Source of the DNA: Thermoleophilia bacterium
GTDB lineage: Bacteria > Actinomycetota > Thermoleophilia > Gaiellales > Gaiellaceae
DNA: 64,000 bases
Direction of reading: 5' to 3'
Assembly: GCA_009694305.1 (NCBI GenBank)
Contig: SHVL01000003.1
Coordinates: 1,508-65,507 of the forward strand
In this document: one piece after another, positions 1 to 64,000 of the stretch
How the letters are laid out: every line of letters starts with the position of its first letter
Numbering within the stretch: the stretch's first letter is position 1
Position numbers and translations under genes: made by a program
The notes under the pieces: model-generated
Databases searched by the model: none
The model's input: only the letters and a program-made list of their open reading frames with translations
Told to the model about the DNA's origin: nothing

Positions 1-257
1 GGAAGCGCGAGGAGGCCGCGGCCGAGCCCGAGGCACGTGAAGCAGATTTCGTGGAGGGGCTCTCGCCTGCCCTCCAGACTGCCCTCGCGACCCTCAGTGT
101 CGGCGAGCGCGAAGTTCTTGCTCTCCGGATCGTGATCGAGCTCGACGGCGACCAGACCGCCCGCGTGCTCGGGATCAGCCCGACCGCCGTTTCGACCCGG
201 CTCAGCCGGGCGCTCCACAAACTCGAAGAGAAGGTGAGGAACGATGACCTCCGCTGA
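1..257 (+). CDS. ECF-type sigma-70 factor, C-terminal fragment (5' end outside window)
   Basis: The reading frame is open from the window edge. The C-terminus LSVGEREVLALRIVIELDGDQTARVLGISPTAVSTRLSRALHKLEEKV looks like a sigma-70 region 4 helix-turn-helix. Confidence 0.75.
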   Translation, partial: KREEAAAEPEAREADFVEGLSPALQTALATLSVGEREVLALRIVIELDGDQTARVLGISPTAVSTRLSRALHKLEEKVRNDDLR

Positions 258-1308
258 GCTGATCACCGAGCTGCAGGCCACGAGGCCCGCTGCCGACGGC
301 GTGCTGCGGGACCGCGTCCGGGCGATCGCCGCCACCGAATCGGTACGGCGGCCGTCTCCCTTTGCCCGCCTTTCGCGCTACTCGCCACGACGATTCGCAC
401 TCGTCGTCCTCCCTGCGACAGCGGTTGTCCTTCTCGCCGTGGCCGGGATTGCAGGGCTGCTCGATTCGGGCTCGCAGCCGGGTGGGATCGAGGCGATCAA
501 CAGCGACTTCTCCTCGCGGAGCCCGGCCGTCCCGGGGAGCGCGGCCACGACCGCACAGGGGAAGATTGCTCCCAATCTCGAGAAGGGGGTAGCCGCTGCC
601 GATACCGCCGTACCCGCGCCGACATCGGGCCGGGCAGAGCGCTACTCCGCGCAGCTCACGCTCTCGGTGAACGACATCGACGCCCTCTCGGCTGCCACCC
701 AGCAGGCCCTGCGCATCACGCGCGACCTCGGCGGCTACCTCGTCACCGCTTCGTATGCGACAACCGACTCCGGCACGTCGTCCCTGACCTTGAAGGTGCC
801 GACAGCGAACGTGCAACAGGCGATCGTGCGACTCTCGGGTCTCGGCAAGATCGTGGCTCAGCAGGTGCAGATCTACGACCTGCAGGGACAGGTGGACGAG
901 CTGACGAAGCGGGAGAACGCTTTGCGTCTCCAGATCATCCGCCTGTCTGCGCGGCTCGCCACAACCGACCTCGACGCGGAGACCCGGGCCACGCTCGAAG
1001 TACGCCGCGCTGCAGCGAGTAGCGCACTTGCTCAGGTGCGGGGCGCGAGCGCCCAGGTCAACGCCGAGGCGCGCTTCGCGACGATCGCGCTGATGATGCA
1101 GACCACGCAGTCCTCCGCGGCGGTGCCCGTCCCGTCACGCTTCGACAACGCGTTCGGGCGTGCCGTCGAGATCCTTGCCGTCGAGGCGATGGTCGTCCTC
1201 TACGCTCTCGTGATCGTCGGCCCGCTGGCGCTCCTCGCGTTGCTCGGATGGCTCACGCGGCGCGCGCTCAGGCGCCATCAGGACGCGCAGTTGCTCTCGG
1301 CGCAGTAG
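244..1308 (+). CDS. Membrane protein coupled to the sigma factor (DUF4349-like, possible anti-sigma partner)
   Basis: The 354-aa ORF starts 14 nt inside the sigma gene. It has a TM segment (FALVVLPATAVVLLAVAGIAGLL), a Q/L/A-rich coiled-coil-like middle and a C-terminal hydrophobic pair. The family name is recalled from memory. Confidence 0.5.
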   Translation: MTSAELITELQATRPAADGVLRDRVRAIAATESVRRPSPFARLSRYSPRRFALVVLPATAVVLLAVAGIAGLLDSGSQPGGIEAINSDFSSRSPAVPGSAATTAQGKIAPNLEKGVAAADTAVPAPTSGRAERYSAQLTLSVNDIDALSAATQQALRITRDLGGYLVTASYATTDSGTSSLTLKVPTANVQQAIVRLSGLGKIVAQQVQIYDLQGQVDELTKRENALRLQIIRLSARLATTDLDAETRATLEVRRAAASSALAQVRGASAQVNAEARFATIALMMQTTQSSAAVPVPSRFDNAFGRAVEILAVEAMVVLYALVIVGPLALLALLGWLTRRALRRHQDAQLLSAQ

Positions 1309-1344
1309 AGAGCCGAGGGGCCTGCTCGGGCGCGTGGCCCCGCC

Positions 1345-1920
1345 CTACGGAGCTTTCACGTCGAACGTCGCGATCAATGCCTCCGCCACGACCTTGAGCG
1401 GCCGGCCCGAGATCTGGCTCGCTTTCCGCAGCCGTGCGAACGCATCCTGTTCGCTCAATCCTTCGCGCTTCATGAGCAAGCCCTTCGCCCGCTCGATCGC
1501 CTTGCGTGCGGCAAGCGCCTCGGTGAGCGAGTCGGCCTCCTCGCGGAGTGCCGCCAGCTCGTCGTGCCGGGCACGTGCAGTTGCAATCGCGGGGAGGAGA
1601 TCGGTCTCCCGAAACGGCTTCACGAGATAGCCGAAGACACCGGCCTCGACCGCCCGCGAGACGAGCTCCTGCTCACCATAGGCGGTCACCATCACGATCG
1701 GGATTGGGCGCTCCTCGAGGATGCGCCTCGCCGCCTCGATCCCGTCCAGTTTCGGCATTTTCACGTCGAGCAGAGCGAGATCGGGCTCGAGCGTGCGGGC
1801 AAGCATGACCGCCTCCTCTCCGTCCTTCGCCTCTGCGCACACGTCAAAACCGGCCTTCTCGAGCATCGCTCGCAGGTCGAGCCTGATGATCGTCTCGTCT
1901 TCAGCGATCAGGATGCGCAT
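1345..1920 (-). CDS. pdtaR: Response regulator with receiver plus ANTAR RNA-binding output domain (PdtaR-like)
   Basis: The N-terminal receiver reads MRILIAEDETIIRLDL...LLDVKMPKLDG...KP. The C-terminus AARKAIERAKGLLMKREGLSEQDAFARLRKASQISGRPLKVVAEALI is a typical ANTAR domain. Confidence 0.9.
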   Translation of the reverse strand: MRILIAEDETIIRLDLRAMLEKAGFDVCAEAKDGEEAVMLARTLEPDLALLDVKMPKLDGIEAARRILEERPIPIVMVTAYGEQELVSRAVEAGVFGYLVKPFRETDLLPAIATARARHDELAALREEADSLTEALAARKAIERAKGLLMKREGLSEQDAFARLRKASQISGRPLKVVAEALIATFDVKAP

Positions 1921-3340
1921 CGTCGTCCTTTCGCAGGCTTGCCGGGAACCGGACCTCGGCGTGCAGACCGTGGTCGTCTACGAGCGTCAGCTCTCCACCG
2001 AGCTCGTCACGCACGAGGGCGCGGACGATGGAGAGACCCGTACTGTCGGGCGCGGCCTGGATGCCGTCTCCGTCGTCGGCGATCGCAAGCACGACATCCC
2101 CGTCGCACCCCGTCAACGCGATCGAGATCGCCCCCCCGCCATGCTCGAGCGCATTACCGAACAGCTCGGTGAAGACGAGTGCGAGCGAGGTCGCCCGTTG
2201 GCCCGCGAGCGACAGTGGCTCGAGCGAGGAGCTGACGTCCTTTCCGACGACGAGCCCCTGCACGAGCATCGCGCGGAGCCGGTCGATCAGCTCGTCGAGA
2301 TCGACGTCGTCCTCCCGATGTTCGGTCAGTACCTCGTGGACGGCGGCAATCGCAAGAATCCGGTTGACCGAATCGCCGAGCGCCTTCTGGGGATCGACGT
2401 CCTCGGTACGAGCCTGCAGGCGCAGGAGCGACGCGACCGTCTGCAGGTTGTTCTTGACCCGGTGGTGGATCTCCTGAGCAAGCACCCCGCGCAGCGCCAT
2501 GCGGCCGTGTTCGAGAGCCACGGCAGCCTGGCTCGCAATCGCCTCGAGGAGCTGGCGGTCGTCGTCGGAGAACGGGATGTCGCGGTCAACGACGAGCTCC
2601 CCGATCGTGCGACCCCGCCAGCGCAGCGGCAGCCGCACTGCGTGCGTGCCGGCCCGCCCTTCCGGCCAGGCGATACGCCCGTCCTCGAGCACGATCGCGG
2701 CCCCGGTAGCGTTCATCGACTCGACCGTCGTCTGCACGATCGCCTCGAGCGACTCCTCGAGATAGAGCGACTCCGAGACGGCCTTCGAGATCCGGGCGAG
2801 CGCTTCGAGCTCGTGCACACGCCGTTGCGCCTGCGCGTAGAGCTGTGCATGCTCGATTGACTGTGCCACCTGCCCCGCAATCGTCATCAGCAGGCCGACC
2901 TCTGCCTGCGAGAAGGAACGCGGTTCACGTGTGCGGACGTTGAGCGCGCCCTCAAGCTTGTCCCGCGCCAGGATCGGGACGGCGAGGATCGATGCGTACT
3001 CGTCCTCGGGCAGGTTCGGGAACGACTTGAAGCGCGGATCGAGATGTGCGTCGGCGGCGATCATCACGGGAGCCCTGTCTGCGGCAGCCGCACCCGTGAT
3101 GCCTTCGCCGCGGCGCATCCGCGGGCTCGTCGTCGCATTCTCCACGCTCGTGCCGTGGGTCGCGCGCAGCACGAGCTCGTCGGTTCGCTCGTCGTAGAGG
3201 TAGACGTACGCGGAGTCGGTTTCGAGCGCTGCGGCTACCTCGTGCGCAATCGCCTCCATCACCTCCTGCAGGTCGAGCGAGGAGTTGACGACCTCGGTCG
3301 TGCGGGTGAGGAGCGCGAGGTGCCGGGCGGCGTCGTCCAC
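1901..3340 (-). CDS. pdtaS: GAF-domain sensor histidine kinase (HisKA_2 / PdtaS-like)
   Basis: It has N-terminal GAF-like repeats, the H-box EIHHRVKNNLQTVASLLRLQ and an HATPase region (FGNALEHG...DDGDGI). Its end overlaps the pdtaR start by 20 nt. The start codon is GTG. Confidence 0.85.
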   Translation of the reverse strand: MDDAARHLALLTRTTEVVNSSLDLQEVMEAIAHEVAAALETDSAYVYLYDERTDELVLRATHGTSVENATTSPRMRRGEGITGAAAADRAPVMIAADAHLDPRFKSFPNLPEDEYASILAVPILARDKLEGALNVRTREPRSFSQAEVGLLMTIAGQVAQSIEHAQLYAQAQRRVHELEALARISKAVSESLYLEESLEAIVQTTVESMNATGAAIVLEDGRIAWPEGRAGTHAVRLPLRWRGRTIGELVVDRDIPFSDDDRQLLEAIASQAAVALEHGRMALRGVLAQEIHHRVKNNLQTVASLLRLQARTEDVDPQKALGDSVNRILAIAAVHEVLTEHREDDVDLDELIDRLRAMLVQGLVVGKDVSSSLEPLSLAGQRATSLALVFTELFGNALEHGGGAISIALTGCDGDVVLAIADDGDGIQAAPDSTGLSIVRALVRDELGGELTLVDDHGLHAEVRFPASLRKDDDAHPDR

Positions 3341-3341
3341 G

Positions 3342-3815
3342 TCAGTCGAGATACGAGAGAGCGATCACGCCGAGGATCGGCACGGCAATCGTCAGCGAAA
3401 AGGTGAACCAGCCGACGATGATCAGCCGTCGCCGGGTCGCCGGAGCCCGAATGTCCTTCTCACGCGTCTCCCGCTGCAACCGTGGCCCGAGCTCGTAGTC
3501 GTGGATAAGCGCGCCGATGACGAGAAATACGACGAGCACGGACTTGACGATCAGCGTACGATCGAAGTCGGTAGAGAACGCAGCCGGGTCGAACGCTCCA
3601 TGGAGATGGGTGAGCCAGAGTCCCGAGAGGATTGCCACGCCCATCGCGCTCCACCCGAGCGGGCGCCAGCGGCGGCCGAGAGCCTTCAGCGCAACCGCAC
3701 GTGCCTCCCCCTCGAGTTTGCGGATCGCGGGGACGCCGACGAAGACGAGCACGATCGTGCCGCCGACCCAGACCGTGGCCGACATGAGATGGACGATGCG
3801 GAGAACGGTCAGCAT
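3342..3815 (-). CDS. Integral membrane protein, 4 predicted TM (CopD-like HLxxxxxWxGG N-terminus)
   Basis: The 157-aa hydrophobic ORF stops 1 nt before the kinase start, making it the first gene of the kinase/regulator operon. Its function is unknown. Confidence 0.5.
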   Translation of the reverse strand: MLTVLRIVHLMSATVWVGGTIVLVFVGVPAIRKLEGEARAVALKALGRRWRPLGWSAMGVAILSGLWLTHLHGAFDPAAFSTDFDRTLIVKSVLVVFLVIGALIHDYELGPRLQRETREKDIRAPATRRRLIIVGWFTFSLTIAVPILGVIALSYLD

Positions 3816-4014
3816 TGACGCAGGCTATCGACGCCGTTACCGGGTGAGAGCGAGATCGTGCCCTAACGACCACGGGCCCCTCATCGGGAACCCGCGATCG
3901 GCCGTCAGTCGCAAGCGAGCCACTCGCCTCGAAGCTCGGCTTGCACGTTCGATACTGCCCCTTTTCGCGCACGATGTCCAGTCGGATCGTTCGACATACC
4001 TGCCTGCGGACGAC

Positions 4015-5451
4015 CTACAGTGCGGCGAGGTAGCGGTCGAGCTCCCACTGCGACACCTGCATCCGGTACTCGTCCCACTCGGTCCGCTTGAGCTCGACAT
4101 ACCGTGGGAAGATGTGGTCGCCGAGCGCCTTCCGCATCAGCTCCGAGCCTGCGCACTCCTCGACGGCCTCTCCCAGCGAGCCCGGCAGCGCCTCGATGCT
4201 CTGCTCCTGGCGCTCCTCGTCGGTGAGCCGGTACAGGTTGGTCGTCATCTCGGGCGGCAGTACGTAGCCCTTCTCGATCCCCTCGAGGCCTGCATGCAGC
4301 AGGGCTGCGAAGGCGAGGTACGGGTTACAGGCCGGATCCGGGCAGCGAATCTCTGCCCGGGTTCCCTGCTCGGAGCCCGGCTTGTAGAGCGGGATCCTGA
4401 TCAGAGCCGTGCGGTTCCGCTGCGACCACGCCACGTACACCGGCGCCTCGTAGCCCGGCACGAGCCGCTTGTAGGAGTTGACCCATTGGGCCAGCACGGC
4501 CGACAACTCGCGGGCATGGATGAGGATTCCTGCGATGAACGACTTCGCCGTGTCGGACAGGTGGTTCGGGTCATTCGCGTCGAAGAACCTGTTGCGGCCA
4601 CCCTTGAACAGCGACATGTGCGTGTGCATCCCCGAGCCGTTCTCGCCAAACAGCGGCTTCGGCATGAAGGTGGCGTAGTAGCCGTGCCACGCGGCGACTT
4701 CCTTGACGACGATCCGGTAGGTCATCGTCTTGTCGGCCATCGAGAGCGCGTTGTCGTACCGCATGTCGATCTCGTGCTGGGACGGGGCGACCTCGTGATG
4801 GTGATACTCGATCTGGATCCCGACCGACTCGAGGGCGGTGATCGTGTCGTTGCGTACCTCGGTGGCCGCGTCCTGCACGGTCATCGCGAAGTAGCCACCC
4901 TCGTCGATCGTCTCGGTTCCCTTGTCGTTCTCGAACAGGAAGTACTCGAGCTCCGGCCCGACGTTGAACGTGTCGAAGCCCATCTTCTTCATCCGCTCGA
5001 GAGCGAGCTTGAGGATGTAGCGCGGGTCACCCTCGTAGGGTGTGCCGTCGGGCTTGACGATGTCGCAGATCATCCGCCCGACCTTTGCGCCCAGCTCGTG
5101 CCCGTGGTTGTCTACCGGGCGCGGCATGATCTCGAACGTCAGCGGGTCGGGGATCGCGACCATGTCCGACTCCTCGATCCGGTTGAACCCGGTAATCGAC
5201 GAGCCGTCGAAGCCCATCCCGTCGTCGAGTGCTCCCGCCATCTCGTTGGGCGTGATCGCGAACGACTTGAGGTGGCCCTCGATGTCGGTGAACCAGAAGA
5301 GGACGTGCTCGACACCCTCGTCCTTGATCCGCTTCAACACAGCGCGGCGCGCGGTGAAGCTCGATGTTGCCCTGTCCTTGCTCGTCACCTGCGCCGGTCG
5401 CTTCGCCGGTCGCTTCGCCGGTGCTGCGGCAGTGGTTCGTGGTCGCGCCAT
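4015..5451 (-). CDS. glnA: Glutamine synthetase type I with about 40-aa basic N-terminal extension
   Basis: GS motifs are present: FWFTDIEGHLKSF, NGSGMHTHMSLF and NRTALIRIP. I chose the ATG at 5451 because the SD GGGAGGAG (5458-5465) lies 6 nt upstream. The 591-aa track ORF extends further but lacks coding character. Confidence 0.9.
   Translation of the reverse strand: MARPRTTAAAPAKRPAKRPAQVTSKDRATSSFTARRAVLKRIKDEGVEHVLFWFTDIEGHLKSFAITPNEMAGALDDGMGFDGSSITGFNRIEESDMVAIPDPLTFEIMPRPVDNHGHELGAKVGRMICDIVKPDGTPYEGDPRYILKLALERMKKMGFDTFNVGPELEYFLFENDKGTETIDEGGYFAMTVQDAATEVRNDTITALESVGIQIEYHHHEVAPSQHEIDMRYDNALSMADKTMTYRIVVKEVAAWHGYYATFMPKPLFGENGSGMHTHMSLFKGGRNRFFDANDPNHLSDTAKSFIAGILIHARELSAVLAQWVNSYKRLVPGYEAPVYVAWSQRNRTALIRIPLYKPGSEQGTRAEIRCPDPACNPYLAFAALLHAGLEGIEKGYVLPPEMTTNLYRLTDEERQEQSIEALPGSLGEAVEECAGSELMRKALGDHIFPRYVELKRTEWDEYRMQVSQWELDRYLAAL
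5399..5422. repeat. Perfect 12-bp tandem duplication (cgcttcgccggt x2) inside the glnA 5' end
   Basis: Read directly from the sequence. It encodes AKRP-AKRP in the N-terminal extension. Confidence 0.9.
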
Positions 5452-5474
5452 TTCTTGCTCCTCCCGTAAGAACG

Positions 5475-5507
5475 AAAAAAGCCCCAGGCGCAAACAGCGC
5501 CTGAGGC
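5475..5507 (-). terminator. Intrinsic-terminator-like hairpin in the glnA 5' leader
   Basis: The minus strand reads GCCTCAGGCGC-TGTTT-GCGCCTGGGGC followed by TTTTTT. The stem is 11 bp including one G.U pair. It lies about 25 nt upstream of the glnA ATG, and there is no upstream same-strand gene for it to terminate. Confidence 0.7.
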
Positions 5508-5518
5508 TCCATTGCCTC
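5503..5518 (-). promoter_or_regulatory. Hexaloop hairpin overlapping the glnA leader terminator (ANTAR-substrate-like)
   Basis: The minus strand reads GAGGC-AATGGA-GCCTC. The loop has A at position 1 and G at position 4. The 3' arm is the first 5 nt of the terminator 5' arm. Confidence 0.35.
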
Positions 5519-5683
5519 GAAATCGACACACGTAGGATAGCAGGGCAGAGCGGCGGCTGCGGCGCTCCCGTTACCGCACCGCCGGAATCCCCTCGGCCGA
5601 CGCCGGACTCGACCTGCTTGCGGGACACGCCGGGCTCGGCTACGCTGTGATCTCCGGAGGGGACGACGAAGGCTTCTCCGTGT

Positions 5684-5695
5684 GGCAACGATGCC
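5684..5695 (+). promoter_or_regulatory. Hexaloop hairpin overlapping the P-II leader terminator (ANTAR-substrate-like)
   Basis: The plus strand reads GGC-AACGAT-GCC, with loop A1 and G4. The 3' arm begins the terminator 5' arm. The stem is only 3 bp. Confidence 0.3.
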
Positions 5696-5730
5696 TCAGT
5701 GCTCTCTGCGAGCCCTGGGGCTTTTTGTTG
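5693..5730 (+). terminator. Intrinsic-terminator-like hairpin in the P-II/amt 5' leader
   Basis: The plus strand reads GCCTCAG-T-GCTC-TCTGC-GAGC-C-CTGGGGC followed by TTTTTGTTG. It is followed by the SD GAGGAGG (5738-5744) and the ATG at 5753. Confidence 0.65.
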
Positions 5731-5752
5731 CTCCAACGAGGAGGCCGGGCAG

Positions 5753-6058
5753 ATGATGAAAGTCGAAGCGGTGGTTGTTCGCGACCGCATCGAGACGGTG
5801 ATCGAGGCAGTGGGTCACGGACGCGAGAAAGGGATTACCCACGAGTACCGGGGTCGCGTGTTCGAGTCGCGCTTCCTGCCGAAGGCTCTGATGACCTTCG
5901 TCGTTCCCGCTGGGATTGTGGACGGCGTGATTGACGCCATCGTGGATGCTGCGCGCACCGGCCGCGCGAGTGGAGACGGCATCTGCTGGGCTTCTCCTGT
6001 AGGCCGCGTGACCCACAACCGAACAGGAGCAAGGCTGGGCGAGGTGGGCGAGGTATGA
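5753..6058 (+). CDS. P-II (GlnB/GlnK) family-like protein, shortened (101 aa)
   Basis: The sequence reads MKVEAVV..., GHGREKGITHEYRG, FLPK and GDGICW...RTG, which parallels the canonical P-II order. About 14 residues corresponding to strand beta2 are absent. Its stop overlaps the amt ATG (ATGA). Confidence 0.6.
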   Translation: MMKVEAVVVRDRIETVIEAVGHGREKGITHEYRGRVFESRFLPKALMTFVVPAGIVDGVIDAIVDAARTGRASGDGICWASPVGRVTHNRTGARLGEVGEV

Positions 6059-7381
6059 CCGTCAAGGAGCTGGGATTCGCAGCGAGCACGATCTGGGTCG
6101 TCCTCGCGGCCATCCTCGTGATCTTCATGCAGGCGGGGTTCGCGCTCCTCGAGGCGGGCCTGACCCGGATGAAGAACGTCGGTCACATAGCGGCGAAGAA
6201 CGTCCTCATCCTCGCCATCGTCTCGATCGTCTACTACCTCGTCGGCTTTGGAATCGCTTTCGGCGACGGGGGCAACGGCTTCGCCGGTGGCTCCGGCTCC
6301 TTCCCGTCGGTCGATGATCTCCTCTCGATCGGCCAGGCTCCGTTCTCGTGGTTCAGCGCCATCCCCGGTGCGGCGGGCTACCTGTTCGAGGTGGCCTTCG
6401 CCGCCGTCTCGCTTACGATCGTCTGGGGCGCTATGGCAGAACGGACAAAGCTCTGGGTCTACTTCGCGTTCGGCGCCGTCTTCACGCTGATCTATTCCCT
6501 CGTCTCGCACTGGATCTGGAGCCCCGAGGGGTGGCTGTTCTCGCGGGGATGCAGGACTTCGCCGGCTCGACCGTCGTCCACTATCAGGGCGCACCCGCAG
6601 GACTCGCAGGGGCGATCCTGCTCGGGCCGAGGCTCGGAGTTCGGCTCCGACGGCAAGCCCAACACGATCCCGGGGCACAACATGGCGTTCACGACGCTCG
6701 GCGTGCTGATCCTCTGGTTCGGCTGGTTCGGCTGGTTCGGCTTCAGCCCGGGCTCGACGCTCTCGGTTGACTTCGGCGGCGTCGGCTTCTTCGCCTACGT
6801 GGCGTTGAACACGAACCTCGCCGCGGCGGCCGGTGTGCTCGGTGCGGTCGTCACGTCGTGGATCGTCGTCAAGAAGCCCGACCTCTCGATGATGCTGAAC
6901 GGCGCCGTGGGCCGCAATCGTGATCGGGTTCGCCTCGGGAATCGTCGTCGTCGGCTCGCTCTTCGTCGAGAAGATCGGGATCGACGATCCGGTCGGGGCG
7001 ATCGCGGCTCACGGCATGTCGGGTGTCCGGGGCACGCTTTCGCTCGGGTTCCTGGCGGTGCCGAAGCTGGCAGACAAGCTCGCGACGGGCAAGGGTGGCC
7101 TGTTCTACGGCGGCGGCTTCCACCAACTCGGGACCCAGGCCGTCGGCCTCCTCGCGGTCGGCGCGTTCACGTTCACGCTTTCGTTCGGCATCCTGCTGCT
7201 CTTCAAGGTGACGGTCGGGATCAGGACGGATCCGGAGCACGAGCAGATGGGCCTCGACGTCTCCGAGCACGGCATGTGGGGCTGTCCCGAGTTCTACATC
7301 CCCGTACCGGGTGGCTACGGCACCGAGCATGGACACCTCGTGACACAGCAGGTCAGAGTCCCGGCGGCCGGTCTCGAGTAG
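6055..7381 (+). pseudogene. amt: Ammonium transporter (Amt) gene with multiple frame disruptions
   Basis: Amt homology starts in frame 1 (to about 6548). It moves to frame 3 (MQDFAGSTVVHYQGAPAGLAGAILLGPRLG, 6549-6638), returns to frame 1 (FGSDGKPNTIPGHNMAF...WFGWFGWFGF...MLNGAVG), then moves to frame 2 from about 6902 (APWAAIVIGFASG...DDPVGAIAAHGMSG...) until the stop at 7381. Confidence 0.7.
6714..6740. repeat. Three perfect tandem copies of ctggttcgg inside amt
   Basis: Read directly from the sequence. It encodes WFG-WFG-WFG where the Amt signature normally has WFGWFGF, so there is one extra unit. Confidence 0.85.
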
Positions 7382-7410
7382 GCCGCCGGGACGCTCTCTT
7401 CGACTCGTTT

Positions 7411-8109
7411 CTAGACGAGCGCGAACGTGACGGTGATCGCCGCCCTCGTCTCCTGCGTTCCCGGCTCGACCGGGGTGCCGATGTCGGAGACGGCCGACTT
7501 CTCGTACATCGGTACGGGAGCGGAGCCGCCGCCCTCGATCACCGACGTTACCCTGCCGAGCGACCGGCCCGACGCGGTGGCGAGGACTTCAGCGGACTCA
7601 CGTGCGTCCGCGACAGCTTCCTTCAGGGCCTCGCGGTAGAGCTTCCCCTGGTCGGCAAAGCCGAGAGTGGGGCCATTCACCTGGTTGGCACCCGCCTCGA
7701 CAGCGGCGTCGATCACCGCGCCTACCCGGTCGAGATCGATCGTTGCCGAGACGGTGTTCGACGCGGCGAATCCCGCGGGCTCGTTGTTCGGGCCGAGCAC
7801 CTGCGAAAGCGACACCGACTGTGTGGCTACGCGCCTGCCGCCTGCTGCCTTGACTGCAACGATCACGAGTCGCATCTCGCGTGCGTTAGCCGCGAGCGCC
7901 GTGCGGGCCGTCGCGGCTCGGGAGTCCACGCCGAACGAGAACACGGCAGTCGTCGGTACAACCGACACGGAGCCGTTGCCGGCGACGGTGATCGAGTCTC
8001 CTGCTTGCGGCGCACCGTCCACGGCGTGCGCGCCCTCGGGACGGGCAACGCCGCCAATGGCAGCAACGAGAACAACGAGCAGGACGGCGGCAAGGGCAAG
8101 GCGTTTCAT
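7411..8109 (-). CDS. SIMPL/DUF541-family secreted protein
   Basis: It has a signal-like N-terminus (MKRLALAAVLLVVLVAAIGG). The overall pattern (ITVAGNGSVSVVP..., GPTLGFADQGKLYREALKEAVADARESAEVLA) matches what I recall of the 26-kDa periplasmic immunogenic protein family. Confidence 0.7.
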   Translation of the reverse strand: MKRLALAAVLLVVLVAAIGGVARPEGAHAVDGAPQAGDSITVAGNGSVSVVPTTAVFSFGVDSRAATARTALAANAREMRLVIVAVKAAGGRRVATQSVSLSQVLGPNNEPAGFAASNTVSATIDLDRVGAVIDAAVEAGANQVNGPTLGFADQGKLYREALKEAVADARESAEVLATASGRSLGRVTSVIEGGGSAPVPMYEKSAVSDIGTPVEPGTQETRAAITVTFALV

Positions 8110-8504
8110 TATTCTCCTTCAGATATCGTGGTGGTGGCGGTGTCCACACAGTCAGGCGTTTCCGGGGCGCACGCGCCGAGCAACGTCGGGGGCTCGGTTC
8201 CCGTTTCGGGTTCCACGGGTTTGCCCTCGCTCTGTGTGGGCGTCTCGGGTGTGTCGTCGCAGTTGGTTCCGACCAGGCAACTGTCTGCGGCCCCCCCTCC
8301 CTGCGCGTCAGGATCGCCGGTCACGTCTCCGTCCTGCCCGCCGATCCGGGCGAGGCAGTTCGGGTCGTCGGCACGGCACTTGAGTAGGCCGATGGGCGGT
8401 ACTCCGGCCTTCGGTGTGTCGTCGTCTCCTGTGGTCGCTGCGTAGGCTCCGAAGCCTGCCGCGATGGCGATCACGAGGATCGCTCCGAGAGCTACACGTT
8501 TCAT
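8109..8504 (-). CDS. Small secreted Cys/Asp/Thr-rich protein, unknown function
   Basis: I chose the start at MKRVALGAILVIAIAAGFGAYA (signal/TM). The mature part has 6 Cys and acidic low-complexity sequence. Its stop abuts the downstream SIMPL gene start. Confidence 0.45.
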   Translation of the reverse strand: MKRVALGAILVIAIAAGFGAYAATTGDDDTPKAGVPPIGLLKCRADDPNCLARIGGQDGDVTGDPDAQGGGAADSCLVGTNCDDTPETPTQSEGKPVEPETGTEPPTLLGACAPETPDCVDTATTTISEGE

Positions 8505-8651
8505 GGATCTCCGCTGGCTGTCAGGAGTGCCCATGTCCCTTCTACGCCGCTGCCCCCGGCCCACGTCACAGCCGCCCGCACCGCAGGGCACAGACCTCGC
8601 AAGAAGGGTGCGAGCCGGCCTTTGCAGGCCCGCTGGCGGGCCTCTTCAGGA

Positions 8652-9887
8652 TTACGTGAAGCGTGCCCGCGCCTCGGCGAGTGCGTTGCGCACGCCACCG
8701 GGGCCGGGTGCACCTCGTGCGGCGATGCTCTCTGCAGCCGTCCCGGTCGGGACGAACGAGCCGTCACGCACACGCGCAGCGACCTGCTCGTGGGCCTCAC
8801 GGAACGGGACTTCTTCGCGGACGAGTGCTTCGGCGGCATCCGTCGCGAGCACGAGCGGGTCGGACGCAGCGAGGGCCATCCGCTCTCGATCGACCTCGAG
8901 GCCGGCAGTCAAGGCGGCGAGGGCCTGCAGTCCTAGGCGCGTGTCGAGGCGTGCGGCAAACACGGGGGCCTTGTCCTCCTGCAGATCGCGGTCATAGGCA
9001 AGGGGGAGGCCCTTCACCGTGGCGAGCAGACCGGTCAGCCTGCCGATCGCCGTTCCGGCCTTGCCGCGCGCGAGCTCGGCGACATCGGGATTCAGCTTCT
9101 GCGGCATCATCGACGAGCCCGTCGCCGCGTTCTCGGGCAGCTTCACGAAGCCGAACTCAGCGGACGACCAGAGCACGATCTCCTCGCCGACCCGAGACAG
9201 GTGCGTGTACAGGACAGCCACCGCGTACAGGTAATCGAGCGCGAAGTCGCGGTCGGCAACGGCGTCGATCGAGTTCCGCATCTGGCCGGGTGCACCGGGC
9301 AGGCCGAGCGTCGAACCGGCGAGCGCGCCCGCACCGAGAGGGCTCTCGGCGGCAGCGGTGGCGGCGGAGGCAAAGCGCGAGCGGTCGCGGTCGAGCATCT
9401 CGACCCAGGCGAGGAGATGGTGGCCGAGCGTGACCGGTTGACCGCGCTGGAGATGGGTGTACCCCGGTAGGAGCGTGTCGGCCTCGGCCTCTGCGACGGA
9501 GAGCACGACCAGGGCGAACGCGCCGATCTCCTTGCTCGCCTCGGCACACGCGTCGAGCACGTAGAGCCGAAACGCCGCCGCGACCTGGTCGTTGCGTGAC
9601 CTGCCGGCATGGATCTTGCGCCCGAGGTCACCGAGCTGCCGCTCGATTGCGCTGTGCACGTCTTCGTCCTCGGCGAGATATCCAGCCGGGTCATGGGCGA
9701 TCTCGGCGAGTCGCGTTCGTGCATCGGCAAGCTCCGTGTCCGAGAGAAGTCCCGCACCGTGAAGCCGTTGCGCGTGCTGGACGCTTGCTTCGCAGTCGTA
9801 CGGGAGCAGCTCTGCATCCTCGGCATGTAGGAACGCCCATACCGCGGGATCGAGGGAGCCGCCGACGCGGCCAGACCAGAGCGTCAT
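8652..9887 (-). CDS. argH: Argininosuccinate lyase
   Basis: It has the fumarate-lyase signature GSSMMPQKLNPD plus SRNDQV and TLLPGYTHLQRGQPVT. At 411 aa it is on the short side. Confidence 0.9.
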   Translation of the reverse strand: MTLWSGRVGGSLDPAVWAFLHAEDAELLPYDCEASVQHAQRLHGAGLLSDTELADARTRLAEIAHDPAGYLAEDEDVHSAIERQLGDLGRKIHAGRSRNDQVAAAFRLYVLDACAEASKEIGAFALVVLSVAEAEADTLLPGYTHLQRGQPVTLGHHLLAWVEMLDRDRSRFASAATAAAESPLGAGALAGSTLGLPGAPGQMRNSIDAVADRDFALDYLYAVAVLYTHLSRVGEEIVLWSSAEFGFVKLPENAATGSSMMPQKLNPDVAELARGKAGTAIGRLTGLLATVKGLPLAYDRDLQEDKAPVFAARLDTRLGLQALAALTAGLEVDRERMALAASDPLVLATDAAEALVREEVPFREAHEQVAARVRDGSFVPTGTAAESIAARGAPGPGGVRNALAEARARFT

Positions 9888-10354
9888 TCTGTCTCTCCGT
9901 CGGCGAGATACGCAGCGAGAGCTGCCTCCAGCTCGTGGGCTGTTGTCCCGTCCCTTGCTGCAACGAAGATCGTGTTGTCGCCTGCAAGCGTGCCGGCGAT
10001 GGAGGGATGACCGCCTTCGTCGATCGACTGCGCGAGGGCGCTCGCGTAGCCGGAGGGGGTCGTGACGATCACGAGACCACCGGTTGCCGCCTCGACGCCC
10101 GTGGCGTATCGCCGCATCGCGACACCGATTGCGCGGAGCCGGTCGAGGTCGCTGCTGCCGGATGTCGCGTAGACGAGCCTGCCGCTCGGAGCACGCACCT
10201 TGACGAGCCCCATCTCGGCGATATCGCGGGAAACACTCGTCTGCACGACGTCGTGCCCCTCGTCCCGCAGGGCCTGGACGAGCTCGGCCTGAGTGGAGAT
10301 CGCTCCGTCACGGACGAGCCGGAGGATCGCTGCCTGGCGGTCGCGGCGGTTCAC
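9884..10354 (-). CDS. argR: Arginine repressor
   Basis: The winged-helix N-terminus reads RQAAILRLVRDGAISTQAELVQALRDEGHDVVQTSVSRDIAEMGLVK. The C-terminal oligomerisation domain contains GTLAGDNTIFV. The GTG start overlaps the argD stop (GTGA). The 512-aa track ORF is a GC artefact. Confidence 0.85.
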   Translation of the reverse strand: MNRRDRQAAILRLVRDGAISTQAELVQALRDEGHDVVQTSVSRDIAEMGLVKVRAPSGRLVYATSGSSDLDRLRAIGVAMRRYATGVEAATGGLVIVTTPSGYASALAQSIDEGGHPSIAGTLAGDNTIFVAARDGTTAHELEAALAAYLADGETE

Positions 10355-11526
10355 GAGGCGAGCACGCCTTCGATGATCCGGAGTGCCTGCGCAACCTCGT
10401 CCGCGCTGACGACGAGTGGCGGAGTCAGACGCAGCACGTCCGGGCCCGCCGAGAGAACGAGCAGCCCCTGGCCACGACAGGCATCGACGACCGGGCCGAC
10501 GGGCCGGTCGAGCTCTGCGCCGAGGAGCAGGCCGCGACCTCGCACCGAGCGCACACCGGGCAGCACCTCGAGGCCGGTGGCGAGTTGCGTGCCGCGCTCC
10601 GTAACCTGTGCGAGTAGATCGCCGTCGATCGCCTCGACGACCGCGCACGCTGCGGCAGCGACGACGGGGTTGCCGCCAAACGTCGAGCCGTGATCGCCGG
10701 GCACGAACCCCGGGGCGGCCCGCTCGCCTGCGAGAAGTGCTCCCATCGGCAGGCCGTTGGCAAGACCCTTCGCGAGGGTCACGAGATCGGGGCGGATCCC
10801 GAGTGGCTCGTAGGCGAAGAACGTCCCCGTGCGTCCCATCCCTGCCTGCACCTCGTCGAGACAGAGGAGCGCCCCGACCTCGAGCGCAAGCTCGGACGCG
10901 GCCTGTGCGAAGGCGGGCTCGAGCGGGATCACACCACCTTCTCCGAGAATGGGCTCGAGAAGGAGCAGCGCCGTGTCGGACGCAGGTGCGAGGGCGGCCT
11001 CGAGGGACTCGATGTCGTTTGGCCGGGCGAAGGAGACTCCGGGGACGAGCGGCCCGAACCCCTCCCACTTCGAGGGCTGTCCCGTGGCCGAGAGCGCGCC
11101 GAGCGTCCGCCCGTGGAAGCCGCCGTCGAGCGCCACGATCCGCGTCCTGCCCGTGGCCTTGCGGGCAATCTTGATCGCCGCCTCGTTTGCCTCGGCACCG
11201 GAGTTGCAGAAGAACGCCTTCCCGCCCTCGAACCGCTCCCCGAGAAGTGTCGCGAGTCGGAGCATCGGCTCCGTCCAGTACAGGTTCGATGCGTGCCAGA
11301 GTCGGTCGAGTTGCTCCCGCGCCGCCGCGAGCGGCCCCGGCGCACAATGGCCTAGACCAACAACGGCGATCCCTGCGACGAAATCGAGATAGGCGCGACC
11401 CGTGTCGTCCCACACCTGGCATCCTTCCCCGCGCACGACGGTGATGTCGGCTCGCGCGTAGGTCGGAAGCACCGACGCGCGCGCTGCTGACAACGACTCC
11501 GGGGCGGAGATATGAAGGGGTGTCAT
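10351..11526 (-). CDS. argD: Acetylornithine aminotransferase
   Basis: This is a class-III aminotransferase with motifs FCNSGAEANEAAIK, LDEVQAGMGRTG and TLAKGLANGLP. It sits within the arg operon. Confidence 0.9.
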   Translation of the reverse strand: MTPLHISAPESLSAARASVLPTYARADITVVRGEGCQVWDDTGRAYLDFVAGIAVVGLGHCAPGPLAAAREQLDRLWHASNLYWTEPMLRLATLLGERFEGGKAFFCNSGAEANEAAIKIARKATGRTRIVALDGGFHGRTLGALSATGQPSKWEGFGPLVPGVSFARPNDIESLEAALAPASDTALLLLEPILGEGGVIPLEPAFAQAASELALEVGALLCLDEVQAGMGRTGTFFAYEPLGIRPDLVTLAKGLANGLPMGALLAGERAAPGFVPGDHGSTFGGNPVVAAAACAVVEAIDGDLLAQVTERGTQLATGLEVLPGVRSVRGRGLLLGAELDRPVGPVVDACRGQGLLVLSAGPDVLRLTPPLVVSADEVAQALRIIEGVLAS

Positions 11527-12191
11527 GCGGTCACCTCGGTGGCCCCGATCGCGGCGTGGACGCCACCGCGCGTTGCAATGATCGCCGCCTCGAGCTTCGG
11601 GACGATCCCACCCTCGAACGTTCCGTCGCCGAGCATCCGTTCGGCAGCGTCGGCGTCGAGGTGCTCCACGACCGCGCCGTCGAGCAAGACCCCGGGCACG
11701 TCACTGAGAAAGACGATTCGCTCGGCACCGAGACCAACCGCAAGAGCCGCTGCCGCCTCGTCGGCGTTGACGTTGAGCGGTCCTTCTGCGAGCGCTGCGA
11801 CGACAGGGATGAGCCCGGCGGCGAGGGCCTCCTCGATCGCAGACGGAGCGGAGGGGACGGGTTGACCGACGAGCCCGAGCTCCTCGAGTCGGTGCGCCTG
11901 CAGCCCGATCTCGTCGCCAAAGAGCGACACCGCAGCGGGGCCGATCGCGGCACAGACCTCGCTGTTCACCTCTGCGAACGCGAGACGGACGACATCGAGC
12001 ACCTCTGTGGTCGTCACGCGCCGCCCGTGGACGAAGGTGGGGGTGATCCCCCGGCGCTCCATCTCGGCGGTGATCTGCGGTCCCGCTCCGTGAACGACGA
12101 CGACGTCGTGGCCGGCCGCCCGCAACGCGAACGCCTCGGTCGCGGCGGTCGCGGCAACCCTGCCACCGAGCTTCAGCACGATTCTGCTCAT
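11523..12191 (-). CDS. argB: Acetylglutamate kinase (short form, 222 aa)
   Basis: It has amino-acid kinase motifs (VLKLGG, VVVHGAGPQI, NVNADEAAAALA) and lies between argJ and argD with ATGA overlaps. Confidence 0.8.
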   Translation of the reverse strand: MSRIVLKLGGRVAATAATEAFALRAAGHDVVVVHGAGPQITAEMERRGITPTFVHGRRVTTTEVLDVVRLAFAEVNSEVCAAIGPAAVSLFGDEIGLQAHRLEELGLVGQPVPSAPSAIEEALAAGLIPVVAALAEGPLNVNADEAAAALAVGLGAERIVFLSDVPGVLLDGAVVEHLDADAAERMLGDGTFEGGIVPKLEAAIIATRGGVHAAIGATEVTA

Positions 12192-13345
12192 GTCGTGTAC
12201 TCGGCGTTGATACGCACGTAGTCGTAGGTGAGATCGGATGCGAGGTATCCGGCAGCGCCGTCGCCGAGCCCGAGATCCAGATCGATCCGGCAGACGGTCC
12301 CCGAGGAGTCCGGCACCGCTCCGGTCGGCGCGCCGGCGGCGAACACCGCGACACCACCGAAGGCGACTGTGAGCCGCCCGGTCTCGAGACGAGCGAACCC
12401 GTCGTCATAGGGGGCTGAACCCGCGGCAGCGAGGACCCGTCCCCAGTTGGGATCGTGGCCGAAAGCTGCAGTCTTGACGAGGGGGGATGTCGCGATCCGC
12501 CGGGCAATCGCCTCGGCCTCGGCCCCCGACGCGGCCCCGGTGACGCCGATCTCGAGCACGACCGTGGCGCCTTCGCCGTCGGCGACGATCTGCCGGGCGA
12601 GGTCGGTGCAGACCTCACCGAGTGCGTCGGCGAACACCGCGTCGTCGCGTGCGGCCGCGCTCGCGCCGTTTGCGAGCAGCACGACCGCGTCGTTTGTCGA
12701 GCAGTCTCCGTCCACGGAGATCCGGTTGAATGTCTGCGCGACAGCCGGCCGGAGGAACACGCCGGCCTCGCCGGCCGCGAGTGGATAGTCGGTGGTGATC
12801 ACGACGAGCATCGTCGCAAGCCGGGGGTGGATCATTCCTGCACCCTTCGCCATCCCGCCCACCGTGAAGCCGCCCGAGGCGACAACTGCGACCTTGGGGC
12901 CGGAGTCCGTGGTCAGGATTGCGCTTGCAGCAGCAGCGCCACCGTCGGGTGAGAGTTGAGCGGCGGCGGCGCGACCCCCTGCGAGCACCTTGTCCACCGG
13001 AAGGCGCACGCCGATCACGCCGGTGGAGAGCACGAGGATCTCCTCGGTCTCGAGTCCGAGCTCCTGCGCGAGGGCCTCTGCCGACGCGACCGCATCCGCT
13101 TCACCCTGGTCGCCGGTGGCGGCATTTGCGACGCCCGCGTTGATCAACACCGCCTGCGGCTCCGCGACCGCAAGATGCCGCTTCGAGACCGTCACCGGAG
13201 CCGCCTCGACACGGTTCGTCGTCCACAGCGCGGCACCCACCGCCCGGGGCAGGGATCGCACCACCGCAACGTCGGGCTTCCCGGAGGGACGGATCCCCGC
13301 GGTCACGCCACTCGCCACGAACCCCTGTGCCGCCGTGACCGACAT
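12188..13345 (-). CDS. argJ: Bifunctional ornithine acetyltransferase / N-acetylglutamate synthase
   Basis: It carries the autoprocessing-site context MIHPRLATMLVVITTD and the typical ArgJ C-terminus YVRINAEYTT. Confidence 0.9.
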   Translation of the reverse strand: MSVTAAQGFVASGVTAGIRPSGKPDVAVVRSLPRAVGAALWTTNRVEAAPVTVSKRHLAVAEPQAVLINAGVANAATGDQGEADAVASAEALAQELGLETEEILVLSTGVIGVRLPVDKVLAGGRAAAAQLSPDGGAAAASAILTTDSGPKVAVVASGGFTVGGMAKGAGMIHPRLATMLVVITTDYPLAAGEAGVFLRPAVAQTFNRISVDGDCSTNDAVVLLANGASAAARDDAVFADALGEVCTDLARQIVADGEGATVVLEIGVTGAASGAEAEAIARRIATSPLVKTAAFGHDPNWGRVLAAAGSAPYDDGFARLETGRLTVAFGGVAVFAAGAPTGAVPDSSGTVCRIDLDLGLGDGAAGYLASDLTYDYVRINAEYTT

Positions 13346-13371
13346 CTACCGCTCCCTGTTTGACCGGTTCA

Positions 13372-14355
13372 TCAGACGAGGACACCGGCGAGCCTGAGCC
13401 CGGTCGTGTCGGCGAAACCGAGGGCGCGATTGACGTTCTGGATCGCCTGCCCCGCTGCGCCCTTGCCGAGATTGTCCTCGGCGCAGATGACGATCGTCCG
13501 ATCGGTGAACCGGTCGGGAAAGATGCCGATCTCGGCCCTGTCGGTTGACTGGACGCGCGCGAGGTCGGGCGCGATTCCCTCCGGCAGCACCGTAACGACG
13601 GCGCTCGACGCGTAGGCGTCCTCGAGCAACGACCGCAGGCCGGGGCCGGTTGAGCGGACGTTGCACGTGGCGATCAACCCGCGCCGGACGGGGAGGAGAT
13701 GCGGTGTGAACGAGACGGGGAAGCCGAGCAACTGCGCGATCTCCGGCACGTGCTGGTGGTTGCCGATGCGGTACGGCGAGACGTTCTCGAGCACCGAGCC
13801 GGCGTGGGAGGAGGCTTTCAGGGTGCGTCCTGCGCCCGTCATCCCGGACAGGCCGGTGACGACGACGGAGTCGGGTTCGATCGCTTTGGCGAGCGGAGCC
13901 AGGGCAAGAAGCGTCGCCGTCGCATAGCAGCCGGGGTTTGCGATCAGGCGGCCGGCCGCCGGCACGAGCTCGGGCAGGCCATAGGCCCAGTCGCCGAGTT
14001 CGTCGGGATGAGGATGTGTGAATCCGTACCAGGTGGCGTAGCTCGCAGCGTCCCTCAGACGGTGTGCGCCCGAGAGATCGACGACCACGCCGGCCGGCGG
14101 AACGGCAATCGCAGCGGCAGCCTCGTGTGAGAGGCAGATGACCGTGACGTCGGCTTCGTGGCGGAGAGCCGCATCGTTCGAGACGAACGGGGGCACCGCG
14201 GTCTGCGCGAGACGTGGGTCGAGTGCGCTCGCGGGCTGCCCGGCCAGCGAGTCGGAGCCGACCGCAACGAGGTCGAGCTCGGGGTGCCCGAGAACGCGGT
14301 CGAGCGTCTCCTGTCCGGTGTAGCCGGCCGCACCGGCGATGCTGACACTCTTCAT
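13372..14355 (-). CDS. argC: N-acetyl-gamma-glutamyl-phosphate reductase
   Basis: Motifs include SIAGAAGYTGQE and NPGCYATA (active-site Cys). I preferred the start at 14355 (MKSVSIAG) because the 20 upstream codons are AT-rich at the third position, unlike the rest of the genome. Confidence 0.85.
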   Translation of the reverse strand: MKSVSIAGAAGYTGQETLDRVLGHPELDLVAVGSDSLAGQPASALDPRLAQTAVPPFVSNDAALRHEADVTVICLSHEAAAAIAVPPAGVVVDLSGAHRLRDAASYATWYGFTHPHPDELGDWAYGLPELVPAAGRLIANPGCYATATLLALAPLAKAIEPDSVVVTGLSGMTGAGRTLKASSHAGSVLENVSPYRIGNHQHVPEIAQLLGFPVSFTPHLLPVRRGLIATCNVRSTGPGLRSLLEDAYASSAVVTVLPEGIAPDLARVQSTDRAEIGIFPDRFTDRTIVICAEDNLGKGAAGQAIQNVNRALGFADTTGLRLAGVLV

Positions 14356-14356
14356 A

Positions 14357-14392
14357 ACTGCATAGTATGCACTAGAATAAGCTTCTATGCAG
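14357..14392. promoter_or_regulatory. Putative ArgR operator (ARG-box-like palindromes) overlapping the argC promoter
   Basis: This is an AT-rich island. It contains TGCATAGTATGCA (14359-14371, perfect 6-1-6 palindrome), TAGAA-TAAGC-TTCTA, and a second TATGCA (14386-14391). A minus-strand TACTAT lies 6 nt before the argC ATG and no SD is present. Confidence 0.5.
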
Positions 14393-14673
14393 GGAGAAGA
14401 TGTGAGCGGCGTCACTTCCTGCTTGCAGCCTCAGCCGATTTCAGGCATCATTCGGAGCCGATGCTTTGCCTCGCCGTACCCGCGCCCGACAGCGATCCGC
14501 GACCTGCGGTATCCCGCGGCGTAGGCATCGAGCTCATCGACATTCTCCCGCGCTAGGGAGAGGTCGCTCGCGCACAGATCGCAAACCGGTGCAGCGGGCG
14601 ACGAGGACAGGGCCGTTCGCCTACCCCGGCGAACAGAGGAGGGACGGAGCACCGTGAGACTGAAGGACAGCAG

Positions 14674-16392
14674 ATGAAAATGAATGGAGCCGACGCGATT
14701 CTCCGCTCACTCGAGGCCGAAGGCGTCGAGGTGATGTTCGGGATTCCCGGAGGGGCGATCATGCCTACCTACGACGCGATGGCACGCGGAACGACCGTCC
14801 GCCACGTTCTCGCCCGTCACGAGCAGGGCGCGGGGCACATGGCGCAGGGGTATGCGCGAGCGTCCGGCAAGGTCGGGGTGGCGATTGCGACCTCCGGCCC
14901 CGGCGCCACGAATCTCGTCACACCGATTGCAGACGCCTGGGTGGACTCGACCCCGCTCGTGTGCATCACCGGGCAGGTTCGCACCACGCTGATCGGCACC
15001 GACGCCTTCCAGGAATGCGACATCGTCGGAATTACGATGCCGGTCGTGAAGCACTCCTGGCTCGTCCTGGACGTGAACGAGATCCCGGCCGTGATGAAGG
15101 CGGCGTTCCACGTAGCGCGTACCGGCCGCTGCGGGCCCGTTCTCGTGGACGTGCCCCGGGACATCCAGGAGGCGGAGCTCGACTTCAGCTATCCCGAGAC
15201 CGTTGACCTGCCCGGCTGGCGTCCGCCGCACAAAGTGCACCCTCTGCAGATCCGCAATGCCGCCGACCGGATAGCCCGGGCCGAGAAGCCGGTGCTGTAC
15301 GTGGGTGGCGGCACGATCAACGGTGACGCGTGTGACGCGGTACGCGAGCTGGCCGAGGTCGGGGGCCTCCCCGTGATCACGACCCTCATGGGCAAGGGCG
15401 CGTTCCCCGAGACGCACCCGCTGTTCTTCGGGTGGCCCGGCATGCACGGTACGAAGTGGTCGAACATTGCGATGAACACCTGCGATGTGCTCGTTGCGGT
15501 CGGCTCCCGTTTCGACGACCGCGTGACCGGCAAGCTCTCGGCGTTCGCGCCCGGGGCCACCGTCGTCCACCTCGACATCGACCCGGCCGAGATCTCGAAG
15601 CTGCGCGATGCGGACATTCCTGTGGTCGGGCCGCTGAAGCTCGCGGTCGCAGAGCTCGCAACCGCGGTCGCCGCGCACCGCGACGCAGGCATCCCCGCAC
15701 CCGAGGCCTGGGTGCACAGGCTCGAGGAGCTGCGAGCCGAGTTCCCTCTTCGCTACGGCTCGGGCGGCGACTGGCTCAAGCCGCAGAAGGTGATGGAGAC
15801 GCTGCAGGAGTTGACGGCAGGCGAAGACGTCATCTTCACGACCGGCGTCGGTCAGCATCAGATGTGGGCGATGCAATATCTCCTCACCGAGCGCCCTCGC
15901 AACTTCATCACCTCGGGTGGGCTCGGGACGATGGGGTACGGCATCCCGGCAGCCGTCGGCGCGAAGGCCGCCCGGCCGGAGGCGACGGTCATCTGTGTGG
16001 ACGGCGACGGCTGCTTCCAGATGACAGCGCAGGAGCTCGTGACCGCGGTGCTCGACGATCTCCCGATCATCGTCGTCCTCGTGAACAACGGCTTTCTGGG
16101 AATGGTCACGCAGTGGCAGGACATGTTCTTCGACGGCCGCCGGTCGCACGTCGGCCTCGGTGCCGAGGTCCCCGACTACGTCAAGCTTGCGGAGGCCTAC
16201 GGCGGGGTCGGGATACTCGTGCAGACCGAGGCAGAGGTCGAGCCTGCCCTTCGGGCAGCCCTGGCACTCGGGCGCACCGTGGTGATCGACTGTCGCGTGG
16301 ATCCCTCGGAACATTGCTTCCCGATGATTCCTGCAGGTGCTGCGGCGATCGACATGGTCGAGTACGCGGACCCGGCCGAGGCGACGCCGTGA
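14674..16392 (+). CDS. ilvB: Acetolactate synthase large subunit
   Basis: It is a ThDP enzyme with motifs GIPGGAI, GPGATN and GLGTMGYGIPAAVGA. A small-subunit gene follows. Confidence 0.92.
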   Translation: MKMNGADAILRSLEAEGVEVMFGIPGGAIMPTYDAMARGTTVRHVLARHEQGAGHMAQGYARASGKVGVAIATSGPGATNLVTPIADAWVDSTPLVCITGQVRTTLIGTDAFQECDIVGITMPVVKHSWLVLDVNEIPAVMKAAFHVARTGRCGPVLVDVPRDIQEAELDFSYPETVDLPGWRPPHKVHPLQIRNAADRIARAEKPVLYVGGGTINGDACDAVRELAEVGGLPVITTLMGKGAFPETHPLFFGWPGMHGTKWSNIAMNTCDVLVAVGSRFDDRVTGKLSAFAPGATVVHLDIDPAEISKLRDADIPVVGPLKLAVAELATAVAAHRDAGIPAPEAWVHRLEELRAEFPLRYGSGGDWLKPQKVMETLQELTAGEDVIFTTGVGQHQMWAMQYLLTERPRNFITSGGLGTMGYGIPAAVGAKAARPEATVICVDGDGCFQMTAQELVTAVLDDLPIIVVLVNNGFLGMVTQWQDMFFDGRRSHVGLGAEVPDYVKLAEAYGGVGILVQTEAEVEPALRAALALGRTVVIDCRVDPSEHCFPMIPAGAAAIDMVEYADPAEATP

Positions 16393-16898
16393 GGCACACC
16401 ATCTCGGTTCTCGTCGAGGACAAGCCGGGCGCACTCGCGCGGATCGCGACGATGATTGCCCGCCGCGGGTTCAACATCGAGTCGCTCGCCGTCGGCCCGA
16501 CCGAGCGCGAGGGCGTGTCCTGCATCACGCTCCGTGTGGACTGTGAGCGCCACTCCCGTGAGCAGATCGAGAAGCAGATCCACAAGCTCGTCAACGTGCT
16601 CCGCGTCACCGAGCTCGCTCCCGGCGAAGCGGTCGAGCGCGAACTGCTCCTGCTCACGGTCAGCGCAGACCCGGAGCGCCGTGCCGAACTGGTCTCGACC
16701 GCCGAGGCCTTCAAGGCGCGCGTCGTAGACCTCGGCCCGGACTCGGTCACCTTCGAGTTGACCGGCACGCCCGAGGAGCTCAACGCCTTCCAGGAGCTTG
16801 CCCGGCCATATGGCATCAAGGAGCTCGTCCGCACGGGGCGTGTCGGGATTGCACGGGCATCCGCGCGGAAAGCCCGCCGGCTCTCGGCGATCAACTGA
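16389..16898 (+). CDS. ilvN: Acetolactate synthase small (regulatory) subunit
   Basis: The ACT domain reads HTISVLVEDKPGALARIATMIARRGFNIESLAVGPTE. The GTG start overlaps the ilvB stop (GTGA). Confidence 0.9.
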   Translation: MRHTISVLVEDKPGALARIATMIARRGFNIESLAVGPTEREGVSCITLRVDCERHSREQIEKQIHKLVNVLRVTELAPGEAVERELLLLTVSADPERRAELVSTAEAFKARVVDLGPDSVTFELTGTPEELNAFQELARPYGIKELVRTGRVGIARASARKARRLSAIN

Positions 16899-16943
16899 CC
16901 ATCAGAACTGCTTTACCGACAACGACGAAGGGACGAACAGGAC

Positions 16944-17933
16944 ATGACGGCAACAATCCTCCACGACGGTGACCTCGGACTGCTCAACGGCAAGACTGCG
17001 GTCATTGGCTACGGGAGCCAGGGTCACGCACACGCGCTCAACCTTCGCGACTCGGGCATCGAGGTCGAAGTAGGGCTGCGCGAAGGCTCCGCCTCGTGGG
17101 GCGAGGCCGAGGCGACAGGCCTGACCGTCCGGACGATCGCCGAGGCCGTCACGGGCGCACAGCTCGTGGCGCTCCTGCTCCCGGATCAGGTGCAGCCGCA
17201 GGTCTTCTCCGAGCACATCGAGGCGAACCTCGCGCCGGATGCGGCCGTCCTCTTCGCCCATGGCTTCAACGTGCTCTACGAGCGCATTGCCCCGAGCGCC
17301 GCCCATGACGTGATCATGGTCGCCCCCAAGGGCCCCGGTCACGTCGTGCGCCGGCTCTTCACGGAGGGATACGGAACGCCGGCGCTCATCGCAGTCGAGC
17401 AGGACGCCTCCGGCAACGCCCGCGATCTTGCTCTCGCGTATGCCGTCGGCATCGGCGCGGGCCGGGCCGGCATCCTCGAGACGACGTTCAAGGAGGAGAC
17501 GGAGACGGATCTCTTCGGCGAGCAGGCGGTTCTCTGCGGCGGTACCTCGGAGCTCGTTCGCGCAGGGTTCGAGACGCTCGTCGAGGCGGGATACGCACCC
17601 GAGATCGCCTACTACGAGTGCCTCCACGAGCTGAAGCTGATCGTTGACCTGATGTGGGAGAACGGGCTCGCCGGGATGCGGTACTCCATCTCGGACACCG
17701 CCGAGTTCGGTGACTACACCCGTGGCAAGCGTGTGATCGACGGGCGCGTCCGCGAGCAGATGAAGGGAATCCTGACGGACATCCAGTCGGGCGAGTTCGC
17801 CCGCGAATGGGTGGAGGACATGGACAACAACGAGGTGCGCCTCAAGGCGATGCGGGCCGAAGCTGCACAGTCGCAGCTCGAGACGGTCGGCAAGGAGCTC
17901 CGCGGTTTGATGCACCGTGCGGGCGACCGCTAG
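16944..17933 (+). CDS. ilvC: Ketol-acid reductoisomerase
   Basis: Motifs include [23 protein letters not shown] and [14 protein letters not shown]. Confidence 0.93.
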
Positions 17934-17937
17934 AGGT

Positions 17938-19245
17938 ATGGCCGCTGTTGACGTACCGGTCGCGCTGCTCGGGTACGGCACCGTCGGCGCTGCCGTGCAT
18001 CGGCTGCTCGAAGAGTCCGCAGACGAGATAGAGCGAGCCACCGGGCACCGCCTGCGGGTGACGCGCGCGCTCGTGCGGGACACGGGTAAGGATCGTGGAT
18101 TCTCGCCCGGGCCGGGGGTGCTCACCGACGACATCCAGGTCATCCTCGGTGATCCGTCGATCCAGGTCGTGGCCGAGGTGATGGGCGGTGTAGAACCGGC
18201 CGGGAGCCACGTGCTGGAGCTCCTCCGCTCGGGACGACCCGTCGTGACGGCGAACAAGCAGCTCGTCGCACGGCGCGGCACCGAGCTCTTCGAGGCTGCC
18301 GCTGCCGGTGGAGTGCAGCTGCGGTTCGAGGCGTCGGTCTGTGCCGCGATCCCGGTGATCAAGGTGCTGCGCGAGTCCCTGATCGTCACGAACGTGCACC
18401 GCGTGCTCGGCATCGTCAACGGGACGACGAACTTCATCCTCTCGGCGATGGAGGAGGGCCGCTCGTACGACGACGCTCTTGCCGAGGCCCAACGCCTCGG
18501 GTTCGCCGAGGCCGACCCGACAGAGGATGTCGGAGGGCTGGATGCGGCGGCCAAGACGGCGATCCTCGCGACGGTTGCCTTCGGCTCTCGCGTGCCGCTC
18601 GAGTGGGTCGAGGTCGAGGGCATAGAGGGAGTCACGCTCGACCACGTCGCAGCGGCACGGGCTCTCGACATGCACGTCAAGCTCATCGGCAGGGCGACGC
18701 TCGTGGGTGACCGCGTAGACGTGCGCGTCGGCCCGGCGTTCGTGGACGGACACCATCCGCTCGCAGCAGTAGAGGGCGCCTTCAACGCCGTCATGCTGCA
18801 CGGCGACGCGATTCGTGAGATCACTCTCGAGGGACCCGGTGCCGGTGGGATCGAGACGGCGTCGGCGGTCGTGGCCGACATGGTCTCGGTCGTCGGTACG
18901 ACCGGGACGGGGTTCCTCCAGAACGACCCCGTCTGGCGGCACCTCGAGAGGCTTCCGCCCGGCGATCTCACCTCGCCGTTCTACCTCCGGCTCGAGGTGG
19001 AGGATCGCGCGGGCGTGCTCGCTCGTATCGCGCAGGAACTTGCGGCGGAGAGCGTCTCGGTCGCGCAACTCGTACAGCAGACCGCCGACGACCGCGCAGT
19101 GCTTCATATCGTCACCCACGATGCGGCAGCGGGACGGGTCAACGCCGCTCTCACCGCGATCCGGGCTCTGCCCGAGGCTCGCGGTGAGGCAACCGCCATT
19201 CCCGTCATCTCCAGCCGAGGTGTTGCAGAGCTGGGCTGGGCGTGA
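17938..19245 (+). CDS. hom: Homoserine dehydrogenase
   Basis: It has VALLGYGTVG, NGTTNFIL and a C-terminal ACT domain. I chose the ATG at 17938 just after the ilvC stop. Confidence 0.88.
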   Translation: MAAVDVPVALLGYGTVGAAVHRLLEESADEIERATGHRLRVTRALVRDTGKDRGFSPGPGVLTDDIQVILGDPSIQVVAEVMGGVEPAGSHVLELLRSGRPVVTANKQLVARRGTELFEAAAAGGVQLRFEASVCAAIPVIKVLRESLIVTNVHRVLGIVNGTTNFILSAMEEGRSYDDALAEAQRLGFAEADPTEDVGGLDAAAKTAILATVAFGSRVPLEWVEVEGIEGVTLDHVAAARALDMHVKLIGRATLVGDRVDVRVGPAFVDGHHPLAAVEGAFNAVMLHGDAIREITLEGPGAGGIETASAVVADMVSVVGTTGTGFLQNDPVWRHLERLPPGDLTSPFYLRLEVEDRAGVLARIAQELAAESVSVAQLVQQTADDRAVLHIVTHDAAAGRVNAALTAIRALPEARGEATAIPVISSRGVAELGWA

Positions 19246-20216
19246 CGATCGCCCTGATCGACAGGTATCGCGGGGCCCTACCCGTCAGCGAGGCAACACC
19301 CGTTATCTCGCTCGGCGAAGGATCCACGCCGCTCCTGCGCGCCCCGCGTCTCTCCGAGCGGCTGGGGGTCGAGATCCTGCTCAAGTGGGAAGCGTCGAAC
19401 CCGACGGGCTCCTACAAGGATCGTGGGATGACCGTCGCTGTCTCGAAGGCGGCAGAGGCCGGCGCCGAGGCCGTCATCTGCGCCTCTACCGGCAACACCG
19501 CGGCCTCGGCGGCGGCCTACGCGGCGCGGGCCGGCATCCCGGCCGTCGTGCTCACCCCGGCGGGTGCCGTGGCGGGTGCGAAGGTCTCGCAGACACGGAT
19601 GCTCGGCGCAACGGTGCTCGAGGTGCGCGGCGACTTCGACGAGGCGCTTGCCGCCGCCCAGGAGCTCTCGCGGCGCGGCACTCACGTGCTCGTCAACTCC
19701 GTCAATCCGCACCGTCGCGAGGGGCAGAAGACAGCGGTCTTCGAGATCGTCGAGGAACTGGGTGCAGCCCCCGATGCGTTCGTGATCCCGTACGGCGGTG
19801 GCGGTAATACCTCCGCCTACGCCGCAGGAATCTCCGAGCTCGGAATCGCGACCCCGATCTACTCGGTCGAGGCCGAGAATCGGCCGGCGACCCTCGCCTC
19901 GGCGATCCGGATCGGTGCCCCTGTCCACGCCGCAGCCGTACGCGCCTCGGGGGCCACGATCGTGACGGTGTCCGACGAGGAGATCGTCGCCGCCTGGCTC
20001 GAGCTCGCGACGGTCGAAGGTCTCTTCTGCGAGCCGTCGTCGGCGGCCGGCCTCGCCGCGATTCGTCGTGGCGCCGTTCCCGGGGAACGGCTCGTCGTCA
20101 CGATCACGGGCCACGGTCTGAAGGACACCGAGAACGCAGACCGGTACGCGCCGCCACTTCAGCAGATAGACGCCGATCCCGACGCGATCGCCGCTGCAGC
20201 CCAGAGCAAGCGATGA
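19242..20216 (+). CDS. thrC: Threonine synthase (short type, 324 aa)
   Basis: The PLP-lysine motif NPTGSYKDRG is present. It lies between hom and thrB, with GTGA and ATGA overlaps. Confidence 0.88.
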   Translation: MTIALIDRYRGALPVSEATPVISLGEGSTPLLRAPRLSERLGVEILLKWEASNPTGSYKDRGMTVAVSKAAEAGAEAVICASTGNTAASAAAYAARAGIPAVVLTPAGAVAGAKVSQTRMLGATVLEVRGDFDEALAAAQELSRRGTHVLVNSVNPHRREGQKTAVFEIVEELGAAPDAFVIPYGGGGNTSAYAAGISELGIATPIYSVEAENRPATLASAIRIGAPVHAAAVRASGATIVTVSDEEIVAAWLELATVEGLFCEPSSAAGLAAIRRGAVPGERLVVTITGHGLKDTENADRYAPPLQQIDADPDAIAAAAQSKR

Positions 20217-21025
20217 TCGTTCGGGCTCCTGCGACCTCCGCGAACATCGGATCTGGATTCGACACGGCCGCCGTGGCGTTCGACCTCTGGAACGAGCTCG
20301 AGGTGAGCGACGGCTCCGGCGTTGTCATCGAGGGAGAGGGAGCCTCCGAGCTCGTTGCGAATAGCGACAACCTTGCCGTGCGCGCCTTTGCGCTCCTCGC
20401 CGACCCGGCCGGAAAGCACTTTCGTTTCCGCAACCGCATCCCGCTCGAACGCGGCCTTGGCTCGTCCGCGGCGGCAATCGCGCTCGGGCTCGTGGCTGCG
20501 GCCCCCGATGCTATGCCCGGGGATCTGCTGGCGGCGGGGCTGACCCTGGAGCCGCACGCAGACAATCTGGGGGCTGCACTCCTCGGTGGCCTGACTCTTG
20601 CCTGGGACGGAAGGATCGCCCGGATTGCCGAGAGCCTGCCGCTCGACGCGATCGCAGTCATCCCGAGTGCGCGAACCTCGACGGCAGCCTCGCGGGGCAC
20701 GTTGCCGGCGACCGTCCCCCATGCCGAGGCGGCAGCGAGTGCAGGACGTGCAGCCCTTCTCGGCGCAGGGGCCGCGAGTGGTGACGCCACCCTCTTTGCC
20801 GCGGCACTCGGCGACTGGCTCCACGAGCCGTATCGTCCCTCCGCCGTGCTCGAAGCTGTACGTGAGAGCCCCCCTCGCGGCTGTGCCGGAGCAACGCTTT
20901 CCGGATCGGGACCGACCGTGATCGTGTGGGCCTCCGACCGGAAGGCCTGCGCCGACGACCTCCGCGCGCGATTCTCCGAGTGTCGCATTCTCGAGCTCGC
21001 TGTCGTGCCGCGGGGCGCTCTGTGA
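20213..21025 (+). CDS. thrB: Homoserine kinase
   Basis: It carries the GHMP kinase motif PLERGLGSSAAA and begins APATSANIGSGFD. Confidence 0.88.
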   Translation: MIVRAPATSANIGSGFDTAAVAFDLWNELEVSDGSGVVIEGEGASELVANSDNLAVRAFALLADPAGKHFRFRNRIPLERGLGSSAAAIALGLVAAAPDAMPGDLLAAGLTLEPHADNLGAALLGGLTLAWDGRIARIAESLPLDAIAVIPSARTSTAASRGTLPATVPHAEAAASAGRAALLGAGAASGDATLFAAALGDWLHEPYRPSAVLEAVRESPPRGCAGATLSGSGPTVIVWASDRKACADDLRARFSECRILELAVVPRGAL

Positions 21026-21729
21026 GCCTCCTGCTCGCTGACGTTCGTCCGCGCGCAGCGTACGACGCAGGGCATCTGCCGGGAGCCGTTCACCTCGACC
21101 CGGAGGCCGACCTGTCGGCGGTCGGCCCGGATCCCGCCAACGGTGGGCGCCATCCGTTACCGGACGATTCCCGGCTCGAGGACGTGTTCGCGCGCGCAGG
21201 CATCGGGGCGACCTCGTTCGTCCTTGCGCTCGACGACGGCTCGGGCTGGGCCGCACGCTGCTGGTGGCTGTTACGCCATCTCGGGCACGATGCTGCCGGA
21301 ACACTCGACGTCCGTGGCTATCTCGGCCCGCTCTCGACCGTCGAGGCAGAGAATCCGCAGGCCGCCTTCCAGGCGAGGCCGCGCTCGGACGACTGCATCT
21401 CGGCCGAGGAGATCCTCGGCCGTCTCGACGATCCAGCTCTCGTGCTCTACGACGCTCGCAGCCGTGTGCGCTGGCTTGGCGAGGCCGAGCCGCTCGATCC
21501 GGTCGCCGGTCGGATTCCGGGCGCGCTCAATGCGTATTTCGAAGACCAACTGCCCGCCGGAGCCACCGGGCACGCGGAGATCGTGGCGTACTGCGGCTCC
21601 GGCGTGACGGCCTGCGTCGTCGCCCAGAAACTCGTTCTCGCCGGCCGCGAGGACGTCCGCCTATATGCTGGCTCGTTCAGCGAGTGGTGCCGTCGTGAGA
21701 GCTACCCCATCGAGAAAGGAACCCCTTGA
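21022..21729 (+). CDS. Two-domain rhodanese (thiosulfate/3-mercaptopyruvate sulfurtransferase-like)
   Basis: The second domain has the active-site loop YCGSGVTA. The GTG start overlaps the thrB stop, and its own stop overlaps the ilvD TTG start. Confidence 0.75.
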
Positions 21730-23438
21730 CTACACCGTACGATCGTCCTTCCGATCCCGCCAAGCGCATCAGCGCTGCCCTCACCGACGGCCCCGACCGG
21801 GCGGGAGCTCGCTCGATGCTGAAGGCGACAGGCTTCACCGACGAGGACCTCGCGAAGCCGATCGTCGGTGTCGGCACGACCTGGATCGAGACGATGCCGT
21901 GCAACCTCAACCAGCGCGACCTCGCGGTGCATGTCAAGCGCGGTGTTCGCGACGCAGGCGGTACGCCGATGGAGTTCAACACGATCGCGGTCTCGGACGG
22001 CGTCTCGATGGGGACGTCCGGCATGCGCGCCTCGCTCGTCTCGCGCGAGGTGATCGCCGACTCGATCGAGCTCGTCGCACGCGGGCATCTCTTTGACGGG
22101 CTCGTTCAGCTCGTCGCGTGCGACAAGACGAACCCCGGCGGCGCGATGGCCGTTGGGCGGCTCGACATCCCGTCCGTCCTCTACTACTCCGGCTCGATCG
22201 CGCCCGGGCTCTACCGGCAGCGCGAGGTCTCGATCGGTGATGTCTACGAGGGTATCGGCGCCCACGCGGCCGGCAAGATCACCGACGAGGATCTCCACGA
22301 GCTCGAATCGGCGGCGTGTCCCGGTGCGGGAGCCTGCGGTGGCCAGTTCACGGCCAACACGATGTCAACGATCCTCGACTTCCTCGGGCTGTCCCCGTTC
22401 GGGGCAAACGGAATCCCTGCGATGCATCGAGGCAAGGAACAGGCAGCCTACGAGGCGGGAGTCCTTGCCGTCCAGCTCGTGCGCGACAACGTAACGCCAC
22501 GATCGCTCGTCACGAGAGAGTCGTTCGAGAACGCCGTCGCCTCGGTTGCTGCAACCGGCGGTTCGACGAACGCCGTGCTCCACCTCGCCGCTATTGCGCG
22601 CGACTTCGGGATCGAGTTCACGATCGACGACTTCGAGCGTATCTCGGCCCGAACGCCGATCATCGCCGACATGAAGCCCTGGGGGCGCTGGCATGCAAGC
22701 GACATGTACAACGCCGGAGGTGTCGGCCTCGTCGCGCGTGAGTTGAAAAAGGCGGGCCTGCTGCACGAGCATGCGAGGACGATCGACGGACGGACGATCG
22801 GTGAGATCGCCGATGCGGCAGTGGAGAAGGACGGCCAGACGGTCGTCGTTCCGATCGAGACCCCCTTGAAGCCGCGCGGCGGCGTGGCAGTCCTGTACGG
22901 CAACCTTGCGCCCGAGGGGTGTGCCGTCAAGCTCGCCGGGCACGACCGCACGCTTCATCGCGGGCCTGCGCGTGTCTTCGACTCGGAGGAGGACACCTTT
23001 GCTGCGGTCAAGGCCGGCAAGATCGTGGCGGGCGACGTGGTCGTCATTCGCTACGAGGGCCCGCACGGCGGCCCCGGGATGCGAGAGATGCTGCACGTCA
23101 CGGGAGCCATTGTCGGCGAAGGCCTCTCGGATTCGGTCGCACTCGTCACCGACGGGCGGTTCTCCGGCGCGACTCACGGCTTCATGATCGGCCATGTTGC
23201 TCCCGAGGCGTCGAGAGGCGGCCCGCTGGCAGCAGTGCGCGAAGGCGACATCGTCGTCGTGGACGTCGAGAATCACGAGCTCAACGTCGAGCTCACGGCT
23301 GCCGAGATCATCGCGCGCCTGGCCGACTGGGTCGAGCCGGAACCACGCTACCGCCGGGGCGTGCTCGCGAACTACGCGACTCTCGTCTCGTCTGCCTCAC
23401 TCGGCGCGGTCACGCTCTCGCGGTACGAGACCGCATGA
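21726..23438 (+). CDS. ilvD: Dihydroxy-acid dehydratase
   Basis: Motifs include [22 protein letters not shown] and RFSGATHG. Confidence 0.93.
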
Positions 23439-23454
23439 CTCGACGTATATTGCT

Positions 23455-23470
23455 TTACTTCTTGAAGTAA
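23455..23470. promoter_or_regulatory. AT-rich perfect palindrome TTACTTC-TT-GAAGTAA upstream of peroxiredoxin
   Basis: Read directly from the sequence. It is an isolated AT-rich inverted repeat in a 70% GC background, about 90 bp before the prx ATG. The 2-nt spacer makes an RNA hairpin unlikely, so it may be a protein operator. Confidence 0.35.
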
Positions 23471-23555
23471 TGCTTTTGGACAGGCTCTAGCCAACAGAGG
23501 TTGGCGTGCCGTAGGCGCATCGCGCGCATCCGTACGAGAAACCAGGAGGACGAAA

Positions 23556-24215
23556 ATGGCACTGCATCTTGGCGACATTGCGCCTGATTTTCGGGCCGAG
23601 ACCACCGAAGGCCCGATCGGCTTCCACGACTGGATCGGCGACGCCTGGGCGGTTTTGTTCTCGCATCCGAAGGACTTCACCCCGATCTGCACCACGGAGC
23701 TCGGCTACATGGCGAGGATCAAGCCCGACTTCGACAGCCGCGGGGTGAAGATCATCGGTCTCTCGGTTGACCCGGTGGACAGGCATGCGGCCTGGGCGGC
23801 AGACATCGAGGAGACGCAGGGGTATGCGCCGAACTTCCCGATGATCGCAGACGTCGATTTCAACGTCTCCAAGCTCTACGGGATGCTCGGCGCCGATGTC
23901 TCGGGCGATCCCGCCGACCGCACGGCAGCCGACAACCAGACGGTGCGCAACGTGTTCGTGATCGGTCCTGACAAGAAGGTCAAGCTGGTTCTCGTCTACC
24001 CGATGACGACCGGCCGTAACTTCGACGAGGTACTCCGGGTGATCGACTCGCTGCAGCTGACGGCGAAGCACAAGGTCTCGACACCGGTCAACTGGAAGCC
24101 CGGCGAGAACGTCGTCATCGCCGGCTCGGTGACCGACGAGCAGGCCCGCGAGATCTGGCCCGACGGCTGGGAGTCACCGAAGCCCTACATCAGGATCGTG
24201 CAGCAGCCGAGCTGA
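23556..24215 (+). CDS. 1-Cys peroxiredoxin (Prx6-like)
   Basis: The N-terminus LGDIAPDFRAETTEGPIGFHDWIGDAWAVLFSHPKDFTPICTTELG carries the peroxidatic Cys motif. The SD AGGAGG lies upstream. Confidence 0.88.
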   Translation: MALHLGDIAPDFRAETTEGPIGFHDWIGDAWAVLFSHPKDFTPICTTELGYMARIKPDFDSRGVKIIGLSVDPVDRHAAWAADIEETQGYAPNFPMIADVDFNVSKLYGMLGADVSGDPADRTAADNQTVRNVFVIGPDKKVKLVLVYPMTTGRNFDEVLRVIDSLQLTAKHKVSTPVNWKPGENVVIAGSVTDEQAREIWPDGWESPKPYIRIVQQPS

Positions 24216-24270
24216 CCGGCGGGGAGAGTTGCCGCCAGGGTGGGGAGTACATGAACGGCCCACCTGCACG

Positions 24271-25050
24271 TCAGTAGGTCTTCGCAATCAGGCCCCCGTC
24301 AACCACGAGGGACGTGCCGCTGACGAACGATGCCTCGTCGGAGGCGAGATAGACGACGGCTGCGGCAACCTCGCGCGGGTGGGCTATCCGCTTGCCCGGA
24401 TAGGCGGACTCCATCTCGTCCCGGGCCGCCGCCGCATCCTCGGTGCCGGCGAAGTACTCCTCGATCATCGGTGTCTCCATGTCCCCCGGGCAGACGCAGT
24501 TGCAGCGGATCCCGTCGGCCGCGTAGTCGATTGCGATTGCCTTCGTGAGCCCGAGAATCCCCGACTTCATCGCCGTGTAGGCCGCCAGGTATCCGTCTCC
24601 CGTGAACGACAGGATCGAGCCGACGTTGACGATCGCGCCCGGTCGGCCGGCGGCGCGCATCGCCGTGACCGCGTGCTTGCAGCCCCAGAACGTGCCGGTC
24701 ATGTGGACGGCGAGCAACTGATTCCACTGCTCGTTCGACGTTTCGTGCAGCCGGCCCTCGCCGAGAATCCCGGCATTGTTGACGAGCACGTCGAGGCTTC
24801 CGAACTCTGCCTCGCAGCGGGCGATCGCACGCACGATGTCGGCCTCGCACGTCACGTCGCCCTGCTCGAACACCGCGACCCCACCGGCAGCGGTTGCCTC
24901 GGCCGCGACCGCTGCTCCAGCCTCTGCATTCCGCGAGAGGGCGACGACCCGGGCGCCTTCGCGGGTAAACGCGAGGACGATCTCGCGACCGAGACCCCTC
25001 GAGGTTCCCGTCACGACTGCTGTTTTTCCGGCAAGACGCGTCATTCCCAA
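24271..25050 (-). CDS. Short-chain dehydrogenase/reductase
   Basis: It has TGTSRGLG, NNAG and YxxxK (YTAMKSG). Confidence 0.85.
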   Translation of the reverse strand: MGMTRLAGKTAVVTGTSRGLGREIVLAFTREGARVVALSRNAEAGAAVAAEATAAGGVAVFEQGDVTCEADIVRAIARCEAEFGSLDVLVNNAGILGEGRLHETSNEQWNQLLAVHMTGTFWGCKHAVTAMRAAGRPGAIVNVGSILSFTGDGYLAAYTAMKSGILGLTKAIAIDYAADGIRCNCVCPGDMETPMIEEYFAGTEDAAAARDEMESAYPGKRIAHPREVAAAVVYLASDEASFVSGTSLVVDGGLIAKTY

Positions 25051-25123
25051 CCTCCTCTGGAGCTATGCCGACCCTCTGCCTGCCGGCCGGCTTCACCCGG
25101 ACAGGGTGCCCACGTGTCCGACC

Positions 25124-25396
25124 TTACGACCCGGCGTCTTCCCGCGTTATGTCGTCCAGCAACTCCCCGGCGGAAAGGACTTTGAGCGTCCAGTGATCAT
25201 GCATCCACGCGAGATGCGAGTGTCGTGCTGCGACGATCCTGATGGTGTCCCAGTTCGGGAACTCCTGCTGGCTGAGGTGGTCGGTCATGAGCTTCGGGTC
25301 AACCTCGAAGATATGCTCGAAGCGCATGATCGCCACGTCCGATACCTGCACCGGGTCGGGCGGGGTCGTCTCGTCGGCATAGCGGTAGGCGGTCAT
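25124..25396 (-). CDS. 90-aa protein of unknown function, translationally coupled to the FAD oxidase
   Basis: The ATG overlaps the upstream stop (ATGA), and the SD GAGGAGGTGGA is embedded in the oxidase 3' end. I recognise no motif. Confidence 0.55.
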   Translation of the reverse strand: MTAYRYADETTPPDPVQVSDVAIMRFEHIFEVDPKLMTDHLSQQEFPNWDTIRIVAARHSHLAWMHDHWTLKVLSAGELLDDITREDAGS

Positions 25397-26901
25397 TCCA
25401 CCTCCTCGTAGGCGCGGTCGAGAAGGTACTTGCCGGGATTCATGATGTTCCCCGGATCGAGGGCGCGCTTGATGGTGAGCATCACGTCGAAGACTCCACC
25501 GAGCTCGGTCGGCACGAGATCTACCTCGCCCTCGCGGCATGATCCGTGACAGGCGCTGATCGAGCCGCCGTGCGCGATCGCGACCGCGGAGAACTCGCGC
25601 TTGGCATTCACCCACAGCTGCCAGGCCTCGTCGTCGAGCTCCTGCTCCCAGATGCCCACGTCGATCTCGACCAGGTAGTCGGCGCCGGTGGGTCCGTTCG
25701 TGTACGCGAAGATCCCCCAGTCGTCGAAGATCTCCGACGCGCGACAGAGCCGCGCCATGATCTCGTGCCACTCTTTCCGAACTGCGGGAACGGCGGTGTA
25801 GTTGATCGACGCGTCCTCACAGTGCCAGCCCATCGGCACGACCTGGCCCGCGCGCGTGCGCCCGTGCAGTGGAGTCGCGTAACGGTCGTGACGCGCGGCC
25901 CAGTCGCCCTGCGAGATCTCGTCACCGAGATAGGTTCCCCCGTGATCGCGCGCGATGCGCATCAGCCGCCGGCCGCCGGCCTCCACCTCCTCCTCGTTGC
26001 CGTAGAGAGCAGCACAGACGAGCGCGCGGACACTCTCGGGCTGCGGAATGTAGGCCTCGTCGTCGCGACGCAGGTAGGCGACCTTCTCGGGATCGAAGAT
26101 CACGGCGCCCGCGAAGGTGGCGCAGTTCGCGCGCACGATCAATCCGACAGCGCGATAGGCCTCCTCGTAGCTCTCGAAGGCCCAGAAGGGAGACAGCTCG
26201 GCCTCCGGCTTGTCGTACAGCTTCAACGTCGCTTCGGTCGCGACACCAAGCGTCCCTTGATGGCCCATGAAGAGCTGTTTGAGGCTGTAGCCGGACGAGC
26301 TCTTCGAGAGCTTTGCACCGCCGCCGTCACCGACCTGGATCACTTGCCCCGAGGGAAGCACGTGGGTGAAGCTCAGAACGAGATCCCGGGTATGGCCGTA
26401 CCGGCTGCCGATGAGCGACCAGCCGCTCGTGCCGATCCGGCCGCCCACGAGCGAGCATGGATACGAGGCGGGGTCGTCCGGGTAGATGAGGCCGTGCTTG
26501 CCGAGCACCTCGTTGAGCTTCAGCATGTTGACGCCGGCGCCGACCCGGCAGGTGCGGTTCTCGAGGTCGATCTCGTGGATCTCGTCGAGCCGCTTGAGGT
26601 CGAGCAGGATACCTCCCCGCAACGGGACTGCGCCGTCGGTCAGGCCGGTTCCACCGGAGCGAGGTACCACCGGAACCCCGAAGCGGTTCGCGATGACGAC
26701 GATGGCAGCGACCTCTGCCGTCGTGCCCGGCAACACGACGATACCCGGCACGTGCTCGGCCCAGCGATGAACCGGAAACGGTGCCGGGACGCGTGCCCGG
26801 TGGAAACGTGCCGCGCGATCGGCGATCACGTGAGCGTCACCGATCGCAGCACGTAACGCCTCGGCTACCTCCGGGTCGATCTCGGTGAGAACGGTACTCA
26901 T
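25393..26901 (-). CDS. FAD-linked oxidase (GlcD / D-lactate dehydrogenase-like)
   Basis: The FAD_binding_4 pattern VVPRSGGTGLTDGAVP is present, and the C-terminus ALDPGNIMNPGK is typical. The start MSTVLTE overlaps the upstream stop (ATGA). Confidence 0.85.
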   Translation of the reverse strand: MSTVLTEIDPEVAEALRAAIGDAHVIADRAARFHRARVPAPFPVHRWAEHVPGIVVLPGTTAEVAAIVVIANRFGVPVVPRSGGTGLTDGAVPLRGGILLDLKRLDEIHEIDLENRTCRVGAGVNMLKLNEVLGKHGLIYPDDPASYPCSLVGGRIGTSGWSLIGSRYGHTRDLVLSFTHVLPSGQVIQVGDGGGAKLSKSSSGYSLKQLFMGHQGTLGVATEATLKLYDKPEAELSPFWAFESYEEAYRAVGLIVRANCATFAGAVIFDPEKVAYLRRDDEAYIPQPESVRALVCAALYGNEEEVEAGGRRLMRIARDHGGTYLGDEISQGDWAARHDRYATPLHGRTRAGQVVPMGWHCEDASINYTAVPAVRKEWHEIMARLCRASEIFDDWGIFAYTNGPTGADYLVEIDVGIWEQELDDEAWQLWVNAKREFSAVAIAHGGSISACHGSCREGEVDLVPTELGGVFDVMLTIKRALDPGNIMNPGKYLLDRAYEEVE

Positions 26902-28178
26902 GCCCCGCGGCTCCCGCCTACCTCGATCCCGAGCGATTCGGCCAGCAGCTCGTGAATGTCCATCACCTCGATCGCCAGGGACTCCCCGGCGGCACCGAGC
27001 GGCCGCTCCGACCAGGGGCAGGCGCTGACGAGGGTGTCTACCTCGAGCTCCGCGGCCTGGCCCATCCGGCGTTCGCTGATCGCCGCTGTCAGCTCCGGCT
27101 TCGCGATCGAAAGCCCGCCACCGGCACCCGAACAGTACGACCACTGGGTGACATGGTCCACGTCCTTGAAGATCAGTCCCGGGATCGCGCGCAGAATCTC
27201 GCGCGGCTCCTTCCAGACGCCCTTTCGCTTGTTCAGGCGGCACGGATCGTGGTAGGTGATGGTGCGGTCGATCGAGACCGACGGCGTCAGCCTGCCGTCA
27301 CGGATCAGTTCGGCGAGTACCTCGATAGCAAGAACGATCTCGATTCCCGCGAATTCGTCACCGAAGTACCGCGGATAATCCTCGGTGAACGTGATGTAGT
27401 CGTGCGGGTCGAGAACGATGACTCGCTCCACTCCGCTCGCACGCCAGTCGTCGAGATTGTGTCGGGCAAAGCGTTTTGCCTGATCGACGTACCCCATCTC
27501 GGCTGCCGGCCCACCACAGCACCACTGCTCACGCATCAGGCCGAACTCGACCCCGGCGAGCCCGAGGATCTGCGCCACCGCTCGCGGCACGGACGTCCGG
27601 TAGAACGCCGCCTCACAGTCCACGAACAGGATCGTTGCGCCTCCGGTCGGCAGATCGAGGTCGTCTGCCCAGTCGCGCACTCTGTCCTGGCCCACCGGAG
27701 CACCGTCCGCTGCCTCTCCGAGCACGGGCTCGTGACGACGCTCGTCTGTGAGCAGGTTCCAGCGGGCATAGCTCGGCTGGTCGAGGCCGGCGTCAACCGT
27801 GAGGGCGCGCATCGACCTGACGAGATCTACCGTGCGCGTGCGGAAGCGATAGAAGTCGCCGGTGAACAGCGTGTTCGGGCACCGCAGCTCACACGCGCCA
27901 CACTGGGTGCAGTTGACGTAGTCCTCCGCAACATCGGCCAGTTCGAGCTCGCCCTTCTCCATCGCGACGACGTTGGCGTGGAAGGCCGTCGGCGTCCACG
28001 ACTCGTTCCGCGTGACCTGCATGACCGGGCACACCTCACGACAGAACTTGTGGCCCGAGCTGTAACAGTTGTACGCGGCGTCCCGCCACTCGGCGACGAA
28101 CTCCGAGGCAAGGCCCTCGACACCCGCCGGGTCGTCCGGCCTGGCCCGTCCCGGTGCGGCGCCCGGTTCAGCGCTCAT
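26898..28178 (-). CDS. (Fe-S)-binding protein with two CCG domains (GlcF/HdrD-like)
   Basis: It has the ferredoxin-type CTQCGACELRCP plus the cysteine-rich motifs CCGGPAAEMG, HDPCRL, YCSGAGGG and SACPW. Confidence 0.85.
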   Translation of the reverse strand: MSAEPGAAPGRARPDDPAGVEGLASEFVAEWRDAAYNCYSSGHKFCREVCPVMQVTRNESWTPTAFHANVVAMEKGELELADVAEDYVNCTQCGACELRCPNTLFTGDFYRFRTRTVDLVRSMRALTVDAGLDQPSYARWNLLTDERRHEPVLGEAADGAPVGQDRVRDWADDLDLPTGGATILFVDCEAAFYRTSVPRAVAQILGLAGVEFGLMREQWCCGGPAAEMGYVDQAKRFARHNLDDWRASGVERVIVLDPHDYITFTEDYPRYFGDEFAGIEIVLAIEVLAELIRDGRLTPSVSIDRTITYHDPCRLNKRKGVWKEPREILRAIPGLIFKDVDHVTQWSYCSGAGGGLSIAKPELTAAISERRMGQAAELEVDTLVSACPWSERPLGAAGESLAIEVMDIHELLAESLGIEVGGSRGA

Positions 28179-28353
28179 AGCGACCTCGACTCGAGTGCGG
28201 CACGCATGATGCTGCGTAGCTTAGGAGGGCGGGATCTCGTGTGTCAAGCGGACAGACGGAGGGAGCGAGGGGGATCACAGGAGAGCCAGCGCCTCTGCCG
28301 GCGCACTCTCGATGGGTCCGCTACCCTTGCGGGTCGGTGCGGGACCCGTTCCG

Positions 28354-28449
28354 CTCCACATCAAGAGAGGCTGAGGGACCGGCCCTGTGAAGCCTCGGCA
28401 ACCTGCCCCACATATCGGGCGACGGTGCCAATCCCGGACGGATGTCGAG
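28354..28449 (+). promoter_or_regulatory. SAM-I (S-box) class riboswitch aptamer
   Basis: The element CTCCACATCAAGAGAGGCTGAGGGACCGGCCCTGTGAAGCCTCGGCAACC...GGTGCCAATCCCGGACGGATGTCGAG matches the remembered consensus AUCAAGAGAGG-GAGGGAC-GGCCC-GAAGCC-GGCAACC...GGUGCCAAUUCC. P1 pairs CUCCACAUC with GAUGUCGAG. P4 is very short. The SD at 28458-28463 and the ATG at 28473 follow directly, with no terminator. Confidence 0.85.
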
Positions 28450-28472
28450 CGACGACCAGGAGGTTCTGTCCC

Positions 28473-29690
28473 ATGCCCGCTGTTTCCCTTAGCTGCCGTA
28501 TCTGCTCGATCGAGCACCCGCTCGTAGCGACCGGCTCGTGTAGTCGCTGCTTCGGCCCTCTCGACCCGACCTACGACTGGGACGCACTCCGCGCCCGGGT
28601 CAGCCGTGCCTCGATCGAGGCGGGCCCGGCGTCGATCTGGCGCTACGCCGACCTGCTCCCGGTTGCGGCACCCTCGGACGCGAGGCTCGCGCCGGGGATG
28701 ACGCCGCTGCACCCGGCTCCCCGGCTTGCCGCGGAGCTCGGGATCGGGGAGCTGTGGCTCAAGCTCGACACGGCCAACCCGACCCACTCCTTCAAGGATC
28801 GCGTGGTGGCCGTGGCCGCGCGCAAGGCGCAGGAACTCGGGTTGGAGACACTCTCGTGCTCGTCCACCGGGAACCTCGCGGGAGCCGTGGCAGCGCGCGC
28901 GGCGGCCGAGGGCCTCGAGGCAGTGGTCTTTGTCCCGAGCGACCTCGAACCCGAGAAACTCGCTGCCGCCGCCGTCTACGGCCCGCGCATCTTTGCGGTC
29001 GCAGGGACGTACGACCACTGCTCACGGCTGTCGGTCGAGTTGTCGTTCGAGCTGCCATGGGGGTTCGTCAACGTCAACCTGCGCTCGTACTACGCCGAGG
29101 GGTCGAAGACGATTGCCTACGAGATCGCGGAGCAACTCGGCTGGCAGACGCCGGACGCCGTCGTCATCCCGATTGCCTCCGGCGCCCTCTTCCACAAGGT
29201 CGGACAGGGATTCAATGAGCTCGCGACGCTCGGCCTCGTGGACGGCTCCGCGCCGTCTCTCTTTGGCGGACAGGCAGCCGGGTGCGAGCCCGTTGCGGTG
29301 GCTTTCCGCGAAGGGGCACGCGTGGTGCCCGTGCGGCCCGCGAGCATCGCCCGCTCGCTCGCGATCGGCAACCCTGCCGACGGCGATTTCGCAGTCGCAA
29401 CGGCACGGGCGACAGGTGGAGCGATTCATACCGTCGCCGAGGACGAGATCGGCCCCAACATGGAGCATCTAGCCGCAACGACAGGCGTTTTCGGTGAGAC
29501 GGCGACCGGTGTCACGCTCGGTGCGTTGAAGGCCGCAGTCGCCGCCGGGCAGGTCGGACGACAGGCGCGCGTCGTCCTTCTCGTCACCGGAGACGGGTTG
29601 AAGACACCCGGACCGGTCTCGAACACCTACGATCCGATCATGATCGAAGCCGACGCAGACGCTTTCCTCGAGCAGGTGCTCGTCACCTGA
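28473..29690 (+). CDS. Threonine-synthase-family PLP enzyme with N-terminal zinc ribbon (second ThrC paralogue)
   Basis: [23 protein letters not shown] gives a CxxC...CxxC pattern, and [10 protein letters not shown] is the PLP-lysine motif. It is 405 aa. The SAM riboswitch lies immediately upstream, and its stop overlaps the leuC ATG. Confidence 0.8.
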
Positions 29691-31105
29691 TGCCGGGTCA
29701 AAGCCTGTTCGACAAGGTATGGGACCGGCACATCGTTCGCCAAGAGCCGGACGGACCAACGCTGCTCTACATCGACCTGCACCTCGTGCACGAGGTCACC
29801 TCACCCCAGGCGTTCGAGGGGCTGCGGCTCGCCGGACGGCGCGTGCGCCGACCCGACCTGACGGTCGCCACGATGGACCACAACGTTCCGACGTTGCCGG
29901 GACCGATCACCGACCCGATGGCGAAGGCACAGCTCGATGCACTCCGCTCGAACTGCGAGGAGTTCGGCGTCGAACTGCATGGCACCGGTTCGGGCAGCGA
30001 GGGGATCGTGCATGTCATCGGCCCGGAGCTCGGGCTCACGCAGCCGGGAAAGACGATCGTCTGCGGCGACAGCCACACGTCCACGCACGGCGCGTTCGGG
30101 GCCCTCGCGTTCGGCATCGGCACCTCCGAGGTCGAGCACGTCCTTGCGACTCAGACGCTCAACCAGAAACGGCCGAAGACGATGCTCCTCGAGTTTGTCG
30201 GCACACTTCCGCCCGGACTCACGGCCAAGGACATGATTCTCGGTGCGATCGGCCAGGTCGGTGTAGACGGCGGTGTCGGCTACGTCGTGGAGTACGCGGG
30301 AGACGCCATTCGCAAGCTGACGATGGAGCAGCGGATGACGGTCTGCAACATGACGATCGAGTGGGGTGCCCGTGCCGGCCTGATCGCACCCGACGCCACC
30401 ACCTTCGACTACCTCGCAGGCCGTCCTCAGGCGCCCCGGGGAGCAGACTGGGAGCGGGCCGTGGCCGACTGGAGCTCTCTCCCGTCCGATCCGGACGCCA
30501 CCTACGACGCCCACGTCGTCGTCGATGTGTCGGAGCTCGCGCCACAGGTGACGTGGGGCACGAACCCGGGCATGGTCGTTCCCGTCACGAGCACCGTTCC
30601 CGACCCCACGGCATTCTCCGATCCCGATGATCGAGCCGCCTGCGAACGGGCGCTCGCCTACATGGGGCTTCGGCCCGGCCAGGCGATCGAGGAGATCCCG
30701 GTCGATCGCGTGTTCATCGGCTCGTGCACGAACTCACGGATCGAGGATCTCCGGGCTGCGGCCGAGATCGTCCGAGGGCACGTGGTCGATGCGCGCGTGA
30801 CCGCGCTCGTCGTGCCCGGGTCTGCCGCCGTGCGGCGCCAGGCGGAGGAGGAGGGACTCGACCGCATATTCCTCGACGCGGGCTTCGAGTGGCGCCTCGC
30901 GGGCTGCTCGATGTGCCTCGGGATGAACCCGGACATCGTCGCACCAGGAGAACGATGCGCCTCGACGTCGAATCGCAACTTCGAGGGACGCCAGGGCCAC
31001 GGTAGCCGGACACATCTCGTCAGCCCGCAGATGGCTGCGGCGGCGGCGATCTACGGCCACTTCGTGGACGTCCGCGCACTCGCAGCCGAGCCGGTGCCGG
31101 CGTGA
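29690..31105 (+). CDS. leuC: 3-isopropylmalate dehydratase large subunit
   Basis: It has the aconitase-family motifs [32 protein letters not shown] and CSMCLGMN. Confidence 0.93.
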
Positions 31106-31692
31106 AGGCGATCTCGCTGGTCTCGGCCCGCGTGGCGGTTCTCGACCGCCCCGACGTAGACACCGACCAGATAATCCCGAAGCAGTTCCTCAAGCGCATC
31201 GAGCGCACCGGGTACGGGAAGTACGTTTTCTTCGACTGGCGCCTCGACGAGGACGGCAACGAGCGGCCCGGTTTCGAGCTCAACCAGCCCCAGTTCGCCG
31301 GGGCGAAGATTCTCCTGGCGGGACGCAACTTCGGCTGCGGCTCATCGCGTGAGCACGCTGCGTGGGCGCTACAGGACTACGGGTTCGACGTCGTCATTGC
31401 ACCCTCTTTCGGAGACATCTTCCGCTCGAACGCCGCCAAGGTCGGCATGATCATCGTCGAACTCCCCGATGAACAGGTGAAGGAGCTGATGGAGGGGGTA
31501 GACCTCGACCGCGGCTCGGATCTCACCGTAGACCTCGACGCGCAGACCGTGACGACCCCCGACGGCAAGGTTCTGCCGTTTGCCTTTGACCCGTCCACGC
31601 GATACCGACTGTTGAACGGCATCGACGATATCGGCCTGACCCTCCAGTACGAGGCCGAGATCAGCGCCTACGAGCACGCCCGAGCGACGTGA
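31102..31692 (+). CDS. leuD: 3-isopropylmalate dehydratase small subunit
   Basis: It has [12 protein letters not shown] and [13 protein letters not shown]. It overlaps leuC (GTGA). Confidence 0.92.
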
Positions 31693-31744
31693 TGGCCGCT
31701 ACCTCTCCGCCCAACCGGCAGGCCAGCGAGATCCCTGTGACAGA

Positions 31745-32761
31745 GTGTCACACGGGAGTGGTGTTGCTTTGAGCGATGTTGCGGTATTGCCCGGTGACGG
31801 GATCGGACCGGAGGTCACGGCCGAGGCCGTGCGCGTGCTCGATGCCTTCGGGGTCGGACACACGGAGCATCCTTTCGGGGGCAACGCGATCCTCGCCCAG
31901 GGGACGCCGCTACCGTCCGAGACACTCGCAGCCTGCCGTGAGGCCGATGCGGTCCTGCTCGCCGCGATCGGGCTCCCGGAGCTCGAGGGGAAGCCGGTGC
32001 GGCCCGAACAGGGGCTCCTCGCTCTCCGCAAGGAGCTCGGGGTGTACGCAAACCTGCGGCCGGCCCGGGCGGACGGGATCGACATCATGATCGTCCGCGA
32101 GCTCGTCGGGGGCCTCTACTTCGGCGAAAAGGGCATCCGCGAAGACGGAACGTGGTTCGACACCTGTGAGTACTCGCGCCCCGAGGTCGAGCGGATTGCA
32201 CGTCGTGGCTTCGAGATTGCCGGCGTCCGCGGCGGTCGTCTTACCTCGGTAGACAAGGTCAACGTCATGCACACGTCGCGGCTCTGGCGCGATGTCCTCA
32301 CCGAGATGGGGACGAGCCTTTACCCCGGGGTCGCACTCGATCACGCGCTCGTAGACTCGTTTGCGATGACGATCGTCCAGGCCCCCGAGACGATCGACAC
32401 CGTCGTGACCGAGAACATGTTCGGCGACATCCTCTCCGACATCGCTGCAGCCGTGACCGGAGGGCTCGGTCTTGCCGCTTCTGCGTCGCTCGGTGACGAC
32501 GGGCCCGGGGTCTTCGAGCCGGTTCACGGTTCTGCGCCACTGATTGCCGGCCGTGGGATAGCGAATCCGGCGGCCATGCTCCGTTCGGTTGCACTGTTGC
32601 TTCTGCACGGCCTCGGCCGTGCAGATGACGCTGCCGCCCTCGAGCGCGCAGTTGACGAGGCGCTCGTGCACGCACCGACCCCCGACCTCGGCGGCACCAG
32701 CACGACGAGCGACGTCGGCGACGCGGTGTTGCGCGCCCTCGAATCTGCGCCTACCCTGTGA
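31745..32761 (+). CDS. leuB: 3-isopropylmalate dehydrogenase
   Basis: It has LPGDGIGPEV and NMFGDILSD. The start is uncertain. The TTG at 31769, with GGGAG 10 nt upstream, gives a more typical N-terminus. Confidence 0.88.
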   Translation: MSHGSGVALSDVAVLPGDGIGPEVTAEAVRVLDAFGVGHTEHPFGGNAILAQGTPLPSETLAACREADAVLLAAIGLPELEGKPVRPEQGLLALRKELGVYANLRPARADGIDIMIVRELVGGLYFGEKGIREDGTWFDTCEYSRPEVERIARRGFEIAGVRGGRLTSVDKVNVMHTSRLWRDVLTEMGTSLYPGVALDHALVDSFAMTIVQAPETIDTVVTENMFGDILSDIAAAVTGGLGLAASASLGDDGPGVFEPVHGSAPLIAGRGIANPAAMLRSVALLLLHGLGRADDAAALERAVDEALVHAPTPDLGGTSTTSDVGDAVLRALESAPTL

Positions 32762-32916
32762 GGACGATGCGTCGCATACCCACCGACTGCTGTTGCCTCC
32801 GTGCGCCTTCTGGCTTCGCCTTTACCGGCTAGCCGGCGCCCTCGACCCTCGCCTCGCGCCGTCTAGCACCGCTCTTCCCGGCGAACCGATCTCCAGCGAA
32901 AGGTGCTCCAACCACC

Positions 32917-33777
32917 ATGGCCTCCACCGAACTCACCGTTGCCTACCCTGGCCGCGAAGGCGCCCATTCGGCGGCAGCGTGCGACCGGCTCTTCCCGGCG
33001 GCGCGCCTCGTTCCGCTGCCAACGTTCTCCGACGTGATCGACGCGGTTGCCTCGGGACGTGTGGCTTTCGGTGTTCTCCCGATCGAGAGCTCGCTCGTCG
33101 GACCCGTGGCCGAGACGCACGACCTTCTCTACGAGTCGCCACTCTCGATCGTCGCGGAGGCGATCATCGCCGTGAACCATTGCCTCGTCGGCCCCGGGCC
33201 TGTCGATCTCGCAGATGTCCGCGAGGTTCACTCTCATCCCGTTGCCCTCGACCAGTGCCGGAAGCTCCTCGCATTGCTTCCGGCCGCGGTCGCGGTCGCT
33301 GCACCAACGACCGCGGATGCGGCCTCGATCGTGGCCGGACTGGCCGATCCGACGATCGTTGCGATTGCCAGCGACCGTGCGGCCGCGATAAACGGACTGA
33401 AGATCCTCGACGGGAACGTGGGTGACCACCCCGAGGCGTACACGAGGTTCGTCTCGGTTGCTCCCTACACCCGCCTGGATCGCCGAGACGGGCCGTGGCG
33501 CACCGCGTTCTCGTTCACGACAGACCATCGTCCCGGTGCGCTGTTCCACGCACTCGAACCGCTGGCCCGCCACGGGGTCGATCTCAACCTGCTCGTCTCG
33601 CGTCCGATCCCCTCACGCCCGTTCAACTATCGCTTCGACGCCGTGCTCGGCGGGCACCCGCTCGACCCCGACATCTCGGCGACCCTGCGGGAGATGCGAA
33701 GCCTGACGGTACAACTCCGCGTGTTCGGCTCGTATCGCGCCGACCACGCGGGTGGGGTCGCCGCGCAGTCCGCCTAG
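32917..33777 (+). CDS. pheA: Prephenate dehydratase
   Basis: The PDT domain includes AYPGREGAHS, PIESSLVG and TRFV. A C-terminal ACT domain with the ESRP-like VSRPIPSRP follows. Confidence 0.88.
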   Translation: MASTELTVAYPGREGAHSAAACDRLFPAARLVPLPTFSDVIDAVASGRVAFGVLPIESSLVGPVAETHDLLYESPLSIVAEAIIAVNHCLVGPGPVDLADVREVHSHPVALDQCRKLLALLPAAVAVAAPTTADAASIVAGLADPTIVAIASDRAAAINGLKILDGNVGDHPEAYTRFVSVAPYTRLDRRDGPWRTAFSFTTDHRPGALFHALEPLARHGVDLNLLVSRPIPSRPFNYRFDAVLGGHPLDPDISATLREMRSLTVQLRVFGSYRADHAGGVAAQSA

Positions 33778-33784
33778 AGGCTCG

Positions 33785-34309
33785 TCAGGCGGCTGCGTGC
33801 TCGAACTGCTCGAGTGACGGCAGGTACTGATGCCAGCTCTCCGGCACTCGCCGTGCCGCGAGACGGATGAAGAGCACCGGGGCCGGTGCGCGCGGCTGCC
33901 GTGGAAGCGTCATCGAGATCTCCTCGAGCAGCCGGTCGCCCTTGCGAAGGTTGCACGGCGCACACGCTGTGACGACGTTCTCCCAGATGGAGTCGCCACC
34001 CCGGGAACGCGGGATCACGTGGTCGAGTGTCAGCCGCCCCGCTGCGGTGCCGCAGTAGACGCACTTCCAGCCGTCCCGGGCAAACAGAGCTCGGCGTGAG
34101 ATGCGCCGCTTCATGGCACGCGGAACCCGCACGTACTGGAGGAGGCGAATCACATGCGGGCGGACGAACGACCTCTCTGCCGAGCGCAGCGGATGTGCGT
34201 GCTGCTCGATGATCTCCGCCTTGCCCTTCCACACGAGGACGTGCGCGCGCCGATCAGAGCACACGTTGAGTGGCTCGTAGCTCGCGTTCAGAACAAGGAC
34301 CTGATGCAC
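33785..34309 (-). CDS. HNH endonuclease family protein
   Basis: The sequence CVYCG...LTLDHVIPRSRGGDSIWENVVTACAPCNLRKG is a canonical HNH motif. Confidence 0.85.
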   Translation of the reverse strand: MHQVLVLNASYEPLNVCSDRRAHVLVWKGKAEIIEQHAHPLRSAERSFVRPHVIRLLQYVRVPRAMKRRISRRALFARDGWKCVYCGTAAGRLTLDHVIPRSRGGDSIWENVVTACAPCNLRKGDRLLEEISMTLPRQPRAPAPVLFIRLAARRVPESWHQYLPSLEQFEHAAA

Positions 34310-34394
34310 CTGAGCGAGCGTACCAGCGGAAGATGTGTCGAAAGAGTGGAATCAGCCGGGGCCGCTGCCGCGCTCCCCCGCGAGTGCCGCGCGG

Positions 34395-34865
34395 TCAGCG
34401 CCCCATGGCCCGCTCGACGGCGGTCTGCTCCTCGGGTGACAGCGCCACCGATGCTGTCCCCCGCTCGACGTCCTTCACGTAGATGCGTGCGTAGTCGCGA
34501 CCCTGGATCGCCGTGACCACGGTGCCGGTGCGCGTGGAGTCGAGAAAGGCGAACGAGGCCGACTGCTTCCCGCCCGTGTTCTCGTAGGCGTCGTAGCGCA
34601 CGACGGCGGTGTTCGTGATCGCGCCGTCGATACGACGGTCAACGCGCGAGAGTCCCGCCGCGACCTCGTCCACCGCACGGTTGAGGTCGTCGATCCGCCC
34701 CTGCAGCGAGACGGCGAAGTCCACCATGTCGTGCGAGGTGCCCCCGAGAACAGCTCTCTGTGACCCCTGGAGCCTCCTCAGGCGCTGGACGAGCACGAGG
34801 GACACGATCAACGCGAGGGCGGCGACGAGGCACGCCGCCACCGCGACGGCAAGGGCCGATTCCAT
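34395..34865 (-). CDS. DUF4446-like membrane-anchored protein
   Basis: It has an N-terminal TM, then AVVRYDAYENTGGKQSASFAFLDSTRTGTVVTAIQGRDYARIYVK. The family name is recalled from memory. Confidence 0.6.
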   Translation of the reverse strand: MESALAVAVAACLVAALALIVSLVLVQRLRRLQGSQRAVLGGTSHDMVDFAVSLQGRIDDLNRAVDEVAAGLSRVDRRIDGAITNTAVVRYDAYENTGGKQSASFAFLDSTRTGTVVTAIQGRDYARIYVKDVERGTASVALSPEEQTAVERAMGR

Positions 34866-36070
34866 TACTCGAGCGAGAAGATGACGGGATACTCGGCGCT
34901 GTTGTTCGCGGTATTGGACTCGGCCTGAACCGGTTTCACGCTTATCTGCACCGACGTCTTCTCACCGAACGGCGGGTCGGGGAAGTCCTTGAACGTGACA
35001 GTCTTGATCTCTGCGATATCGAGCAGGTTGATCGTCTGCTTCTTCACGATCGGCGTCGTGCCCTTGGGAATCGTCAGCGTCACCTCGACACCGACCTCCT
35101 GGTTGTCACCGGTGTTCTTCACGAAGACCTCGAAGGCGAGGTCGGTCGATGCCTTGATCGTCGTCTCTGAATCGGGGGAGAGCTGGATGTCACCCGGTTG
35201 GACGAGCACCTTGTCGAGCCCGGTGCCGTGCACGCCGGACGGGGTACCGCCCGTAGACGCACCGTGGACACGCAGCCAGATCGACGTCATAGAGCGCGTC
35301 GTGTAGAGCTCGACATTCTCGACGAACACGGATGCCGGAGCCTTGATGTCGCCGAACCCGGCGTCCTCGAGCGTCGCCTGAGCCTGCAGCTGGAAGAGGA
35401 TGCGCCACACGATGTCACTCGCATCGAGTTGCCGAGCCTGGGCGGCGAGCTTCTCTCCGGCCACGGTCGCGTTCGTCGAATCGTCGGCCTTCGTTGCCTT
35501 GAACGTGGCGAGCAGCCCCTGCATTCCGCTGACGCGCAGCCGGAGCGCTTCAACCGCATGGGCTGTCGCCGGCAGCAACGGACCCGGGATATCGAGCGCC
35601 AGGGCACCCTCGACGCCCTGCTGCTGCCTTCCGATCAGGCCACCGAGCTTCGTCTCGAGCTCGGCCTGCTTGAGCCCGGGCGTCGTCAGGAGCTCTGCGA
35701 GATCGTTCCCGATCTTCGCCGAGCTCGAGCCGATCGTTCCGAGGCCCGTCATGGCGTCCTCGTAACTCGCCCGCTTCTTGTTACTCGAGCAGCCCTGGCC
35801 CCAGACGATCAGGAGGACGACGACGAGAATCGCGAACGCGACGAATCCGACGAGGCGCAGGATCGGGGCGAGTCCGTGCGGTGCGTGCAACGACGGCCGT
35901 CGCGGCCCACTGCCTCCACCGCCACCCGAAGTATCTGCCGGCGCTGCACGACGCCCACCGCTGCCTGCGGTGCTGGACGCACGGGTTGCGTCGTCTTCGA
36001 AGAAGTCGAAGTCGAGAATATCGTCGTCGTCGTGCGAGCTCACTGAGATGCTCCCTGCAGGGGACGACAC
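34865..36070 (-). CDS. Single-pass membrane protein with disordered N-terminus and C-terminal CARDB-like beta domain
   Basis: It has a TM (ILRLVGFVAFAILVVVLLIVW). The C-terminus ...VEVTLTIPKGT...VKPVQAESNTANNSAEYPV resembles CARDB repeats. Its function is unknown. Confidence 0.5.
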   Translation of the reverse strand: MSSPAGSISVSSHDDDDILDFDFFEDDATRASSTAGSGGRRAAPADTSGGGGGSGPRRPSLHAPHGLAPILRLVGFVAFAILVVVLLIVWGQGCSSNKKRASYEDAMTGLGTIGSSSAKIGNDLAELLTTPGLKQAELETKLGGLIGRQQQGVEGALALDIPGPLLPATAHAVEALRLRVSGMQGLLATFKATKADDSTNATVAGEKLAAQARQLDASDIVWRILFQLQAQATLEDAGFGDIKAPASVFVENVELYTTRSMTSIWLRVHGASTGGTPSGVHGTGLDKVLVQPGDIQLSPDSETTIKASTDLAFEVFVKNTGDNQEVGVEVTLTIPKGTTPIVKKQTINLLDIAEIKTVTFKDFPDPPFGEKTSVQISVKPVQAESNTANNSAEYPVIFSLE

Positions 36071-36132
36071 GAGTGTATGCCATCCCCGGGCCTGGCAGGG
36101 AGGTCTTCCGCCACGGCGAAGAGTCGATCACA

Positions 36133-37806
36133 GTGTCGAGTGCCGCGTACGCCCTTCCAGCCCCCGATCTCGTCCTCGACCGCTACCGCCCCCTGCGGCC
36201 GCTCGGACGAGGGGGCTCGGGCTCCGTCTGGCTCGCGAGAGACGAGCGTACGGGCCGCGAAGTCGCGCTCAAGATCGTGCCCCGGGAGGGCAAGCGCGCA
36301 TCGCGCGCGGCCCGAGAGATGGAGGCGGCCTCGCGGCTCCGTCATGAACGATGCGTCCGCGCCTACGACTTCGGCGGGGACAGTGGCCACGTCTACATCG
36401 CCTACGAGTACGTTCAGGGACAGACGATGCGGGAAGCGCTCCGCGGCGGGACGCTCAGCGACCGCGATGCCATCGAGGCAGCGGCACAGATTCTCGACGC
36501 CCTCGCACACGCCCACCACCTGGGAATCGTCCATCGGGACGTGAAGCCGTCGAACGTCCTCGTGGAAGAGGGGTCGGTGATCTCGATCCGCCTCCTCGAC
36601 TTCGGGCTTGCACAGTTCGACGAGGCAGACACCCTGACGGCGGTCGGGGACGTTCCCGGCACACTCGCCTACATCGCTCCCGAACGTCTCGGTGGAAGCG
36701 ACGCCAGCACCGCGAGTGACATCTGGTCTGTGGGCGTCGTACTCTGGGAGTCACTCGCTGGCCAGCACCCGTTCTGGGGCGTGCCACTGCCTCAGGTCGC
36801 AGCGGCAATCGAGGCGGGCGCTGCTCCGATCGGTGAGACCCGACGCGATCTCCCGTCCGCTCTCGCCGCCGCTGTCTCGTCTGCGCTCGCGATCGACCCG
36901 GCGCGACGTCCTTCGGCCAGGGCTCTGGCCCGAGACCTCCGGGAGGCTCTGGACGAACCAGCGGTTGATCGGACGGGCCGTACACGACACCGGAAGGCAG
37001 CACCTGCGCCGAAAGCGGCGACCGCAGCGCTTCCGATCGAGCGTCGTCTCGTGCCGGCCTGCATCGCCGTCGTCACGGTCGTGATCGGAGCAACATTGCT
37101 CCCGTTCTGGCCAGCCGCCCTCGTACTATTCCTCGCACTAGCGGCAGGGCTCGCGATGCTCCGGGCTCCCCGTGTCGGACTCGCAGTTACGCTCTTTGTC
37201 CCCGTTTTCCCACTCGGCAATGTTGCGCAGGCGGCGGCCGTCGTGTACGCCGCCCTCGCCATAGCCTGGCTCGCCCTCTGGTGGCGCGACGCACGCGCCG
37301 GCCTCCTGTTCGTCGCAGGCCCCGTGCTCGCCTCGATCGGTGCTCTTGCGCTCCTGCCTCTCGCAGTTGCGCCCGTGCGTGGGTGGGCCCGCCGTGCACT
37401 GCTCGCATTCATGGGTGTGCTCACTGCGGTCGCGGTCGCCGGCCTCCGGGGAAGCCCGCTCCCGCTCACGGGCGTTTCCGTGCCAGATCTCGGGGTCGCT
37501 GGCTCGACGAGCGCCGTAGCGGTTCTCCGTCCCCTGGCGGCGCTGCTGCAGAGCAACGTCGGACTGGTCTCCGTCGCACTCGTGCTGGCCCTCTCGGCAG
37601 CCCTTCTGCCCGGCGCTCGCAAACGAGGGCTCCTCGGTGTCGGTCTCCTCGGTGTCGGTCAGGCCGGTCTGATTCTCCTCCTCGCACCGACCCTGAAGAC
37701 TCTCTCCCTCGTGCTCGGAACGTGCATCCTGTGCGGAATTCTCGCGGCTCTCCCGCTCCTTGCTGGTCGCTATCCTTGGCCGACAAGTCGGCGACTTCCG
37801 TCATGA
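36133..37806 (+). CDS. Ser/Thr protein kinase with polytopic C-terminal membrane domain
   Basis: Kinase motifs are GRGGSGSVWLA, VALKIV, HRDVKPSNVLV, DFGLA and APE. The C-terminal roughly 270 aa is almost entirely hydrophobic, with about 8 TM. The start is uncertain: GTG at 36133 was chosen and GTG at 36073 is possible. Confidence 0.8.
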   Translation: MSSAAYALPAPDLVLDRYRPLRPLGRGGSGSVWLARDERTGREVALKIVPREGKRASRAAREMEAASRLRHERCVRAYDFGGDSGHVYIAYEYVQGQTMREALRGGTLSDRDAIEAAAQILDALAHAHHLGIVHRDVKPSNVLVEEGSVISIRLLDFGLAQFDEADTLTAVGDVPGTLAYIAPERLGGSDASTASDIWSVGVVLWESLAGQHPFWGVPLPQVAAAIEAGAAPIGETRRDLPSALAAAVSSALAIDPARRPSARALARDLREALDEPAVDRTGRTRHRKAAPAPKAATAALPIERRLVPACIAVVTVVIGATLLPFWPAALVLFLALAAGLAMLRAPRVGLAVTLFVPVFPLGNVAQAAAVVYAALAIAWLALWWRDARAGLLFVAGPVLASIGALALLPLAVAPVRGWARRALLAFMGVLTAVAVAGLRGSPLPLTGVSVPDLGVAGSTSAVAVLRPLAALLQSNVGLVSVALVLALSAALLPGARKRGLLGVGLLGVGQAGLILLLAPTLKTLSLVLGTCILCGILAALPLLAGRYPWPTSRRLPS

Positions 37807-38600
37807 GCGTGCTGCGCACCATCGAAAGCAAGATCGAGGGCCTTTTCGAGGGCCTCTTCGGGCGCGCTTTCAGAACACACGTCCAGCCCGTCGAGTTGGC
37901 CCGGAAGCTTGCCAAGGAGATGGACGAGCACCGCTCGGTCTCGATCTCACGGGTCTACGTTCCCAACGAGTACACGATCTACCTCTCGAGCGCCGACCGG
38001 CAGGAGTTCGCCTCGTACGAGGGCTCGCTCATCGGTGAACTGCAGGAGTATCTGACCGAGCACGCCCGACGTGAGGCGTACGCGTTGTTGACGCCGCCTC
38101 GCGTGCGTTTCGCAACCGACGACGACCTTGCCGTCGGTGAGTTCGGGATTGCAACGCGCGTGGCTCAGCCCCAGGAAGGTGTCCCCGCCCCCCCCGCGCT
38201 CCCCGCGCTGACGCCGGTAGTGCCGCCGCCGCTGGCTGCAACGACCACCATGATCTACAGGCAGGGTGAGCAGGAAGCAGTTGCACCCGTCGTGCCGCCC
38301 GTTCGCGCGCCCGAACCCGAGATCGTCACCCTCACCGTGGAGGGACGGTCGCACCCGGTCACGCCCACCGGGTTCGTCGTCGGGCGTTCCCGCGAGTGCG
38401 ACCTTTGCGTCAGCGACGGCAACGCGTCACGCCGTCACGCCGAGGTGGTGCTCGAGGGCACGTCGTACTTCGTCGTCGATCTGGGCTCCACGAACGGCAC
38501 CGAGTTGAACGGCCGGAGGATCATGCGAGAGGCGCTGGCCGACGGTGACCGCATCACTATCGGTGCGACCGACCTCGTCTTCGGTCGCGCGCTTCCGTAG
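37803..38600 (+). CDS. fhaA: FhaA-like protein (DUF3662 N-domain plus C-terminal FHA)
   Basis: The N-terminus is MSVLRTIESKIEGLFEGLFGRAF. The C-terminal FHA reads GRSRECDLCVSDGNASRRHAEV...VDLGSTNGTELNG. ATGA overlap with the kinase. Confidence 0.85.
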   Translation: MSVLRTIESKIEGLFEGLFGRAFRTHVQPVELARKLAKEMDEHRSVSISRVYVPNEYTIYLSSADRQEFASYEGSLIGELQEYLTEHARREAYALLTPPRVRFATDDDLAVGEFGIATRVAQPQEGVPAPPALPALTPVVPPPLAATTTMIYRQGEQEAVAPVVPPVRAPEPEIVTLTVEGRSHPVTPTGFVVGRSRECDLCVSDGNASRRHAEVVLEGTSYFVVDLGSTNGTELNGRRIMREALADGDRITIGATDLVFGRALP

Positions 38601-38601
38601 C

Positions 38602-39093
38602 GTGACGACGGCCCTCGATACCGAGCAGACGCTGCTCGTGCTGAAGATCGCGTTTCTCGTGCTCCTGTACCTCTTCATCTGGGCCGTCGTGCGATCCGTC
38701 ACCCGGGATCTCCGGTCGGTGCCGCAGGAGTCGATCGTACTCAGCGCCAAGGAGGCGAACGAGCTCAGGGCACGCTACGAGCCGGTTGTGCCCACGCCTT
38801 TCGCCCGCATCCTCGTACTCGAAAGCCCGACGCTGCAGCCCGGTAGCACGATCGAGCTGCGGGAGCCGACCCGGGTCGGTCGTGGCGGTGAAAACACCAT
38901 CCGGCTCGACGGCGACGACTTCGCGTCAACACGGCATGCCATGCTCGAACCGCGCCCGGACGGTCTCTGGGTCGAGGACATCGGTTCGACGAACGGCACG
39001 CTCGTCAACGGCGCTCGCGTCACGACCGCCCGGCTGCTCGTACCGGGCGACGTCGTCCGAATCGGCAAGACGGATCTGCAGGTGGAGACGTGA
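38602..39093 (+). CDS. fhaB: FhaB/FipA-like TM plus FHA protein
   Basis: It has an N-terminal TM and the FHA region VGRGGENTIRLDGDDFASTRHAML...IGSTNGTLVNG. Confidence 0.82.
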   Translation: MTTALDTEQTLLVLKIAFLVLLYLFIWAVVRSVTRDLRSVPQESIVLSAKEANELRARYEPVVPTPFARILVLESPTLQPGSTIELREPTRVGRGGENTIRLDGDDFASTRHAMLEPRPDGLWVEDIGSTNGTLVNGARVTTARLLVPGDVVRIGKTDLQVET

Positions 39094-40007
39094 GAACCGG
39101 CCGCGGGAGCGCGCTCACCGACACCGGTCGTCGGCGGCTGCACAACGAGGACACCTTCGTCTGCGAACCACCGCTCTTTGCGGTGGCCGACGGTGTGGGC
39201 GGTGCCCAGGCAGGCGAGGTCGCCTCTCTCCTCGCCGCAGCGACGCTCGAAGAACGGGCAGCGGGCGCCCTTGGTGAGGAGACGCTCACGACGCTGATCG
39301 TCGAGGCAAACAACCGGATCTACGCCCGTGCGTTCGATGATCCGGCTGCCGCCGGGATGGGAACGGTCGTCACCGCCCTGCTCGTGGACGAGACCGCCGG
39401 CACGGTTTCGATCGGCCACGTCGGTGACTCCCGGGCATACCGCCTCCGGGACGGAGCCCTCGAGCAACTGACGCCCGACCACTCGCTGGTCGGCGAGCTG
39501 GTTCGCTCCGGGCGCCTTTCGATCGAGGAGGCAGAACAGCACCCGCACCGATCCGTGATCACGCGCGCGGTCGGCACCGAGCCCCTCGTCGAAGTCCACA
39601 CCGACACGCTCCCGGCCCTGCCCGGTGATCTCTATCTGATCTGCTCCGACGGGCTCACCGACATGGTCAAGGACACGCTGATCGTCGAGTTGATCGTCGC
39701 AGCCGACCTCGACCCGGACAGGGCGGCCGAGGCGCTCGTTGACGCCGCAAACGCTGCGGGTGGAATCGACAACATCACGGTCCTCCTCTTCGAGATCCTG
39801 GCTGGAGACCCGGTCTCGGGCCCGACACCGGCAGTCCCTGCCCCCGTCAGTGAGGTGGAGATAGAGATGGAGGTGGAGGTCGCGGCACCTGCCGCACCGG
39901 TGCACCGCCACGGTGCGGGGGCGGGCGGCCGTTGGGTGGCTCTCCTGACGATCCTCCTGGCAATCGCAATCGCCGCGTTCGTCATCTGGTGGAGCCTCAA
40001 GCGGTGA
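39090..40007 (+). CDS. pstP: PP2C Ser/Thr phosphatase with C-terminal TM (PstP-like)
   Basis: Motifs include NEDTF, VADGVGG and CSDGLTD, with a C-terminal TM WVALLTILLAIAIAAFVIWW. Confidence 0.88.
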   Translation: MRTGRGSALTDTGRRRLHNEDTFVCEPPLFAVADGVGGAQAGEVASLLAAATLEERAAGALGEETLTTLIVEANNRIYARAFDDPAAAGMGTVVTALLVDETAGTVSIGHVGDSRAYRLRDGALEQLTPDHSLVGELVRSGRLSIEEAEQHPHRSVITRAVGTEPLVEVHTDTLPALPGDLYLICSDGLTDMVKDTLIVELIVAADLDPDRAAEALVDAANAAGGIDNITVLLFEILAGDPVSGPTPAVPAPVSEVEIEMEVEVAAPAAPVHRHGAGAGGRWVALLTILLAIAIAAFVIWWSLKR

Positions 40008-41314
40008 GCGCGCGGAACAGGGAGCTCCTCAACCTCGGTTTCGCTGCTCTCGTTGCCTCGGCTGCGTTCGCCAGCGTCTCCATCGTCGGTACCGGGCTCG
40101 TGACGACGCACTGGCTCGGGTACGTCGGAGTGATCTTCGGTCTCTACCTCGTTGCACACGTGGTTGGCCGCTTCGCGGTTCCCTACGCCGACCCGACGCT
40201 CCTCCCGATCGTTGGCCTCCTCACGGCGATAGGGCTCACGGTTATCTACCGGCTCGGCCCCGAGGATGCGCGCCGACAGGCTGTCTGGATAGCCATCGGG
40301 ATCGGGATTCTCTGCGCAACGCTCTTCTGGCTGCGCTTCGACTACCGCGTGCTCGAGCGCTACAAGTACCTCTTCGGGATCTCCGCGATCGTTCTGCTGA
40401 TGCTGCCGTCTATCCCCGGCCTCGGCCACCGGGTCAACGGTGCCAATCTCTGGATCAAGGTCGGCGCGATGCAGTTCCAGCCGGGAGAGCTCGCAAAGAT
40501 CTTCATGATCATCTTCCTCGCCGGCTACCTGCGCGACAAGCGAGAGGCCCTGGCGCAGGGTCGGCTCAAGGATCTCGGGCCTCTGCTCCTGATCTGGGGG
40601 GCCGCGATGCTCGTGCTCGTGCAGACGAGCGATCTGGGCTCGGCGCTGCTCAACTTCGGCATCTTCCTGGCAATGGTCTATGCCGCTACCGGACGGCTCG
40701 TGTACGTGGGTGCCGGGATCGCACTCTTTCTTGCAGGCTCCGCCGCGCTCTACAACGCCCTCGACCGCGTGCAACAGCGCGTTACCGTCTGGCTGCACCC
40801 GTGGACTGACGACAAGGTGTTCTGCGCGATCAACGGGAAGCTCGAATACCGGCAGAACTGCGACTCCTACCAGCTCGTCAAGAGCCTGTACTCGATCGCG
40901 AACGGCGGCTTCGGCGGCACCGGACTCGGTAAGGGGACGTTCACGACGGTTGACGGAGTCCAGCTGATCCCGTACCTCAACACCGACTTCATCTACTCAG
41001 CGATCGCACAGGAGGCCGGTCTGATCGGGGCCGCCGCCGTGCTGCTCCTCGTGATGGTGTTGGTGGCGAGGGGCATGCGGATCGCCCTGATCGCCCAGGA
41101 CGGTTTCTCGAAGCTCCTCGTGACCGGCCTCACGTTCGGGCTTGCCCTGCAGACGTTCATCATCGTCGGTGGCGTGCTCCGCGTCGTGCCGTTGACGGGA
41201 ATCACGCTGCCGTTCATCTCCTACGGCGGCTCCTCGATCCTTGCGAACTTCGTCATGCTCGCGCTGCTGCTTCTCGTCTCGAATCGGGCGACCGCAACGG
41301 CAGTCAACCGGTGA
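40004..41314 (+). CDS. rodA: FtsW/RodA/SpoVE family peptidoglycan polymerase
   Basis: This polytopic protein has QPGELAKI, NGGFGGTGLGKG and PFISYGGSS. The GTG start overlaps the pstP stop. Confidence 0.88.
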   Translation: MSARNRELLNLGFAALVASAAFASVSIVGTGLVTTHWLGYVGVIFGLYLVAHVVGRFAVPYADPTLLPIVGLLTAIGLTVIYRLGPEDARRQAVWIAIGIGILCATLFWLRFDYRVLERYKYLFGISAIVLLMLPSIPGLGHRVNGANLWIKVGAMQFQPGELAKIFMIIFLAGYLRDKREALAQGRLKDLGPLLLIWGAAMLVLVQTSDLGSALLNFGIFLAMVYAATGRLVYVGAGIALFLAGSAALYNALDRVQQRVTVWLHPWTDDKVFCAINGKLEYRQNCDSYQLVKSLYSIANGGFGGTGLGKGTFTTVDGVQLIPYLNTDFIYSAIAQEAGLIGAAAVLLLVMVLVARGMRIALIAQDGFSKLLVTGLTFGLALQTFIIVGGVLRVVPLTGITLPFISYGGSSILANFVMLALLLLVSNRATATAVNR

Positions 41315-42789
41315 ACCGTCAGATCTCCCGTGTCGCCGGCCTCGCCATGGGCCTGATGATCGTCCTGATCGTCGTGACAACGTACTGGCAGACATGGGCG
41401 CGCCCTTCCCTCGCGGAGCGGCAGGACAACGCGATCCAGCGGGTCGCCCAGTTCGAGATACGACGTGGCCCGATCCTCTCTCCGTCACGTGTGCTGGCAC
41501 GGAACCGGGAGCGCCATGTCGGAGAGCGGACCTTCTATCTCAGGCGGTACCCGCAGGGGCAATTCACCGCACACGTCGTCGGCTACTCCACGGTCGCCCG
41601 GGCACGAACCGGTCTGGAGCGGTCACTCAACTCGATCTTGACAGGGGCGGATCACAGCCTCTCCTCCCTCGTTGACCAGTCTCTCGACCGCCTCAATGGG
41701 AGGCCTATCGTCGGCGACACCGTCGTGACGACACTCGACGTGAACGGCCAGCGTGTGGCCCTCGAGGCTCTCGGCTCCCGCTGCGGCGCCGTCGTAGCGC
41801 TCGATCCGCAAACGGGCCGCGTGCGCGTCATGGTGTCGTCTCCGAGCTACAACCCGAACGATGTCGAGGACAACTTCGGCCGTATCGAGAAGATCCGTGC
41901 CGACTGCACTCCAGCCTCTCCCCTCCTCAACCGGGCGAGTCAGGGCCTCTACCCACCGGGCTCGACGTTCAAGGTCGTGACGGCCTCGGCGGCACTCGAC
42001 TCGCGGAAGTTCACGACGGCCTCCACCTTCGTCGATCCGGGGTACTGCACGGTCTACGGCAAGAGGGTGAACAACTTCGACACGAGCCGCCCCTTTGGCA
42101 GAGTGACGCTCGCTACGGCCCTGCAGTACTCGGTCAACTCGGTGTTCTGCAACATCGGGCTCGCCCTCGGTGCGAAGGCGATCCTCAGGCAGGCAAAGGC
42201 CTTCGGATTCTACGAGCGGCCACCTCTCGAGACACCCGAGAGCGAGCGGCTGCCGAGCGGCCTCTACCGTGGCCGCGAGCTCTACGATCCACGTCGTGAC
42301 CGTGATGTGGATCCCGGTCGGATGGCGTTCGGCCAGGAGCGGCTGCTCGTCACCCCCCTGCAGATGGCGATGGTCGTGGGCGCGATCGGCAACGACGGCA
42401 TCCTTATGCGCCCGTTTGTCGTCGAAAAGACCGTGACCCCGAACGGCAAGACCAGCTTCCGTACCCGCCCAACGAAGATTCGCCGGGCGGTCACCCCTGC
42501 GACCGCCCGGGACGTCGGCGACATGATGGTGCGGGCCGTCCAGGCGGGAACGGGCACCGCCGCGCAGATCTCCGGCCTGCGGATCGGCGGCAAGACCGGT
42601 ACGGCGGAAACCGGAATAACCGGGAGCAACACCACCTGGTTCATCGCGTTCGCCGGCGCAGAGGGCCAGAAGCCGAGACTCGCAATTGCCGTCGTCCTCC
42701 AGAATCAGTCACTGACAGGCGGCGCAACGGCTGCCCCCATCGCACGACAGGTAATGCAGGCACTCTTGACACCGACGGCGAAGAACTAG
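41311..42789 (+). CDS. pbpA: Class B penicillin-binding protein (PbpA-like transpeptidase)
   Basis: It carries SxxK (PPGSTFK), SxN (YSVNS) and KTG (GKTGTA). Confidence 0.88.
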   Translation: MNRQISRVAGLAMGLMIVLIVVTTYWQTWARPSLAERQDNAIQRVAQFEIRRGPILSPSRVLARNRERHVGERTFYLRRYPQGQFTAHVVGYSTVARARTGLERSLNSILTGADHSLSSLVDQSLDRLNGRPIVGDTVVTTLDVNGQRVALEALGSRCGAVVALDPQTGRVRVMVSSPSYNPNDVEDNFGRIEKIRADCTPASPLLNRASQGLYPPGSTFKVVTASAALDSRKFTTASTFVDPGYCTVYGKRVNNFDTSRPFGRVTLATALQYSVNSVFCNIGLALGAKAILRQAKAFGFYERPPLETPESERLPSGLYRGRELYDPRRDRDVDPGRMAFGQERLLVTPLQMAMVVGAIGNDGILMRPFVVEKTVTPNGKTSFRTRPTKIRRAVTPATARDVGDMMVRAVQAGTGTAAQISGLRIGGKTGTAETGITGSNTTWFIAFAGAEGQKPRLAIAVVLQNQSLTGGATAAPIARQVMQALLTPTAKN

Positions 42790-42801
42790 ACGACCCGTTT
42801 T

Positions 42802-44772
42802 ATGGCGCACAACGACCTCACCGGCACCCTCTTCGCAGACCGCTACCGCATCGAGCGCAAGCTTGGCTCGGGTGGGATGGCCGACGTCTGGCTCGCGGAG
42901 GATCAGGAGCTCGGTCGTCGCGTCGCGGTGAAGATCCTCCACGAGCGCTACGCGACGGACGAGCAGTTCGTCGAGCGCTTCCGCCGCGAAGCGACGCACG
43001 CTGCGGGCCTCTCTCACCCGAACATCGTCTCGATCTTCGACCGTGGCGTTGCCGACGGCTCCTACTACATCGTGATGGAGTACATCGAGGGCCGCACGCT
43101 CAAGGAGCTCGTCGTCACGCGTGGGCCATGCCCGGTGCCGGTCGCGATCTCCTACACGCGCCAGATCGTCGCTGCACTGCGGTACGCGCACAAGAACGGG
43201 ATCATCCACCGGGATATCAAGCCGCACAACGTGCTGGTAGACCGCGAGGGGCGCGTCAAGGTCGCAGACTTCGGCATCGCTCGCGCCGGGGCAAGCGAGA
43301 TGACCGAGCCAGGGTCGATCGTGGGAACGGCGCAGTACCTCTCGCCCGAGCAGGCCCGTGGCGCTCCGGTGGACGAGAGCTCCGACCTGTACTCGACGGG
43401 AATCGTCCTCTACGAGCTGCTGACCGGGACGGTGCCGTTCACGGGAGAGACGCCTGTCGAGATCGCCATGAAGCATCTCTCCCAGGCGCCGGAGCCACCG
43501 TCTGCCCGTCGGCCAGAGATTCCGCACGACCTCGATCTCGTCGTCCTCCGAGCACTTGCGAAGGAGCCGGGCGAGCGCTACCGGTCGGCCTCCGACTTCG
43601 ACCACGATCTCGAACTCGTCGCCCGTGGTGACGCGGTCGGGTCGGAGACGGCGGCCGCGGCAACGATGGTCCTTGCCGGTGCCGGTGCCGGTGCAATGGG
43701 TGCGACGGCCGTGACACGGGTTGGCGCAACCCTCCCGCCGGCGGCGGGGGCATCCTCCGCGGGTGACGAGCGCTACCGGGCGTACGACGCTGCGGTGGTT
43801 CGCAGACGAAGCCCCTGGCCCTGGATATTCCTGGTCATCGCGCTCCTTGCGCTGGGAGTGGGAGGATGGTTCCTGTACGGCAACGTGCAGGAACAGATCG
43901 AGAGCAACAAGCCGCTCGTCGTCGAGCAGTACACGGGCATTCTCGAGGTGCGCGCAGTCGATCTGATCATCAGTGACGGCTTCGAGCCGAATGTCCGCCG
44001 CGTCCCGAACGGCGATCAGCCTGCGGGCATCGTGTTCAACCAGTCACCGGTCGAGGGGACGGCGCTCCCGCGTGGCAGCATCGTGACGATCCTCGTCTCC
44101 ACGGGAAAGAAGAGCGTGAGGGTGCCCTCTGTCGTCGGCTCCCAGGTGACCGATGCGGTCGCCACCCTTACGAGGGCAGGCCTCGTGGCGAAGAGCGTCG
44201 GTGTTCCGTCCGACAAGCCGGCGGGCACGGTCACCGCCCAGGATCCGGCAGCGGGCACCTCGCTCGTCGAGGGGGCGACGGTTCGGATCAACTACTCGTC
44301 GGGGCCCAAACAGGTCGCCGTACCCCCCGTCGTGGGGCTCGACTACTCGGCCGCGCTCCAGCAACTCCAGGCAGCCGGCTTTGCCGTCGCCCGCACCGAC
44401 GTCGAAAGCGAGCAGCCTGCGGGCGTCGTCGTGAGCCAGGTGCCCACGGGCTCGTCTACCGCGACAAAGGGCTCGACGATCACGCTCTCGGTGTCGAATG
44501 GCCCGCAGACAACGCCTGTCCCGGACGTCACCGGCCTCACGGCAGCCGCCGCGAAGACGACGTTGGCCGATGCCGGCTTCAAGGTCATCGTGACCGATCA
44601 GGAGACCGACATCGAGACCTTCGACGGCGTCGTCATCTCGCAGGACCCGCTGGGCAACACCCAGCAGGACCCAAACACGGTGATCACGCTGTTCGTCGGC
44701 GTATACGTCCCCGTAGTGACAACCCCGGCCGATACGACAACCACGGTCATCGCGCCGCCGACAACGCCATGA
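42802..44772 (+). CDS. pknB: Ser/Thr kinase PknB with TM and four PASTA repeats
   Basis: The kinase domain has GSGGMADVWLA, HRDIKPHNVLV and DFGIA. It has a single TM, then four repeats of about 65 aa of the form VP.V.G......A...L...GF. Confidence 0.92.
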   Translation: MAHNDLTGTLFADRYRIERKLGSGGMADVWLAEDQELGRRVAVKILHERYATDEQFVERFRREATHAAGLSHPNIVSIFDRGVADGSYYIVMEYIEGRTLKELVVTRGPCPVPVAISYTRQIVAALRYAHKNGIIHRDIKPHNVLVDREGRVKVADFGIARAGASEMTEPGSIVGTAQYLSPEQARGAPVDESSDLYSTGIVLYELLTGTVPFTGETPVEIAMKHLSQAPEPPSARRPEIPHDLDLVVLRALAKEPGERYRSASDFDHDLELVARGDAVGSETAAAATMVLAGAGAGAMGATAVTRVGATLPPAAGASSAGDERYRAYDAAVVRRRSPWPWIFLVIALLALGVGGWFLYGNVQEQIESNKPLVVEQYTGILEVRAVDLIISDGFEPNVRRVPNGDQPAGIVFNQSPVEGTALPRGSIVTILVSTGKKSVRVPSVVGSQVTDAVATLTRAGLVAKSVGVPSDKPAGTVTAQDPAAGTSLVEGATVRINYSSGPKQVAVPPVVGLDYSAALQQLQAAGFAVARTDVESEQPAGVVVSQVPTGSSTATKGSTITLSVSNGPQTTPVPDVTGLTAAAAKTTLADAGFKVIVTDQETDIETFDGVVISQDPLGNTQQDPNTVITLFVGVYVPVVTTPADTTTTVIAPPTTP

Positions 44773-45785
44773 GCGCGCGACTCCGCGTTGCCGTGCTCGC
44801 GGGTGGGCGCTCGAGCGAGCACGATATCTCACTCGCCTCCGCACGATCGGTCGTGGAGGCGCTCGACCCCGCCCGCTACGAGACGAAGACGATCGAGATA
44901 GGCCGTGACGGCGTCTGGGCCCTGTCTCCGACCCCGGGGCCGGCAGGCCTGCCGGCAGCAGCGCACGAGAGCCTGCCAATCCCGACGTCGGCCGCTCCAC
45001 GGGCGCTTGGCGGCGTCGATATCGTCCTGCCCATTCTTCACGGGCCTTTCGGCGAGGACGGCACGGTGCAGGGCCTGCTCGAGCTTGCCGACATTCCGTA
45101 TGTCGGTGCGGGAGTGACGGCGTCCGCCCTCTGCATGGACAAGGACCTCTTCAAGGCCGTGCTCCGTGACCGCGGCATCCCCGTTGCCGCGAGTGTCACG
45201 CTCCGCACCGGCGACGCGGTGGAGAACCCCTTTGGCTATCCCGTCTTCGTCAAGCCGGCACGTCTCGGTTCCTCTGTCGGGATCTCGAAAGCCCGCACGG
45301 CAACCGAGCTCGACGAGGCGGTCGAACTGGCACGACGGCACGACGACAAGGTGCTCGTGGAGGAGTTTCAACCGGGTGTCGAGGTGGAGGTCGGTGTGCT
45401 CGGGAACCGCGAGCCGGTCGCTTCCGTCGTCGGGGAGATCGTCGCGCACGCGGACTGGTACGACTTCGAGGCGAAGTATGCGGAGGGCGGCATGGATCTG
45501 ATCGTCCCCGCACGTCTGCCCGACGAGACGACCGCGGAGGTGCGCCGGCTTGCCGTCGAGGCATTCATCGCAACCGATTGCGAGGGGATGGCACGGGTGG
45601 ACTTCTTCGTTCGCCCCGATGGGCAGGTCATCGTCAACGAGCTCAACACGATCCCGGGGTTCACCGCGACGAGCGTCTACGCACGCCTGTTCGCCGAGAG
45701 CGGTATCTCATACCCTGCCCTACTCGACCGCCTCGTCGAGTTTGCGCTCGAGCGGTACGAGCAGCGGCGGGCGCTTGCGTATTGA
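44769..45785 (+). CDS. ddl: D-alanine--D-alanine ligase
   Basis: It has LHGPFGEDGTVQGLLE, the ATP-grasp core and a C-terminal NELNTIPGFT. The ATG overlaps the pknB stop (ATGA). Confidence 0.92.
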   Translation: MSARLRVAVLAGGRSSEHDISLASARSVVEALDPARYETKTIEIGRDGVWALSPTPGPAGLPAAAHESLPIPTSAAPRALGGVDIVLPILHGPFGEDGTVQGLLELADIPYVGAGVTASALCMDKDLFKAVLRDRGIPVAASVTLRTGDAVENPFGYPVFVKPARLGSSVGISKARTATELDEAVELARRHDDKVLVEEFQPGVEVEVGVLGNREPVASVVGEIVAHADWYDFEAKYAEGGMDLIVPARLPDETTAEVRRLAVEAFIATDCEGMARVDFFVRPDGQVIVNELNTIPGFTATSVYARLFAESGISYPALLDRLVEFALERYEQRRALAY

Positions 45786-45815
45786 GGGCGGGCGCGGGCG
45801 GGACAGGTCGCGCCC

Positions 45816-47141
45816 CTACGGGGCGAGGACGCTCTCGAGCGCTTCTTCCCAGACGGCGAGAGCCTCGTCGAGAACTGCGTCCTCGATCGTGAGCGGGCAG
45901 AGAACCCGGATGCAGTTGCCGGAGATCCCGGCCCGCAGGAGAATCAATCCTCGCTCGAGAGCCGCGTCGATCACGGCAGTGGCAAGCTCGGGCGCCTGAT
46001 CCTTCGCTGCCGGGTCGTTGACGAGCTCGATCGCGAGCATTGCCCCCAGCCCACGCACGTCGCCGATCTGCGGCCAGCGTGCCTGCCAGGCAAGCATGCG
46101 CTCGCGCATCAGCGTCCCGATCACGTTGGCACGCCCGACGAGGCCCTCTTCCGCAAAGATGTCAACGACAGCGAGGGCCGCTGCGAGAGCGACGGGGTTC
46201 CCGATGTACGTCCCTCCGATCGCACCGGCATGCGGCGCGTCCATGACGGCCGCTTTCCCGATCACGCCCGACAGCGGCAGGCCTGCCGCGATCGACTTGG
46301 CGACACACATGAGGTCGGCCTCGACCGCATAGTGCTCCATCGCGAACATCTTTCCGGTACGGCCGAACCCGGTCTGTACCTCGTCCGCGACCATGATGAT
46401 CCCCTCCCGGTCGCAGATCCGGCGCAGGCCTTCGACGAACGCAGGGGGTGCCGGCAGGAAACCTCCTTCACCAAGCTGTGGCTCGAAGACGATCGCCGCG
46501 ACCTGGGAGGGTGCGACGTGCGAGGCAAACATCTGCTCGAGTCCGGCGAGCGCCTCGGTGGCCGAGGGGCCTCGATACGTGTTCGGGAACGGAGCCCTGT
46601 AGACCTCGGGCGCGAAGGGGCCCATTCCGGCTTTGTACGGTTGCACCTTCGACGTCATCGTCATCGCGAGCAGCGTCCTGCCGTGGAATCCTGCCTCGAA
46701 CGCGATCACGGCCGGCCGGCCCGTCGCGAGCCGTGCGATCTTGACGGCGTTCTCGACGGCCTCGGCTCCTGAGTTGAAGAACGCGGCCCGCGTCGGCCCC
46801 GCAAACGGAGCGAGATCTCCGAGTCGCTCTGCAAGCTCGATGTAGGACGCATAGGGCACCACCGTGAAGTCCGTGTGCACGAACCGGGCCGACTGCTCCT
46901 GGATCGCATCGACCACCTTCGGGTGACAGTGTCCGACGTTGACCACCCCGACGCCCCCCGCAAAGTCGATGAACGTGTTGCCGTCCACATCCGTGATCGT
47001 CGCGTTCAGCGCCTCGGCAACGAAGACGGGTAGGTACACGTGCAGCGGCTTTGCGATCGCGGTTTCGCCGCGCGCGAGGAGATCGCGCGAGCACGGGCCC
47101 GGGATCTCCGTGCGAATCTCGATCGATCTCGTCGTTGCCAC
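45816..47141 (-). CDS. gabT: 4-aminobutyrate aminotransferase-like class-III aminotransferase
   Basis: Motifs include FFNSGAEAVENAVKIAR, ADEVQTGFGRTG and CVAKSIAAGLPLS. Confidence 0.8.
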   Translation of the reverse strand: MATTRSIEIRTEIPGPCSRDLLARGETAIAKPLHVYLPVFVAEALNATITDVDGNTFIDFAGGVGVVNVGHCHPKVVDAIQEQSARFVHTDFTVVPYASYIELAERLGDLAPFAGPTRAAFFNSGAEAVENAVKIARLATGRPAVIAFEAGFHGRTLLAMTMTSKVQPYKAGMGPFAPEVYRAPFPNTYRGPSATEALAGLEQMFASHVAPSQVAAIVFEPQLGEGGFLPAPPAFVEGLRRICDREGIIMVADEVQTGFGRTGKMFAMEHYAVEADLMCVAKSIAAGLPLSGVIGKAAVMDAPHAGAIGGTYIGNPVALAAALAVVDIFAEEGLVGRANVIGTLMRERMLAWQARWPQIGDVRGLGAMLAIELVNDPAAKDQAPELATAVIDAALERGLILLRAGISGNCIRVLCPLTIEDAVLDEALAVWEEALESVLAP

Positions 47142-47183
47142 AGGAGGATCCTAGCGGAGCATTGCATCGCTACTCTCGTCCGA

Positions 47184-47780
47184 ATGGATCTCGTAGACCT
47201 CTTGCCGGATCCGCATGCCCAGTTCGACAGGTGGTTCGACGAGGCAACGGCGGCCGGCGTGCCCGACCCCGAGCAGATGGCTCTCTCGACCGCAACGCGC
47301 GATGGCGTACCCTCGGTCAGGATGGTGCTGCTCAAGGGGCACGATCCGCGCGGTTTCGTGTTCTACACGAATCGTGGTAGTCGGAAGGGCTCCGAGCTCC
47401 AGACAAATCCGAGAGCGGCCGGGGTGCTGCACTGGAAGCCGCAGGAGCGGCAGGTGCGACTCGAAGGTACGGTCGAGGTGGTGGCCGACGACGAGGCTGC
47501 GGCGTACTTCCGCACGAGGCCCCGCAACAGTCAGATCGGCGCCTGGGCCTCGCCGCAGTCGCAGCCGGTCACGAGCCGGGCCGACCTCGAGCATCGGGTC
47601 GCCGAGATCGAGCGAAGGTTTGCCGGAGAGGAAGAGGTGCCGCTCCCGACGTTCTGGGGTGGGTTCCGCATCGTCGCGACCGTGATCGAGTTCTGGCAGG
47701 GTCAGCCGGGGCGGCTCCACGACCGGATTCGGTACGAGCCGGGTTCGGGCGGCTGGGACAGGCAGCGGCTGGCGCCGTAG
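47184..47780 (+). CDS. pdxH: Pyridoxamine 5'-phosphate oxidase
   Basis: It has RMVLLKG, FVFYTN..SRK and the C-terminal EFWQGQPGRLHDR. Confidence 0.9.
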   Translation: MDLVDLLPDPHAQFDRWFDEATAAGVPDPEQMALSTATRDGVPSVRMVLLKGHDPRGFVFYTNRGSRKGSELQTNPRAAGVLHWKPQERQVRLEGTVEVVADDEAAAYFRTRPRNSQIGAWASPQSQPVTSRADLEHRVAEIERRFAGEEEVPLPTFWGGFRIVATVIEFWQGQPGRLHDRIRYEPGSGGWDRQRLAP

Positions 47781-47789
47781 CCCCTCGGC

Positions 47790-49031
47790 TCACCCTGCAG
47801 ACGCTGTGCCATCCGGCGCGAGTGCAGCCTTTGTGTACAGCCCGGAGGCGTTCCAGAGGAGATAACCCTTCGTCCCCTGGAGTCGCGCTGCCGCGATCTG
47901 CGCGAGAACCTGATCGGGAGCGTAGCCCCAGTCCTGGATCCAGGGAACGAGCTGGGCTCCCGAGCCCCTGGTCTGCAACCGGAAGTCGGTGAGCGTCCTG
48001 AAGACCGTTTCTCCCGGCTCCGCAACGGGATGTTCCAGCCCTAGCTCGCCGCTGCCGTAGAGCGCCGGGTAGGACATCGGCGACACACTGTCAGCGTGGT
48101 CGGAAATCCAGCGAGGCACCTGTCCGATCCCGAGATCACGGGTCGCCGCCAATCCGAACAGGGCGGCCGAAATCCTCGTGCCGTGCGGCGCGAGCCGTTC
48201 CTTCGCGTGGCCCATGAAGTCCGCGATCAGGCGTCCTCTCGAAATGCTCGTGTGACCCGGGTAGACCGCACTCTCGACGTCACCGTCGGACGGAAAGCGC
48301 ACGTAGTCGAACATGATCTCGTCGAATCCGGCCTCCGCGGCCGCCTCGGCAACCGAGGAACAGTAGTCCCAGACTCGACGGTCATAGGGGTTGACCCAGC
48401 CGCTGCCGGCCGTCGTCGTCCAGGTGCTGCCGTCGGGCCGTTGAACCGCCAGATCGGGCCTGGCACTCGCGAGGATCGGATCCTGGAAGCACACGACACG
48501 CCCGATCATGTAGATGCCGTGGCGGTGTGCCAGCGCGACGAGCGCCTTCGGATTGTAGTACTGACGCGTGGCTCCGGCAGTGCGCGCGAGCGGGACGCCC
48601 TCCGGGTCGAACCCGATCTCTCCGCGCTCGTCCTTGACGTCGAGCTCTATCGTGTTCAGGCCGTAGCTCGCGTAGCCGAGGTACTCACGAAACTTGCCGG
48701 GGAGCGAGGCCAGGGCCGCGGTAACATGGACGCCGCGGATCTCGACCGGTAGCGGCCTGAAGCTGCCTGCGGTGGCGGCCGGAACGGGCGCCGGAGATGC
48801 GTCAGCACTCGCTTCGCGCGCCGGGGAGGACGTGTCACCGACGAAGCGGGCACCCATGGCGACGACGATGAGGACAACCAGGAGCAGCGCCAGGACCGCG
48901 GCTCGCCTGCGCCGCTTCGTTCGACGCGTCTGACCCCGCCGAGCGCGGAACCGCTCGTTCGGGTCGATTGGTCCGTAGAGCATGGGCACCGGACGACTGA
49001 GCGTACCGCATTCCAGCCTCCGCGCGGCCAT
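47790..49031 (-). CDS. Membrane-anchored TIM-barrel glycoside-hydrolase-like protein (GHL/DUF4015-type)
   Basis: It has a basic N-terminus plus TM (AAVLALLLVVLIVVAMG), then ...NTIELDVKDERGEIGF..., GFDEIMFDYVRFP and SPMSYP. The start is uncertain (49031 or 48983). The family is recalled from memory. Confidence 0.5.
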   Translation of the reverse strand: MAARRLECGTLSRPVPMLYGPIDPNERFRARRGQTRRTKRRRRAAVLALLLVVLIVVAMGARFVGDTSSPAREASADASPAPVPAATAGSFRPLPVEIRGVHVTAALASLPGKFREYLGYASYGLNTIELDVKDERGEIGFDPEGVPLARTAGATRQYYNPKALVALAHRHGIYMIGRVVCFQDPILASARPDLAVQRPDGSTWTTTAGSGWVNPYDRRVWDYCSSVAEAAAEAGFDEIMFDYVRFPSDGDVESAVYPGHTSISRGRLIADFMGHAKERLAPHGTRISAALFGLAATRDLGIGQVPRWISDHADSVSPMSYPALYGSGELGLEHPVAEPGETVFRTLTDFRLQTRGSGAQLVPWIQDWGYAPDQVLAQIAAARLQGTKGYLLWNASGLYTKAALAPDGTASAG

Positions 49032-49055
49032 ATTGTCTCCGGCTAGGATCGAAAC

Positions 49056-49628
49056 ATGGTTCTCTCGGACACGTCCATTCGGCGGCTCATCGGCGAAGGA
49101 AGGATCGTCGTCGATCCATACGACGACGCGCTGATGCAACCGGCGAGCCTCGATGTTCGCGTAGACCGGCTGTTTCGGGTCTTCAGGAACTCGCGACATC
49201 CCTACATCGACGTCAAGCTCGAGCTCGAGGGCCTGACGGAGCTCGTCGAGATCGAAGGAGACGAGCCGTTCATCCTCCACCCCGGCGAGTTCGTACTCGG
49301 CTCTACGCTCGAACGCATCGCGCTTCCCGACGACCTCGTCGCCCGCCTGGAAGGAAAGAGCTCACTTGGCCGGCTGGGGTTGCTCATCCACTCGACGGCC
49401 GGGTTCATCGACCCGGGCTGGGACGGGCACGTGACGCTGGAGCTGTCGAACGTTGCGAATCTCCCGATCACGATCTACCCGGAGATGAAGATCGGCCAGG
49501 TGTCGTTCGTCCAGTTGCTGGAACCGGCGGAGCATCCGTATGGATCGAGCGGCCTCGGCTCGAAGTACCAGGGCCAGCGGGGGCCGACTCCGAGCCGGTA
49601 CTGGAAGAACTTTGAGGCGTCGCCGTGA
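49056..49628 (+). CDS. dcd: dCTP deaminase
   Basis: The sequence begins [12 protein letters not shown] and contains [21 protein letters not shown] and [13 protein letters not shown]. Confidence 0.92.
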
Positions 49629-50521
49629 TCCTCGTCACCGGTGCAACCGGGTTTGTCGGGGGCCACGTCGTACGCATGCTTGCGAAGGCCGGTGAGCGGG
49701 TCAGGGCCCTCGTCCGCGACGCGAGCGGGGCCGAAGCGCTCGACGGCGTCGAGTGCGAGCTCGTTCGCGGGGATGTCACCGATCCGGCGAGCCTCCGCGC
49801 GGCCGTCGAGGGGTGCACGGCCGTTGTACATCTCGTGGCCATCCTGACCGGCAAGTCCGACGACTTCGAGCGTGTGATGATCGGGGGCACCCGGAATCTC
49901 CTCGACGCTGCCGGTACGGCCGGCGTGCGCCGTTTCGTCCAGATGAGCGCTCTGGGAACGAGCGAGGAGACGAAGGACACCGTTCCGTACTACCGTGCCA
50001 AGTGGGCGATCGAAGAGGCTGTCCGTGACTCGGGCCTCGGGTACGCGATTCTGAGGCCCAGCTTCGTCTTCGCGGGCGACGGCGGCGCGTTGGCGCAATT
50101 CACACGGATCGCGAAGCTGGCACCGGTCACTCCGGTGATCGGGAGCGGCAAGCAGCGACTGCAGCCGATCTGGGCCGACGACCTGGCCCGCGCCGTGGCG
50201 CTTGCGCTCCGCAGCAGCGATGACCTGCTCGTCGAGCTCGGGGGCCCTGACGTTGTTGACTGGAACGAGTTCTGGTCGCAGCTGAAGACGGCACTCGGCA
50301 CGCGCCGCCCTTCCCTCCATGTGCCATTCTGGCTCATGCGCTCCCAGGCGGTACTCCTCGAACGGCTCCCACGTCCCCCCGTGACCCGTGACCAGCTACG
50401 CATGCTCGAACTCGGAGACAACGTCGTCTCCGACGGGGGGGCCGGCATGGTGGCACTCGGACTCGACGACTGCCTGCCGCTCGCCGAGCAGCTCCGGCTC
50501 GCCGTCGGCCGCCCCGACTAG
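49625..50521 (+). CDS. Atypical SDR / NAD(P)-binding protein (NmrA or NDUFA9-like)
   Basis: The N-terminus [15 protein letters not shown] is a Rossmann motif. GTGA overlap with dcd. Confidence 0.75.
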
Positions 50522-50541
50522 CGTCGGCCCCGAGAAAAGAT

Positions 50542-50565
50542 GAGGGCCGCCTCTCGGCGGCCCTC
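50542..50565 (-). terminator. Perfect 10-bp GC hairpin with U-tract on the minus strand only
   Basis: The plus strand reads GAGGGCCGCC-TCTC-GGCGGCCCTC. On the minus strand it is followed by ATCTTTTCTC. It lies 20 nt after the plus-strand stop at 50521 and about 290 nt after the minus-strand Rieske stop. Confidence 0.65.
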
Positions 50566-50853
50566 GATCCCGGTATCCAGCGTTGATGTGGCAGAGGCGC
50601 TTCCTGCCTGCCCGCTCACCCTGAGGCGAGACGGGCGGCGGCGCGGAATGCGCGTCCCCTACGCGTGGCTATGGCGATTCCCCGATGGGTCTCGGGAACA
50701 CGCCTCTACCCGCTGGTACCTCCACTGCCGGTACTGCTCGAATCTGTCACGTCCGGACCACCTCCTTTCCGCGGTTACCCGAATGTATACCGGCCGCGGT
50801 GGACGATGGCAACCCCTCCGCTGAGTTGCGTATGCCGCGCGGCGCGTCAGGCG

Positions 50854-51171
50854 TCAGACGTCAACGACGACAACGCCGTCGTCTCGAACCCGCACCGGAA
50901 ACGTGGCAACGGCGATGTAGGCGGGCAGCGTCAGAGCACGCCCGGTCTCGATGTCGAACCGAGCGCCGTGGCGGGGACAGATGACGACCCGTTCGCCACA
51001 GTCGAACTCTCCCTCACACAGGGGGCCCTCGTCGTGGGTGCATCTGTCCTCGATCGCGAACAGCTTGCCGTCACAGTTGTAGACCCCGATCGAGAGGAGC
51101 GGACGAGCCTCCACGATCCGTACCGACCCGGGAGGCAGGTCGGTGAGTGGGCAGACGTCGAGTTCGGACAC
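50854..51171 (-). CDS. Rieske [2Fe-2S] ferredoxin-like protein
   Basis: It has CTHDEGPL...CPRHGARF (CxH...CxxH). It is the last gene after sufS-sufU. Confidence 0.85.
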   Translation of the reverse strand: MSELDVCPLTDLPPGSVRIVEARPLLSIGVYNCDGKLFAIEDRCTHDEGPLCEGEFDCGERVVICPRHGARFDIETGRALTLPAYIAVATFPVRVRDDGVVVVDV

Positions 51172-51181
51172 CAGCAGGCTT

Positions 51182-51616
51182 CTAGTTGACCGAGATCTCG
51201 CCGCTCGAGGTACCCCACTCCTCCGGAAGCGGTGTACCTCTGGAGCGATGAAGCGCCACCTTGAGCACTCCCATCCCGAGGAGAGCGCATTTGAGCCGGA
51301 CGGGGCTCAGCGGGATCCCGATCTCGTCGAGCAGCTCCTCCTTGCGCATCACCGCGATCTCCTGCGCCGACCGACCCTTCACGAGGTCGGTCAGCATCGA
51401 GGTCGCAGCCTGGCTGATTGCACAACCGCGGCCCTCGAACCCGACGCTCTCGATGATGTCGCCTTCGCCGAACCGCACAGAGACCGTCACCTCGTCGCCA
51501 CAGAGGGGGTTCTGACCCTCTGCGACGGCGTCGTTCGGGTCGAGGATGCCGTGATTTCTGGGCATCTTGTAGTGATCGAGAATGACTTCGCGGTACATCT
51601 GCTCGAACTCGCTCAT
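51182..51616 (-). CDS. sufU: SufU/IscU-type Fe-S cluster scaffold / sulfur acceptor
   Basis: Motifs include YREVILDHYKMPRN, NPLCGDEV, GCAISQA and RLKCALL. ATGA overlap with sufS. Confidence 0.88.
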   Translation of the reverse strand: MSEFEQMYREVILDHYKMPRNHGILDPNDAVAEGQNPLCGDEVTVSVRFGEGDIIESVGFEGRGCAISQAATSMLTDLVKGRSAQEIAVMRKEELLDEIGIPLSPVRLKCALLGMGVLKVALHRSRGTPLPEEWGTSSGEISVN

Positions 51617-52857
51617 CCGAGGCTCTCCTTCACCTTGTGCAGTCCGGCTACGAGGCGGTCTACCTCCTCGGCAATCGAGTACACATAGAAGCTGGCCCGG
51701 GTGGTCGCAGCGACGCCGAGTCGGGTCATCAGCGGTTGCGTGCAGTGGTGGCCGGCACGCACCGCTACACCTTCCCAGTCGAGGATCTGGGCAACATCGT
51801 GCGGGTGAACGCCGGCGACCTCGAACGAGACGATTCCGGCCCGACGCTCGAGGGGAGGCCCGAACACCCTCACCCAGTCGAGTTCGTCGAGACGGGCCAT
51901 GGCGTACCGGGTGAGCTCGTGCTCGTGCTCCTCGATCGCGGAAAGGCCGATACCGGTGATGTAGTCGATCGCTGCTCCGAACCCGACCGCCTCCGCAATC
52001 GCCGGCGTTCCCGCCTCGAACTTGTACGGCAGCTCGTTGAAGGTCGTCTTGTCGAGGCCAACCGACCGGATCATCTCGCCGCCGAGGTTGAACGGCGCCA
52101 TCTCCTCGAGCAGCTCCCGCCGGCCCCAGAGTGCGCCGATCCCGGTCGGGCCGCACAGCTTGTGGGAGGAGAGGGCGAGAAAGTCACAGCCGAGTGCCTG
52201 CACGTCGATCGACCGGTGTGGTGCTGCCTGGGCGGCATCGACGACGATGATCGCCCCCTGCTCGTGCGCCCACGCAGCGATCTGCTCGACCGGATTGATC
52301 GTGCCGAGCGAGTTCGAGACCAGCCCGACCCCGACGACCTTGATCGAGTTGTCGCGCGCAAGACCATCGAGGGCATCGAGCTGAAGCTCGCCGGCGTCGT
52401 CGATCGGGATGTGCCTGAAGGCTGCCCCCGTTCGGCTCGCTATGAACTGCCAGGGTACGAAGTTCGCGTGATGCTCGAGCTCGGTGATGAGGACGGTGTC
52501 GCCGGGCCCGAGATGCTGCAGGCCCCAGGCATAGGCGACCAGGTTGATCGCCTCGGTGGTGCTCCGCGTGAAGATGACCTCGCGCTCCGAGGGCGCGTTG
52601 ACAAAGGTCGCGACCGTGTGCCGCGCGCTCTCGTATCCCTCGGTCGCCCGCTCGGCGAGCCGGTACACACCACGATGGACGTTGGCGTACTCGTGCTCGT
52701 AAAACGCGCGCATCCGATCGAGAACCTGGCGTGGCTTCTGGGTAGACGAGGCCGAGTCGAGGTACGCAAGCGGACGGCCACCGGCGAGTTCCTCGAGGTA
52801 CGGGAAATCTGCACGGAGAACGGCCGAGTCGAGCGGGCTCGCTGTGTTCATGACCAT
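51613..52857 (-). CDS. sufS: Cysteine desulfurase, SufS type
   Basis: It has HRGVY, SSHKLCGPTGIG (PLP Lys) and RAGHHCTQPL (active-site Cys). Confidence 0.9.
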   Translation of the reverse strand: MVMNTASPLDSAVLRADFPYLEELAGGRPLAYLDSASSTQKPRQVLDRMRAFYEHEYANVHRGVYRLAERATEGYESARHTVATFVNAPSEREVIFTRSTTEAINLVAYAWGLQHLGPGDTVLITELEHHANFVPWQFIASRTGAAFRHIPIDDAGELQLDALDGLARDNSIKVVGVGLVSNSLGTINPVEQIAAWAHEQGAIIVVDAAQAAPHRSIDVQALGCDFLALSSHKLCGPTGIGALWGRRELLEEMAPFNLGGEMIRSVGLDKTTFNELPYKFEAGTPAIAEAVGFGAAIDYITGIGLSAIEEHEHELTRYAMARLDELDWVRVFGPPLERRAGIVSFEVAGVHPHDVAQILDWEGVAVRAGHHCTQPLMTRLGVAATTRASFYVYSIAEEVDRLVAGLHKVKESLG

Positions 52858-52963
52858 TGTCCTATGGTAGCCGGGCTGCTCTTCCGCAGCCGACCGCAGC
52901 CAGCATCACGACGAGCGCAGCCTCCGTCCCGGTCAGGCCCGAGGCCAGACGGGTGATCCAGGC

Positions 52964-54232
52964 TCAGACGAGGAGCGGATCGACGGCGGCCGCGACGAAG
53001 AGCAGTGCCAGATAGGCGAGCGAGTAGTGGAACAGCACGACGGCGCGACGGCGCGAGGTGTCGCGGCGGAGTTGCCAGGCGAGGAGCAGGAAGTAGGCGC
53101 CGAGAAGAACGGCGGCGACGGTGTAGACGGGCCCGAACCAGTAGCCGACGCCGACCGTGAAGGCGACGAGCACGAGCGAGTAGAGCAGGATCTGCCGTGT
53201 CGTCTCACGGTCGCCCTTCGTGCCGGGCAGCATCGGGACGTTCGCGGCCGCGTAGTGCTCCTTGATCATCAATGCGAGCGCCCAGAAGTGGGGTGGTGTC
53301 CAGAGGAAGACGATCAGGAACAGCCACAGCGCGGGAAGCGTGAGGTTCCCCGTTGCCGCGGCGTAGCCGACGAGTGGCGGCACTGCTCCGGCTGCTCCAC
53401 CGATGACGATGTTCTGGTCGGTTGACCGCTTCAGGTAGCCGGTGTAGACGACGACGTAGAAAAGGCCGCCGACAAGAGCGAGCAGGGCGGTGAGAACGTT
53501 CACGGTCGTTGCGAGCAGTGCGAACGAGAGCGCCATCAGGACGACGCCGAACTCGAGCGCCCGGGGTGCAGCGACGCGCCCCGATGCAACCGGGCGCGCA
53601 GCGGTGCGCTCGCCCATGAGCCTGTCGATGTCGGCATCCATCACGTGGTTGAGCGCACTCGAGCCACCACAGGCGAGCGCGAGTCCGACCATCATCGCGA
53701 GGAACTCCGGGCCGTTCGGCCAGCCACCGGCCCCGACGAACATTCCAGCCGCACCGGTGAGCAGCAGGAGCGACATGATGCGCGGCTTGGTCAGCGTGAT
53801 GTAGTCGCGCCAGGGGCCGGCCGGGAGCGGATCTCCACGGTACGAGAGAACGAGCACGACGAGCGAGGCGGCAAGCGACGCTCCGGCGGCCGCGACGTGA
53901 GCGAACACGGCCCAGCGCGCATCGTCGCTCCACGCCACGAGGCCGCCTGTGGCAACCGCGACGAGCAGGAGGGCAAGCGCCGCAGTCGCGGCGCCGACCA
54001 GGCGTGGGTAGGCGGCGCGGGCGATGACAACGGCGGCGACGAGCAGCGGGATGGCGACGAGCGCCGCAGCCCAGTGGCCTCGACCCGATTCGAGTGCGGC
54101 GCTCACGACGATTGCAGCGGTTGCCGCAGCTGCTGCAACGACGGCGCCATGCAGGAACGGCCCGGGGGCGGCGTGAGACGTGCGATCGGGACCGGGCGTG
54201 CTCGGGATCCCCGGCAGGTCGCTAGAGCGCAT
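52964..54232 (-). CDS. ctaB: Heme O synthase (protoheme IX farnesyltransferase) with about 125-aa N-terminal 4-TM extension
   Basis: The CtaB core runs from WRDYITLTKPRIM and includes NHVMDADIDRLMGERTAARP and WTPPHFWALA. I chose the ATG at 54232 (MRSSDLPG), which overlaps the end of the upstream oxidase-like gene by 11 nt. Confidence 0.8.
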   Translation of the reverse strand: MRSSDLPGIPSTPGPDRTSHAAPGPFLHGAVVAAAAATAAIVVSAALESGRGHWAAALVAIPLLVAAVVIARAAYPRLVGAATAALALLLVAVATGGLVAWSDDARWAVFAHVAAAGASLAASLVVLVLSYRGDPLPAGPWRDYITLTKPRIMSLLLLTGAAGMFVGAGGWPNGPEFLAMMVGLALACGGSSALNHVMDADIDRLMGERTAARPVASGRVAAPRALEFGVVLMALSFALLATTVNVLTALLALVGGLFYVVVYTGYLKRSTDQNIVIGGAAGAVPPLVGYAAATGNLTLPALWLFLIVFLWTPPHFWALALMIKEHYAAANVPMLPGTKGDRETTRQILLYSLVLVAFTVGVGYWFGPVYTVAAVLLGAYFLLLAWQLRRDTSRRRAVVLFHYSLAYLALLFVAAAVDPLLV

Positions 54233-55847
54233 TGCGCTTCTCCAACGCCTCGCGAAGGTCGGCGAGCGGCCTTGCGCTCGCGACCCGGGGCACGGAATCG
54301 AAGTTGTGCGGCGGCGGCGGCGAGGTCGTGTACCACTCGAGCGTGTCCGCGAGCCAGGGGTCGTTACCCGCACGCGTACCGTTGTGGGCGCGGACGACCG
54401 CGAGCAGGAAGACCAGGACGCCGAAAGCGGTCACGAATGCCCCGACGGTCGAGATCAGGTTGTAGGCCGCCGTGCTGCCGTGGGCGCTGAAGCTCGCCGC
54501 GCCGCGCGGCTGACCCTGATCACCGAGCAGGAACCCGACGAAGAACGTGCAGTTGAATCCGACGAAGAGCGCGACGGCAGCGGCACGGGTGAGGCCGGTG
54601 TCGAGGAGCCGTCCGAAGATCTTGGGCCACCAGTAGACGATGCCGCCGAGCAGTGCGAGGAGCGCTGTGCCCCAGAGGAGATAGTGCGCGTGCGCAACGC
54701 CGAACGCTGTTCCGCGTAGGCCTCGATCGTTGCCGAAGACCGCGAGCACGAGGGCTGAGAGGATGCCGATTGCAAACAGGACGAGTGCGCCGCCCGCAAA
54801 GAGCAGCGGCGCCGTCCAGCGCAGCGACGACCGTGCCCTCCACAACGTGGTCTTGAGGAGCCCGAGCGCAACGACCGAGGGGACGGCGGCGAGGACGGCA
54901 AGGAGCAGCAGCAGCACGCTCGGCTTCTTGCCGACCCCGGTCGAGTACGCGTGATAGAGCACGAGCAGGACCGTCAGGCCGCCGATGCCGACAAGTGACT
55001 GCGCGAGCACGCGGGCATTCGCGATCGCCCTTCCTGCAAAGACGGCGACAATCTCCGCCAGGATGCCGAAAACCGGCACGAGTGCCGCATAGGCAAACGA
55101 CTGCCCGAAGAGCCAGATCACCTTCGGTTCGACCGCCCCGCCGTCGAGGAAGAAGTCGAACGAGCCGGCGAACTTTCGCTCGAGCAGGACAAGAACGAGT
55201 CCGACCGCTGCGACGGGTACGAGCACGAGTGTCAGCCACGACCAGACGTAGACGGCCCAGGTGAACATCGGCGTGTTCGGCCACCCCATTTCCTCGGCGC
55301 GCAGGGAACGAATCGTCGCGATCAGGTTCACCGCGGTAAGGACGAGCGAGAGGGCAAGGAGCAGTAACCCGATCAGCCAGAGGTCGGTGCCGCTGCCTTC
55401 CTGGGTGAGTGCGAGCGGTGGAAACGCTGTCCAACCGGCCTGTGATGCGCCGCCTCCGGCGAAGGCCGAGAGAACGACGGCGACACCGCCGAACACAAAC
55501 AGCCAGAGCCCGGTCGCGGCGGCACCCGGCATCGCAATGCGTCGGGCTCCGATCATCAGGGGGACGAGGTAGGTGGCGAGCCCCGTGACGGCCGGGAGGA
55601 GAACGAAGAAGACGAGCAGGGTGCCGTGCATGGTGAGAACGCCGCGGTACGTTCCACTCCCGAGGATCGAGGTGTCGGGGCGCGTGACCTGCAGTCGCAT
55701 GAGGAGCGTCAGGACGCCTGCGATCAGAAAGAAGACCCCCGCCCAGCCCAGGTACAGCGCGCCGATCCGTTTGTGATCGACCGATACCAGCCAGCTCACG
55801 ACGCGGCCGCGGTGCCACTCGGCTACCGGCTGGGTCTTGCTGCTCAT
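54222..55847 (-). CDS. Heme-copper oxidase subunit I family protein, divergent (CuB and channel residues substituted)
   Basis: It is collinear with CtaD as I recall it: WLVSVDHKRIG, TMHGTLLVFF, VAHAHYLLWG and the C-terminal PPPPHNFD. However, GHPEVY reads GQSFAY, WAHHMF reads LYHAYS, and PTGxK reads PSVVA. Confidence 0.75.
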   Translation of the reverse strand: MSSKTQPVAEWHRGRVVSWLVSVDHKRIGALYLGWAGVFFLIAGVLTLLMRLQVTRPDTSILGSGTYRGVLTMHGTLLVFFVLLPAVTGLATYLVPLMIGARRIAMPGAAATGLWLFVFGGVAVVLSAFAGGGASQAGWTAFPPLALTQEGSGTDLWLIGLLLLALSLVLTAVNLIATIRSLRAEEMGWPNTPMFTWAVYVWSWLTLVLVPVAAVGLVLVLLERKFAGSFDFFLDGGAVEPKVIWLFGQSFAYAALVPVFGILAEIVAVFAGRAIANARVLAQSLVGIGGLTVLLVLYHAYSTGVGKKPSVLLLLLAVLAAVPSVVALGLLKTTLWRARSSLRWTAPLLFAGGALVLFAIGILSALVLAVFGNDRGLRGTAFGVAHAHYLLWGTALLALLGGIVYWWPKIFGRLLDTGLTRAAAVALFVGFNCTFFVGFLLGDQGQPRGAASFSAHGSTAAYNLISTVGAFVTAFGVLVFLLAVVRAHNGTRAGNDPWLADTLEWYTTSPPPPHNFDSVPRVASARPLADLREALEKRNAL

Positions 55848-55902
55848 CGGAAGCTCCTCGTTGTCTCGCGGTCGAAATGCACTGAGGTGTCATTCTACGG
55901 GC

Positions 55903-56202
55903 ATGAGTGAGAACACCCGACAGCGAACCCGTGTTCACCTCCCCGCCGATGTGACCCGTCCCTTCGAGGTGTTCGTCAACGGCGTGCCCCAGAAGGAGGG
56001 ATCGGACTACGTCGTCCGCGACGGCTCACTCGTCTTCGAGCGGCCGATGAAGGAGGAAGGCAAGCTCGGGCTGATGCGGTGGACGGCAATCGCACTCGGT
56101 ATCGCAGGCTCGTACAGGCAGAACGACTCGGTTGACGTGGCCTACGAGCGGGACGGCCGTAAGGTCGTTGCGGCGAAGTTGCCCGTCGAGAACTGCGATT
56201 GA
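55903..56202 (+). CDS. 99-aa hypothetical protein
   Basis: The ORF has genome-typical codon bias. I chose the ATG at 55903. I recognise no motif. Confidence 0.4.
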   Translation: MSENTRQRTRVHLPADVTRPFEVFVNGVPQKEGSDYVVRDGSLVFERPMKEEGKLGLMRWTAIALGIAGSYRQNDSVDVAYERDGRKVVAAKLPVENCD

Positions 56203-56242
56203 CCTGACCCGGATCGGTGCCTCCGGCAGTAGGCTGACCGTC

Positions 56243-57220
56243 GTGGCCCGGGACAACAGCATCGTCGTCGAGAAGCTCGTACGGGAGTTCAGGAAGGGGC
56301 CGCGAGCGGTAGACGGGATCGACCTTCACGTGGCGCCCGGCGAGATCTACGGCTTCCTCGGCCCGAACGGGGCGGGCAAGTCCACCACCGTCCTGATGCT
56401 GACGACGCTGCTTCCGGCGACCACGGGTAGCGCCCGCGTGGGCGGATACGACATCCGTACCGAGGGGCCGAAGGTTCGCTCCGTGATCGGTGCGGCGCTG
56501 CAGGAGGCCGCTCTCGATCCCCTGTTGACGGGTCGTGACCACCTGAAGCTCCAGACGATGCTGCAGGCCGTCCCGAAGGCCGAGCGCAAGCCACGACAGA
56601 ACGAGCTTCTCGATCGGGTCGGCCTCACCGAGGCAGCCGACCGCAAGGTGCGCGGCTACTCGGGTGGCATGAAGCGCCGCCTCGACCTTGCACTCGCGCT
56701 CGTGCACCGGCCGAGCATCCTGTTCCTCGACGAGCCGACCACGGGCCTCGACCCACAGAGTCGCACCGCCCTCTGGGAAGAGGTCGCACGTCTCGCGCGC
56801 GAGGACAACGTGACCGTGTTCCTGACGACGCAGTACCTCGAGGAGGCAGACGTGCTCGCCGACCGGGTCGGGATCATCGACAACGGCCGGATCGTCGCGG
56901 AGGGAACCCCGGCGGCGTTGAAGGCGGAGATCGGCCGACCGTCGATTCACGTCACCCCCGTCCGTGACGACGACAGGTCAGTGATCACGGAGCTGCTCGG
57001 GCGCTTCGGTGAACCGCTCGGGAGCGAGCGCGACCTCGCTGTACGCCTGCGGGAGGGGTCAGGTCTCGTGGACGTGATCAGGGCCATGGACGCCGACGGG
57101 GTCGTCGTGGACGACATCGAGTTGCGTGCGCCAACACTCGACGACGTCTTTCTCGCCAAGACGGGGCGGACGCTCGAAGGAGCCGCGGCCGAGAAAACGG
57201 TCGCGCCGTCGGTTCGATGA
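56243..57220 (+). CDS. ABC transporter ATP-binding protein (DrrA/ABC-2 exporter type)
   Basis: It has Walker A GPNGAGKST, the signature YSGGMKRRL and Walker B ILFLDEPTTGLD. I chose the GTG start at 56243. Confidence 0.88.
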   Translation: MARDNSIVVEKLVREFRKGPRAVDGIDLHVAPGEIYGFLGPNGAGKSTTVLMLTTLLPATTGSARVGGYDIRTEGPKVRSVIGAALQEAALDPLLTGRDHLKLQTMLQAVPKAERKPRQNELLDRVGLTEAADRKVRGYSGGMKRRLDLALALVHRPSILFLDEPTTGLDPQSRTALWEEVARLAREDNVTVFLTTQYLEEADVLADRVGIIDNGRIVAEGTPAALKAEIGRPSIHVTPVRDDDRSVITELLGRFGEPLGSERDLAVRLREGSGLVDVIRAMDADGVVVDDIELRAPTLDDVFLAKTGRTLEGAAAEKTVAPSVR

Positions 57221-57996
57221 GCTCCCCCTTGTTGACGCAGGTCGGCGCACTCGCACAGCGCTCCGTCGTGCGGACCGCGCGTCAACCTGCAAGCGCGATC
57301 CCGCCGCTCGTCTTCCCGGTCTTGCTCCTGCTCGTGAACTCGGGGGGCCTCAAGGCCTCGACGTTGCTGCCGGGGTTTCCGACCGATTCGTTCCTTGCCT
57401 TCGCGCTCGCTGTCCCCTTCATCCAGGGTGCGCTCTTCTCCATGGTGAATGCCGGTACCGACCTCGCACGCGATATCCAGACCGGGTTCTTCTCGCGGCT
57501 CTCGCTGACGCCCGTGCGCGGATCGGCTCTGCTTGCAGGGCAGATAACCGGCATCGTCGTGCTCGGCATCGTGCAGGCGGTGTTCTACATCTCCGTCGGG
57601 CTTGTCCTCGGCGTCCGGTTCGCCGCAGGCCCGGCAGGCATCGCCCTCCTGCTCGTCTACGCAGCGCTCGTAGCCATCGCTTTCGGCGGGCTTGGCTCTT
57701 TCCTCGCCCTCCGTCTCGGCTCGTCGGAGTCGATCCAGGGGCTCTTTCCCGCGCTGTTCGTCTTCCTGTTCATCTCCTCGATGAACACGCCTCGCGACCT
57801 GATCGCCGTCTCCTGGTTCCGGTTTCTCGCCACGATCAACCCCGTCTCCTACCTGATCGAATGTGTCCGCAGCCTCATCATCACCGGCTGGGACACGAGG
57901 GCGCTCGTGCTCGGCTTTGGCTTCGCGACCCTGATCGCGATCGCGTCGCTCGGTGCTGCGAGCTGGGCCCTCGGACGCAGGATGGAGCGCACATGA
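57217..57996 (+). CDS. ABC-2 type transporter permease
   Basis: This is a six-TM hydrophobic protein. ATGA overlap with the ATPase gene. Confidence 0.8.
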   Translation: MSSPLLTQVGALAQRSVVRTARQPASAIPPLVFPVLLLLVNSGGLKASTLLPGFPTDSFLAFALAVPFIQGALFSMVNAGTDLARDIQTGFFSRLSLTPVRGSALLAGQITGIVVLGIVQAVFYISVGLVLGVRFAAGPAGIALLLVYAALVAIAFGGLGSFLALRLGSSESIQGLFPALFVFLFISSMNTPRDLIAVSWFRFLATINPVSYLIECVRSLIITGWDTRALVLGFGFATLIAIASLGAASWALGRRMERT

Positions 57997-58760
57997 GGCT
58001 CCGGGGCGTGATCGCGGGTGTTGCCTGGCGGATGCTGAAGAACGTGGTCACGACGCCGTCGATCCTCCTGCCGTCGTTGCTGTTCCCGCTCCTCTTCTTC
58101 GTCGCCTTCGCGGGTGGGCTCTCCCAGGTACAGAACGTGCCGGGCTTCGACTACCCGAACGGCTACACGGCCTTCCAGTTCGTCTTCGTCCTGCTGCAGG
58201 CAGCGGCTTTCGGAGGCGTCTTCACGGGCTTCGCTATCGCACGTGACTTCGAGGGCGGCTTCGGCCGCCGGCTGATGCTCGCGTCGCCGAACCGGCTCGG
58301 CATCGTGCTCGGGTACGGCGTCGCGGCGGTTTTTCGCTGGGTCATCACGGCGATGCTCTTGACGGTCGTGGCCCTCGCCTTCGGGATGCAGGTCGGGGGC
58401 GGCCCCGTTGACCTCGTTGCGCTCTACACGCTCGCGTTGATCATCAACGTCTGCGGTTTTCTCTGGTCGGCCGGGATCGCCATGCGGATACGGACGATGC
58501 AGGCGGCGCCGCTGATGCAGATGCCCGTTTTCCTTCTTCTCTTCCTTGCCCCGGTCTACGTGCCGCTGTCGCTTCTCGGAGGGACGTTGCACGCCGTTGC
58601 GAGATTCAACCCCGTCACCTACGCCCTCGGGACAGGCAGAGGCCTCCTGGCCGGTGACGCGACCCAGGTCGGACTGAGCTTCGGCCTGGCGCTCGTCCTC
58701 GTAGTTGTCTTCTCGGTCTGGGCGCTGCGTGGGCTGCGCTCTGCCGAGGCCGCCGGGTAG
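57993..58760 (+). CDS. ABC-2 type transporter permease (second)
   Basis: It is hydrophobic, paralogous in layout to the preceding permease, and joined by an ATGA overlap. Confidence 0.8.
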   Translation: MRLRGVIAGVAWRMLKNVVTTPSILLPSLLFPLLFFVAFAGGLSQVQNVPGFDYPNGYTAFQFVFVLLQAAAFGGVFTGFAIARDFEGGFGRRLMLASPNRLGIVLGYGVAAVFRWVITAMLLTVVALAFGMQVGGGPVDLVALYTLALIINVCGFLWSAGIAMRIRTMQAAPLMQMPVFLLLFLAPVYVPLSLLGGTLHAVARFNPVTYALGTGRGLLAGDATQVGLSFGLALVLVVVFSVWALRGLRSAEAAG

Positions 58761-58780
58761 GGGGCCGACCCAGGTAGGAG

Positions 58781-59827
58781 ATGTCGGCGGGGGCGTCGAA
58801 TCCTCCATCCATGAGGTGCAGGGTCTTTCTCGTGCTCGTGGCATGCGCCCTGGTCATTCCCGGCACCGCAGGTGCAGGCGTCCGGGTCTGGTTCGCAAGC
58901 GGTGGGAAGCCGTTCTCCGTCGTCCGAAGTGGGGCGACGATCGAAGCCGCCGTCCGGCAGTTGCTTGCCGGCCCGACACCGCTCGAGCAGGGCCGCGGCC
59001 TGCGCTCGGCCATCCCGCGGAGCACCACCCTTCTTGGCGTCAAGAGCGTGCGGCGCGTCGTTACCGTCGATCTCGGGGCGCGGTTTGCCGCGGGCCGCGA
59101 TCAGGAGGCGCTCCGGGGCCGCATAGACCAGCTCGTCCGCACGGTACGCAGCATTCCCGGTGTTGTCTCCGTCCGGGTGCTCGTCGAGGGAGGGGTTCCC
59201 GTCGGGATCTTCCCGGGCTACGACCTCCGCCGTCCGCTGACGGCTCCTCTCGAGAGGAGGGTTACGCCCCCACCGACGGCGCGCGAGTTGCAGCAGCGGC
59301 TCTGGGATCTCGGTTTCATGACGCCCGCGGGGCTGACCGGCGTCGTTGACGTCCAGACATCTACCGCACTCATCGGCTTCCAGAAGTGGTCGAATCTGGA
59401 GAGGGACGGCGCGCTCGGCGCGACAACGGTCGAGGCGCTCCTGCGGGCGACCAGGCCCGTGCCTGCACTGCGGGCTCCGGGTAAGCGAATCGAGGTACAG
59501 GTGCGTCGCCAGGTGGCGCTCCTGATCGAGAACAACCGGGTCGTCCGGGTAGTGCACATCTCATCGGGGGCAGGCGGGAAGACGCCTCTCGGCTCGTTCC
59601 ACATCGCCCGCAAGGAACGGTACTCGTGGTCGGTGCCGTTCAGCGTCTGGCTTCCCTGGGCGAGCTACTTCACCGGTGGTATCGCGTTCCACGAGTACCC
59701 GTCCGTCCCCACCTACGCTGCATCGCACGGCTGCGTCAGGGTGAACCACTACGACGCTCCTACGTTGTTCGAGTTCGCCGAGATGGGCACGCGTGTCGAT
59801 GTCTTAGACGAGGCGGGTGCCGCGTGA
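58781..59827 (+). CDS. L,D-transpeptidase with GerMN-like and peptidoglycan-binding domains
   Basis: It has a signal peptide, a GerMN-like region (AVRQLLAGPTPLEQGRGLRSAIP), a PG_binding_1-like region (LQQRLWDLGF...LERDGALG) and the YkuD catalytic motif SHGCVRV. The start is uncertain (58781 or 58811). Confidence 0.8.
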   Translation: MSAGASNPPSMRCRVFLVLVACALVIPGTAGAGVRVWFASGGKPFSVVRSGATIEAAVRQLLAGPTPLEQGRGLRSAIPRSTTLLGVKSVRRVVTVDLGARFAAGRDQEALRGRIDQLVRTVRSIPGVVSVRVLVEGGVPVGIFPGYDLRRPLTAPLERRVTPPPTARELQQRLWDLGFMTPAGLTGVVDVQTSTALIGFQKWSNLERDGALGATTVEALLRATRPVPALRAPGKRIEVQVRRQVALLIENNRVVRVVHISSGAGGKTPLGSFHIARKERYSWSVPFSVWLPWASYFTGGIAFHEYPSVPTYAASHGCVRVNHYDAPTLFEFAEMGTRVDVLDEAGAA

Positions 59828-60702
59828 CCCCTCGTTCGGCAGCCGGCGCGTTTGCCGCAGCATTCGGCATCGTCGCAGGACTCGTCGGAACGGTGACGGT
59901 GGCGGCGGCCGTCCTCGTTGCGCTCGGGCTTCCGTCACAGAGCCGCGCCGACGACGTGCTTCCGGTCTTGGCTCCTCTTCCTCGCCCCGGTACCCTGGTG
60001 GTTGCGCTCGATCTGCGCGACCCCGTCCGGCAGGCCGGGGTCGTGCGAGACGGTGAGGTGATCCTCGCGCGTGGACTCGAGGTGGACATTGCACGCGAGA
60101 TCGCCAGACGGGTTGGTGTGCCGCGCGTCCGCTTCGTCTATGTCAGACCGGCCTCCCGCCTCCTCGCTGCCAGGGTTCCCCCGTGGAACATCGTGATCGG
60201 GTCGATCCGTGCCACGAGGGAGTCGTCGAGGACTGCCGATCTCAGCGATCCCTATCTCTCGACCGACCAGGGCGTCGTGCTGCGGCGCAGCCTGCCACCC
60301 CTCCAGACGCTCGAGGAGCTGAGGACGTATAGGACGTGCGCTCTCCGTGGTAGTGATGGCTCAGGAGCGCTCGCAGCCGTCGTGCAGCCGGTTCTGCGCC
60401 CGATCCTGACCTCCTCTACCACGCGCCTCTTTCAGCTCGTTCAGACCGGGGTCTGCGATGCGGCCCTCGTCGATGCCGACGGTATCGGACGCTTTGCCGC
60501 AGGCCGTGGAGGCCTGCTCGGCCCCATCGCGGCACGGGTCGAGTTCGGCACCGGATACGTGGTTGCCGTGACTCGGGGCGGCCCGATCGCAGTCGAGGAG
60601 GTCGGGCGGGCACTCCGCATGATGCAGGCAGACGGAACGATGCACCGACTCACGCAGGCGTGGCTGCAGATCGATCCTGCGCGCCTCCACGTCCTTCGTT
60701 GA
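59824..60702 (+). CDS. Family-3 solute-binding protein-like (amino-acid ABC type) lipoprotein/secreted protein
   Basis: It has an N-terminal TM/signal, then SBP_bac_3-like segments (LVVALDL.., DIAREIARRVG, DLSDPY, DAALVD). The GTG start overlaps the upstream stop. Confidence 0.6.
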   Translation: MTPRSAAGAFAAAFGIVAGLVGTVTVAAAVLVALGLPSQSRADDVLPVLAPLPRPGTLVVALDLRDPVRQAGVVRDGEVILARGLEVDIAREIARRVGVPRVRFVYVRPASRLLAARVPPWNIVIGSIRATRESSRTADLSDPYLSTDQGVVLRRSLPPLQTLEELRTYRTCALRGSDGSGALAAVVQPVLRPILTSSTTRLFQLVQTGVCDAALVDADGIGRFAAGRGGLLGPIAARVEFGTGYVVAVTRGGPIAVEEVGRALRMMQADGTMHRLTQAWLQIDPARLHVLR

Positions 60703-60747
60703 GTCGATTCTCGACGCGCGCAGCGATCGCGCCAGCGAGGGACATCA

Positions 60748-61362
60748 TCAGCCTTCGCCGGTGACGGTGATCTCGTTCACGGCGGCGGCGCCTCCGGGCG
60801 GCATGGAGGTGATCCACACCATCAGGTAGCGGGCAGGCCGGGGGCGCAGGACGAATATCGTCCGCTCCCTCGTCACCTGTGTCTTCGAGACCGCGACGAA
60901 GGGCCCGGCCGGCGAGTCCCCGACGCGAATCTCCGCGTCGTACCCCGGGGTCTCGGAGCTGACGACCGCACGCGACGCCTTCACGGGCTTGCCGGCGTCT
61001 ACGACGAGGCCGACCCCCGTCTTGCTGAAGGTGCCCCGGTACCGCTCGCTCTTCCAGGCGGTTGCCGGCTTTCCGTCGGTTGCGAGCACCGCCTCGCCGT
61101 CGTTCTCGGATCGGTCTCCGTCAGGGTCGTAGGCACCGACGCCGGTCACGGCGATGCGGACGCGGGGGGCGGGGGCCGGAGTCGGGCCGGGCGTCGTCTC
61201 GGTCGTGGCCAGCGGCACCGTCTGGACCCGGATGCCATTCCCCCGGCTGCCCGAGAGCACGATCACCGAGAGGCCGCCGAGAAACGCGATCAGCGCACCC
61301 GCGGCGACGAGCCGTGTGGTCATGGATCGGTGCGGGCGGGCGCTTGTCTCGGAGCGGGGCAT
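60748..61362 (-). CDS. Membrane-anchored protein with C-terminal discoidin/F5-8-type-C-like domain
   Basis: It has a TM (LVAAGALIAFLGGLSVIVL), a Pro/Thr linker, then AYDPDGDRSENDGEAVLATDGKPATAW...YLMVWITS...NEITVTG. The start is uncertain (61362 or 61323). Confidence 0.45.
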   Translation of the reverse strand: MPRSETSARPHRSMTTRLVAAGALIAFLGGLSVIVLSGSRGNGIRVQTVPLATTETTPGPTPAPAPRVRIAVTGVGAYDPDGDRSENDGEAVLATDGKPATAWKSERYRGTFSKTGVGLVVDAGKPVKASRAVVSSETPGYDAEIRVGDSPAGPFVAVSKTQVTRERTIFVLRPRPARYLMVWITSMPPGGAAAVNEITVTGEG

Positions 61363-61417
61363 GGCCCTATCTTTACACCCGCAGCGGGTGTGCCACTCTT
61401 CACGGCTGTAGTGTCGT

Positions 61418-63463
61418 GTGATCGCCGCATCGGTTTCCGATCTCCTGGTTCGCACAACCTGCCCTCGTGACTGTTACGACGCGTGCGGTGTGCTCGTCGC
61501 CGTGCGCGACGGCGAGATCCGCCACGTGCGTGGTGATCCAGACCATCACGTCAGCCGGGGAAAGCTCTGCACGAAATGTTCGATCGCCTACAACGGGGTG
61601 CTCCGTGACAGTGAGGCGCGGCTGACGCAACCGCTGCGTCGGGTGGGGCCGAAGGGGTCAGGGCGGTTCGAGCCGGTCTCCTGGGACGAGGCTCTCGGCG
61701 AGATAGCTGCCAGGCTCGGCGGCATCGTGGCCGGCCCGGGGCCGGCCACGATCCTGAATACCCATTACACGGGTACCTGCGCGCTTCTCGGCATGACGTT
61801 TCCGCAGCGATTCTTCAACCGGCTCGGCGCCACAGAGGTCGATCCCGACACGATCTGCAACAAGGCAGGGTACGAGGCGCTCTCCTATCTCTACGGGGAA
61901 TCGGATGAGGGGTTCGACCCCGAGACGGCGAACGCTGCACACTGCATTCTCGTCTGGGGTGCCAACCCGTCGGCGTCGGCGCCCCACCAGCACGAGCACT
62001 GGCTCGCGGATGCGCCGGGAACGGTTGTCGTCGTTGATCCGATCCGAACACCGACCGCGGCGGCAGCCGATCTTCACCTGCAGCCATTCCCGGGCTCGGA
62101 CGCGGCGCTCGCCTTTGCGTTTGCCCACGTCCTGCGGCGCGACGGCCTTGTCGATCGCGATTTCGTCGCCGCACACACATCTGGCTTCGACGAGCTCGAG
62201 CCGCTTCTCGAGCCGTGCACGCCGGAGTGGGGGGAGGAGACGACGGGTGTGCCGGCTGCGTTGATCGAGCGTGCGGCGCAGGCGTACGGAGCCGGGCCGT
62301 CACTCCTGTGGCTCGGCCAGGGGTTCCAGCGCCAACCACGCGGTGGCAACGCGTTGCGGGCCGTCGCGACGCTGCCCGCGTTGACCGGGAATCTCGGACG
62401 ACCCGGGTCGGGCTGGGCGTACGTCACCGGATCCGGGTCGCGCAGGATTGACGACGCGTATCTGGCTGCAGGCCATCTGCTCACCGACGCCCCGCCGTCG
62501 GTGAGTCAGATGGACCTTGCAGACGTGCTCACCGACCCCACGCGGGCGCAGGCGATCTTCTGCTGGAACATCAATATCGCGGCATCAAATCCCCGCCTCG
62601 GTGACCTCCGACGTGCGCTCGAGCGAGACGATCTACTCACGGTCGTGATCGACCTGTTCCAGACCGACACCGCCGATCTCGCCGACTACGTGCTCCCGGC
62701 ATCGAGCTTCCTCGAGTCGGACGACCTCGTCTGCTCGTACTTTCACCACACGTTGTCGGCACAGGTCAAGGCGGCCGAACCACCGGGCGAGGGCCTCCCG
62801 AACAGCGAGATCTTCCGTCGCCTTGCGGCGTGCATGGGATATGTGGAGCCGGAGCTGTACGAGAGAGACCGCGACGTCATCGACGGGTTGCTGCAGCGAA
62901 CGGGCTTTGGCATCGGCTGGGACGACCTCAAGCGCTCCGGCACCGTGCGGCTCTATCCCGAGCCGAGGCTGCAGTTTGCCGACCTCGCCTTCGCCACGCC
63001 GAGCGGCCGCATCGAGATCGCCTCCGAGGTAGCCGTGGCTGCAGGCCAGCCGCGGGTCGCGGAACCGTGGCATGACGAGCTTCCCGCCCGGGGTCGCTTG
63101 CGTCTTCTCTCCCCGGCCTCCCCGTGGGCGCTCAACTCGAGCTTTGCGAACGACCCTCGAATCGCCAGAAAGCTCGGGCCGCCGACTGTGACCCTGCACC
63201 CGGACGATGCTTCGGCCCGCGGCCTCGCCGACGGCGATCGCGCCGCTCTTGAGACCCCGACCGGCCGCCTGTGTGCCCGTGTCGTCACCGATCCACTCTC
63301 TCTCAGAGGCGTCGCCTACTGTCCCAAGGGGCACTGGCCCAAGCTCACAGCCGACAACGCGAACGTCAACACCCTCAATCCCGGCGACGCAGCGGACATG
63401 GCCCGTTCGACTGCCGTGCACGGGGTGGAGGTGACGGTTGCTCCGTTTGTCGAGCGCCCGTGA
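61418..63463 (+). CDS. Molybdopterin (bis-MGD) oxidoreductase, MopB superfamily
   Basis: The N-terminal CPRDCYDACGVLV...KLCTKC is a 4Fe-4S motif. A molybdopterin domain and a C-terminal MopB_CT-like beta barrel follow. The substrate is unknown. Confidence 0.85.
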   Translation: MIAASVSDLLVRTTCPRDCYDACGVLVAVRDGEIRHVRGDPDHHVSRGKLCTKCSIAYNGVLRDSEARLTQPLRRVGPKGSGRFEPVSWDEALGEIAARLGGIVAGPGPATILNTHYTGTCALLGMTFPQRFFNRLGATEVDPDTICNKAGYEALSYLYGESDEGFDPETANAAHCILVWGANPSASAPHQHEHWLADAPGTVVVVDPIRTPTAAAADLHLQPFPGSDAALAFAFAHVLRRDGLVDRDFVAAHTSGFDELEPLLEPCTPEWGEETTGVPAALIERAAQAYGAGPSLLWLGQGFQRQPRGGNALRAVATLPALTGNLGRPGSGWAYVTGSGSRRIDDAYLAAGHLLTDAPPSVSQMDLADVLTDPTRAQAIFCWNINIAASNPRLGDLRRALERDDLLTVVIDLFQTDTADLADYVLPASSFLESDDLVCSYFHHTLSAQVKAAEPPGEGLPNSEIFRRLAACMGYVEPELYERDRDVIDGLLQRTGFGIGWDDLKRSGTVRLYPEPRLQFADLAFATPSGRIEIASEVAVAAGQPRVAEPWHDELPARGRLRLLSPASPWALNSSFANDPRIARKLGPPTVTLHPDDASARGLADGDRAALETPTGRLCARVVTDPLSLRGVAYCPKGHWPKLTADNANVNTLNPGDAADMARSTAVHGVEVTVAPFVERP

Positions 63464-63466
63464 TCT

Positions 63467-63940
63467 CTAACCGCGCACGAGCGCCGCATTGATCGCAGCG
63501 ATCGTCTTCGGTCCGGCGACGCCGTCGGCTGTGAGGCCACTGGCCGTCTGGAAGGCGGCCACGGCCTCGGTCGTTGCAGTGCCGTACCCGCCGTCCGCAG
63601 TTCCGGGCGCATAGCCGAGCGCAGTGAGTGCCGTTTGCAAGGCGGCCACGGAGGATGAGCCCGTCATGCCGGGACGTAGCGTCGTGTCGGCCGGGACAGC
63701 AGCCGGGTTCGTTGTCGGAGTCGTCTCGGCCGGCGTCGTCGTTGTCGTCGTCGGGGTTGTCTCGGCCGGCGTTGTGACGACGGGAGTCACCGGGACCTCG
63801 GAGACTGCGGTGACCGTCACGACGGTCGTGCTCGAGTCCTTCGTCGTGCGGCCCACGACAAAGCCGGCGAGCACGAGGAAGACGGCGACGATGACCGCGA
63901 GCACGATCCCGGCATGGCGTCGGCCGATGTCCCGTGACAC
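63467..63940 (-). CDS. Membrane-anchored peptidoglycan-binding (PG_binding_1) protein with Thr/Pro-rich linker
   Basis: It has a TM, a repeated linker (TTPAETTPTT twice) and a C-terminal VAALQTALTALGY...DGGYG..T..AV..FQ...GL..DG..G..T. The reading frame stays open upstream to the window edge, so the true start may lie beyond 64000. Confidence 0.7.
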   Translation of the reverse strand: MSRDIGRRHAGIVLAVIVAVFLVLAGFVVGRTTKDSSTTVVTVTAVSEVPVTPVVTTPAETTPTTTTTTPAETTPTTNPAAVPADTTLRPGMTGSSSVAALQTALTALGYAPGTADGGYGTATTEAVAAFQTASGLTADGVAGPKTIAAINAALVRG

Positions 63941-64000
63941 CGGATCCTCGGGCTCCCATTCGAACCCGTCTTCTCTCGGCGGGTCGGGAACCTCGGCTAC

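Follow-up and report, generated by a model that had tools for sequence, protein, structure and literature searches.

Gaiellales is an abundant, little studied and barely cultivated order of soil actinobacteria. In the genome of one member, a Thermoleophilia bacterium (Gaiellales; Gaiellaceae; assembly GCA_009694305.1), the glutamine synthetase gene glnA lies next to an operon that encodes a histidine kinase and an ANTAR response regulator, and the leaders of both glnA and a P-II/ammonium transporter (amt) operon contain an intrinsic terminator. The question that this locus raises is whether the regulator serves as the antiterminator of these two leaders. All coordinates given below refer to the window, that is the whole stretch of 64,000 nt that was analysed (contig SHVL01000003.1, positions 1,508-65,507 of the forward strand).

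The three genes of the operon are downstream of glnA (4015..5451; a type I glutamine synthetase of 478 aa with Pfam Gln-synt_N/C, Gln-synt_C at 9e-132, and TIGR00653 GlnA above its cut-off) and like glnA are on the minus strand. The first (3342..3815) encodes a small integral membrane protein of 157 aa from the CopD/DUF2269 family (Pfam CopD 2.5e-11, DUF2269), for which the NCBIfam match is the C-terminal half of CopD; the second (1901..3340) a cytoplasmic sensor histidine kinase of 479 aa with the arrangement GAF-GAF-HisKA_2-HATPase (Pfam GAF in two stretches, HisKA_2 and HATPase_c); and the third (1345..1920) a PdtaR/Rv1626-like REC-ANTAR response regulator of 191 aa (Pfam Response_reg 3e-29, ANTAR 8e-20). 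There is a gap of 1 nt between the membrane protein and kinase genes and an overlap of 20 nt between the kinase and regulator genes. An operon with this content and position had been described in a first-pass annotation of the sequence, and it is borne out by the Pfam domains and the coordinates. It probably has its own leaderless promoter, as predicted from a -10-like hexamer, TAGCCT (3822..3827, minus strand), located 6 nt 5' of the membrane gene's ATG; the hexamer is conserved, most relatives having it 6-8 nt ahead of the start codon, and a Shine-Dalgarno sequence is lacking. The membrane gene is found in the genus, and family f5 has a glnA-kinase-regulator locus without it. On the plus strand the first gene under the second leader (5753..6058) encodes a P-II-like protein of 101 aa, ~113 aa in relatives, with a partial match to Pfam P-II (4e-9), and is followed by an ammonium-transporter-related ORF of 796 aa (6055..8445) which matches Pfam Ammonium_transp in two stretches, in its N-terminal part only.

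The ANTAR domain of the regulator (PF03861) scores 70.8 bits against a Pfam gathering cut-off of 27.3, and in the receiver domain (PF00072) E7/D8, D52, T79 and K101 do not vary among 12 orthologues, D52 being aligned with the Asp of Rv1626 and EutV. The closest solved structures are Rv1626 (1s8n, 2.9e-48) and EutV (6wsh, 2e-35), both aligned over the full length. The regulator is ~50% identical to PdtaR-type proteins of Actinomycetes, with Rv1626 the best solved match, and its Phe161 aligns with EutV Tyr164, the residue that stacks on loop G4; Rv1626 likewise has a Phe. The kinase has an H-box (EIHHRVKNNLQ), an N-box and a G1 box, and no hydrophobic segment was noticed in a reading of its translation. 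Its N-terminal GAF domain is closest to those of EI-Ntr (PtsP) and NifA, and the resemblance to the glutamine-binding GAF of EI-Ntr counts in favour of the antiterminator model set out below. A GAF-PAS sensor of the PdtaS type was rejected, the PdtaS sensor structures giving no match in the kinase even at E up to 1 and the best GAF matches being PtsP-type.

In the glnA leader the hairpin P2 (GAGGC-AAUGGA-GCCUC, 5503..5518, minus strand; -7.3 kcal/mol) is exactly where the first-pass annotation had placed it, and its 3' arm doubles as the start of the 5' arm of a strong intrinsic terminator (5475..5510, minus strand) that has a stem of 13-14 bp and a U6 tract at 5480-5475, folds with -27.0 kcal/mol (z -6.1) and shows covariation in relatives. 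Upstream an extended -10 is predicted at 5534..5542 (minus strand; TGCTATCCT, conserved as TGnTAnnnT, with the hexamer TATCCT at 5539-5534); relatives keep it at a fixed distance, the sequence further upstream is not conserved, and in the window the -10 ends 17 nt before P2. The promoters of both leaders are inferred from conserved TAnnnT elements rather than mapped, and a scan for sigma-70 consensus promoters found nothing. A weak second hairpin that had been suggested at 5562-5577 was discarded on three grounds: its fold of -2.3 kcal/mol (z -0.3) is no better than that of shuffles, relatives do not conserve it, and it sits 5' of the conserved -10 and is therefore probably not transcribed with the leader.

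The P-II leader has its P2 (GGC-AACGAU-GCC, 5684..5695, plus strand) again at precisely the place first claimed, and here as well the 3' arm of the hairpin also forms the beginning of the 5' arm of an intrinsic terminator (5693..5726, plus strand; stem 5693-5721, U5 tract 5722-5726), supported by covariation and by a fold of -18.7 kcal/mol (z -3.1). It had been stated that this leader has no upstream hairpin, which is wrong. A P1 with a 9-bp stem and the hexaloop GACGAA (5665-5670) is present at 5656..5679 (plus strand), 4 nt 5' of P2, and was probably overlooked because its loop begins with G and not A. In relatives this P1 covaries, with 8 of the 9 pairs altered on both sides and 0 of 500 shuffles reaching the observed score, and in an independent set of 19 leaders it is 92.5% paired, compared with 63% for shuffled sequences. 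The predicted -10 of the operon (TACGCT, 5641..5646, plus strand) is conserved as TAnnnT, and two-hairpin leaders have 30-37 nt between the end of this element and P2. The caveat that the second of the two tandem hairpins was missing therefore falls away for the P-II leader and stands for glnA, where the absence is conserved.

Across 74 aligned leaders (37+37) the P2 core GGC-RAYGNN-GCC is invariant, whilst P1, which sits 4-10 nt upstream of P2, and the terminator covary. The G at loop position 4 is found in 36/36 P2 loops and in 18/19 P1 loops, the exception being a misaligned 11-nt loop; at loop position 1 the window has A in each of its P2 loops and G in P1, and relatives have A or G, mostly G in P1. 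A covarying P1 was found in every gene class of leader except glnA. These P1 counts are based on alignment and are those to be trusted, as a simple detector demands at least 4 uninterrupted base pairs next to the loop and misses several true P1 hairpins with a mismatch there. Judged by this architecture the motif in the leaders is a genuine target RNA of the ANTAR type. The architecture is beyond chance, since a covariance model of hairpin and terminator matches the 2.47-Mb genome only at the two leaders (E 1e-10 and 2e-8); the next match, on contig C68 at E 0.3, was dismissed as GC-rich and apparently coding. Exact-pattern and covariance-model scans of the genome thus found no regulon members beyond the two leaders. 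In relatives the genes behind the motif form a coherent regulon of glnA, glnII, a glutamine synthetase-like gene, P-II and amt, and the motif is also found before the gene of the regulator itself.

We consider it very likely, from sequence comparison, that the operon encodes a two-component antiterminator for the glnA and P-II/amt leader attenuators. By default each leader would fold into its strong terminator and transcription would stop before the gene. The active cytoplasmic kinase would phosphorylate the REC-ANTAR regulator, which would then dimerise and bind the hexaloop hairpin or hairpins. P2 takes up the 3-5 nt with which the terminator 5' arm would begin, and with these nucleotides held the part of the stem beside the U-tract could not form, so that RNA polymerase would read through. 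The signal may well be nitrogen status, for example low glutamine, perceived via the PtsP/NifA-type GAF of the kinase, and read-through from glnA may add to the transcription of the operon, which would amount to positive feedback.

Among the points that count against this reading are that the glnA leader has no P1, and that loop position 1 of P1 is G as opposed to the canonical A. The first of these raises the alternative that only the two-hairpin leaders, those of P-II/amt in the window and of glnII, amt and the regulator gene elsewhere, answer to ANTAR and that the glnA leader is an attenuator that is constitutive or otherwise controlled, in which case its stronger P2 would merely set a basal level of read-through. 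Antitermination by EutV and NasR requires P1 and its spacing, and a P1 was sought in 29 distinct glnA leaders and not found; the gap from the -10 to P2 is only 13-21 nt in these leaders, and in 29 of 31 glnA leaders a P1 would not fit. The stem of P2 is also longer, with 5-6 bp in glnA leaders against 3 bp in two-hairpin leaders, and the R2 model gives glnA leaders 20-30 bits, compared with 40-86 bits for leaders with two hairpins. However, glnA leaders share the invariant GGC-RAYGNN-GCC with two-hairpin leaders across many genera, which would be unexpected if no protein read the loop. Furthermore EutV binds isolated single hexaloops, glnA is the gene that is physically linked to the regulator, and the orthologous glnA leader of family f5 does have a P1. 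It would therefore seem unlikely that glnA is controlled differently from the P-II operon.

The distribution of the motif is in keeping with control of both leaders by the ANTAR regulator. Motif and terminator are present in 99 of the 151 genomes of the order and in 0 of 125 genomes from other orders of the class. The first-pass annotation had suggested profiling the kinase/regulator pair against the leader motif, and the outcome is in its favour: all 99 motif-positive genomes have an ANTAR regulator, although as related genomes these are not independent observations, and no genome among the 151 carries the motif whilst lacking an ANTAR protein. The single apparent exception, G061, has a regulator gene cut by the end of a contig. 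In 11 genomes without ANTAR the motif is absent from all, and a further 41 genomes of the order, mostly of family f2, have ANTAR proteins and no detectable motif, which shows that a genome can have the regulator in the absence of such targets. The motif lies 3-10 kb from an ANTAR regulator in at least 55 genomes, and families f1 and f5 retain the order leader-glnA-(membrane protein)-kinase-regulator; at four loci (L076, L174, L178 and L179) the regulator gene itself follows immediately behind the leader. Some of this co-occurrence simply reflects physical linkage. Those genomes of genus g5 that have no motif are missing the entire module of leader, glnA, kinase and regulator, a single gain or loss is enough to explain them, and the contrast within this genus is thus weaker as an independent test of co-occurrence than it first appeared.

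The same comparison bears on whether a different ANTAR protein could be the real or a redundant antiterminator, with the glnA-linked pair having other targets. The genome has a second ANTAR domain, a fragment at the edge of contig C30 that is 82% identical and could share or take the role of the regulator, many relatives carry several ANTAR genes (2-5), any one of which might act in this way, and the mycobacterial PdtaR is reported to act on other mRNAs (10.1101/660928). Against this, several genomes of the same genus, among them G041, G024 and G132, have a single ANTAR gene and still carry one or two motifs, seven genomes of genus g5 keep other ANTAR proteins and have neither an orthologue of the window regulator nor the motif, and the gene order with glnA is conserved; a role for another ANTAR protein is accordingly improbable. 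Control by an sRNA, by a riboswitch for a small molecule or by some RNA-binding protein other than ANTAR, beside a coincidental two-component neighbourhood, is less probable still, for whilst no Rfam family matches either leader (scan of 1-12000, E up to 10), the glnA leader at ~50-60 nt from predicted start to U-tract could not accommodate a known riboswitch aptamer, the hexaloop is the one unpaired element in it that is conserved, and architecture, co-occurrence, linkage and the identity with the GnfR site described below all point to ANTAR.

A close parallel to the proposed antiterminator is GnfK/GnfR of Geobacter sulfurreducens, for which antitermination in the glnK, amtB and nif leaders, with binding, has been demonstrated experimentally (Ueki & Lovley 2010, PMC2995071). 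As proposed for the window, a histidine kinase and a REC-ANTAR regulator act in Geobacter on intrinsic terminators in the leaders of nitrogen genes, which in Geobacter include glnK and amtB. The GnfR RNA site, CAGGCAANGGCGCC, overlaps the terminators of the Geobacter leaders (PMC2995071); its counterpart in the window is GGCAAYGNNGCC, both window leaders have the core GGCAANG..GCC, and P-II leaders of relatives (e.g. L039) carry the full CAGGCAANGGCGCC. This shared core, together with the architecture, co-occurrence and linkage of the motif, supports the ANTAR antiterminator that was first proposed as a candidate. The two systems differ in that GnfK has no sensor domain whereas the window kinase has two GAF domains, in that gnfK and gnfR are unlinked and under sigma-54/GnfLM control whereas the window genes form one operon beside glnA and the promoters are predicted to be sigma-70-like (-10 TAnnnT), and in that glnA itself would be a target in the window system.

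There are similar likenesses to EutW/EutV of Enterococcus faecalis (PMC3369931, PMC8934654), namely a REC-ANTAR regulator (that of the window matches EutV, 6wsh, with E 2e-35), P1 and P2 hexaloops with G4, and a P2 that overlaps the terminator. In contrast to EutV targets, loop position 1 in the window system is A or G (mostly G in P1) and the glnA leader has P2 only; the window regulator has Phe in place of the G4-stacking Tyr; and regulon and presumed signal concern nitrogen assimilation, not ethanolamine. The window RNA fits the ANTAR target as defined by Ramesh 2012, Stewart 2012 and Walshe 2022, except that position 1 is R instead of A, and for several phyla dual-hexaloop motifs had already been predicted in front of the genes for P-II, amt and glutamine/glutamate synthase (Ramesh 2012, PMC3369931). 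NasR, NasS-NasT and AmiC-AmiR are likewise ANTAR systems that control nitrogen-related operons by antitermination at a P1/P2 leader followed by a terminator; however, their input comes via NIT, NasS or AmiC with no histidine kinase and their targets are nitrate assimilation or amidase genes. ANTAR attenuation of nitrogen genes is a mechanism class known since 2010-2012, and is proposed here for Gaiellales. What is unusual is the linkage of a PdtaR-like regulator to glnA, the PtsP-type GAF of the kinase and the single-hexaloop glnA leader.

With PdtaS/PdtaR (Rv3220c/Rv1626) the window system shares its regulator type, Rv1626 being the nearest solved relative, and a cytoplasmic kinase with a HisKA_2 core as in PdtaS. 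PdtaS and PdtaR are however unlinked orphans whereas the window kinase and regulator are adjacent, and among 67 loci of Actinomycetes none has glnA or a kinase of the window type within 6 kb. Mycobacterial ANTAR proteins are reported to exert translational repression on select transcripts and not antitermination of nitrogen genes (10.1101/660928).

The Gaiellales system provides a concrete, testable model of nitrogen control for the order, and would give a PdtaR-like regulator both defined RNA targets and a plausible signal from metabolism. PdtaR-type regulators in Actinomycetes are orphans with a debated function. It also provides a large natural set of single- and dual-hexaloop attenuators, under what would be one regulator, on which the 'successive binding' model of ANTAR antitermination can be examined. 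A single-hexaloop antiterminator was raised as a possibility by Walshe et al. 2022 (PMC8934654) and judged unlikely for attenuators; the glnA attenuator without P1 is conserved in at least 29 distinct leaders of this family. Only tentatively, and with the odds somewhat against all parts holding together, we suggest that the glnA leader is a natural single-hexaloop ANTAR antiterminator that operates within the time constraint set by transcription, that the PdtaR-type regulator is the master switch of nitrogen assimilation, and that the PtsP-type GAF of the kinase senses glutamine. If a PdtaR-type regulator is indeed such a switch, this would give a hint at the ancestral role of PdtaR.

The glnA and P-II leaders of the window are, on comparative sequence evidence that supports the reading well, very probably targets of the ANTAR two-component system encoded beside glnA. 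The mechanism class is already known; what is unusual here is the glnA-linked PdtaR-like regulator, the PtsP-type GAF kinase and the conserved single-hexaloop glnA attenuator. Pfam bears out the gene content described in the first-pass annotation, with glnA (4015-5451, minus strand) followed on the same strand by genes for a CopD/DUF2269 membrane protein (3342-3815), a GAF(x2)-HisKA_2-HATPase kinase (1901-3340) and a REC-ANTAR regulator (1345-1920), and the plus strand, reading away from glnA, encodes a P-II-like protein (5753-6058) and carries an Amt-related ORF (6055-8445). Comparison of relatives' loci in the order Gaiellales revealed that the order glnA-membrane-kinase-regulator is retained across the whole genus, and glnA-kinase-regulator in another family, f5. 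The P-II/amt operon of most relatives is 3-5 kb from glnA, which makes their two leaders separate units that supply independent sequences.

Both hexaloop hairpins previously proposed lie exactly at 5503-5518 (minus strand, glnA) and 5684-5695 (plus strand, P-II), and folding against shuffles upheld the claim that the 3' arm of each is part of a strong intrinsic terminator (-27.0 kcal/mol for glnA and -18.7 kcal/mol for P-II, with none or few of the shuffles equally stable). No Rfam family matches either leader, and common to the glnA and P-II upstream regions of relatives is an invariant GGC-RAYGNN-GCC followed by a terminator ending GGGGC-U4-6. The P-II leader had been thought to have no hairpin upstream of this terminator-overlapping one (P2), but such a hairpin (P1) is present at 5656-5679, with 5656-5664 paired with 5671-5679 on the plus strand around the loop GACGAA. 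In P-II-type leaders P1 lies 4-10 nt 5' of P2, its stem measures ~9 bp and its hexaloop usually reads G-N-N-G-N-N; across 20 such leaders both sides have changed in 8 of the 9 P1 pairs. When 12 pairs of P1 and P2 are counted in these leaders, 90.7% of cells are paired against 75% after shuffling, the observed score being reached by none of 500 shuffles, and sliding the pairing register drops the figure to 37-54%. A further 19 leaders from other genera, outside model building, have P1 92.5% paired against 63% shuffled (maximum 71%, 1000 shuffles), a value biased towards the structure since these leaders had been aligned to the model. Covariation of the terminator stems is strong in both 37-leader sets examined. 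The P2 stem has no variation at all in relatives and is therefore silent on pairing, an invariance that fits an element read by a protein. Targets of EutV, NasR and AmiR consist of P1 and P2 hexaloops with a critical G at loop position 4 and with P2 overlapping the terminator (Ramesh 2012, PMC3369931; Stewart 2012; Walshe 2022, PMC8934654), and P-II-type leaders here have this anatomy.

A covariance model (R1) built from P2 and the terminator matches the own genome (2.47 Mb, 67% GC) at the two leaders only. Within the order 151 genomes were scanned, among them an unpublished one, G084, on which no specific claim depends, and 99 are positive; by family the positives are 45/45 in f1, 6/37 in f2, 12/14 in f3, 0/9 in f4 and 35/45 in f5, and the 125 genomes scanned from the class's other orders gave no match. 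The first-pass annotation had tied the motif to the presence of an ANTAR protein, and no genome with the motif but without such a protein occurs among those searched: an ANTAR regulator went undetected in 12 genomes, 11 of which have no motif, and the twelfth (G061) carries the leader-glnA-kinase-regulator locus with its regulator gene truncated at residue 147 by a contig end. At least 55 genomes have the motif and an ANTAR match 3-10 kb apart on one contig, same-genus genomes with a single ANTAR gene retain the motif, and at two loci (L076, L174) a two-hairpin leader stands immediately 5' of the regulator gene. Relatives are non-independent observations in these co-occurrence counts. ANTAR proteins occur without a detectable motif in 41 genomes. 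In genus g5, seven motif-negative genomes have no orthologue of the window regulator, yet have other ANTAR proteins; the same seven also have no orthologue of the leader-linked glnA, so that a single event in which the module was gained or lost in full explains them. At three motif-negative g5 loci (L180-L182) the best glutamine synthetase shares just 47-49% identity with the glnA that follows the leader in sister genomes, so within this genus the leader-glnA-kinase-regulator module is either there in full or missing in full.

The glnA leader itself has a single hairpin. Type-I glnA leaders have a conserved (TG)nTAnnnT -10 element ending 13-21 nt before P2 in 29 of 31 distinct leaders, which would leave no space for P1, whereas in all other gene classes the gap between the end of the -10 and P2 is 30-37 nt and contains P1. 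A two-hairpin covariance model (R2) separates the classes cleanly, with two-hairpin leaders at 40-86 bits and family-f1 glnA leaders at 20-30 bits, apart from one same-genus glnA leader (L148) at 42.9 bits. The P2 stem of glnA is 5-6 bp (-7.3 kcal/mol) against 3 bp (-3.5 kcal/mol) in two-hairpin leaders, and P1 is present in the orthologous glnA leader of family f5. The weak upstream hairpin at 5562-5577, once put forward as P1 for glnA, is ruled out, as it lies 5' of the predicted -10, is unconserved and is no more stable than shuffled sequence.

Rv1626/PdtaR (2.9e-48) and EutV (2e-35) both align with the entire regulator, which conserves the phospho-acceptor Asp and has Phe where a Tyr of EutV stacks on the G at loop position 4. 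PdtaR-type proteins at 67 Actinomycetes loci are ~50% identical to the regulator; their genes are orphans that have neither glnA nor a kinase gene within 6 kb. The kinase has H, N and G1 boxes, and no hydrophobic segment was noticed when its translation was read by eye. Its first GAF domain is most like those of EI-Ntr (PtsP model, E 3e-25; PDB 3ci6, 3trc) and NifA, and the kinase matches no PdtaS sensor structure. The GAF of EI-Ntr binds glutamine, which inhibits autophosphorylation, and by analogy this suggests that the kinase may sense glutamine and be active under nitrogen limitation.

Genes 3' of the motif in relatives (type-I glnA, glnII, a GS-like gene, P-II, amt, a GNAT-type acetyltransferase and the regulator itself) are a coherent nitrogen-assimilation set, the same set that Ramesh et al. 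(PMC3369931) had assigned by prediction to ANTAR motifs of other phyla. Geobacter GnfR has been shown to bind CAGGCAANGGCGCC, which overlaps terminators in the leaders of glnK, amtB and nif genes, and deletion of gnfK/gnfR causes premature termination (Ueki & Lovley 2010, PMC2995071); the identical string is found in the P-II leaders of relatives. Larger relatives have two-hairpin leaders before glnII, the type II glutamine synthetase (L033:8096-8191, L043:6867-6960, L153, L154, L156, L158, L160), and others stand before the GS-like gene (L149-L151, L159, L163), amt (L169, L175) and the GNAT acetyltransferase (L176); the small own genome retains just two of these units.

As to expression of the operon, the membrane gene has in most relatives a conserved -10-like TAGCCT hexamer 6-8 nt 5' of its start codon (3822-3827, minus strand, in the window) and no Shine-Dalgarno, from which a leaderless mRNA from the operon's own promoter is predicted. 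No terminator-like site lies between glnA and the operon, so read-through from glnA is possible and could add positive feedback.

Several further observations concern individual genes. The P-II-like protein (101 aa) matches the Pfam profile at positions 29-101 only, and the alignment of ~113 codons in relatives indicates that ~12 residues are absent from it. The 796-aa product of the Amt-related ORF has ammonium-transporter homology in two stretches of its N-terminal part only, and tblastn against relatives is broken into pieces; the amt gene may be decaying despite an intact leader. In the window (5399-5451) and in relatives' translations, GlnA has a basic Arg/Lys/Pro/Ala-rich N-terminal extension ahead of the usual beta-grasp start. 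Behind the leader at L178 come first a stand-alone receiver gene and next a complete REC-ANTAR gene (1454-2627), which suggests tandem paralogues under autoregulation; this gene pair recurs at L179 (1396-2456), where the leader match is ~4.4 kb off (6899-6993). Another contig of the own genome (C30:2-292) encodes part of a further ANTAR regulator, its C-terminal 96 aa, which share 82% identity with that of the window; the gene is cut by the contig edge and convergent with a methylmalonyl-CoA-mutase-like gene, and it could be a paralogue or come from a co-binned strain.

Follow-up and report, generated by a model that had tools for sequence, protein, structure and literature searches.

Predicted ANTAR-type antitermination in the leaders of the divergent glnA and P-II/amt units of a Thermoleophilia bacterium

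The glnA gene of a Thermoleophilia bacterium and the divergent unit that encodes a P-II-like protein and an ammonium transporter (amt) each carry a strong hairpin followed by a U-tract, placed between the predicted promoter and the Shine-Dalgarno sequence (SD) of the respective gene. On computational evidence, these hairpins are likely 5'-leader attenuators of both units, predicted to be overridden by antitermination through an ANTAR-domain regulator. The analysis covered a contiguous 64-kb stretch of DNA (the window) and 80 loci from Gaiellales/Thermoleophilia.

In the proposed default state, the nascent leader would fold into the terminator (around -27 kcal/mol for glnA and -19 kcal/mol for P-II), and transcription would end after about 50-75 nt, ahead of the SD. 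Under induction, a neighbouring GAF/HisKA_2 kinase would phosphorylate a REC-ANTAR regulator, which would dimerise and bind the hexaloop of a mini-hairpin, P2 (GAGGC-AAUGGA-GCCUC or GGC-AACGAU-GCC). As the 3' arm of P2 (GCCUC) is also the 5' base of the terminator, a closed P2 would break the latter, leaving a short upper helix alone, off the U-tract, and RNA polymerase would read through into glnA or P-II/amt. The P-II/amt leader would use an additional hairpin, P1 (loop GACGAA), together with P2, and the glnA leader P2 alone, right at the 5' terminus of the mRNA. The proposed scheme is a variant of known ANTAR antitermination and not a new mechanism.

The glnA/P-II intergenic region

The distance between the two divergent genes was confirmed to be about 300 bp, and the module sequences quoted in the original prediction were found as written and where it had placed them (Table 1). 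Neither module is preceded by a gene on its own strand, and the predicted promoters are placed between the two. The view that these look like leader attenuators and not gene-end terminators was supported by a conserved predicted -10 upstream, an SD downstream and a strongly covarying stem. The glnA product was identified by Pfam Gln-synt_C (9e-132) and NCBIfam TIGR00653 (521.8 bits). Relative to its relatives, the P-II-like gene of the window has a 45-nt in-frame deletion, and amt is disrupted by indels, its reading frame changing near 6905 and further indels being present compared to a related locus (L059).

Table 1. Features of the kinase-regulator, glnA and P-II/amt region; coordinates are those of the window.
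Feature	Position	Strand	Details
REC-ANTAR response regulator, PdtaR-like, proposed antiterminator	1345..1920	-	Pfam Response_reg 3e-29, ANTAR 8e-20
GAF-GAF-HisKA_2-HATPase histidine kinase, proposed sensor	1901..3340	-	Domains by Pfam
glnA, type I glutamine synthetase, predicted regulated gene	4015..5451	-	ATG at 5451
glnA SD, GGGAGGAG	5465-5458	-	
glnA leader, U6 tract	5480-5475	-	
glnA intrinsic terminator, whole	5475..5507	-	5' base GCCUC common to P2
glnA terminator stem, GCCUCAGGCGC : GCGCCUGGGGC	5507-5497 : 5491-5481	-	Loop UGUUU
glnA P2 mini-hairpin, GAGGC-AAUGGA-GCCUC	5503..5518	-	Hexaloop with A1 and G4
glnA leader, GGCAATGGAGCC	5516..5505	-	Letters found exactly as quoted
glnA predicted extended -10, TGcTATCCT	5534..5542	-	Ends 15 nt before P2
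P-II-like/amt predicted promoter	5617..5646	+	-35 CTTGCG 5617-5622, 18-nt spacer, -10 TACGCT 5641-5646
P-II leader, P1 hairpin	5655..5680	+	Hexaloop GACGAA 5665-5670
P-II leader, P2 mini-hairpin	5682..5697	+	Hexaloop with A1 and G4; core GGC-AACGAU-GCC 5684-5695
P-II leader, GGCAACGATGCC	5684..5695	+	Letters found exactly as quoted
P-II leader, intrinsic terminator	5693..5729	+	5' base common to P2
P-II terminator, stems and tail		+	GCCUCAG/CUGGGGC and GCUC/GAGC, then UUUUUGUU
P-II terminator, hairpin and U-tract	5693-5721, 5722-5729	+	Hairpin, then U5-G-UU
P-II SD, GAGGAGG	5738-5744	+	
P-II-like gene, first of the putative regulated unit	5753..6058	+	ATG 5753; Pfam P-II 4.4e-9
amt, ammonium transporter gene	6055..7381	+	Pfam Ammonium_transp on two pieces

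Both modules correspond to the definition of an intrinsic terminator, with a GC-rich stem-loop directly before a U-tract on the transcribed strand. They fold with -27.6 and -27.5 kcal/mol (z = -5.1 and -4.7), and 0 of 200 shuffled sequences folded as well. The common stem base noticed earlier proved real, with the same wobble in both modules (GCCUC/GGGGC), a U.G pair in the RNA. The sequence GGCAAYGNNGCC occurs three times in the window compared to 0.45 expected. When a covariance model was run on the window, the glnA and P-II copies, which had both been part of its training set, scored 62.9 and 48.8 bits, whereas the next-best sense-strand match in the 64 kb reached 12.6 bits. The two modules are therefore more than a product of chance.

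P2 and the terminator are mutually exclusive in each leader, the GCCUC segment being common to both. In the glnA leader, P2 alone amounts to -7.3 kcal/mol against -27.0 kcal/mol for the terminator, and enforcing P2 left a 6-bp helix set apart from the U-tract. P1 of the P-II leader folds with -11 kcal/mol, with a single A/G mismatch located under the closing C-G pair, and is separated from P2 by a linker of about 1-3 nt, compared to some 2-25 nt in the definition of dual-hairpin ANTAR targets.

The P2 hexaloop and the neighbouring ANTAR regulator

No aptamer had been recognised in these leaders by the original prediction, which implied that they were new. This part is not supported, as the GGCAAYG prefix is the 5' half of the known ANTAR hexaloop hairpin, an ANTAR regulator is encoded near glnA, and a bioinformatic list of ANTAR targets preceding P-II, amt and glutamine synthetase genes had appeared in 2012 (PMC3369931). 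The loop residues A1 and G4 of P2 are required for EutV and NasR, and both window loops, AAUGGA (glnA) and AACGAU (P-II), are canonical in having A at position 1 and G at position 4. Compared to the EutV 13-mer consensus AGCAANGRRGCUY (Ramesh 2012, PMC3369931; Walshaw 2022, PMC8934654), GGCAAUGGAGCCU of the window differs only by a compensatory change of an A-U to a G-C pair. The site bound by GnfR, CAGGCAANGGCGCC, which lies upstream of and overlaps the terminators of nitrogen genes (Ueki & Lovley 2010, PMC2995071), is nearly identical to GAGGCAAUGGAGCC of the window and identical to AGGCAAUGGCGCC of two relatives (L030 and L048).

The kinase and regulator genes are found 2-4 kb downstream of glnA and on the same strand. 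When compared to solved structures in the PDB, the regulator gave Rv1626 as its best match (1s8n, 2.9e-48, over the full length), followed by 6wsh_A (2.1e-35), which is labelled there only as 'Response regulator' and which we take to be the EutV structure. It was the sole ANTAR match in the window, and no other RNA-binding regulator was evident in the locus. Synteny with glnA was found for the kinase in 69 of the 80 loci and for the regulator in at least 52, most of the others being cut by contig ends.

The N-terminal GAF domain of the kinase was most similar to the GAF domains of PtsP (EI-Ntr) and NifA. PdtaS was not retrieved among solved structures with the sensor domain of the kinase, and its identification as PdtaS was thus unsupported by this search. 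From the PtsP/NifA-like GAF domain, we would guess that the signal is nitrogen status, for which glutamine or 2-oxoglutarate could be sensed. A simple scan revealed no terminator between glnA and the kinase and regulator genes, so the three may be co-transcribed, which would give a positive feedback; no module was found upstream of the kinase or regulator genes themselves.

The class of the motif and the neighbourhood of the genes point to the REC-ANTAR regulator as the probable binder of these hairpins. These are also the two links which leave room for another trans-acting factor, such as another RNA-binding protein, the unusual P-II-like protein or a small RNA, that would bind the hexaloop while the nearby ANTAR gene was there by coincidence or for other targets. 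Such a factor would fit with the lack of P1 in the glnA leader, which classical ANTAR antitermination needs, and with a GGTCC element found conserved after the U-tract in 19 of 32 class-B leaders. Nevertheless, the loop and its closing pair agree at nearly every base with two ANTAR sites that were each validated independently, the only ANTAR gene of the window is syntenic in more than 50 genomes and the locus offers no evident competitor, so that we regard another factor as improbable.

Conservation of the module among relatives

Conservation in orthologous leaders had been set beforehand as a condition by the original prediction. With the covariance model, 92 modules were detected in the 80 Gaiellales/Thermoleophilia loci, and in 59 of these loci glnA lay directly downstream, so that the module is kept in orthologous leaders; about one quarter of the orthologous glnA leaders are devoid of it, including those of close relatives (L004, L005 and L007). 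A scan for further copies upstream of nitrogen-assimilation genes had also been suggested. It succeeded in the relatives, where the module also precedes the genes for GSII, a second GSI, P-II/amt and a phosphinothricin-type acetyltransferase, and failed in the 64-kb window, in which neither a pattern search nor the covariance model with filters off revealed copies other than the two. The predicted targets of the module in Gaiellales/Thermoleophilia constitute a putative nitrogen-assimilation regulon.

Across the relatives, the terminator stem was paired in 95.8% of cases, with double changes in six pairs, a level that 0 of 500 shuffles reached. The upper part of the stem varies in sequence with its pairing kept, and the lower GCCUC does not vary, as would be the case for a segment that must pair in two ways. 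The conserved GAGGC-RAYGNN prefix, which takes no part in the terminator stem, varies as little as the base of the stem does. This bears on the possibility that the hairpins are unregulated, acting as constitutive partial terminators or 5' stabilisers that fix a level of expression or insulate the divergent promoters, with which the strong and canonical character of both terminators would agree. However, it would be costly to have a constitutive terminator of -27 kcal/mol ahead of the main gene for glutamine synthetase, and the invariance of a prefix that marks only nitrogen genes would go unexplained if there were no alternative hairpin or binding site; hence, we consider unregulated hairpins decidedly improbable.

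The P2 stem itself was paired in 95.8% of cells over the 92 modules, with two compensatory events, so that the covariation backing for P2 is thin, as its stem is nearly invariant. In its loop, position 4 is G in 91 of the 92 modules and position 2 is A in 87, whereas position 1 is divided between A (46) and G (45), which gives RAYGNN as the consensus of the clade.

Regarding P1, a P1-like hairpin was found in 21 of 32 class-B leaders, compared to 8.3 expected, and the orthologous helices were paired in 91% of cases, with compensatory changes in all six pairs. The loop consensus is G-N-C-G-A-N, with G at position 1 in 25 and at position 4 in 26 of 28 class-B leaders; the GACGAA loop of the window likewise starts with G, whereas the ANTAR criterion is A1. 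In the glnA-type leaders, a hexaloop scan detected P1 at chance level (12 of 60, compared to 12.9 expected) and at scattered positions, and when a P1 was sought in the glnA leader of the window by eye and with RNAfold, the UCGAUUUCGA hairpin was found not to be conserved. A conserved hexamer upstream of the glnA P2 was also considered as a P1 loop and discarded, since it is the predicted -10 box. In 60 of 60 glnA-type leaders (5.1 expected), the end of a TANNNT hexamer falls 8-16 nt ahead of P2, with a TGn extension in 26 of them, and this short distance, 11-15 nt for the conserved -10 box of the glnA leader, accounts for the lack of P1 there. In the class-B relatives, the corresponding TANNNT is further away, ending 28-35 nt from P2 and frequently accompanied by a CTTGAC -35 box.

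The position of the promoter also bears on small-molecule riboswitches, for example for glutamine or 2-oxoglutarate, in which the terminator would be the expression platform. The genes belong to nitrogen assimilation and the organism does use riboswitches, as a SAM riboswitch is present at 28355-28448. In contrast, only about 5-9 nt of the glnA transcript precede the 16-nt hairpin, too little for an aptamer, and what is conserved corresponds to a motif known to bind proteins. No Rfam family reached its gathering score in the region, and at E<=10 the matches over 5300-5900 were limited to spurious, terminator-like ones with sRNA and miRNA models. As the glnA RNA family was included and gave no match even at this threshold, the glutamine riboswitch (glnA RNA/Downstream-peptide) was ruled out, in agreement with the original prediction, and a riboswitch of any kind is very unlikely.

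Equally unlikely are DNA operators for a dimeric factor of the GlnR, AmtR or TnrA type, a reading suggested by GC-rich palindromes near the promoters of nitrogen genes. It was rejected because the upper stem is free to vary in sequence with its pairing kept, the opposite of an operator, and because the repeats are located downstream of the predicted -10 with a U-tract on one strand only. Moreover, the U.G pair, conserved in 32 of 37 sequences, would turn into a mismatch, C.A, on the opposite strand, and the antisense copy scores only 14.6 bits with the covariance model, both of which point to the RNA of one strand and not to DNA. A separate GTCC-N4-GGAC palindrome is present in some related promoters, and a layer of control at the DNA level may coexist given these palindromes.

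Comparison with known ANTAR systems and significance

The predicted ANTAR antitermination resembles that of EutV/EutW in the P2 hexaloop with A1 and G4 over the 5' base of the terminator, in the P1 plus P2 arrangement of the P-II leader, and in the REC-ANTAR architecture that the regulator has in common with EutV. It differs in the pathway and the signal, in the GACGAN loop of P1 with G at position 1, in the short P1-P2 linker of the window (5-12 nt in eut), and in a glnA leader which lacks P1 although it faces a transcribing polymerase. EutV needs P1 in vivo, whereas under the redefinition of 2022 one hexaloop is already the minimal unit for ANTAR binding (Walshaw 2022, PMC8934654), and by this definition the glnA leader still qualifies as a predicted ANTAR binding site.

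A close parallel is GnfK/GnfR from Geobacter sulfurreducens, which also consists of a histidine kinase and a REC-ANTAR regulator, with promoter-proximal intrinsic terminators and nitrogen genes as targets. However, the Geobacter targets are nif genes, and those described here are glnA, GSII, the second GSI and P-II/amt; the glnB gene of Geobacter has no terminator, whereas the P-II/amt leader has one. Furthermore, the promoters here look like sigma-70/extended -10 and not sigma-54, the kinase has GAF sensor domains, absent from GnfK, and adjoins its own regulator, and the host is an actinobacterium.

Bioinformatic ANTAR matches upstream of genes of the same classes (glutamine synthetase, P-II and amt) were reported in Firmicutes and Proteobacteria, among them a case in Alkaliphilus metalliredigens in which the gene after that for glutamine synthetase encodes an ANTAR regulator (Ramesh 2012, Table S2, PMC3369931). 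In that supplement, we found neither Thermoleophilia nor Rubrobacter-type entries. As its matches all came from a dual-hairpin model, leaders with P2 only, such as that of glnA, would have escaped collection.

Among solved structures, the regulator is most similar to PdtaR (M. tuberculosis Rv1626), from the same phylum. Actinobacterial ANTAR targets mostly lie over the ribosome binding site or start codon and act on translation; few precede terminators, and nitrogen genes are not prominent among them (Mehta 2021, PMC8164766), unlike the terminator-coupled leaders of nitrogen-assimilation genes described here. In the literature, no ANTAR/PdtaR control of glnA or amt in Actinobacteria was found beyond the bioinformatic tables of 2012 and the Geobacter work.

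A broader reading can be put forward tentatively, as a possibility and with less confidence than the attenuators themselves. The glnA leader could be a widely conserved natural single-hexaloop ANTAR antiterminator devoid of P1, forming a regulon with the dual-hairpin leaders of GSII, the second GSI and P-II/amt, and a PdtaR-like ANTAR system with a PtsP/NifA-type GAF domain could govern nitrogen assimilation in Gaiellales/Thermoleophilia as its master regulator, working after initiation and not in the GlnR manner. If this is true, a single hexaloop can be enough when the polymerase is transcribing. The pair of a P1 plus P2 leader and a P2-only leader provides a natural comparison which bears on the "successive binding/recruitment hairpin" model of ANTAR action, within a compact system in which the kinase, the regulator and two target leaders are located within 6 kb. 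For annotation, the gain is that these hairpins are not to be labelled as gene-end terminators.

Gaiellales/Thermoleophilia are abundant, mostly uncultured soil Actinomycetota, and to our knowledge regulation in this lineage has been poorly studied. The terminator-coupled mode of ANTAR action has been reported for few targets in Actinobacteria, nitrogen genes not being among them. The prediction made here is that one ANTAR two-component system would gate the core nitrogen-assimilation genes of this group, up to three glutamine synthetases plus P-II/amt, through terminators in their leaders.

The glnA and P-II-like/amt leaders

The original prediction had placed paired leader attenuators on the divergent glnA and P-II-like/amt units, and the modules that it quoted were all present on both strands, shared U.G wobble included. 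Both were also detected by a simple terminator scan and folded far better than shuffles (z = -5.1 and -4.7; 0/200 shuffles as good), and the flanking genes were assigned by Pfam to a type I glutamine synthetase, a P-II family protein and an ammonium transporter. The observation is confirmed, and the attenuator reading is supported for both hairpins.

Features of the window discussed here (predicted from sequence)
Feature	Position	Strand	Detail
REC+ANTAR response regulator	1345-1920	-	ANTAR domain E = 8e-20 (Pfam)
GAF-GAF-HisKA_2-HATPase kinase	1901-3340	-
CopD/DUF2269 membrane protein	3342-3815	-
glnA	4015-5451	-
glnA ATG	5451	-
glnA SD	5465-5458	-	GGGAGGAG
glnA U6 tract	5480-5475	-
glnA terminator		-	14-bp stem GCCUCAGGCGC/GCGCCUGGGGC, loop UGUUU; 5' portion is GCCUC of P2
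glnA P2 mini-hairpin	5518-5503	-	GAGGC-AAUGGA-GCCUC
glnA extended -10 box	5542-5534	-	TGcTATCCT; predicted
P-II-like/amt -35 box	5617-5622	+	CTTGCG
P-II-like/amt -10 box	5641-5646	+	TACGCT
P-II-like/amt leader hairpin	5655-5680	+	loop GACGAA
P-II-like/amt P2 mini-hairpin	5684-5695	+	GGC-AACGAU-GCC
P-II-like/amt terminator	5693-5721	+	followed by UUUUUGUU
P-II-like gene SD	5738-5744	+	GAGGAGG
P-II-like gene ATG	5753	+
SAM riboswitch RF00162	28355-28448	+	73.8 bits; upstream of threonine-synthase-like ORF, then leuC

In both copies the GCCUC (glnA) or GCC (P-II) arm of the P2 mini-hairpin is also the start of the terminator stem. As folding energies were -7.3 kcal/mol for glnA P2 alone and -27 for the terminator, the latter would be the default fold of the glnA leader; when P2 was enforced, a 6-bp upper helix was left, detached from the U-tract.

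No recognised aptamer had been claimed for these leaders, and a search of the region against Rfam matched no family, even at E<=10; the shared prefix, however, is recognisable as a P2 element of the type bound by ANTAR, an RNA-binding antiterminator domain. The glnA prefix GGCAAUGGAGCCU differs solely by a compensatory A-U to G-C pair from AGCAANGRRGCUY, the 13-nt element overlapping the 5' part of EutV-controlled terminators in Enterococcus. The window prefix also comes very close to CAGGCAANGGCGCC, the Geobacter site to which the ANTAR regulator GnfR binds when phosphorylated, and, like that site, it lies upstream of and overlaps terminators of nitrogen genes, which in Geobacter are premature terminators (PMC2995071). 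ANTAR targets carry a P2 mini-hairpin whose hexaloop has A as its first and G as its fourth residue and whose 3' arm is common to the terminator, and both window loops, AAUGGA and AACGAU, have A1 and G4.

In the P-II-like gene (5753-6058), 45 nt are deleted in frame near 5794, with loss of about 15 residues present in all relatives (...EAATGHVGVTVIEAV... in relative locus L059). Compared with L059, amt (6055-7381) has indels of -1 at 6541, -2 at 6638, +9 at 6714 and -47 at 6905, the last of which changes the frame. These changes may reflect decay of the operon in this genome or errors in the assembly.

Conservation and architecture of the module

A GlnA protein scan with one genome per species yielded 80 loci, all from Thermoleophilia/Gaiellales MAGs or isolates. 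A covariance model trained on 37 modules detected two copies only in the window and 92 modules over the 80 loci, and 59 of these modules immediately precede glnA. In the terminator, the upper six pairs covaried strongly (95.8% of cells paired; no shuffle as high), and the lower GCCUC arm did not change in any sequence, which is the pattern expected if it pairs two ways and is read by a protein. P2 cells were paired in 95.8%, and just two compensatory events were seen, GAGAC/GUCUC in L029 and AAGGC/GCCUU in L071, because P2 is so conserved.

Conservation is incomplete: roughly one in four orthologous glnA leaders has no copy of the module. In the close relatives L004, L005 and L007, glnA has a plain leader and the module lies on the divergent GSII gene instead. 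The glnA leaders of L026, L027 and L031 have no terminator and keep a GAGACGAU... hairpin plus another small one that overlaps the SD; these leaders may be under translation-level ANTAR control, as in mycobacteria.

Two architectures were distinguished, class A for leaders of glnA and class B for those on the other strand, the window P-II/amt leader included. In class A, a TANNNT hexamer, often with a TGn extension, ended 8-16 nt before P2 in 60/60 leaders (5.1 expected; 15 nt in the window), so that P2 would begin no more than about 5-9 nt from the predicted start of the transcript. P1, a second hexaloop hairpin 5' of P2, was not found in these 60 leaders, where upstream hexaloop hairpins were at chance level. 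In class B, the -10 box ended 28-35 nt before P2, and the intervening hairpin showed compensatory changes in all six pairs and a hexaloop consensus G-N-C-G-A-N, of the same family as the P2 RAYGNN loops but with G1. Class B thus has the form of the classical dual-hexaloop ANTAR target with a variant L1, and class A is a P2-only form. As structural work on EutV defined a single hexaloop as the minimal binding unit and still gave P1 a recruitment role during transcription (PMC8934654), a conserved P2-only attenuator would be a mild departure from the model.

A GGTCC(R)A element right after the U-tract was present in 19/32 class-B leaders (L003, L004, L007, L008, L018, L028, L030, L032, L033, L039, L044, L045, L048, L055, L059, L076 and others) versus 1/60 glnA leaders; the window has the variant GCTCCAA at 5727-5736. 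Class-B promoters of L063, L034, L023, L035, L076, L032, L018, L033 and L051 carry GTCC-N4-GGAC or GTCCG between -35 and -10 (5619-5640 in the window), and such an element may be the operator of a DNA-binding factor that acts in addition to the attenuator.

The search for further copies before nitrogen-assimilation genes was positive in relatives, where class-B modules precede P-II-like/amt, GlnII-type glutamine synthetase and a second type I glutamine synthetase. Another precedes a phosphinothricin/arsinothricin-type N-acetyltransferase ORF (L048, module at 649-695, minus strand), placing that gene in the same putative regulon; such enzymes confer resistance against glutamine synthetase inhibitors.

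The neighbouring kinase and regulator

On the glnA strand, the order is glnA, membrane protein, kinase and response regulator. Of the 80 loci, 69 have the kinase and 52 have the ANTAR regulator 3' of glnA in the same orientation, loci without one or the other being mostly ended by contig edges. The regulator is the only ANTAR match within the window; its best solved-structure relative is M. tuberculosis Rv1626/PdtaR (2.9e-48), followed by chain 6wsh_A (2.1e-35), named just 'Response regulator' in the PDB, which we take to be EutV. At its N terminus the kinase has a GAF domain whose closest counterparts are in PtsP (enzyme I-Ntr) and NifA; in other bacteria these domains are nitrogen-signal sensors that respond to glutamine and/or 2-oxoglutarate, and this similarity suggests a nitrogen signal as the kinase input. 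A simple scan found no terminator-like sites between glnA and the regulator gene, so leader read-through could conceivably raise kinase and regulator amounts as well.

Mechanism and relation to known ANTAR control

ANTAR-mediated antitermination by the co-located two-component system is the likeliest mechanism, and we consider it probable; start sites, termination, binding and signal, like all our conclusions, are inferred computationally. Recognition of the hairpin by a factor other than the neighbouring regulator is unlikely. Constitutive terminators are less probable still, as they would leave the invariant prefix outside the stem unexplained. Small-molecule riboswitches are very improbable, since the transcript ahead of the hairpin is too short and Rfam gives no match, and so is a DNA operator, which is contradicted by the covariation pattern and by the U.G pair, retained in 32/37 sequences and functional solely in sense-strand RNA.

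Among nitrogen genes, nasF, amiE, eut and Geobacter nif are established cases of ANTAR control (PMC2995071 for nif). A table from 2012 already lists ANTAR matches in front of P-II, amt and glutamine synthetase genes; in one of these, from a Firmicute, an ANTAR gene comes next after the glutamine synthetase gene (PMC3369931). An actinobacterial survey reported mostly RBS-overlapping and few terminator-coupled targets, did not emphasise nitrogen and did not mention Thermoleophilia (PMC8164766); glutamine synthetase is likewise not mentioned as an ANTAR target in a review of 2025. In view of the earlier nitrogen targets and the 2012 table, antitermination at these leaders would be a variant of a known mechanism in a new lineage and not a new mechanism.

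Follow-up and report, generated by a model that had tools for sequence, protein, structure and literature searches.

A SAM-I riboswitch upstream of a predicted MetM-family enzyme in a Gaiellales-type clade without a nearby sulfur-carrier gene

The locus and its metM-like gene

The window, i.e., the whole 64-kb stretch of DNA analyzed here, carries on its forward strand a translationally coupled hom-thrC-thrB operon (17917-21025; hom 17917-19245, thrC 19242-20216, thrB 20213-21025), which was recognized from Pfam synteny and NCBIfam models (thrC, 224 bits; thrB, 144 bits) and encodes both a canonical threonine synthase and the kinase making O-phosphohomoserine. The conventional thrC mentioned in a preliminary description of this DNA is thus present. 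The GTG start codon of a tandem-domain rhodanese of the 3-mercaptopyruvate sulfurtransferase type (21022-21729, forward; active-site loop CGSGVTA) overlaps the thrB stop codon, and ilvD follows (21726-23438, forward). A SAM-I riboswitch (28355-28448, forward) precedes a metM-like gene (28473-29690, forward), whose TGA overlaps the ATG of leuC in leuC-leuD-leuB (29690-32761, forward; leuC 29690-31105, leuD 31102-31692, leuB 31745-32761; NCBIfam 763, 239, and 358 bits, respectively). The metM-like gene therefore lies between hom-thrC-thrB-ilvD and leuCDB-pheA, and ilvD is a conserved neighbor upstream of the riboswitch and metM in the clade described below.

The metM-like gene encodes a 405-aa zinc-ribbon pyridoxal phosphate (PLP) enzyme with the fold of ThrC; its predicted activity is that of an O-phosphohomoserine-dependent homocysteine synthase. 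The features originally read from its translation hold: the zinc ribbon consists of C8-x-x-C11 and C23-x-x-C26, the PLP motif NPTHSFKDR occupies residues 102-110 with the catalytic lysine K108 in SFKDR, and the protein matches Pfam PALP (199.7 bits) and TIGR00260 (thrC; 232.6 bits vs. a cut-off of 167.1). The latter model is blind to the split between MetM and ThrC, since the true ThrC of the window scores 224 bits. Cysteate synthase was rejected (TIGR03844, 48.7 bits vs. a cut-off of 324.9), as was an IlvA-type enzyme, the models of which scored far below their cut-offs. An AF2 model based on a diverse alignment reached a pLDDT of 94.3 (58 when the alignment was shallow and limited to close relatives), and its best PDB folds are threonine synthases. 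The same frame also reads as a 912-aa ORF from GTG 26952 because there is no in-frame stop ahead of the riboswitch; judging from homology and the Shine-Dalgarno sequence, ATG 28473 is the predicted true start.

Alignment to the threonine synthase structure 6cgq showed that STGNT of ThrC is replaced by STGNL (L135 in place of Thr) and SVNPYR by NLRSYY, with a displaced Arg (R204) and with Y207 at the position of the ThrC Arg. The STGNT and SVNPYR motifs of ThrC presumably bind the substrate phosphate, as in the Thermus structures.

Family placement and the carrier-less clade

The window protein and the thrC-like proteins encoded next to a sulfur-carrier gene grouped apart from the zinc-ribbon ThrC-like proteins and from the ThrC of the window in 100/100 bootstraps. 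All 18 positions separating the carrier-linked group from ThrC are present in the window protein (e.g., in STGNL and NLRSYY). Of the 78 loci with less than 61% identity, 74 have an ORF of ~90 aa ending in PAVAGG downstream of the thrC-like gene, and this ORF matches the PF02597/ThiS and SAMP1/MoaD_arch models. In Nonomuraea, for example, the layout is SAM-I, the thrC-like gene (its product is 53.5% identical to that of the window), and then a 91-aa carrier gene.

This is the metM-metO layout known from Streptomyces albulus, where it serves homocysteine synthesis (Hasebe et al., 2024, Appl Environ Microbiol 90:e01247-24, as cited in 10.1101/2024.10.14.618325 and PMC12172450). The preliminary description had named this MetM/MetO route, which proves to be real according to these two sources. 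MetM is described as converting MetO-thiocarboxylate and O-phosphohomoserine to homocysteine, and as often misannotated as threonine synthase, in the GapMind account (10.1101/2024.10.14.618325), while PMC12172450 reports a SAM riboswitch upstream of S. albulus metM and cyanobacterial MetM homologs adjoining metO. When the Nonomuraea protein was used as the query of a homology search, the matches listed were all from Streptosporangiales and none from Streptomyces. The Nonomuraea locus is thus the nearest anchor, and the tie to the characterized S. albulus MetM is indirect, running through operon architecture and the published 51.6% identity between a cyanobacterial homolog and S. albulus MetM. 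Judging from the grouping and the signature residues, we assign the enzyme to the MetM family and not to ThrC. A ThrC/MetM/cysteate-synthase phylogeny had been suggested at the outset; in the tree built here from carrier-linked proteins, zinc-ribbon ThrC-like proteins, and the ThrC of the window, the protein falls with the carrier-linked group. Because the carrier-linked genes show the metM-metO type reported for S. albulus in 2024, the SAM-I/metM core of the finding is already known, and the new part is the clade without a carrier gene.

The window protein lies within a monophyletic Gaiellales-type clade (100/100 bootstraps). A carrier gene was found near none of its 68 loci, whereas 74 of the 78 loci from other lineages have one; the remaining four are likewise without a nearby metO. 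The preliminary description had seen no carrier ORF beside the gene, an observation that now extends to the clade as a whole. No metO was found in the 64-kb window or in 357 kb of clade flanks, tblastn and HMM searches of six frames detected no ThiS/MoaD/CysO-like ORF in the whole window, and a search for metO homologs gave none named Gaiella among the matches listed (all at least 74% identical).

Compared with the carrier-linked enzymes, the clade shows 9 fixed and 16 relaxed substitutions, i.e., ~25 changes at conserved positions (defined as at least 90% conserved in carrier-linked enzymes, or at least 85% for the nine fixed differences), though the clade is less diverse overall. They include position 10 in the zinc ribbon, where every carrier-linked enzyme has E (100%) and members of the clade have V, I, A, or N. 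These changed or relaxed positions suggest that the chemistry or the partner may differ. Where the clade branches varies with the tree method: it is nested beside the carrier-linked sequences of Thermoleophilia in a BLOSUM neighbor-joining tree, and in 87/100 Kimura-distance replicates it is the sister group of the carrier-linked sequences as a whole. From the tree by itself we therefore claim neither loss nor gain.

The SAM-I aptamer and its leader

The aptamer (28355-28448, forward) matches the full RF00162 model (positions 1-108 of 108) with 73.8 bits and an E-value of 2e-15, well above the gathering score of 44.4 bits, and is the sole Rfam match in the whole window. The S-box proposed from the letters at 28354-28449 is thus recovered almost to the nucleotide, and, as to its class, SAM-I outscored the clan competitors SAM-IV and SAM-I/IV when the covariance models were compared. 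P1, P2, and P3 align to RF00162 at high posterior probability; in the subclade of the window P4 has shrunk to a few bases, while the leader alignment shows a complete P4 hairpin in the more distant members of the clade. P1 is extended, 28352-28362 pairing with 28441-28451, and this helix is 96% paired over 55 related leaders with changes on both sides at four pairs. SAM-I matches also lie immediately 5' of homologs in Thermoleophilia, Acidimicrobiia, Chloroflexota, and Nonomuraea. Within the Gaiellales-type clade the riboswitch precedes the gene in 56 of the 64 members with enough upstream sequence, and it is missing from one sub-branch. We have little doubt that the RNA upstream of the metM-like gene belongs to the SAM-I family, and from this match it is predicted to bind SAM and to act as a SAM-sensing switch.

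Upstream of the aptamer, a -10-like promoter hexamer TACCCT (TAnnnT; 28322-28327, forward) lines up with TATACT, TAGAGT, or TACAGT in the majority of the 55 leaders aligned from relatives, and its promoter role is suggested by this alignment; a consensus scan found no full sigma-70 site. From the position of the hexamer, the transcript would start a few nucleotides 5' of the 5' arm (GCGGGAC; 28339-28345, forward) of a leader hairpin, which is complementary both to the 3' arm (GUUCCGC; 28348-28354, forward) and to the translation-start region. The last three bases of the 3' arm (CGC) double as the outer end of the extended P1. Downstream, the Shine-Dalgarno sequence AGGAGG (28458-28463, forward) lies 9 nt past the aptamer, as originally noted, and 9 nt ahead of the ATG; a GGAG-type sequence is kept at the same position in the relatives. 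It is followed by the start region GUCCC-AUG-CCCGC (28468-28480, forward), the candidate target of the 5' arm for sequestration of the start codon. The conserved GGTGCCAA near the 3' end of the aptamer is 40-71 nt from the start codon across the clade. No terminator-like site was found 3' of the aptamer. Given this lack of a terminator and the spacing of 9 nt between aptamer and Shine-Dalgarno sequence, the switch is predicted to be translational, in agreement with the earlier expectation.

The preliminary description had offered a pairing of GGACGGA (28436-28442) with TCTGTCC, placed there at 28464-28470 and actually at 28465-28471, as the alternative structure. This helix is complete (7/7) only in the window and drops to 3/7 in a relative with a 91%-identical protein; it was rejected as the switching helix because it is not conserved.

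The switching model best supported by the relatives is a two-step capture of the hairpin arm, in which both the direction and the mechanics are our inference. SAM would stabilize the extended P1, which would capture the 3' arm of the leader hairpin; the freed G-rich 5' arm would then pair with the start-codon region, so that plentiful SAM would turn off translation of the MetM-family enzyme. Over the 55-leader alignment, pair counts gave 88% pairing for the leader hairpin and 80% for the 5' arm with the start region. The minimum-free-energy fold pairs 28341-45 with 28468-72, and when P1 was forced the pairing of the arm with the start window was 0.56, compared with 0.38 for shuffled arms. Whole-leader folding gave no z-score signal (0.39). 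A crude thermodynamic mimic did not separate bound and unbound states, its "unbound" constraint blocking only 4 nt of P1 and leaving the extended P1 intact.

It is possible, although we consider it somewhat unlikely, that the 5' hairpin is a mere 5'-terminal stem-loop stabilizing the mRNA, and that SAM acts by steric occlusion of the Shine-Dalgarno sequence or by Rho-dependent termination inside untranslated metM. The hairpin does lie where the transcript is predicted to begin, the start sequence AUGCCCGC may be kept for coding (Met-Pro-Ala), and the helix of arm and start region shows few truly compensatory changes, being broken in this register in the ~20% of leaders whose second codon is CCA or UCA. 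A simple stem-loop, however, would not account for the leader L130, which alters all three partners together (GCAGGC, GCCUGC, and AUGCCUGC) with a compensatory change of GCAGGC and GCCUGC in the pairing of arm and start region, nor for L110, L114, and L118, which maintain the pairing via G-U pairs. The CGUCC of the 3' arm in relatives also pairs with GGACG or GACG in the linker after P1, both sides changing in L083-L085, and the pairing of arm and start region exceeded that of shuffled arms in 49 of the 55 leaders. These observations weigh against a mere stabilizing stem-loop.

Predicted function and comparison with known systems

We consider it quite likely, on the strength of sequence comparison, that the locus as a whole comprises a translational SAM-I riboswitch over a MetM-family enzyme making homocysteine, with the carrier gene absent nearby. 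The enzyme would take O-phosphohomoserine from the ThrB encoded 7 kb upstream and replace its γ-phosphate by sulfur in a PLP-dependent reaction; the resulting homocysteine would feed methionine and SAM synthesis, and the enzyme would compete with the canonical ThrC for its substrate. The role in homocysteine or methionine formation from O-phosphohomoserine that had been anticipated is supported by the grouping with SAM-I-preceded and carrier-linked genes, as a predicted function. Since metO is missing nearby, the sulfur would be supplied by a carrier whose gene lies in another part of the genome, or sulfide or a persulfide would donate it directly.

The rhodanese at 21022 had been named as a candidate sulfur donor, a proposal that does not fit the clade. 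Among the carrier-less loci, the rhodanese occurs only in the subclade at 72% identity or more, which is closest to Gaiella and in which it fills the gap between thrB and ilvD, and at one further locus (L099); in members at 63-69% identity it is missing and thrB abuts ilvD. Because the more distant members do without it, it is not a general partner and only a possible source of sulfur. This absence also weighs against the proposal, which we regard as unlikely, that the clade is a MetO-independent offshoot of MetM acting as an O-phosphohomoserine sulfhydrylase with sulfide or with protein or low-molecular-weight persulfide (from an MST-type rhodanese or SufS), and so do the four loci outside the clade that have no nearby metO either. 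A further point against it is that in Streptomyces Mec and MoeZ are encoded away from metM, so that trans-encoded parts would be normal. Mec and MoeZ are separate steps for Streptomyces in the GapMind account (10.1101/2024.10.14.618325). In favor of MetO independence are the lack of metO at every clade locus, the monophyly of the clade, its changes at conserved positions including E10, and, in the window, the translational coupling of the rhodanese to thrB and the presence of SufS (51613-52857). A carrier-independent reading would add wiring into the hom-thr-ilv-leu supercluster and an arm-toggling SAM-I gate.

The loss of the carrier and the altered positions also leave room for a new nucleophile, and SAM control needs only a methionine-related product, so a different γ-replacement on O-phosphohomoserine might be imagined, with cysteine to give cystathionine or with methanethiol to give methionine. 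We find this very improbable, since all 18 family signature residues are retained and no cystathionine β-lyase gene was found by Pfam among the main ORFs of the window. Hardly credible is a simple second threonine synthase, as which all databases name the protein: its TIGR00260 score exceeds the cut-off, the best solved structures and folds are threonine synthases, and all source names read threonine synthase, but there is no rationale for placing threonine synthesis under SAM control, hom-thrC-thrB already includes a canonical thrC, both the STGNT and SVNPYR motifs differ, and in most lineages a sulfur-carrier gene accompanies the family. The GapMind account likewise flags the misannotation of MetM (10.1101/2024.10.14.618325).

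The metM/metO route has been known only since 2024, a MetM model is absent from NCBIfam release 20, and pipelines still label these genes threonine synthase; metabolic reconstructions of Gaiella and many soil Thermoleophilia would therefore miss the homocysteine step. A carrier-less clade with a SAM-controlled enzyme raises the question of direct use of sulfide or persulfide by this fold, which matters for the entry of sulfur into methionine in soil actinobacteria that are abundant yet difficult to grow.

As in the MetM/MetO system of S. albulus, a PLP enzyme homologous to ThrC is encoded downstream of a SAM riboswitch, its sequence family is that of the thrC-like genes with a CysO-like carrier gene (a likeness drawn from operon layout), and its O-phosphohomoserine is expected from a nearby ThrB. 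The window differs in that no metO adjoins the gene, none being found in the flanks of the 68 clade members either, in that the gene is embedded in hom-thrC-thrB-ilvD/leuCDB-pheA instead of a two-gene operon, and in the ~25 otherwise conserved positions changed in the clade. In the CysM/CysO/Mec/MoeZ system of Mycobacterium tuberculosis, a PLP enzyme exchanges the phosphate of an O-phospho-amino acid for sulfur from a thiocarboxylated ThiS-like carrier. This carrier-sulfur logic is the same, and Mec and MoeZ also appear in the MetO route of GapMind, while CysM belongs to the CysK/CysM fold subfamily, uses O-phosphoserine, and is not known to be controlled by a riboswitch. With canonical ThrC (PDB 6cgq, 1uim, and 2d1f) the window protein shares the fold (Foldseek target-normalized TM-score ~0.85, 33-34% identity), the PLP lysine motif, and the substrate, but it differs in its N-terminal zinc ribbon, STGNL, NLRSYY, and SAM control, and the window encodes its own ThrC separately. 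The expression platforms also differ among lineages. The Gaiellales-type leaders have a 5' hairpin arm matching the start-codon region, unlike the one Solirubrobacterales leader read (L011), which has a terminator hairpin with a T-run, and in Acidimicrobiia the Shine-Dalgarno sequence is embedded in the 3' strand of P1 (GAUGAGGAG). With three different expression platforms serving a single aptamer-gene pair, the family offers a compact setting in which to follow how riboswitch platforms evolve.

The SAM-I aptamer and the enzyme encoded behind it

A SAM-I aptamer in front of a ThrC paralogue is confirmed in the window. The Rfam scan of all 64 kb returned a single match, a full-length RF00162-type aptamer at 28355-28448 (+) with 73.8 bits against a gathering score of 44.4 (E 2e-15), and no other family. 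In the sequence, a Shine-Dalgarno AGGAGG (28458-28463, +) and an ATG (28473, +) open a frame of 405 aa (28473-29690, +), whose product carries two cysteine pairs (C8xxC11 and C23xxC26), the PLP motif NPTHSFKDR with K108, and a PALP domain (Pfam), and scores 232 bits with the NCBIfam thrC model. The preliminary description of aptamer and gene was correct within one base, except for TCTGTCC, which actually lies at 28465-28471, and its claim that no terminator follows agrees with our scan, which found no terminator-like site 3' of the aptamer. P4 is nearly deleted in the subclade of the window (CCCGGAC-GGAUG, 28430-28442; columns 152-173 of leader alignment A3), and more distant clade members (e.g., L005, L007, L096, and L129) retain P4 as a complete hairpin of 20-35 nt.

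Diverse relatives of the protein were retrieved from 1.84 billion cluster representatives, and their alignment showed two groups, one sharing a 16-residue stretch with the window protein and one nearer to ThrC (YNRN..NPY..EGKKT). We compared loci from species-representative genomes (80) and from metagenomes (80). In neighbour-joining bootstraps, the window protein grouped in 100/100 replicates with carrier-linked proteins, i.e., relatives with the sulfur-carrier gene metO downstream, while zinc-ribbon ThrC-like proteins and the window's own ThrC fell outside. All 18 family-specific positions (conserved at 90% or more within the family and different in the ThrC-like outgroup) are present in the window protein, including V111, L135, R204, S211, C271, T343, and T378. 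The STGNT and SVNPYR motifs of ThrC, which bind the substrate phosphate in the Thermus ThrC structures, correspond to STGNL and NLRSYY in the window protein (alignment to PDB 6cgq), and two of the 18 positions fall within these motifs. The AF2 model (pLDDT 94.3) matched only threonine synthases in the PDB, which holds no MetM structure. The grouping and the family-specific positions support the earlier main reading, a SAM-controlled ThrC paralogue with a MetM-like role; they place the enzyme in the MetM family, and it is predicted to be an O-phosphohomoserine-dependent homocysteine synthase.

A clade without a neighbouring carrier gene

Every locus whose protein is at least 61% identical to that of the window falls in a single clade, recovered as monophyletic in 100/100 bootstraps. 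No carrier gene was found in any of its 68 loci with enough downstream sequence (fetched flanks totalling 357 kb) or in the 64-kb window, so that the earlier remark that no carrier ORF stands beside the gene extends to the whole clade. Of the 78 loci that are less than 61% identical and whose sequence extends at least 400 nt downstream, 74 have the carrier gene. Nine positions are fixed differently from the carrier-linked enzymes (P32, S130, C183, S184, G266, E323, N329, G350, and A355), and 16 are relaxed though at least 90% conserved in the carrier-linked group, among them zinc-ribbon E10 (100% E there; V, I, A, or N in the carrier-less clade), despite the lower overall diversity of the carrier-less clade. 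These substitutions would be compatible with a changed partner or sulfur donor, short of proof. Placement of the clade within or as sister to the carrier-linked enzymes varies with the distance method. A sub-branch of the clade with 63-66% identity to the window protein (L134, L135, L136, L139, L140, L141, L143, and L146) has no SAM-I match at the Rfam threshold and therefore has neither riboswitch nor metO; in L146 practically no spacer separates the gene from the preceding ilvD.

The clade has its own genomic setting: hom-thrC-thrB-ilvD precede the gene and leuB-pheA follow it, and in the closest relatives leuCD stand between it and leuB. The nearest relatives (81-92% identical) come from Gaiella sp., G. 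occulta assemblies, and soil metagenomes; G. occulta (L001) and a 1.6-Mb Gaiella-like contig (L002) share the order ilvC-hom-thrC-thrB-rhodanese-ilvD-[metM-like]-leuC-leuD-leuB-pheA. The window matches this order, with 4-nt overlaps joining hom, thrC, thrB, rhodanese, and ilvD, plus an insert of roughly 5 kb between ilvD and the riboswitch (23466-28178) that encodes a 1-Cys peroxiredoxin (+), an SDR (-), a GlcD-like FAD-linked oxidase (-), and a CCG-domain Fe-S protein (-). The insert is missing in L001, and L002 has Prx-Usp-Pyr_redox_2/CBS in its place; this stretch between genes looks like a hot spot for insertions. The metM-like TGA stop overlaps the genuine leuC start (ATGA, 29688-29692), which only a weak Shine-Dalgarno-like sequence precedes, and leuC-leuD-leuB-pheA then run on (leuC-leuB, 29690-32761); SAM repression of metM could therefore spill onto the leucine genes via coupling or polarity. 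This overlap is limited to the closest relatives (the window, L002, and L009), with gaps of 1-75 nt in others.

Elsewhere in the window, an ANTAR response regulator and a GAF/HisKA_2 kinase adjoin glutamine synthetase (1345-3340 (-) and 4015-8445), where an ammonium-transporter ORF is unusually long (796 aa) and matches Ammonium_transp in its N-terminal part only. In the arginine cluster (argC, argJ, argB, ..., argH; 8652-14415, -), an ORF of 512 aa (9884-11422) has ArgR domains at its C-terminal end only and is probably two genes or a mis-called start.

As to the sulfur donor, the rhodanese proposed earlier is a real gene (21022-21729), with tandem domains, a GTG start overlapping the thrB stop, and a loop, CGSGVTA, typical of 3-mercaptopyruvate sulfurtransferases. 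The order thrB-rhodanese-ilvD occurs only in the subclade of at least 72% identity and at one other locus, while thrB directly abuts ilvD in carrier-less members at 63-69% identity; because these lack it, the rhodanese cannot be the general partner. A SufS-family cysteine desulfurase (51613-52857, -; TIGR01979, 568 bits), 22 kb from the metM-like gene and without gene linkage, is a possible persulfide source. A molybdopterin oxidoreductase in the window implies a MoaD-type carrier system somewhere in the genome. We consider a truly carrier-independent enzyme rather unlikely, and a carrier encoded in trans accounts for most of the remaining probability.

Leader structure and expression platforms

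The 55 clade leaders share one arrangement. A TAnnnT box is followed by a GC-rich hairpin (GCGGGC...GUCCCGC) and then by the aptamer; after a linker of ~10 nt come a GGAG-type Shine-Dalgarno and the start codon. P1 is lengthened outward by CGC/GCG, and this extended helix is 96% paired, with four pairs changed on both sides. The hairpin 3' arm (28348-28354 in the window) overlaps the P1 extension and in many lineages also pairs with GGACG/GACG of the linker, with both sides changed in L083-L085. Pairing of the 5' arm (28339-28345) with the complementary start region (AUGCCCGC; 28468-28480) is 80% conserved, with the coding requirement for Met-Pro-Ala as a confound. In L130 the arm has changed along with both its hairpin partner and the second codon (GCAGGC / GCCUGC / AUGCCUGC), and G-U pairs maintain the pairing in L110, L114, and L118; the helix is broken in this register in about one fifth of leaders. 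With P1 forced, pairing of the start window with the arm was 0.56 versus 0.38 for shuffled arms, and higher in 49/55 leaders.

The switching mechanism that we infer from these covariations, with moderate confidence, is that SAM-stabilised P1 would capture the hairpin 3' arm and that the 5' arm thus freed would occlude the start codon. A simple energy mimic of the leader gave no separation of two states. The alternative pairing proposed earlier, GGACGGA with TCTGTCC, is intact in the window alone and not in its relatives.

One aptamer-gene pair has three expression platforms across lineages (leaders compared: L032, L033, L040, L046, L049, L064, L074, L080, and L011). While the carrier-less clade would use the 5' hairpin arm and start region, L011, from Solirubrobacterales, carries a terminator hairpin and T-run (4920-4990), and in Acidimicrobiia the Shine-Dalgarno lies within the P1 3' strand (GAUGAGGAG), downstream of a clear TTGAC...TACAAT promoter.

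Relation to the MetM/MetO system

Carrier-bearing loci occur in Solirubrobacterales, Miltoncostaeaceae, Acidimicrobiia, Chloroflexota, and Cyanobacteria. Their carrier gene, directly downstream of the thrC-like gene on the same strand, is an ORF of ~90 aa ending in ...PAVAGG, and its product is a ThiS/MoaD-fold carrier (PF02597; top NCBIfam models SAMP1 and MoaD_arch). Nonomuraea gerenzanensis (Actinomycetes) has the complete layout, a SAM-I aptamer (68.7 bits), a thrC-like gene (53.5% identity to the window protein), and a 91-aa carrier gene. The Chloroflexota contig L038 has hom-thrC-thrB upstream of metM, no SAM-I match, and a T-box leader (104 bits; 6690-7116) just 3' of metO.

The carrier-linked loci share the metM-metO arrangement described in Streptomyces albulus by Hasebe et al. 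(2024), as relayed in two later sources (10.1101/2024.10.14.618325; PMC12172450). According to these, a SAM riboswitch precedes S. albulus metM and a cyanobacterial homologue 51.6% identical to S. albulus MetM adjoins a metO-like gene (PMC12172450), and MetM, which forms homocysteine from O-phosphohomoserine and MetO-thiocarboxylate, "is often misannotated" as threonine synthase (10.1101/2024.10.14.618325). The type of system, MetM with a SAM riboswitch, is thus already known since 2024, and the window represents a clade-wide variant of it, which lacks a carrier gene next to metM and has a genomic setting and an expression platform of its own.
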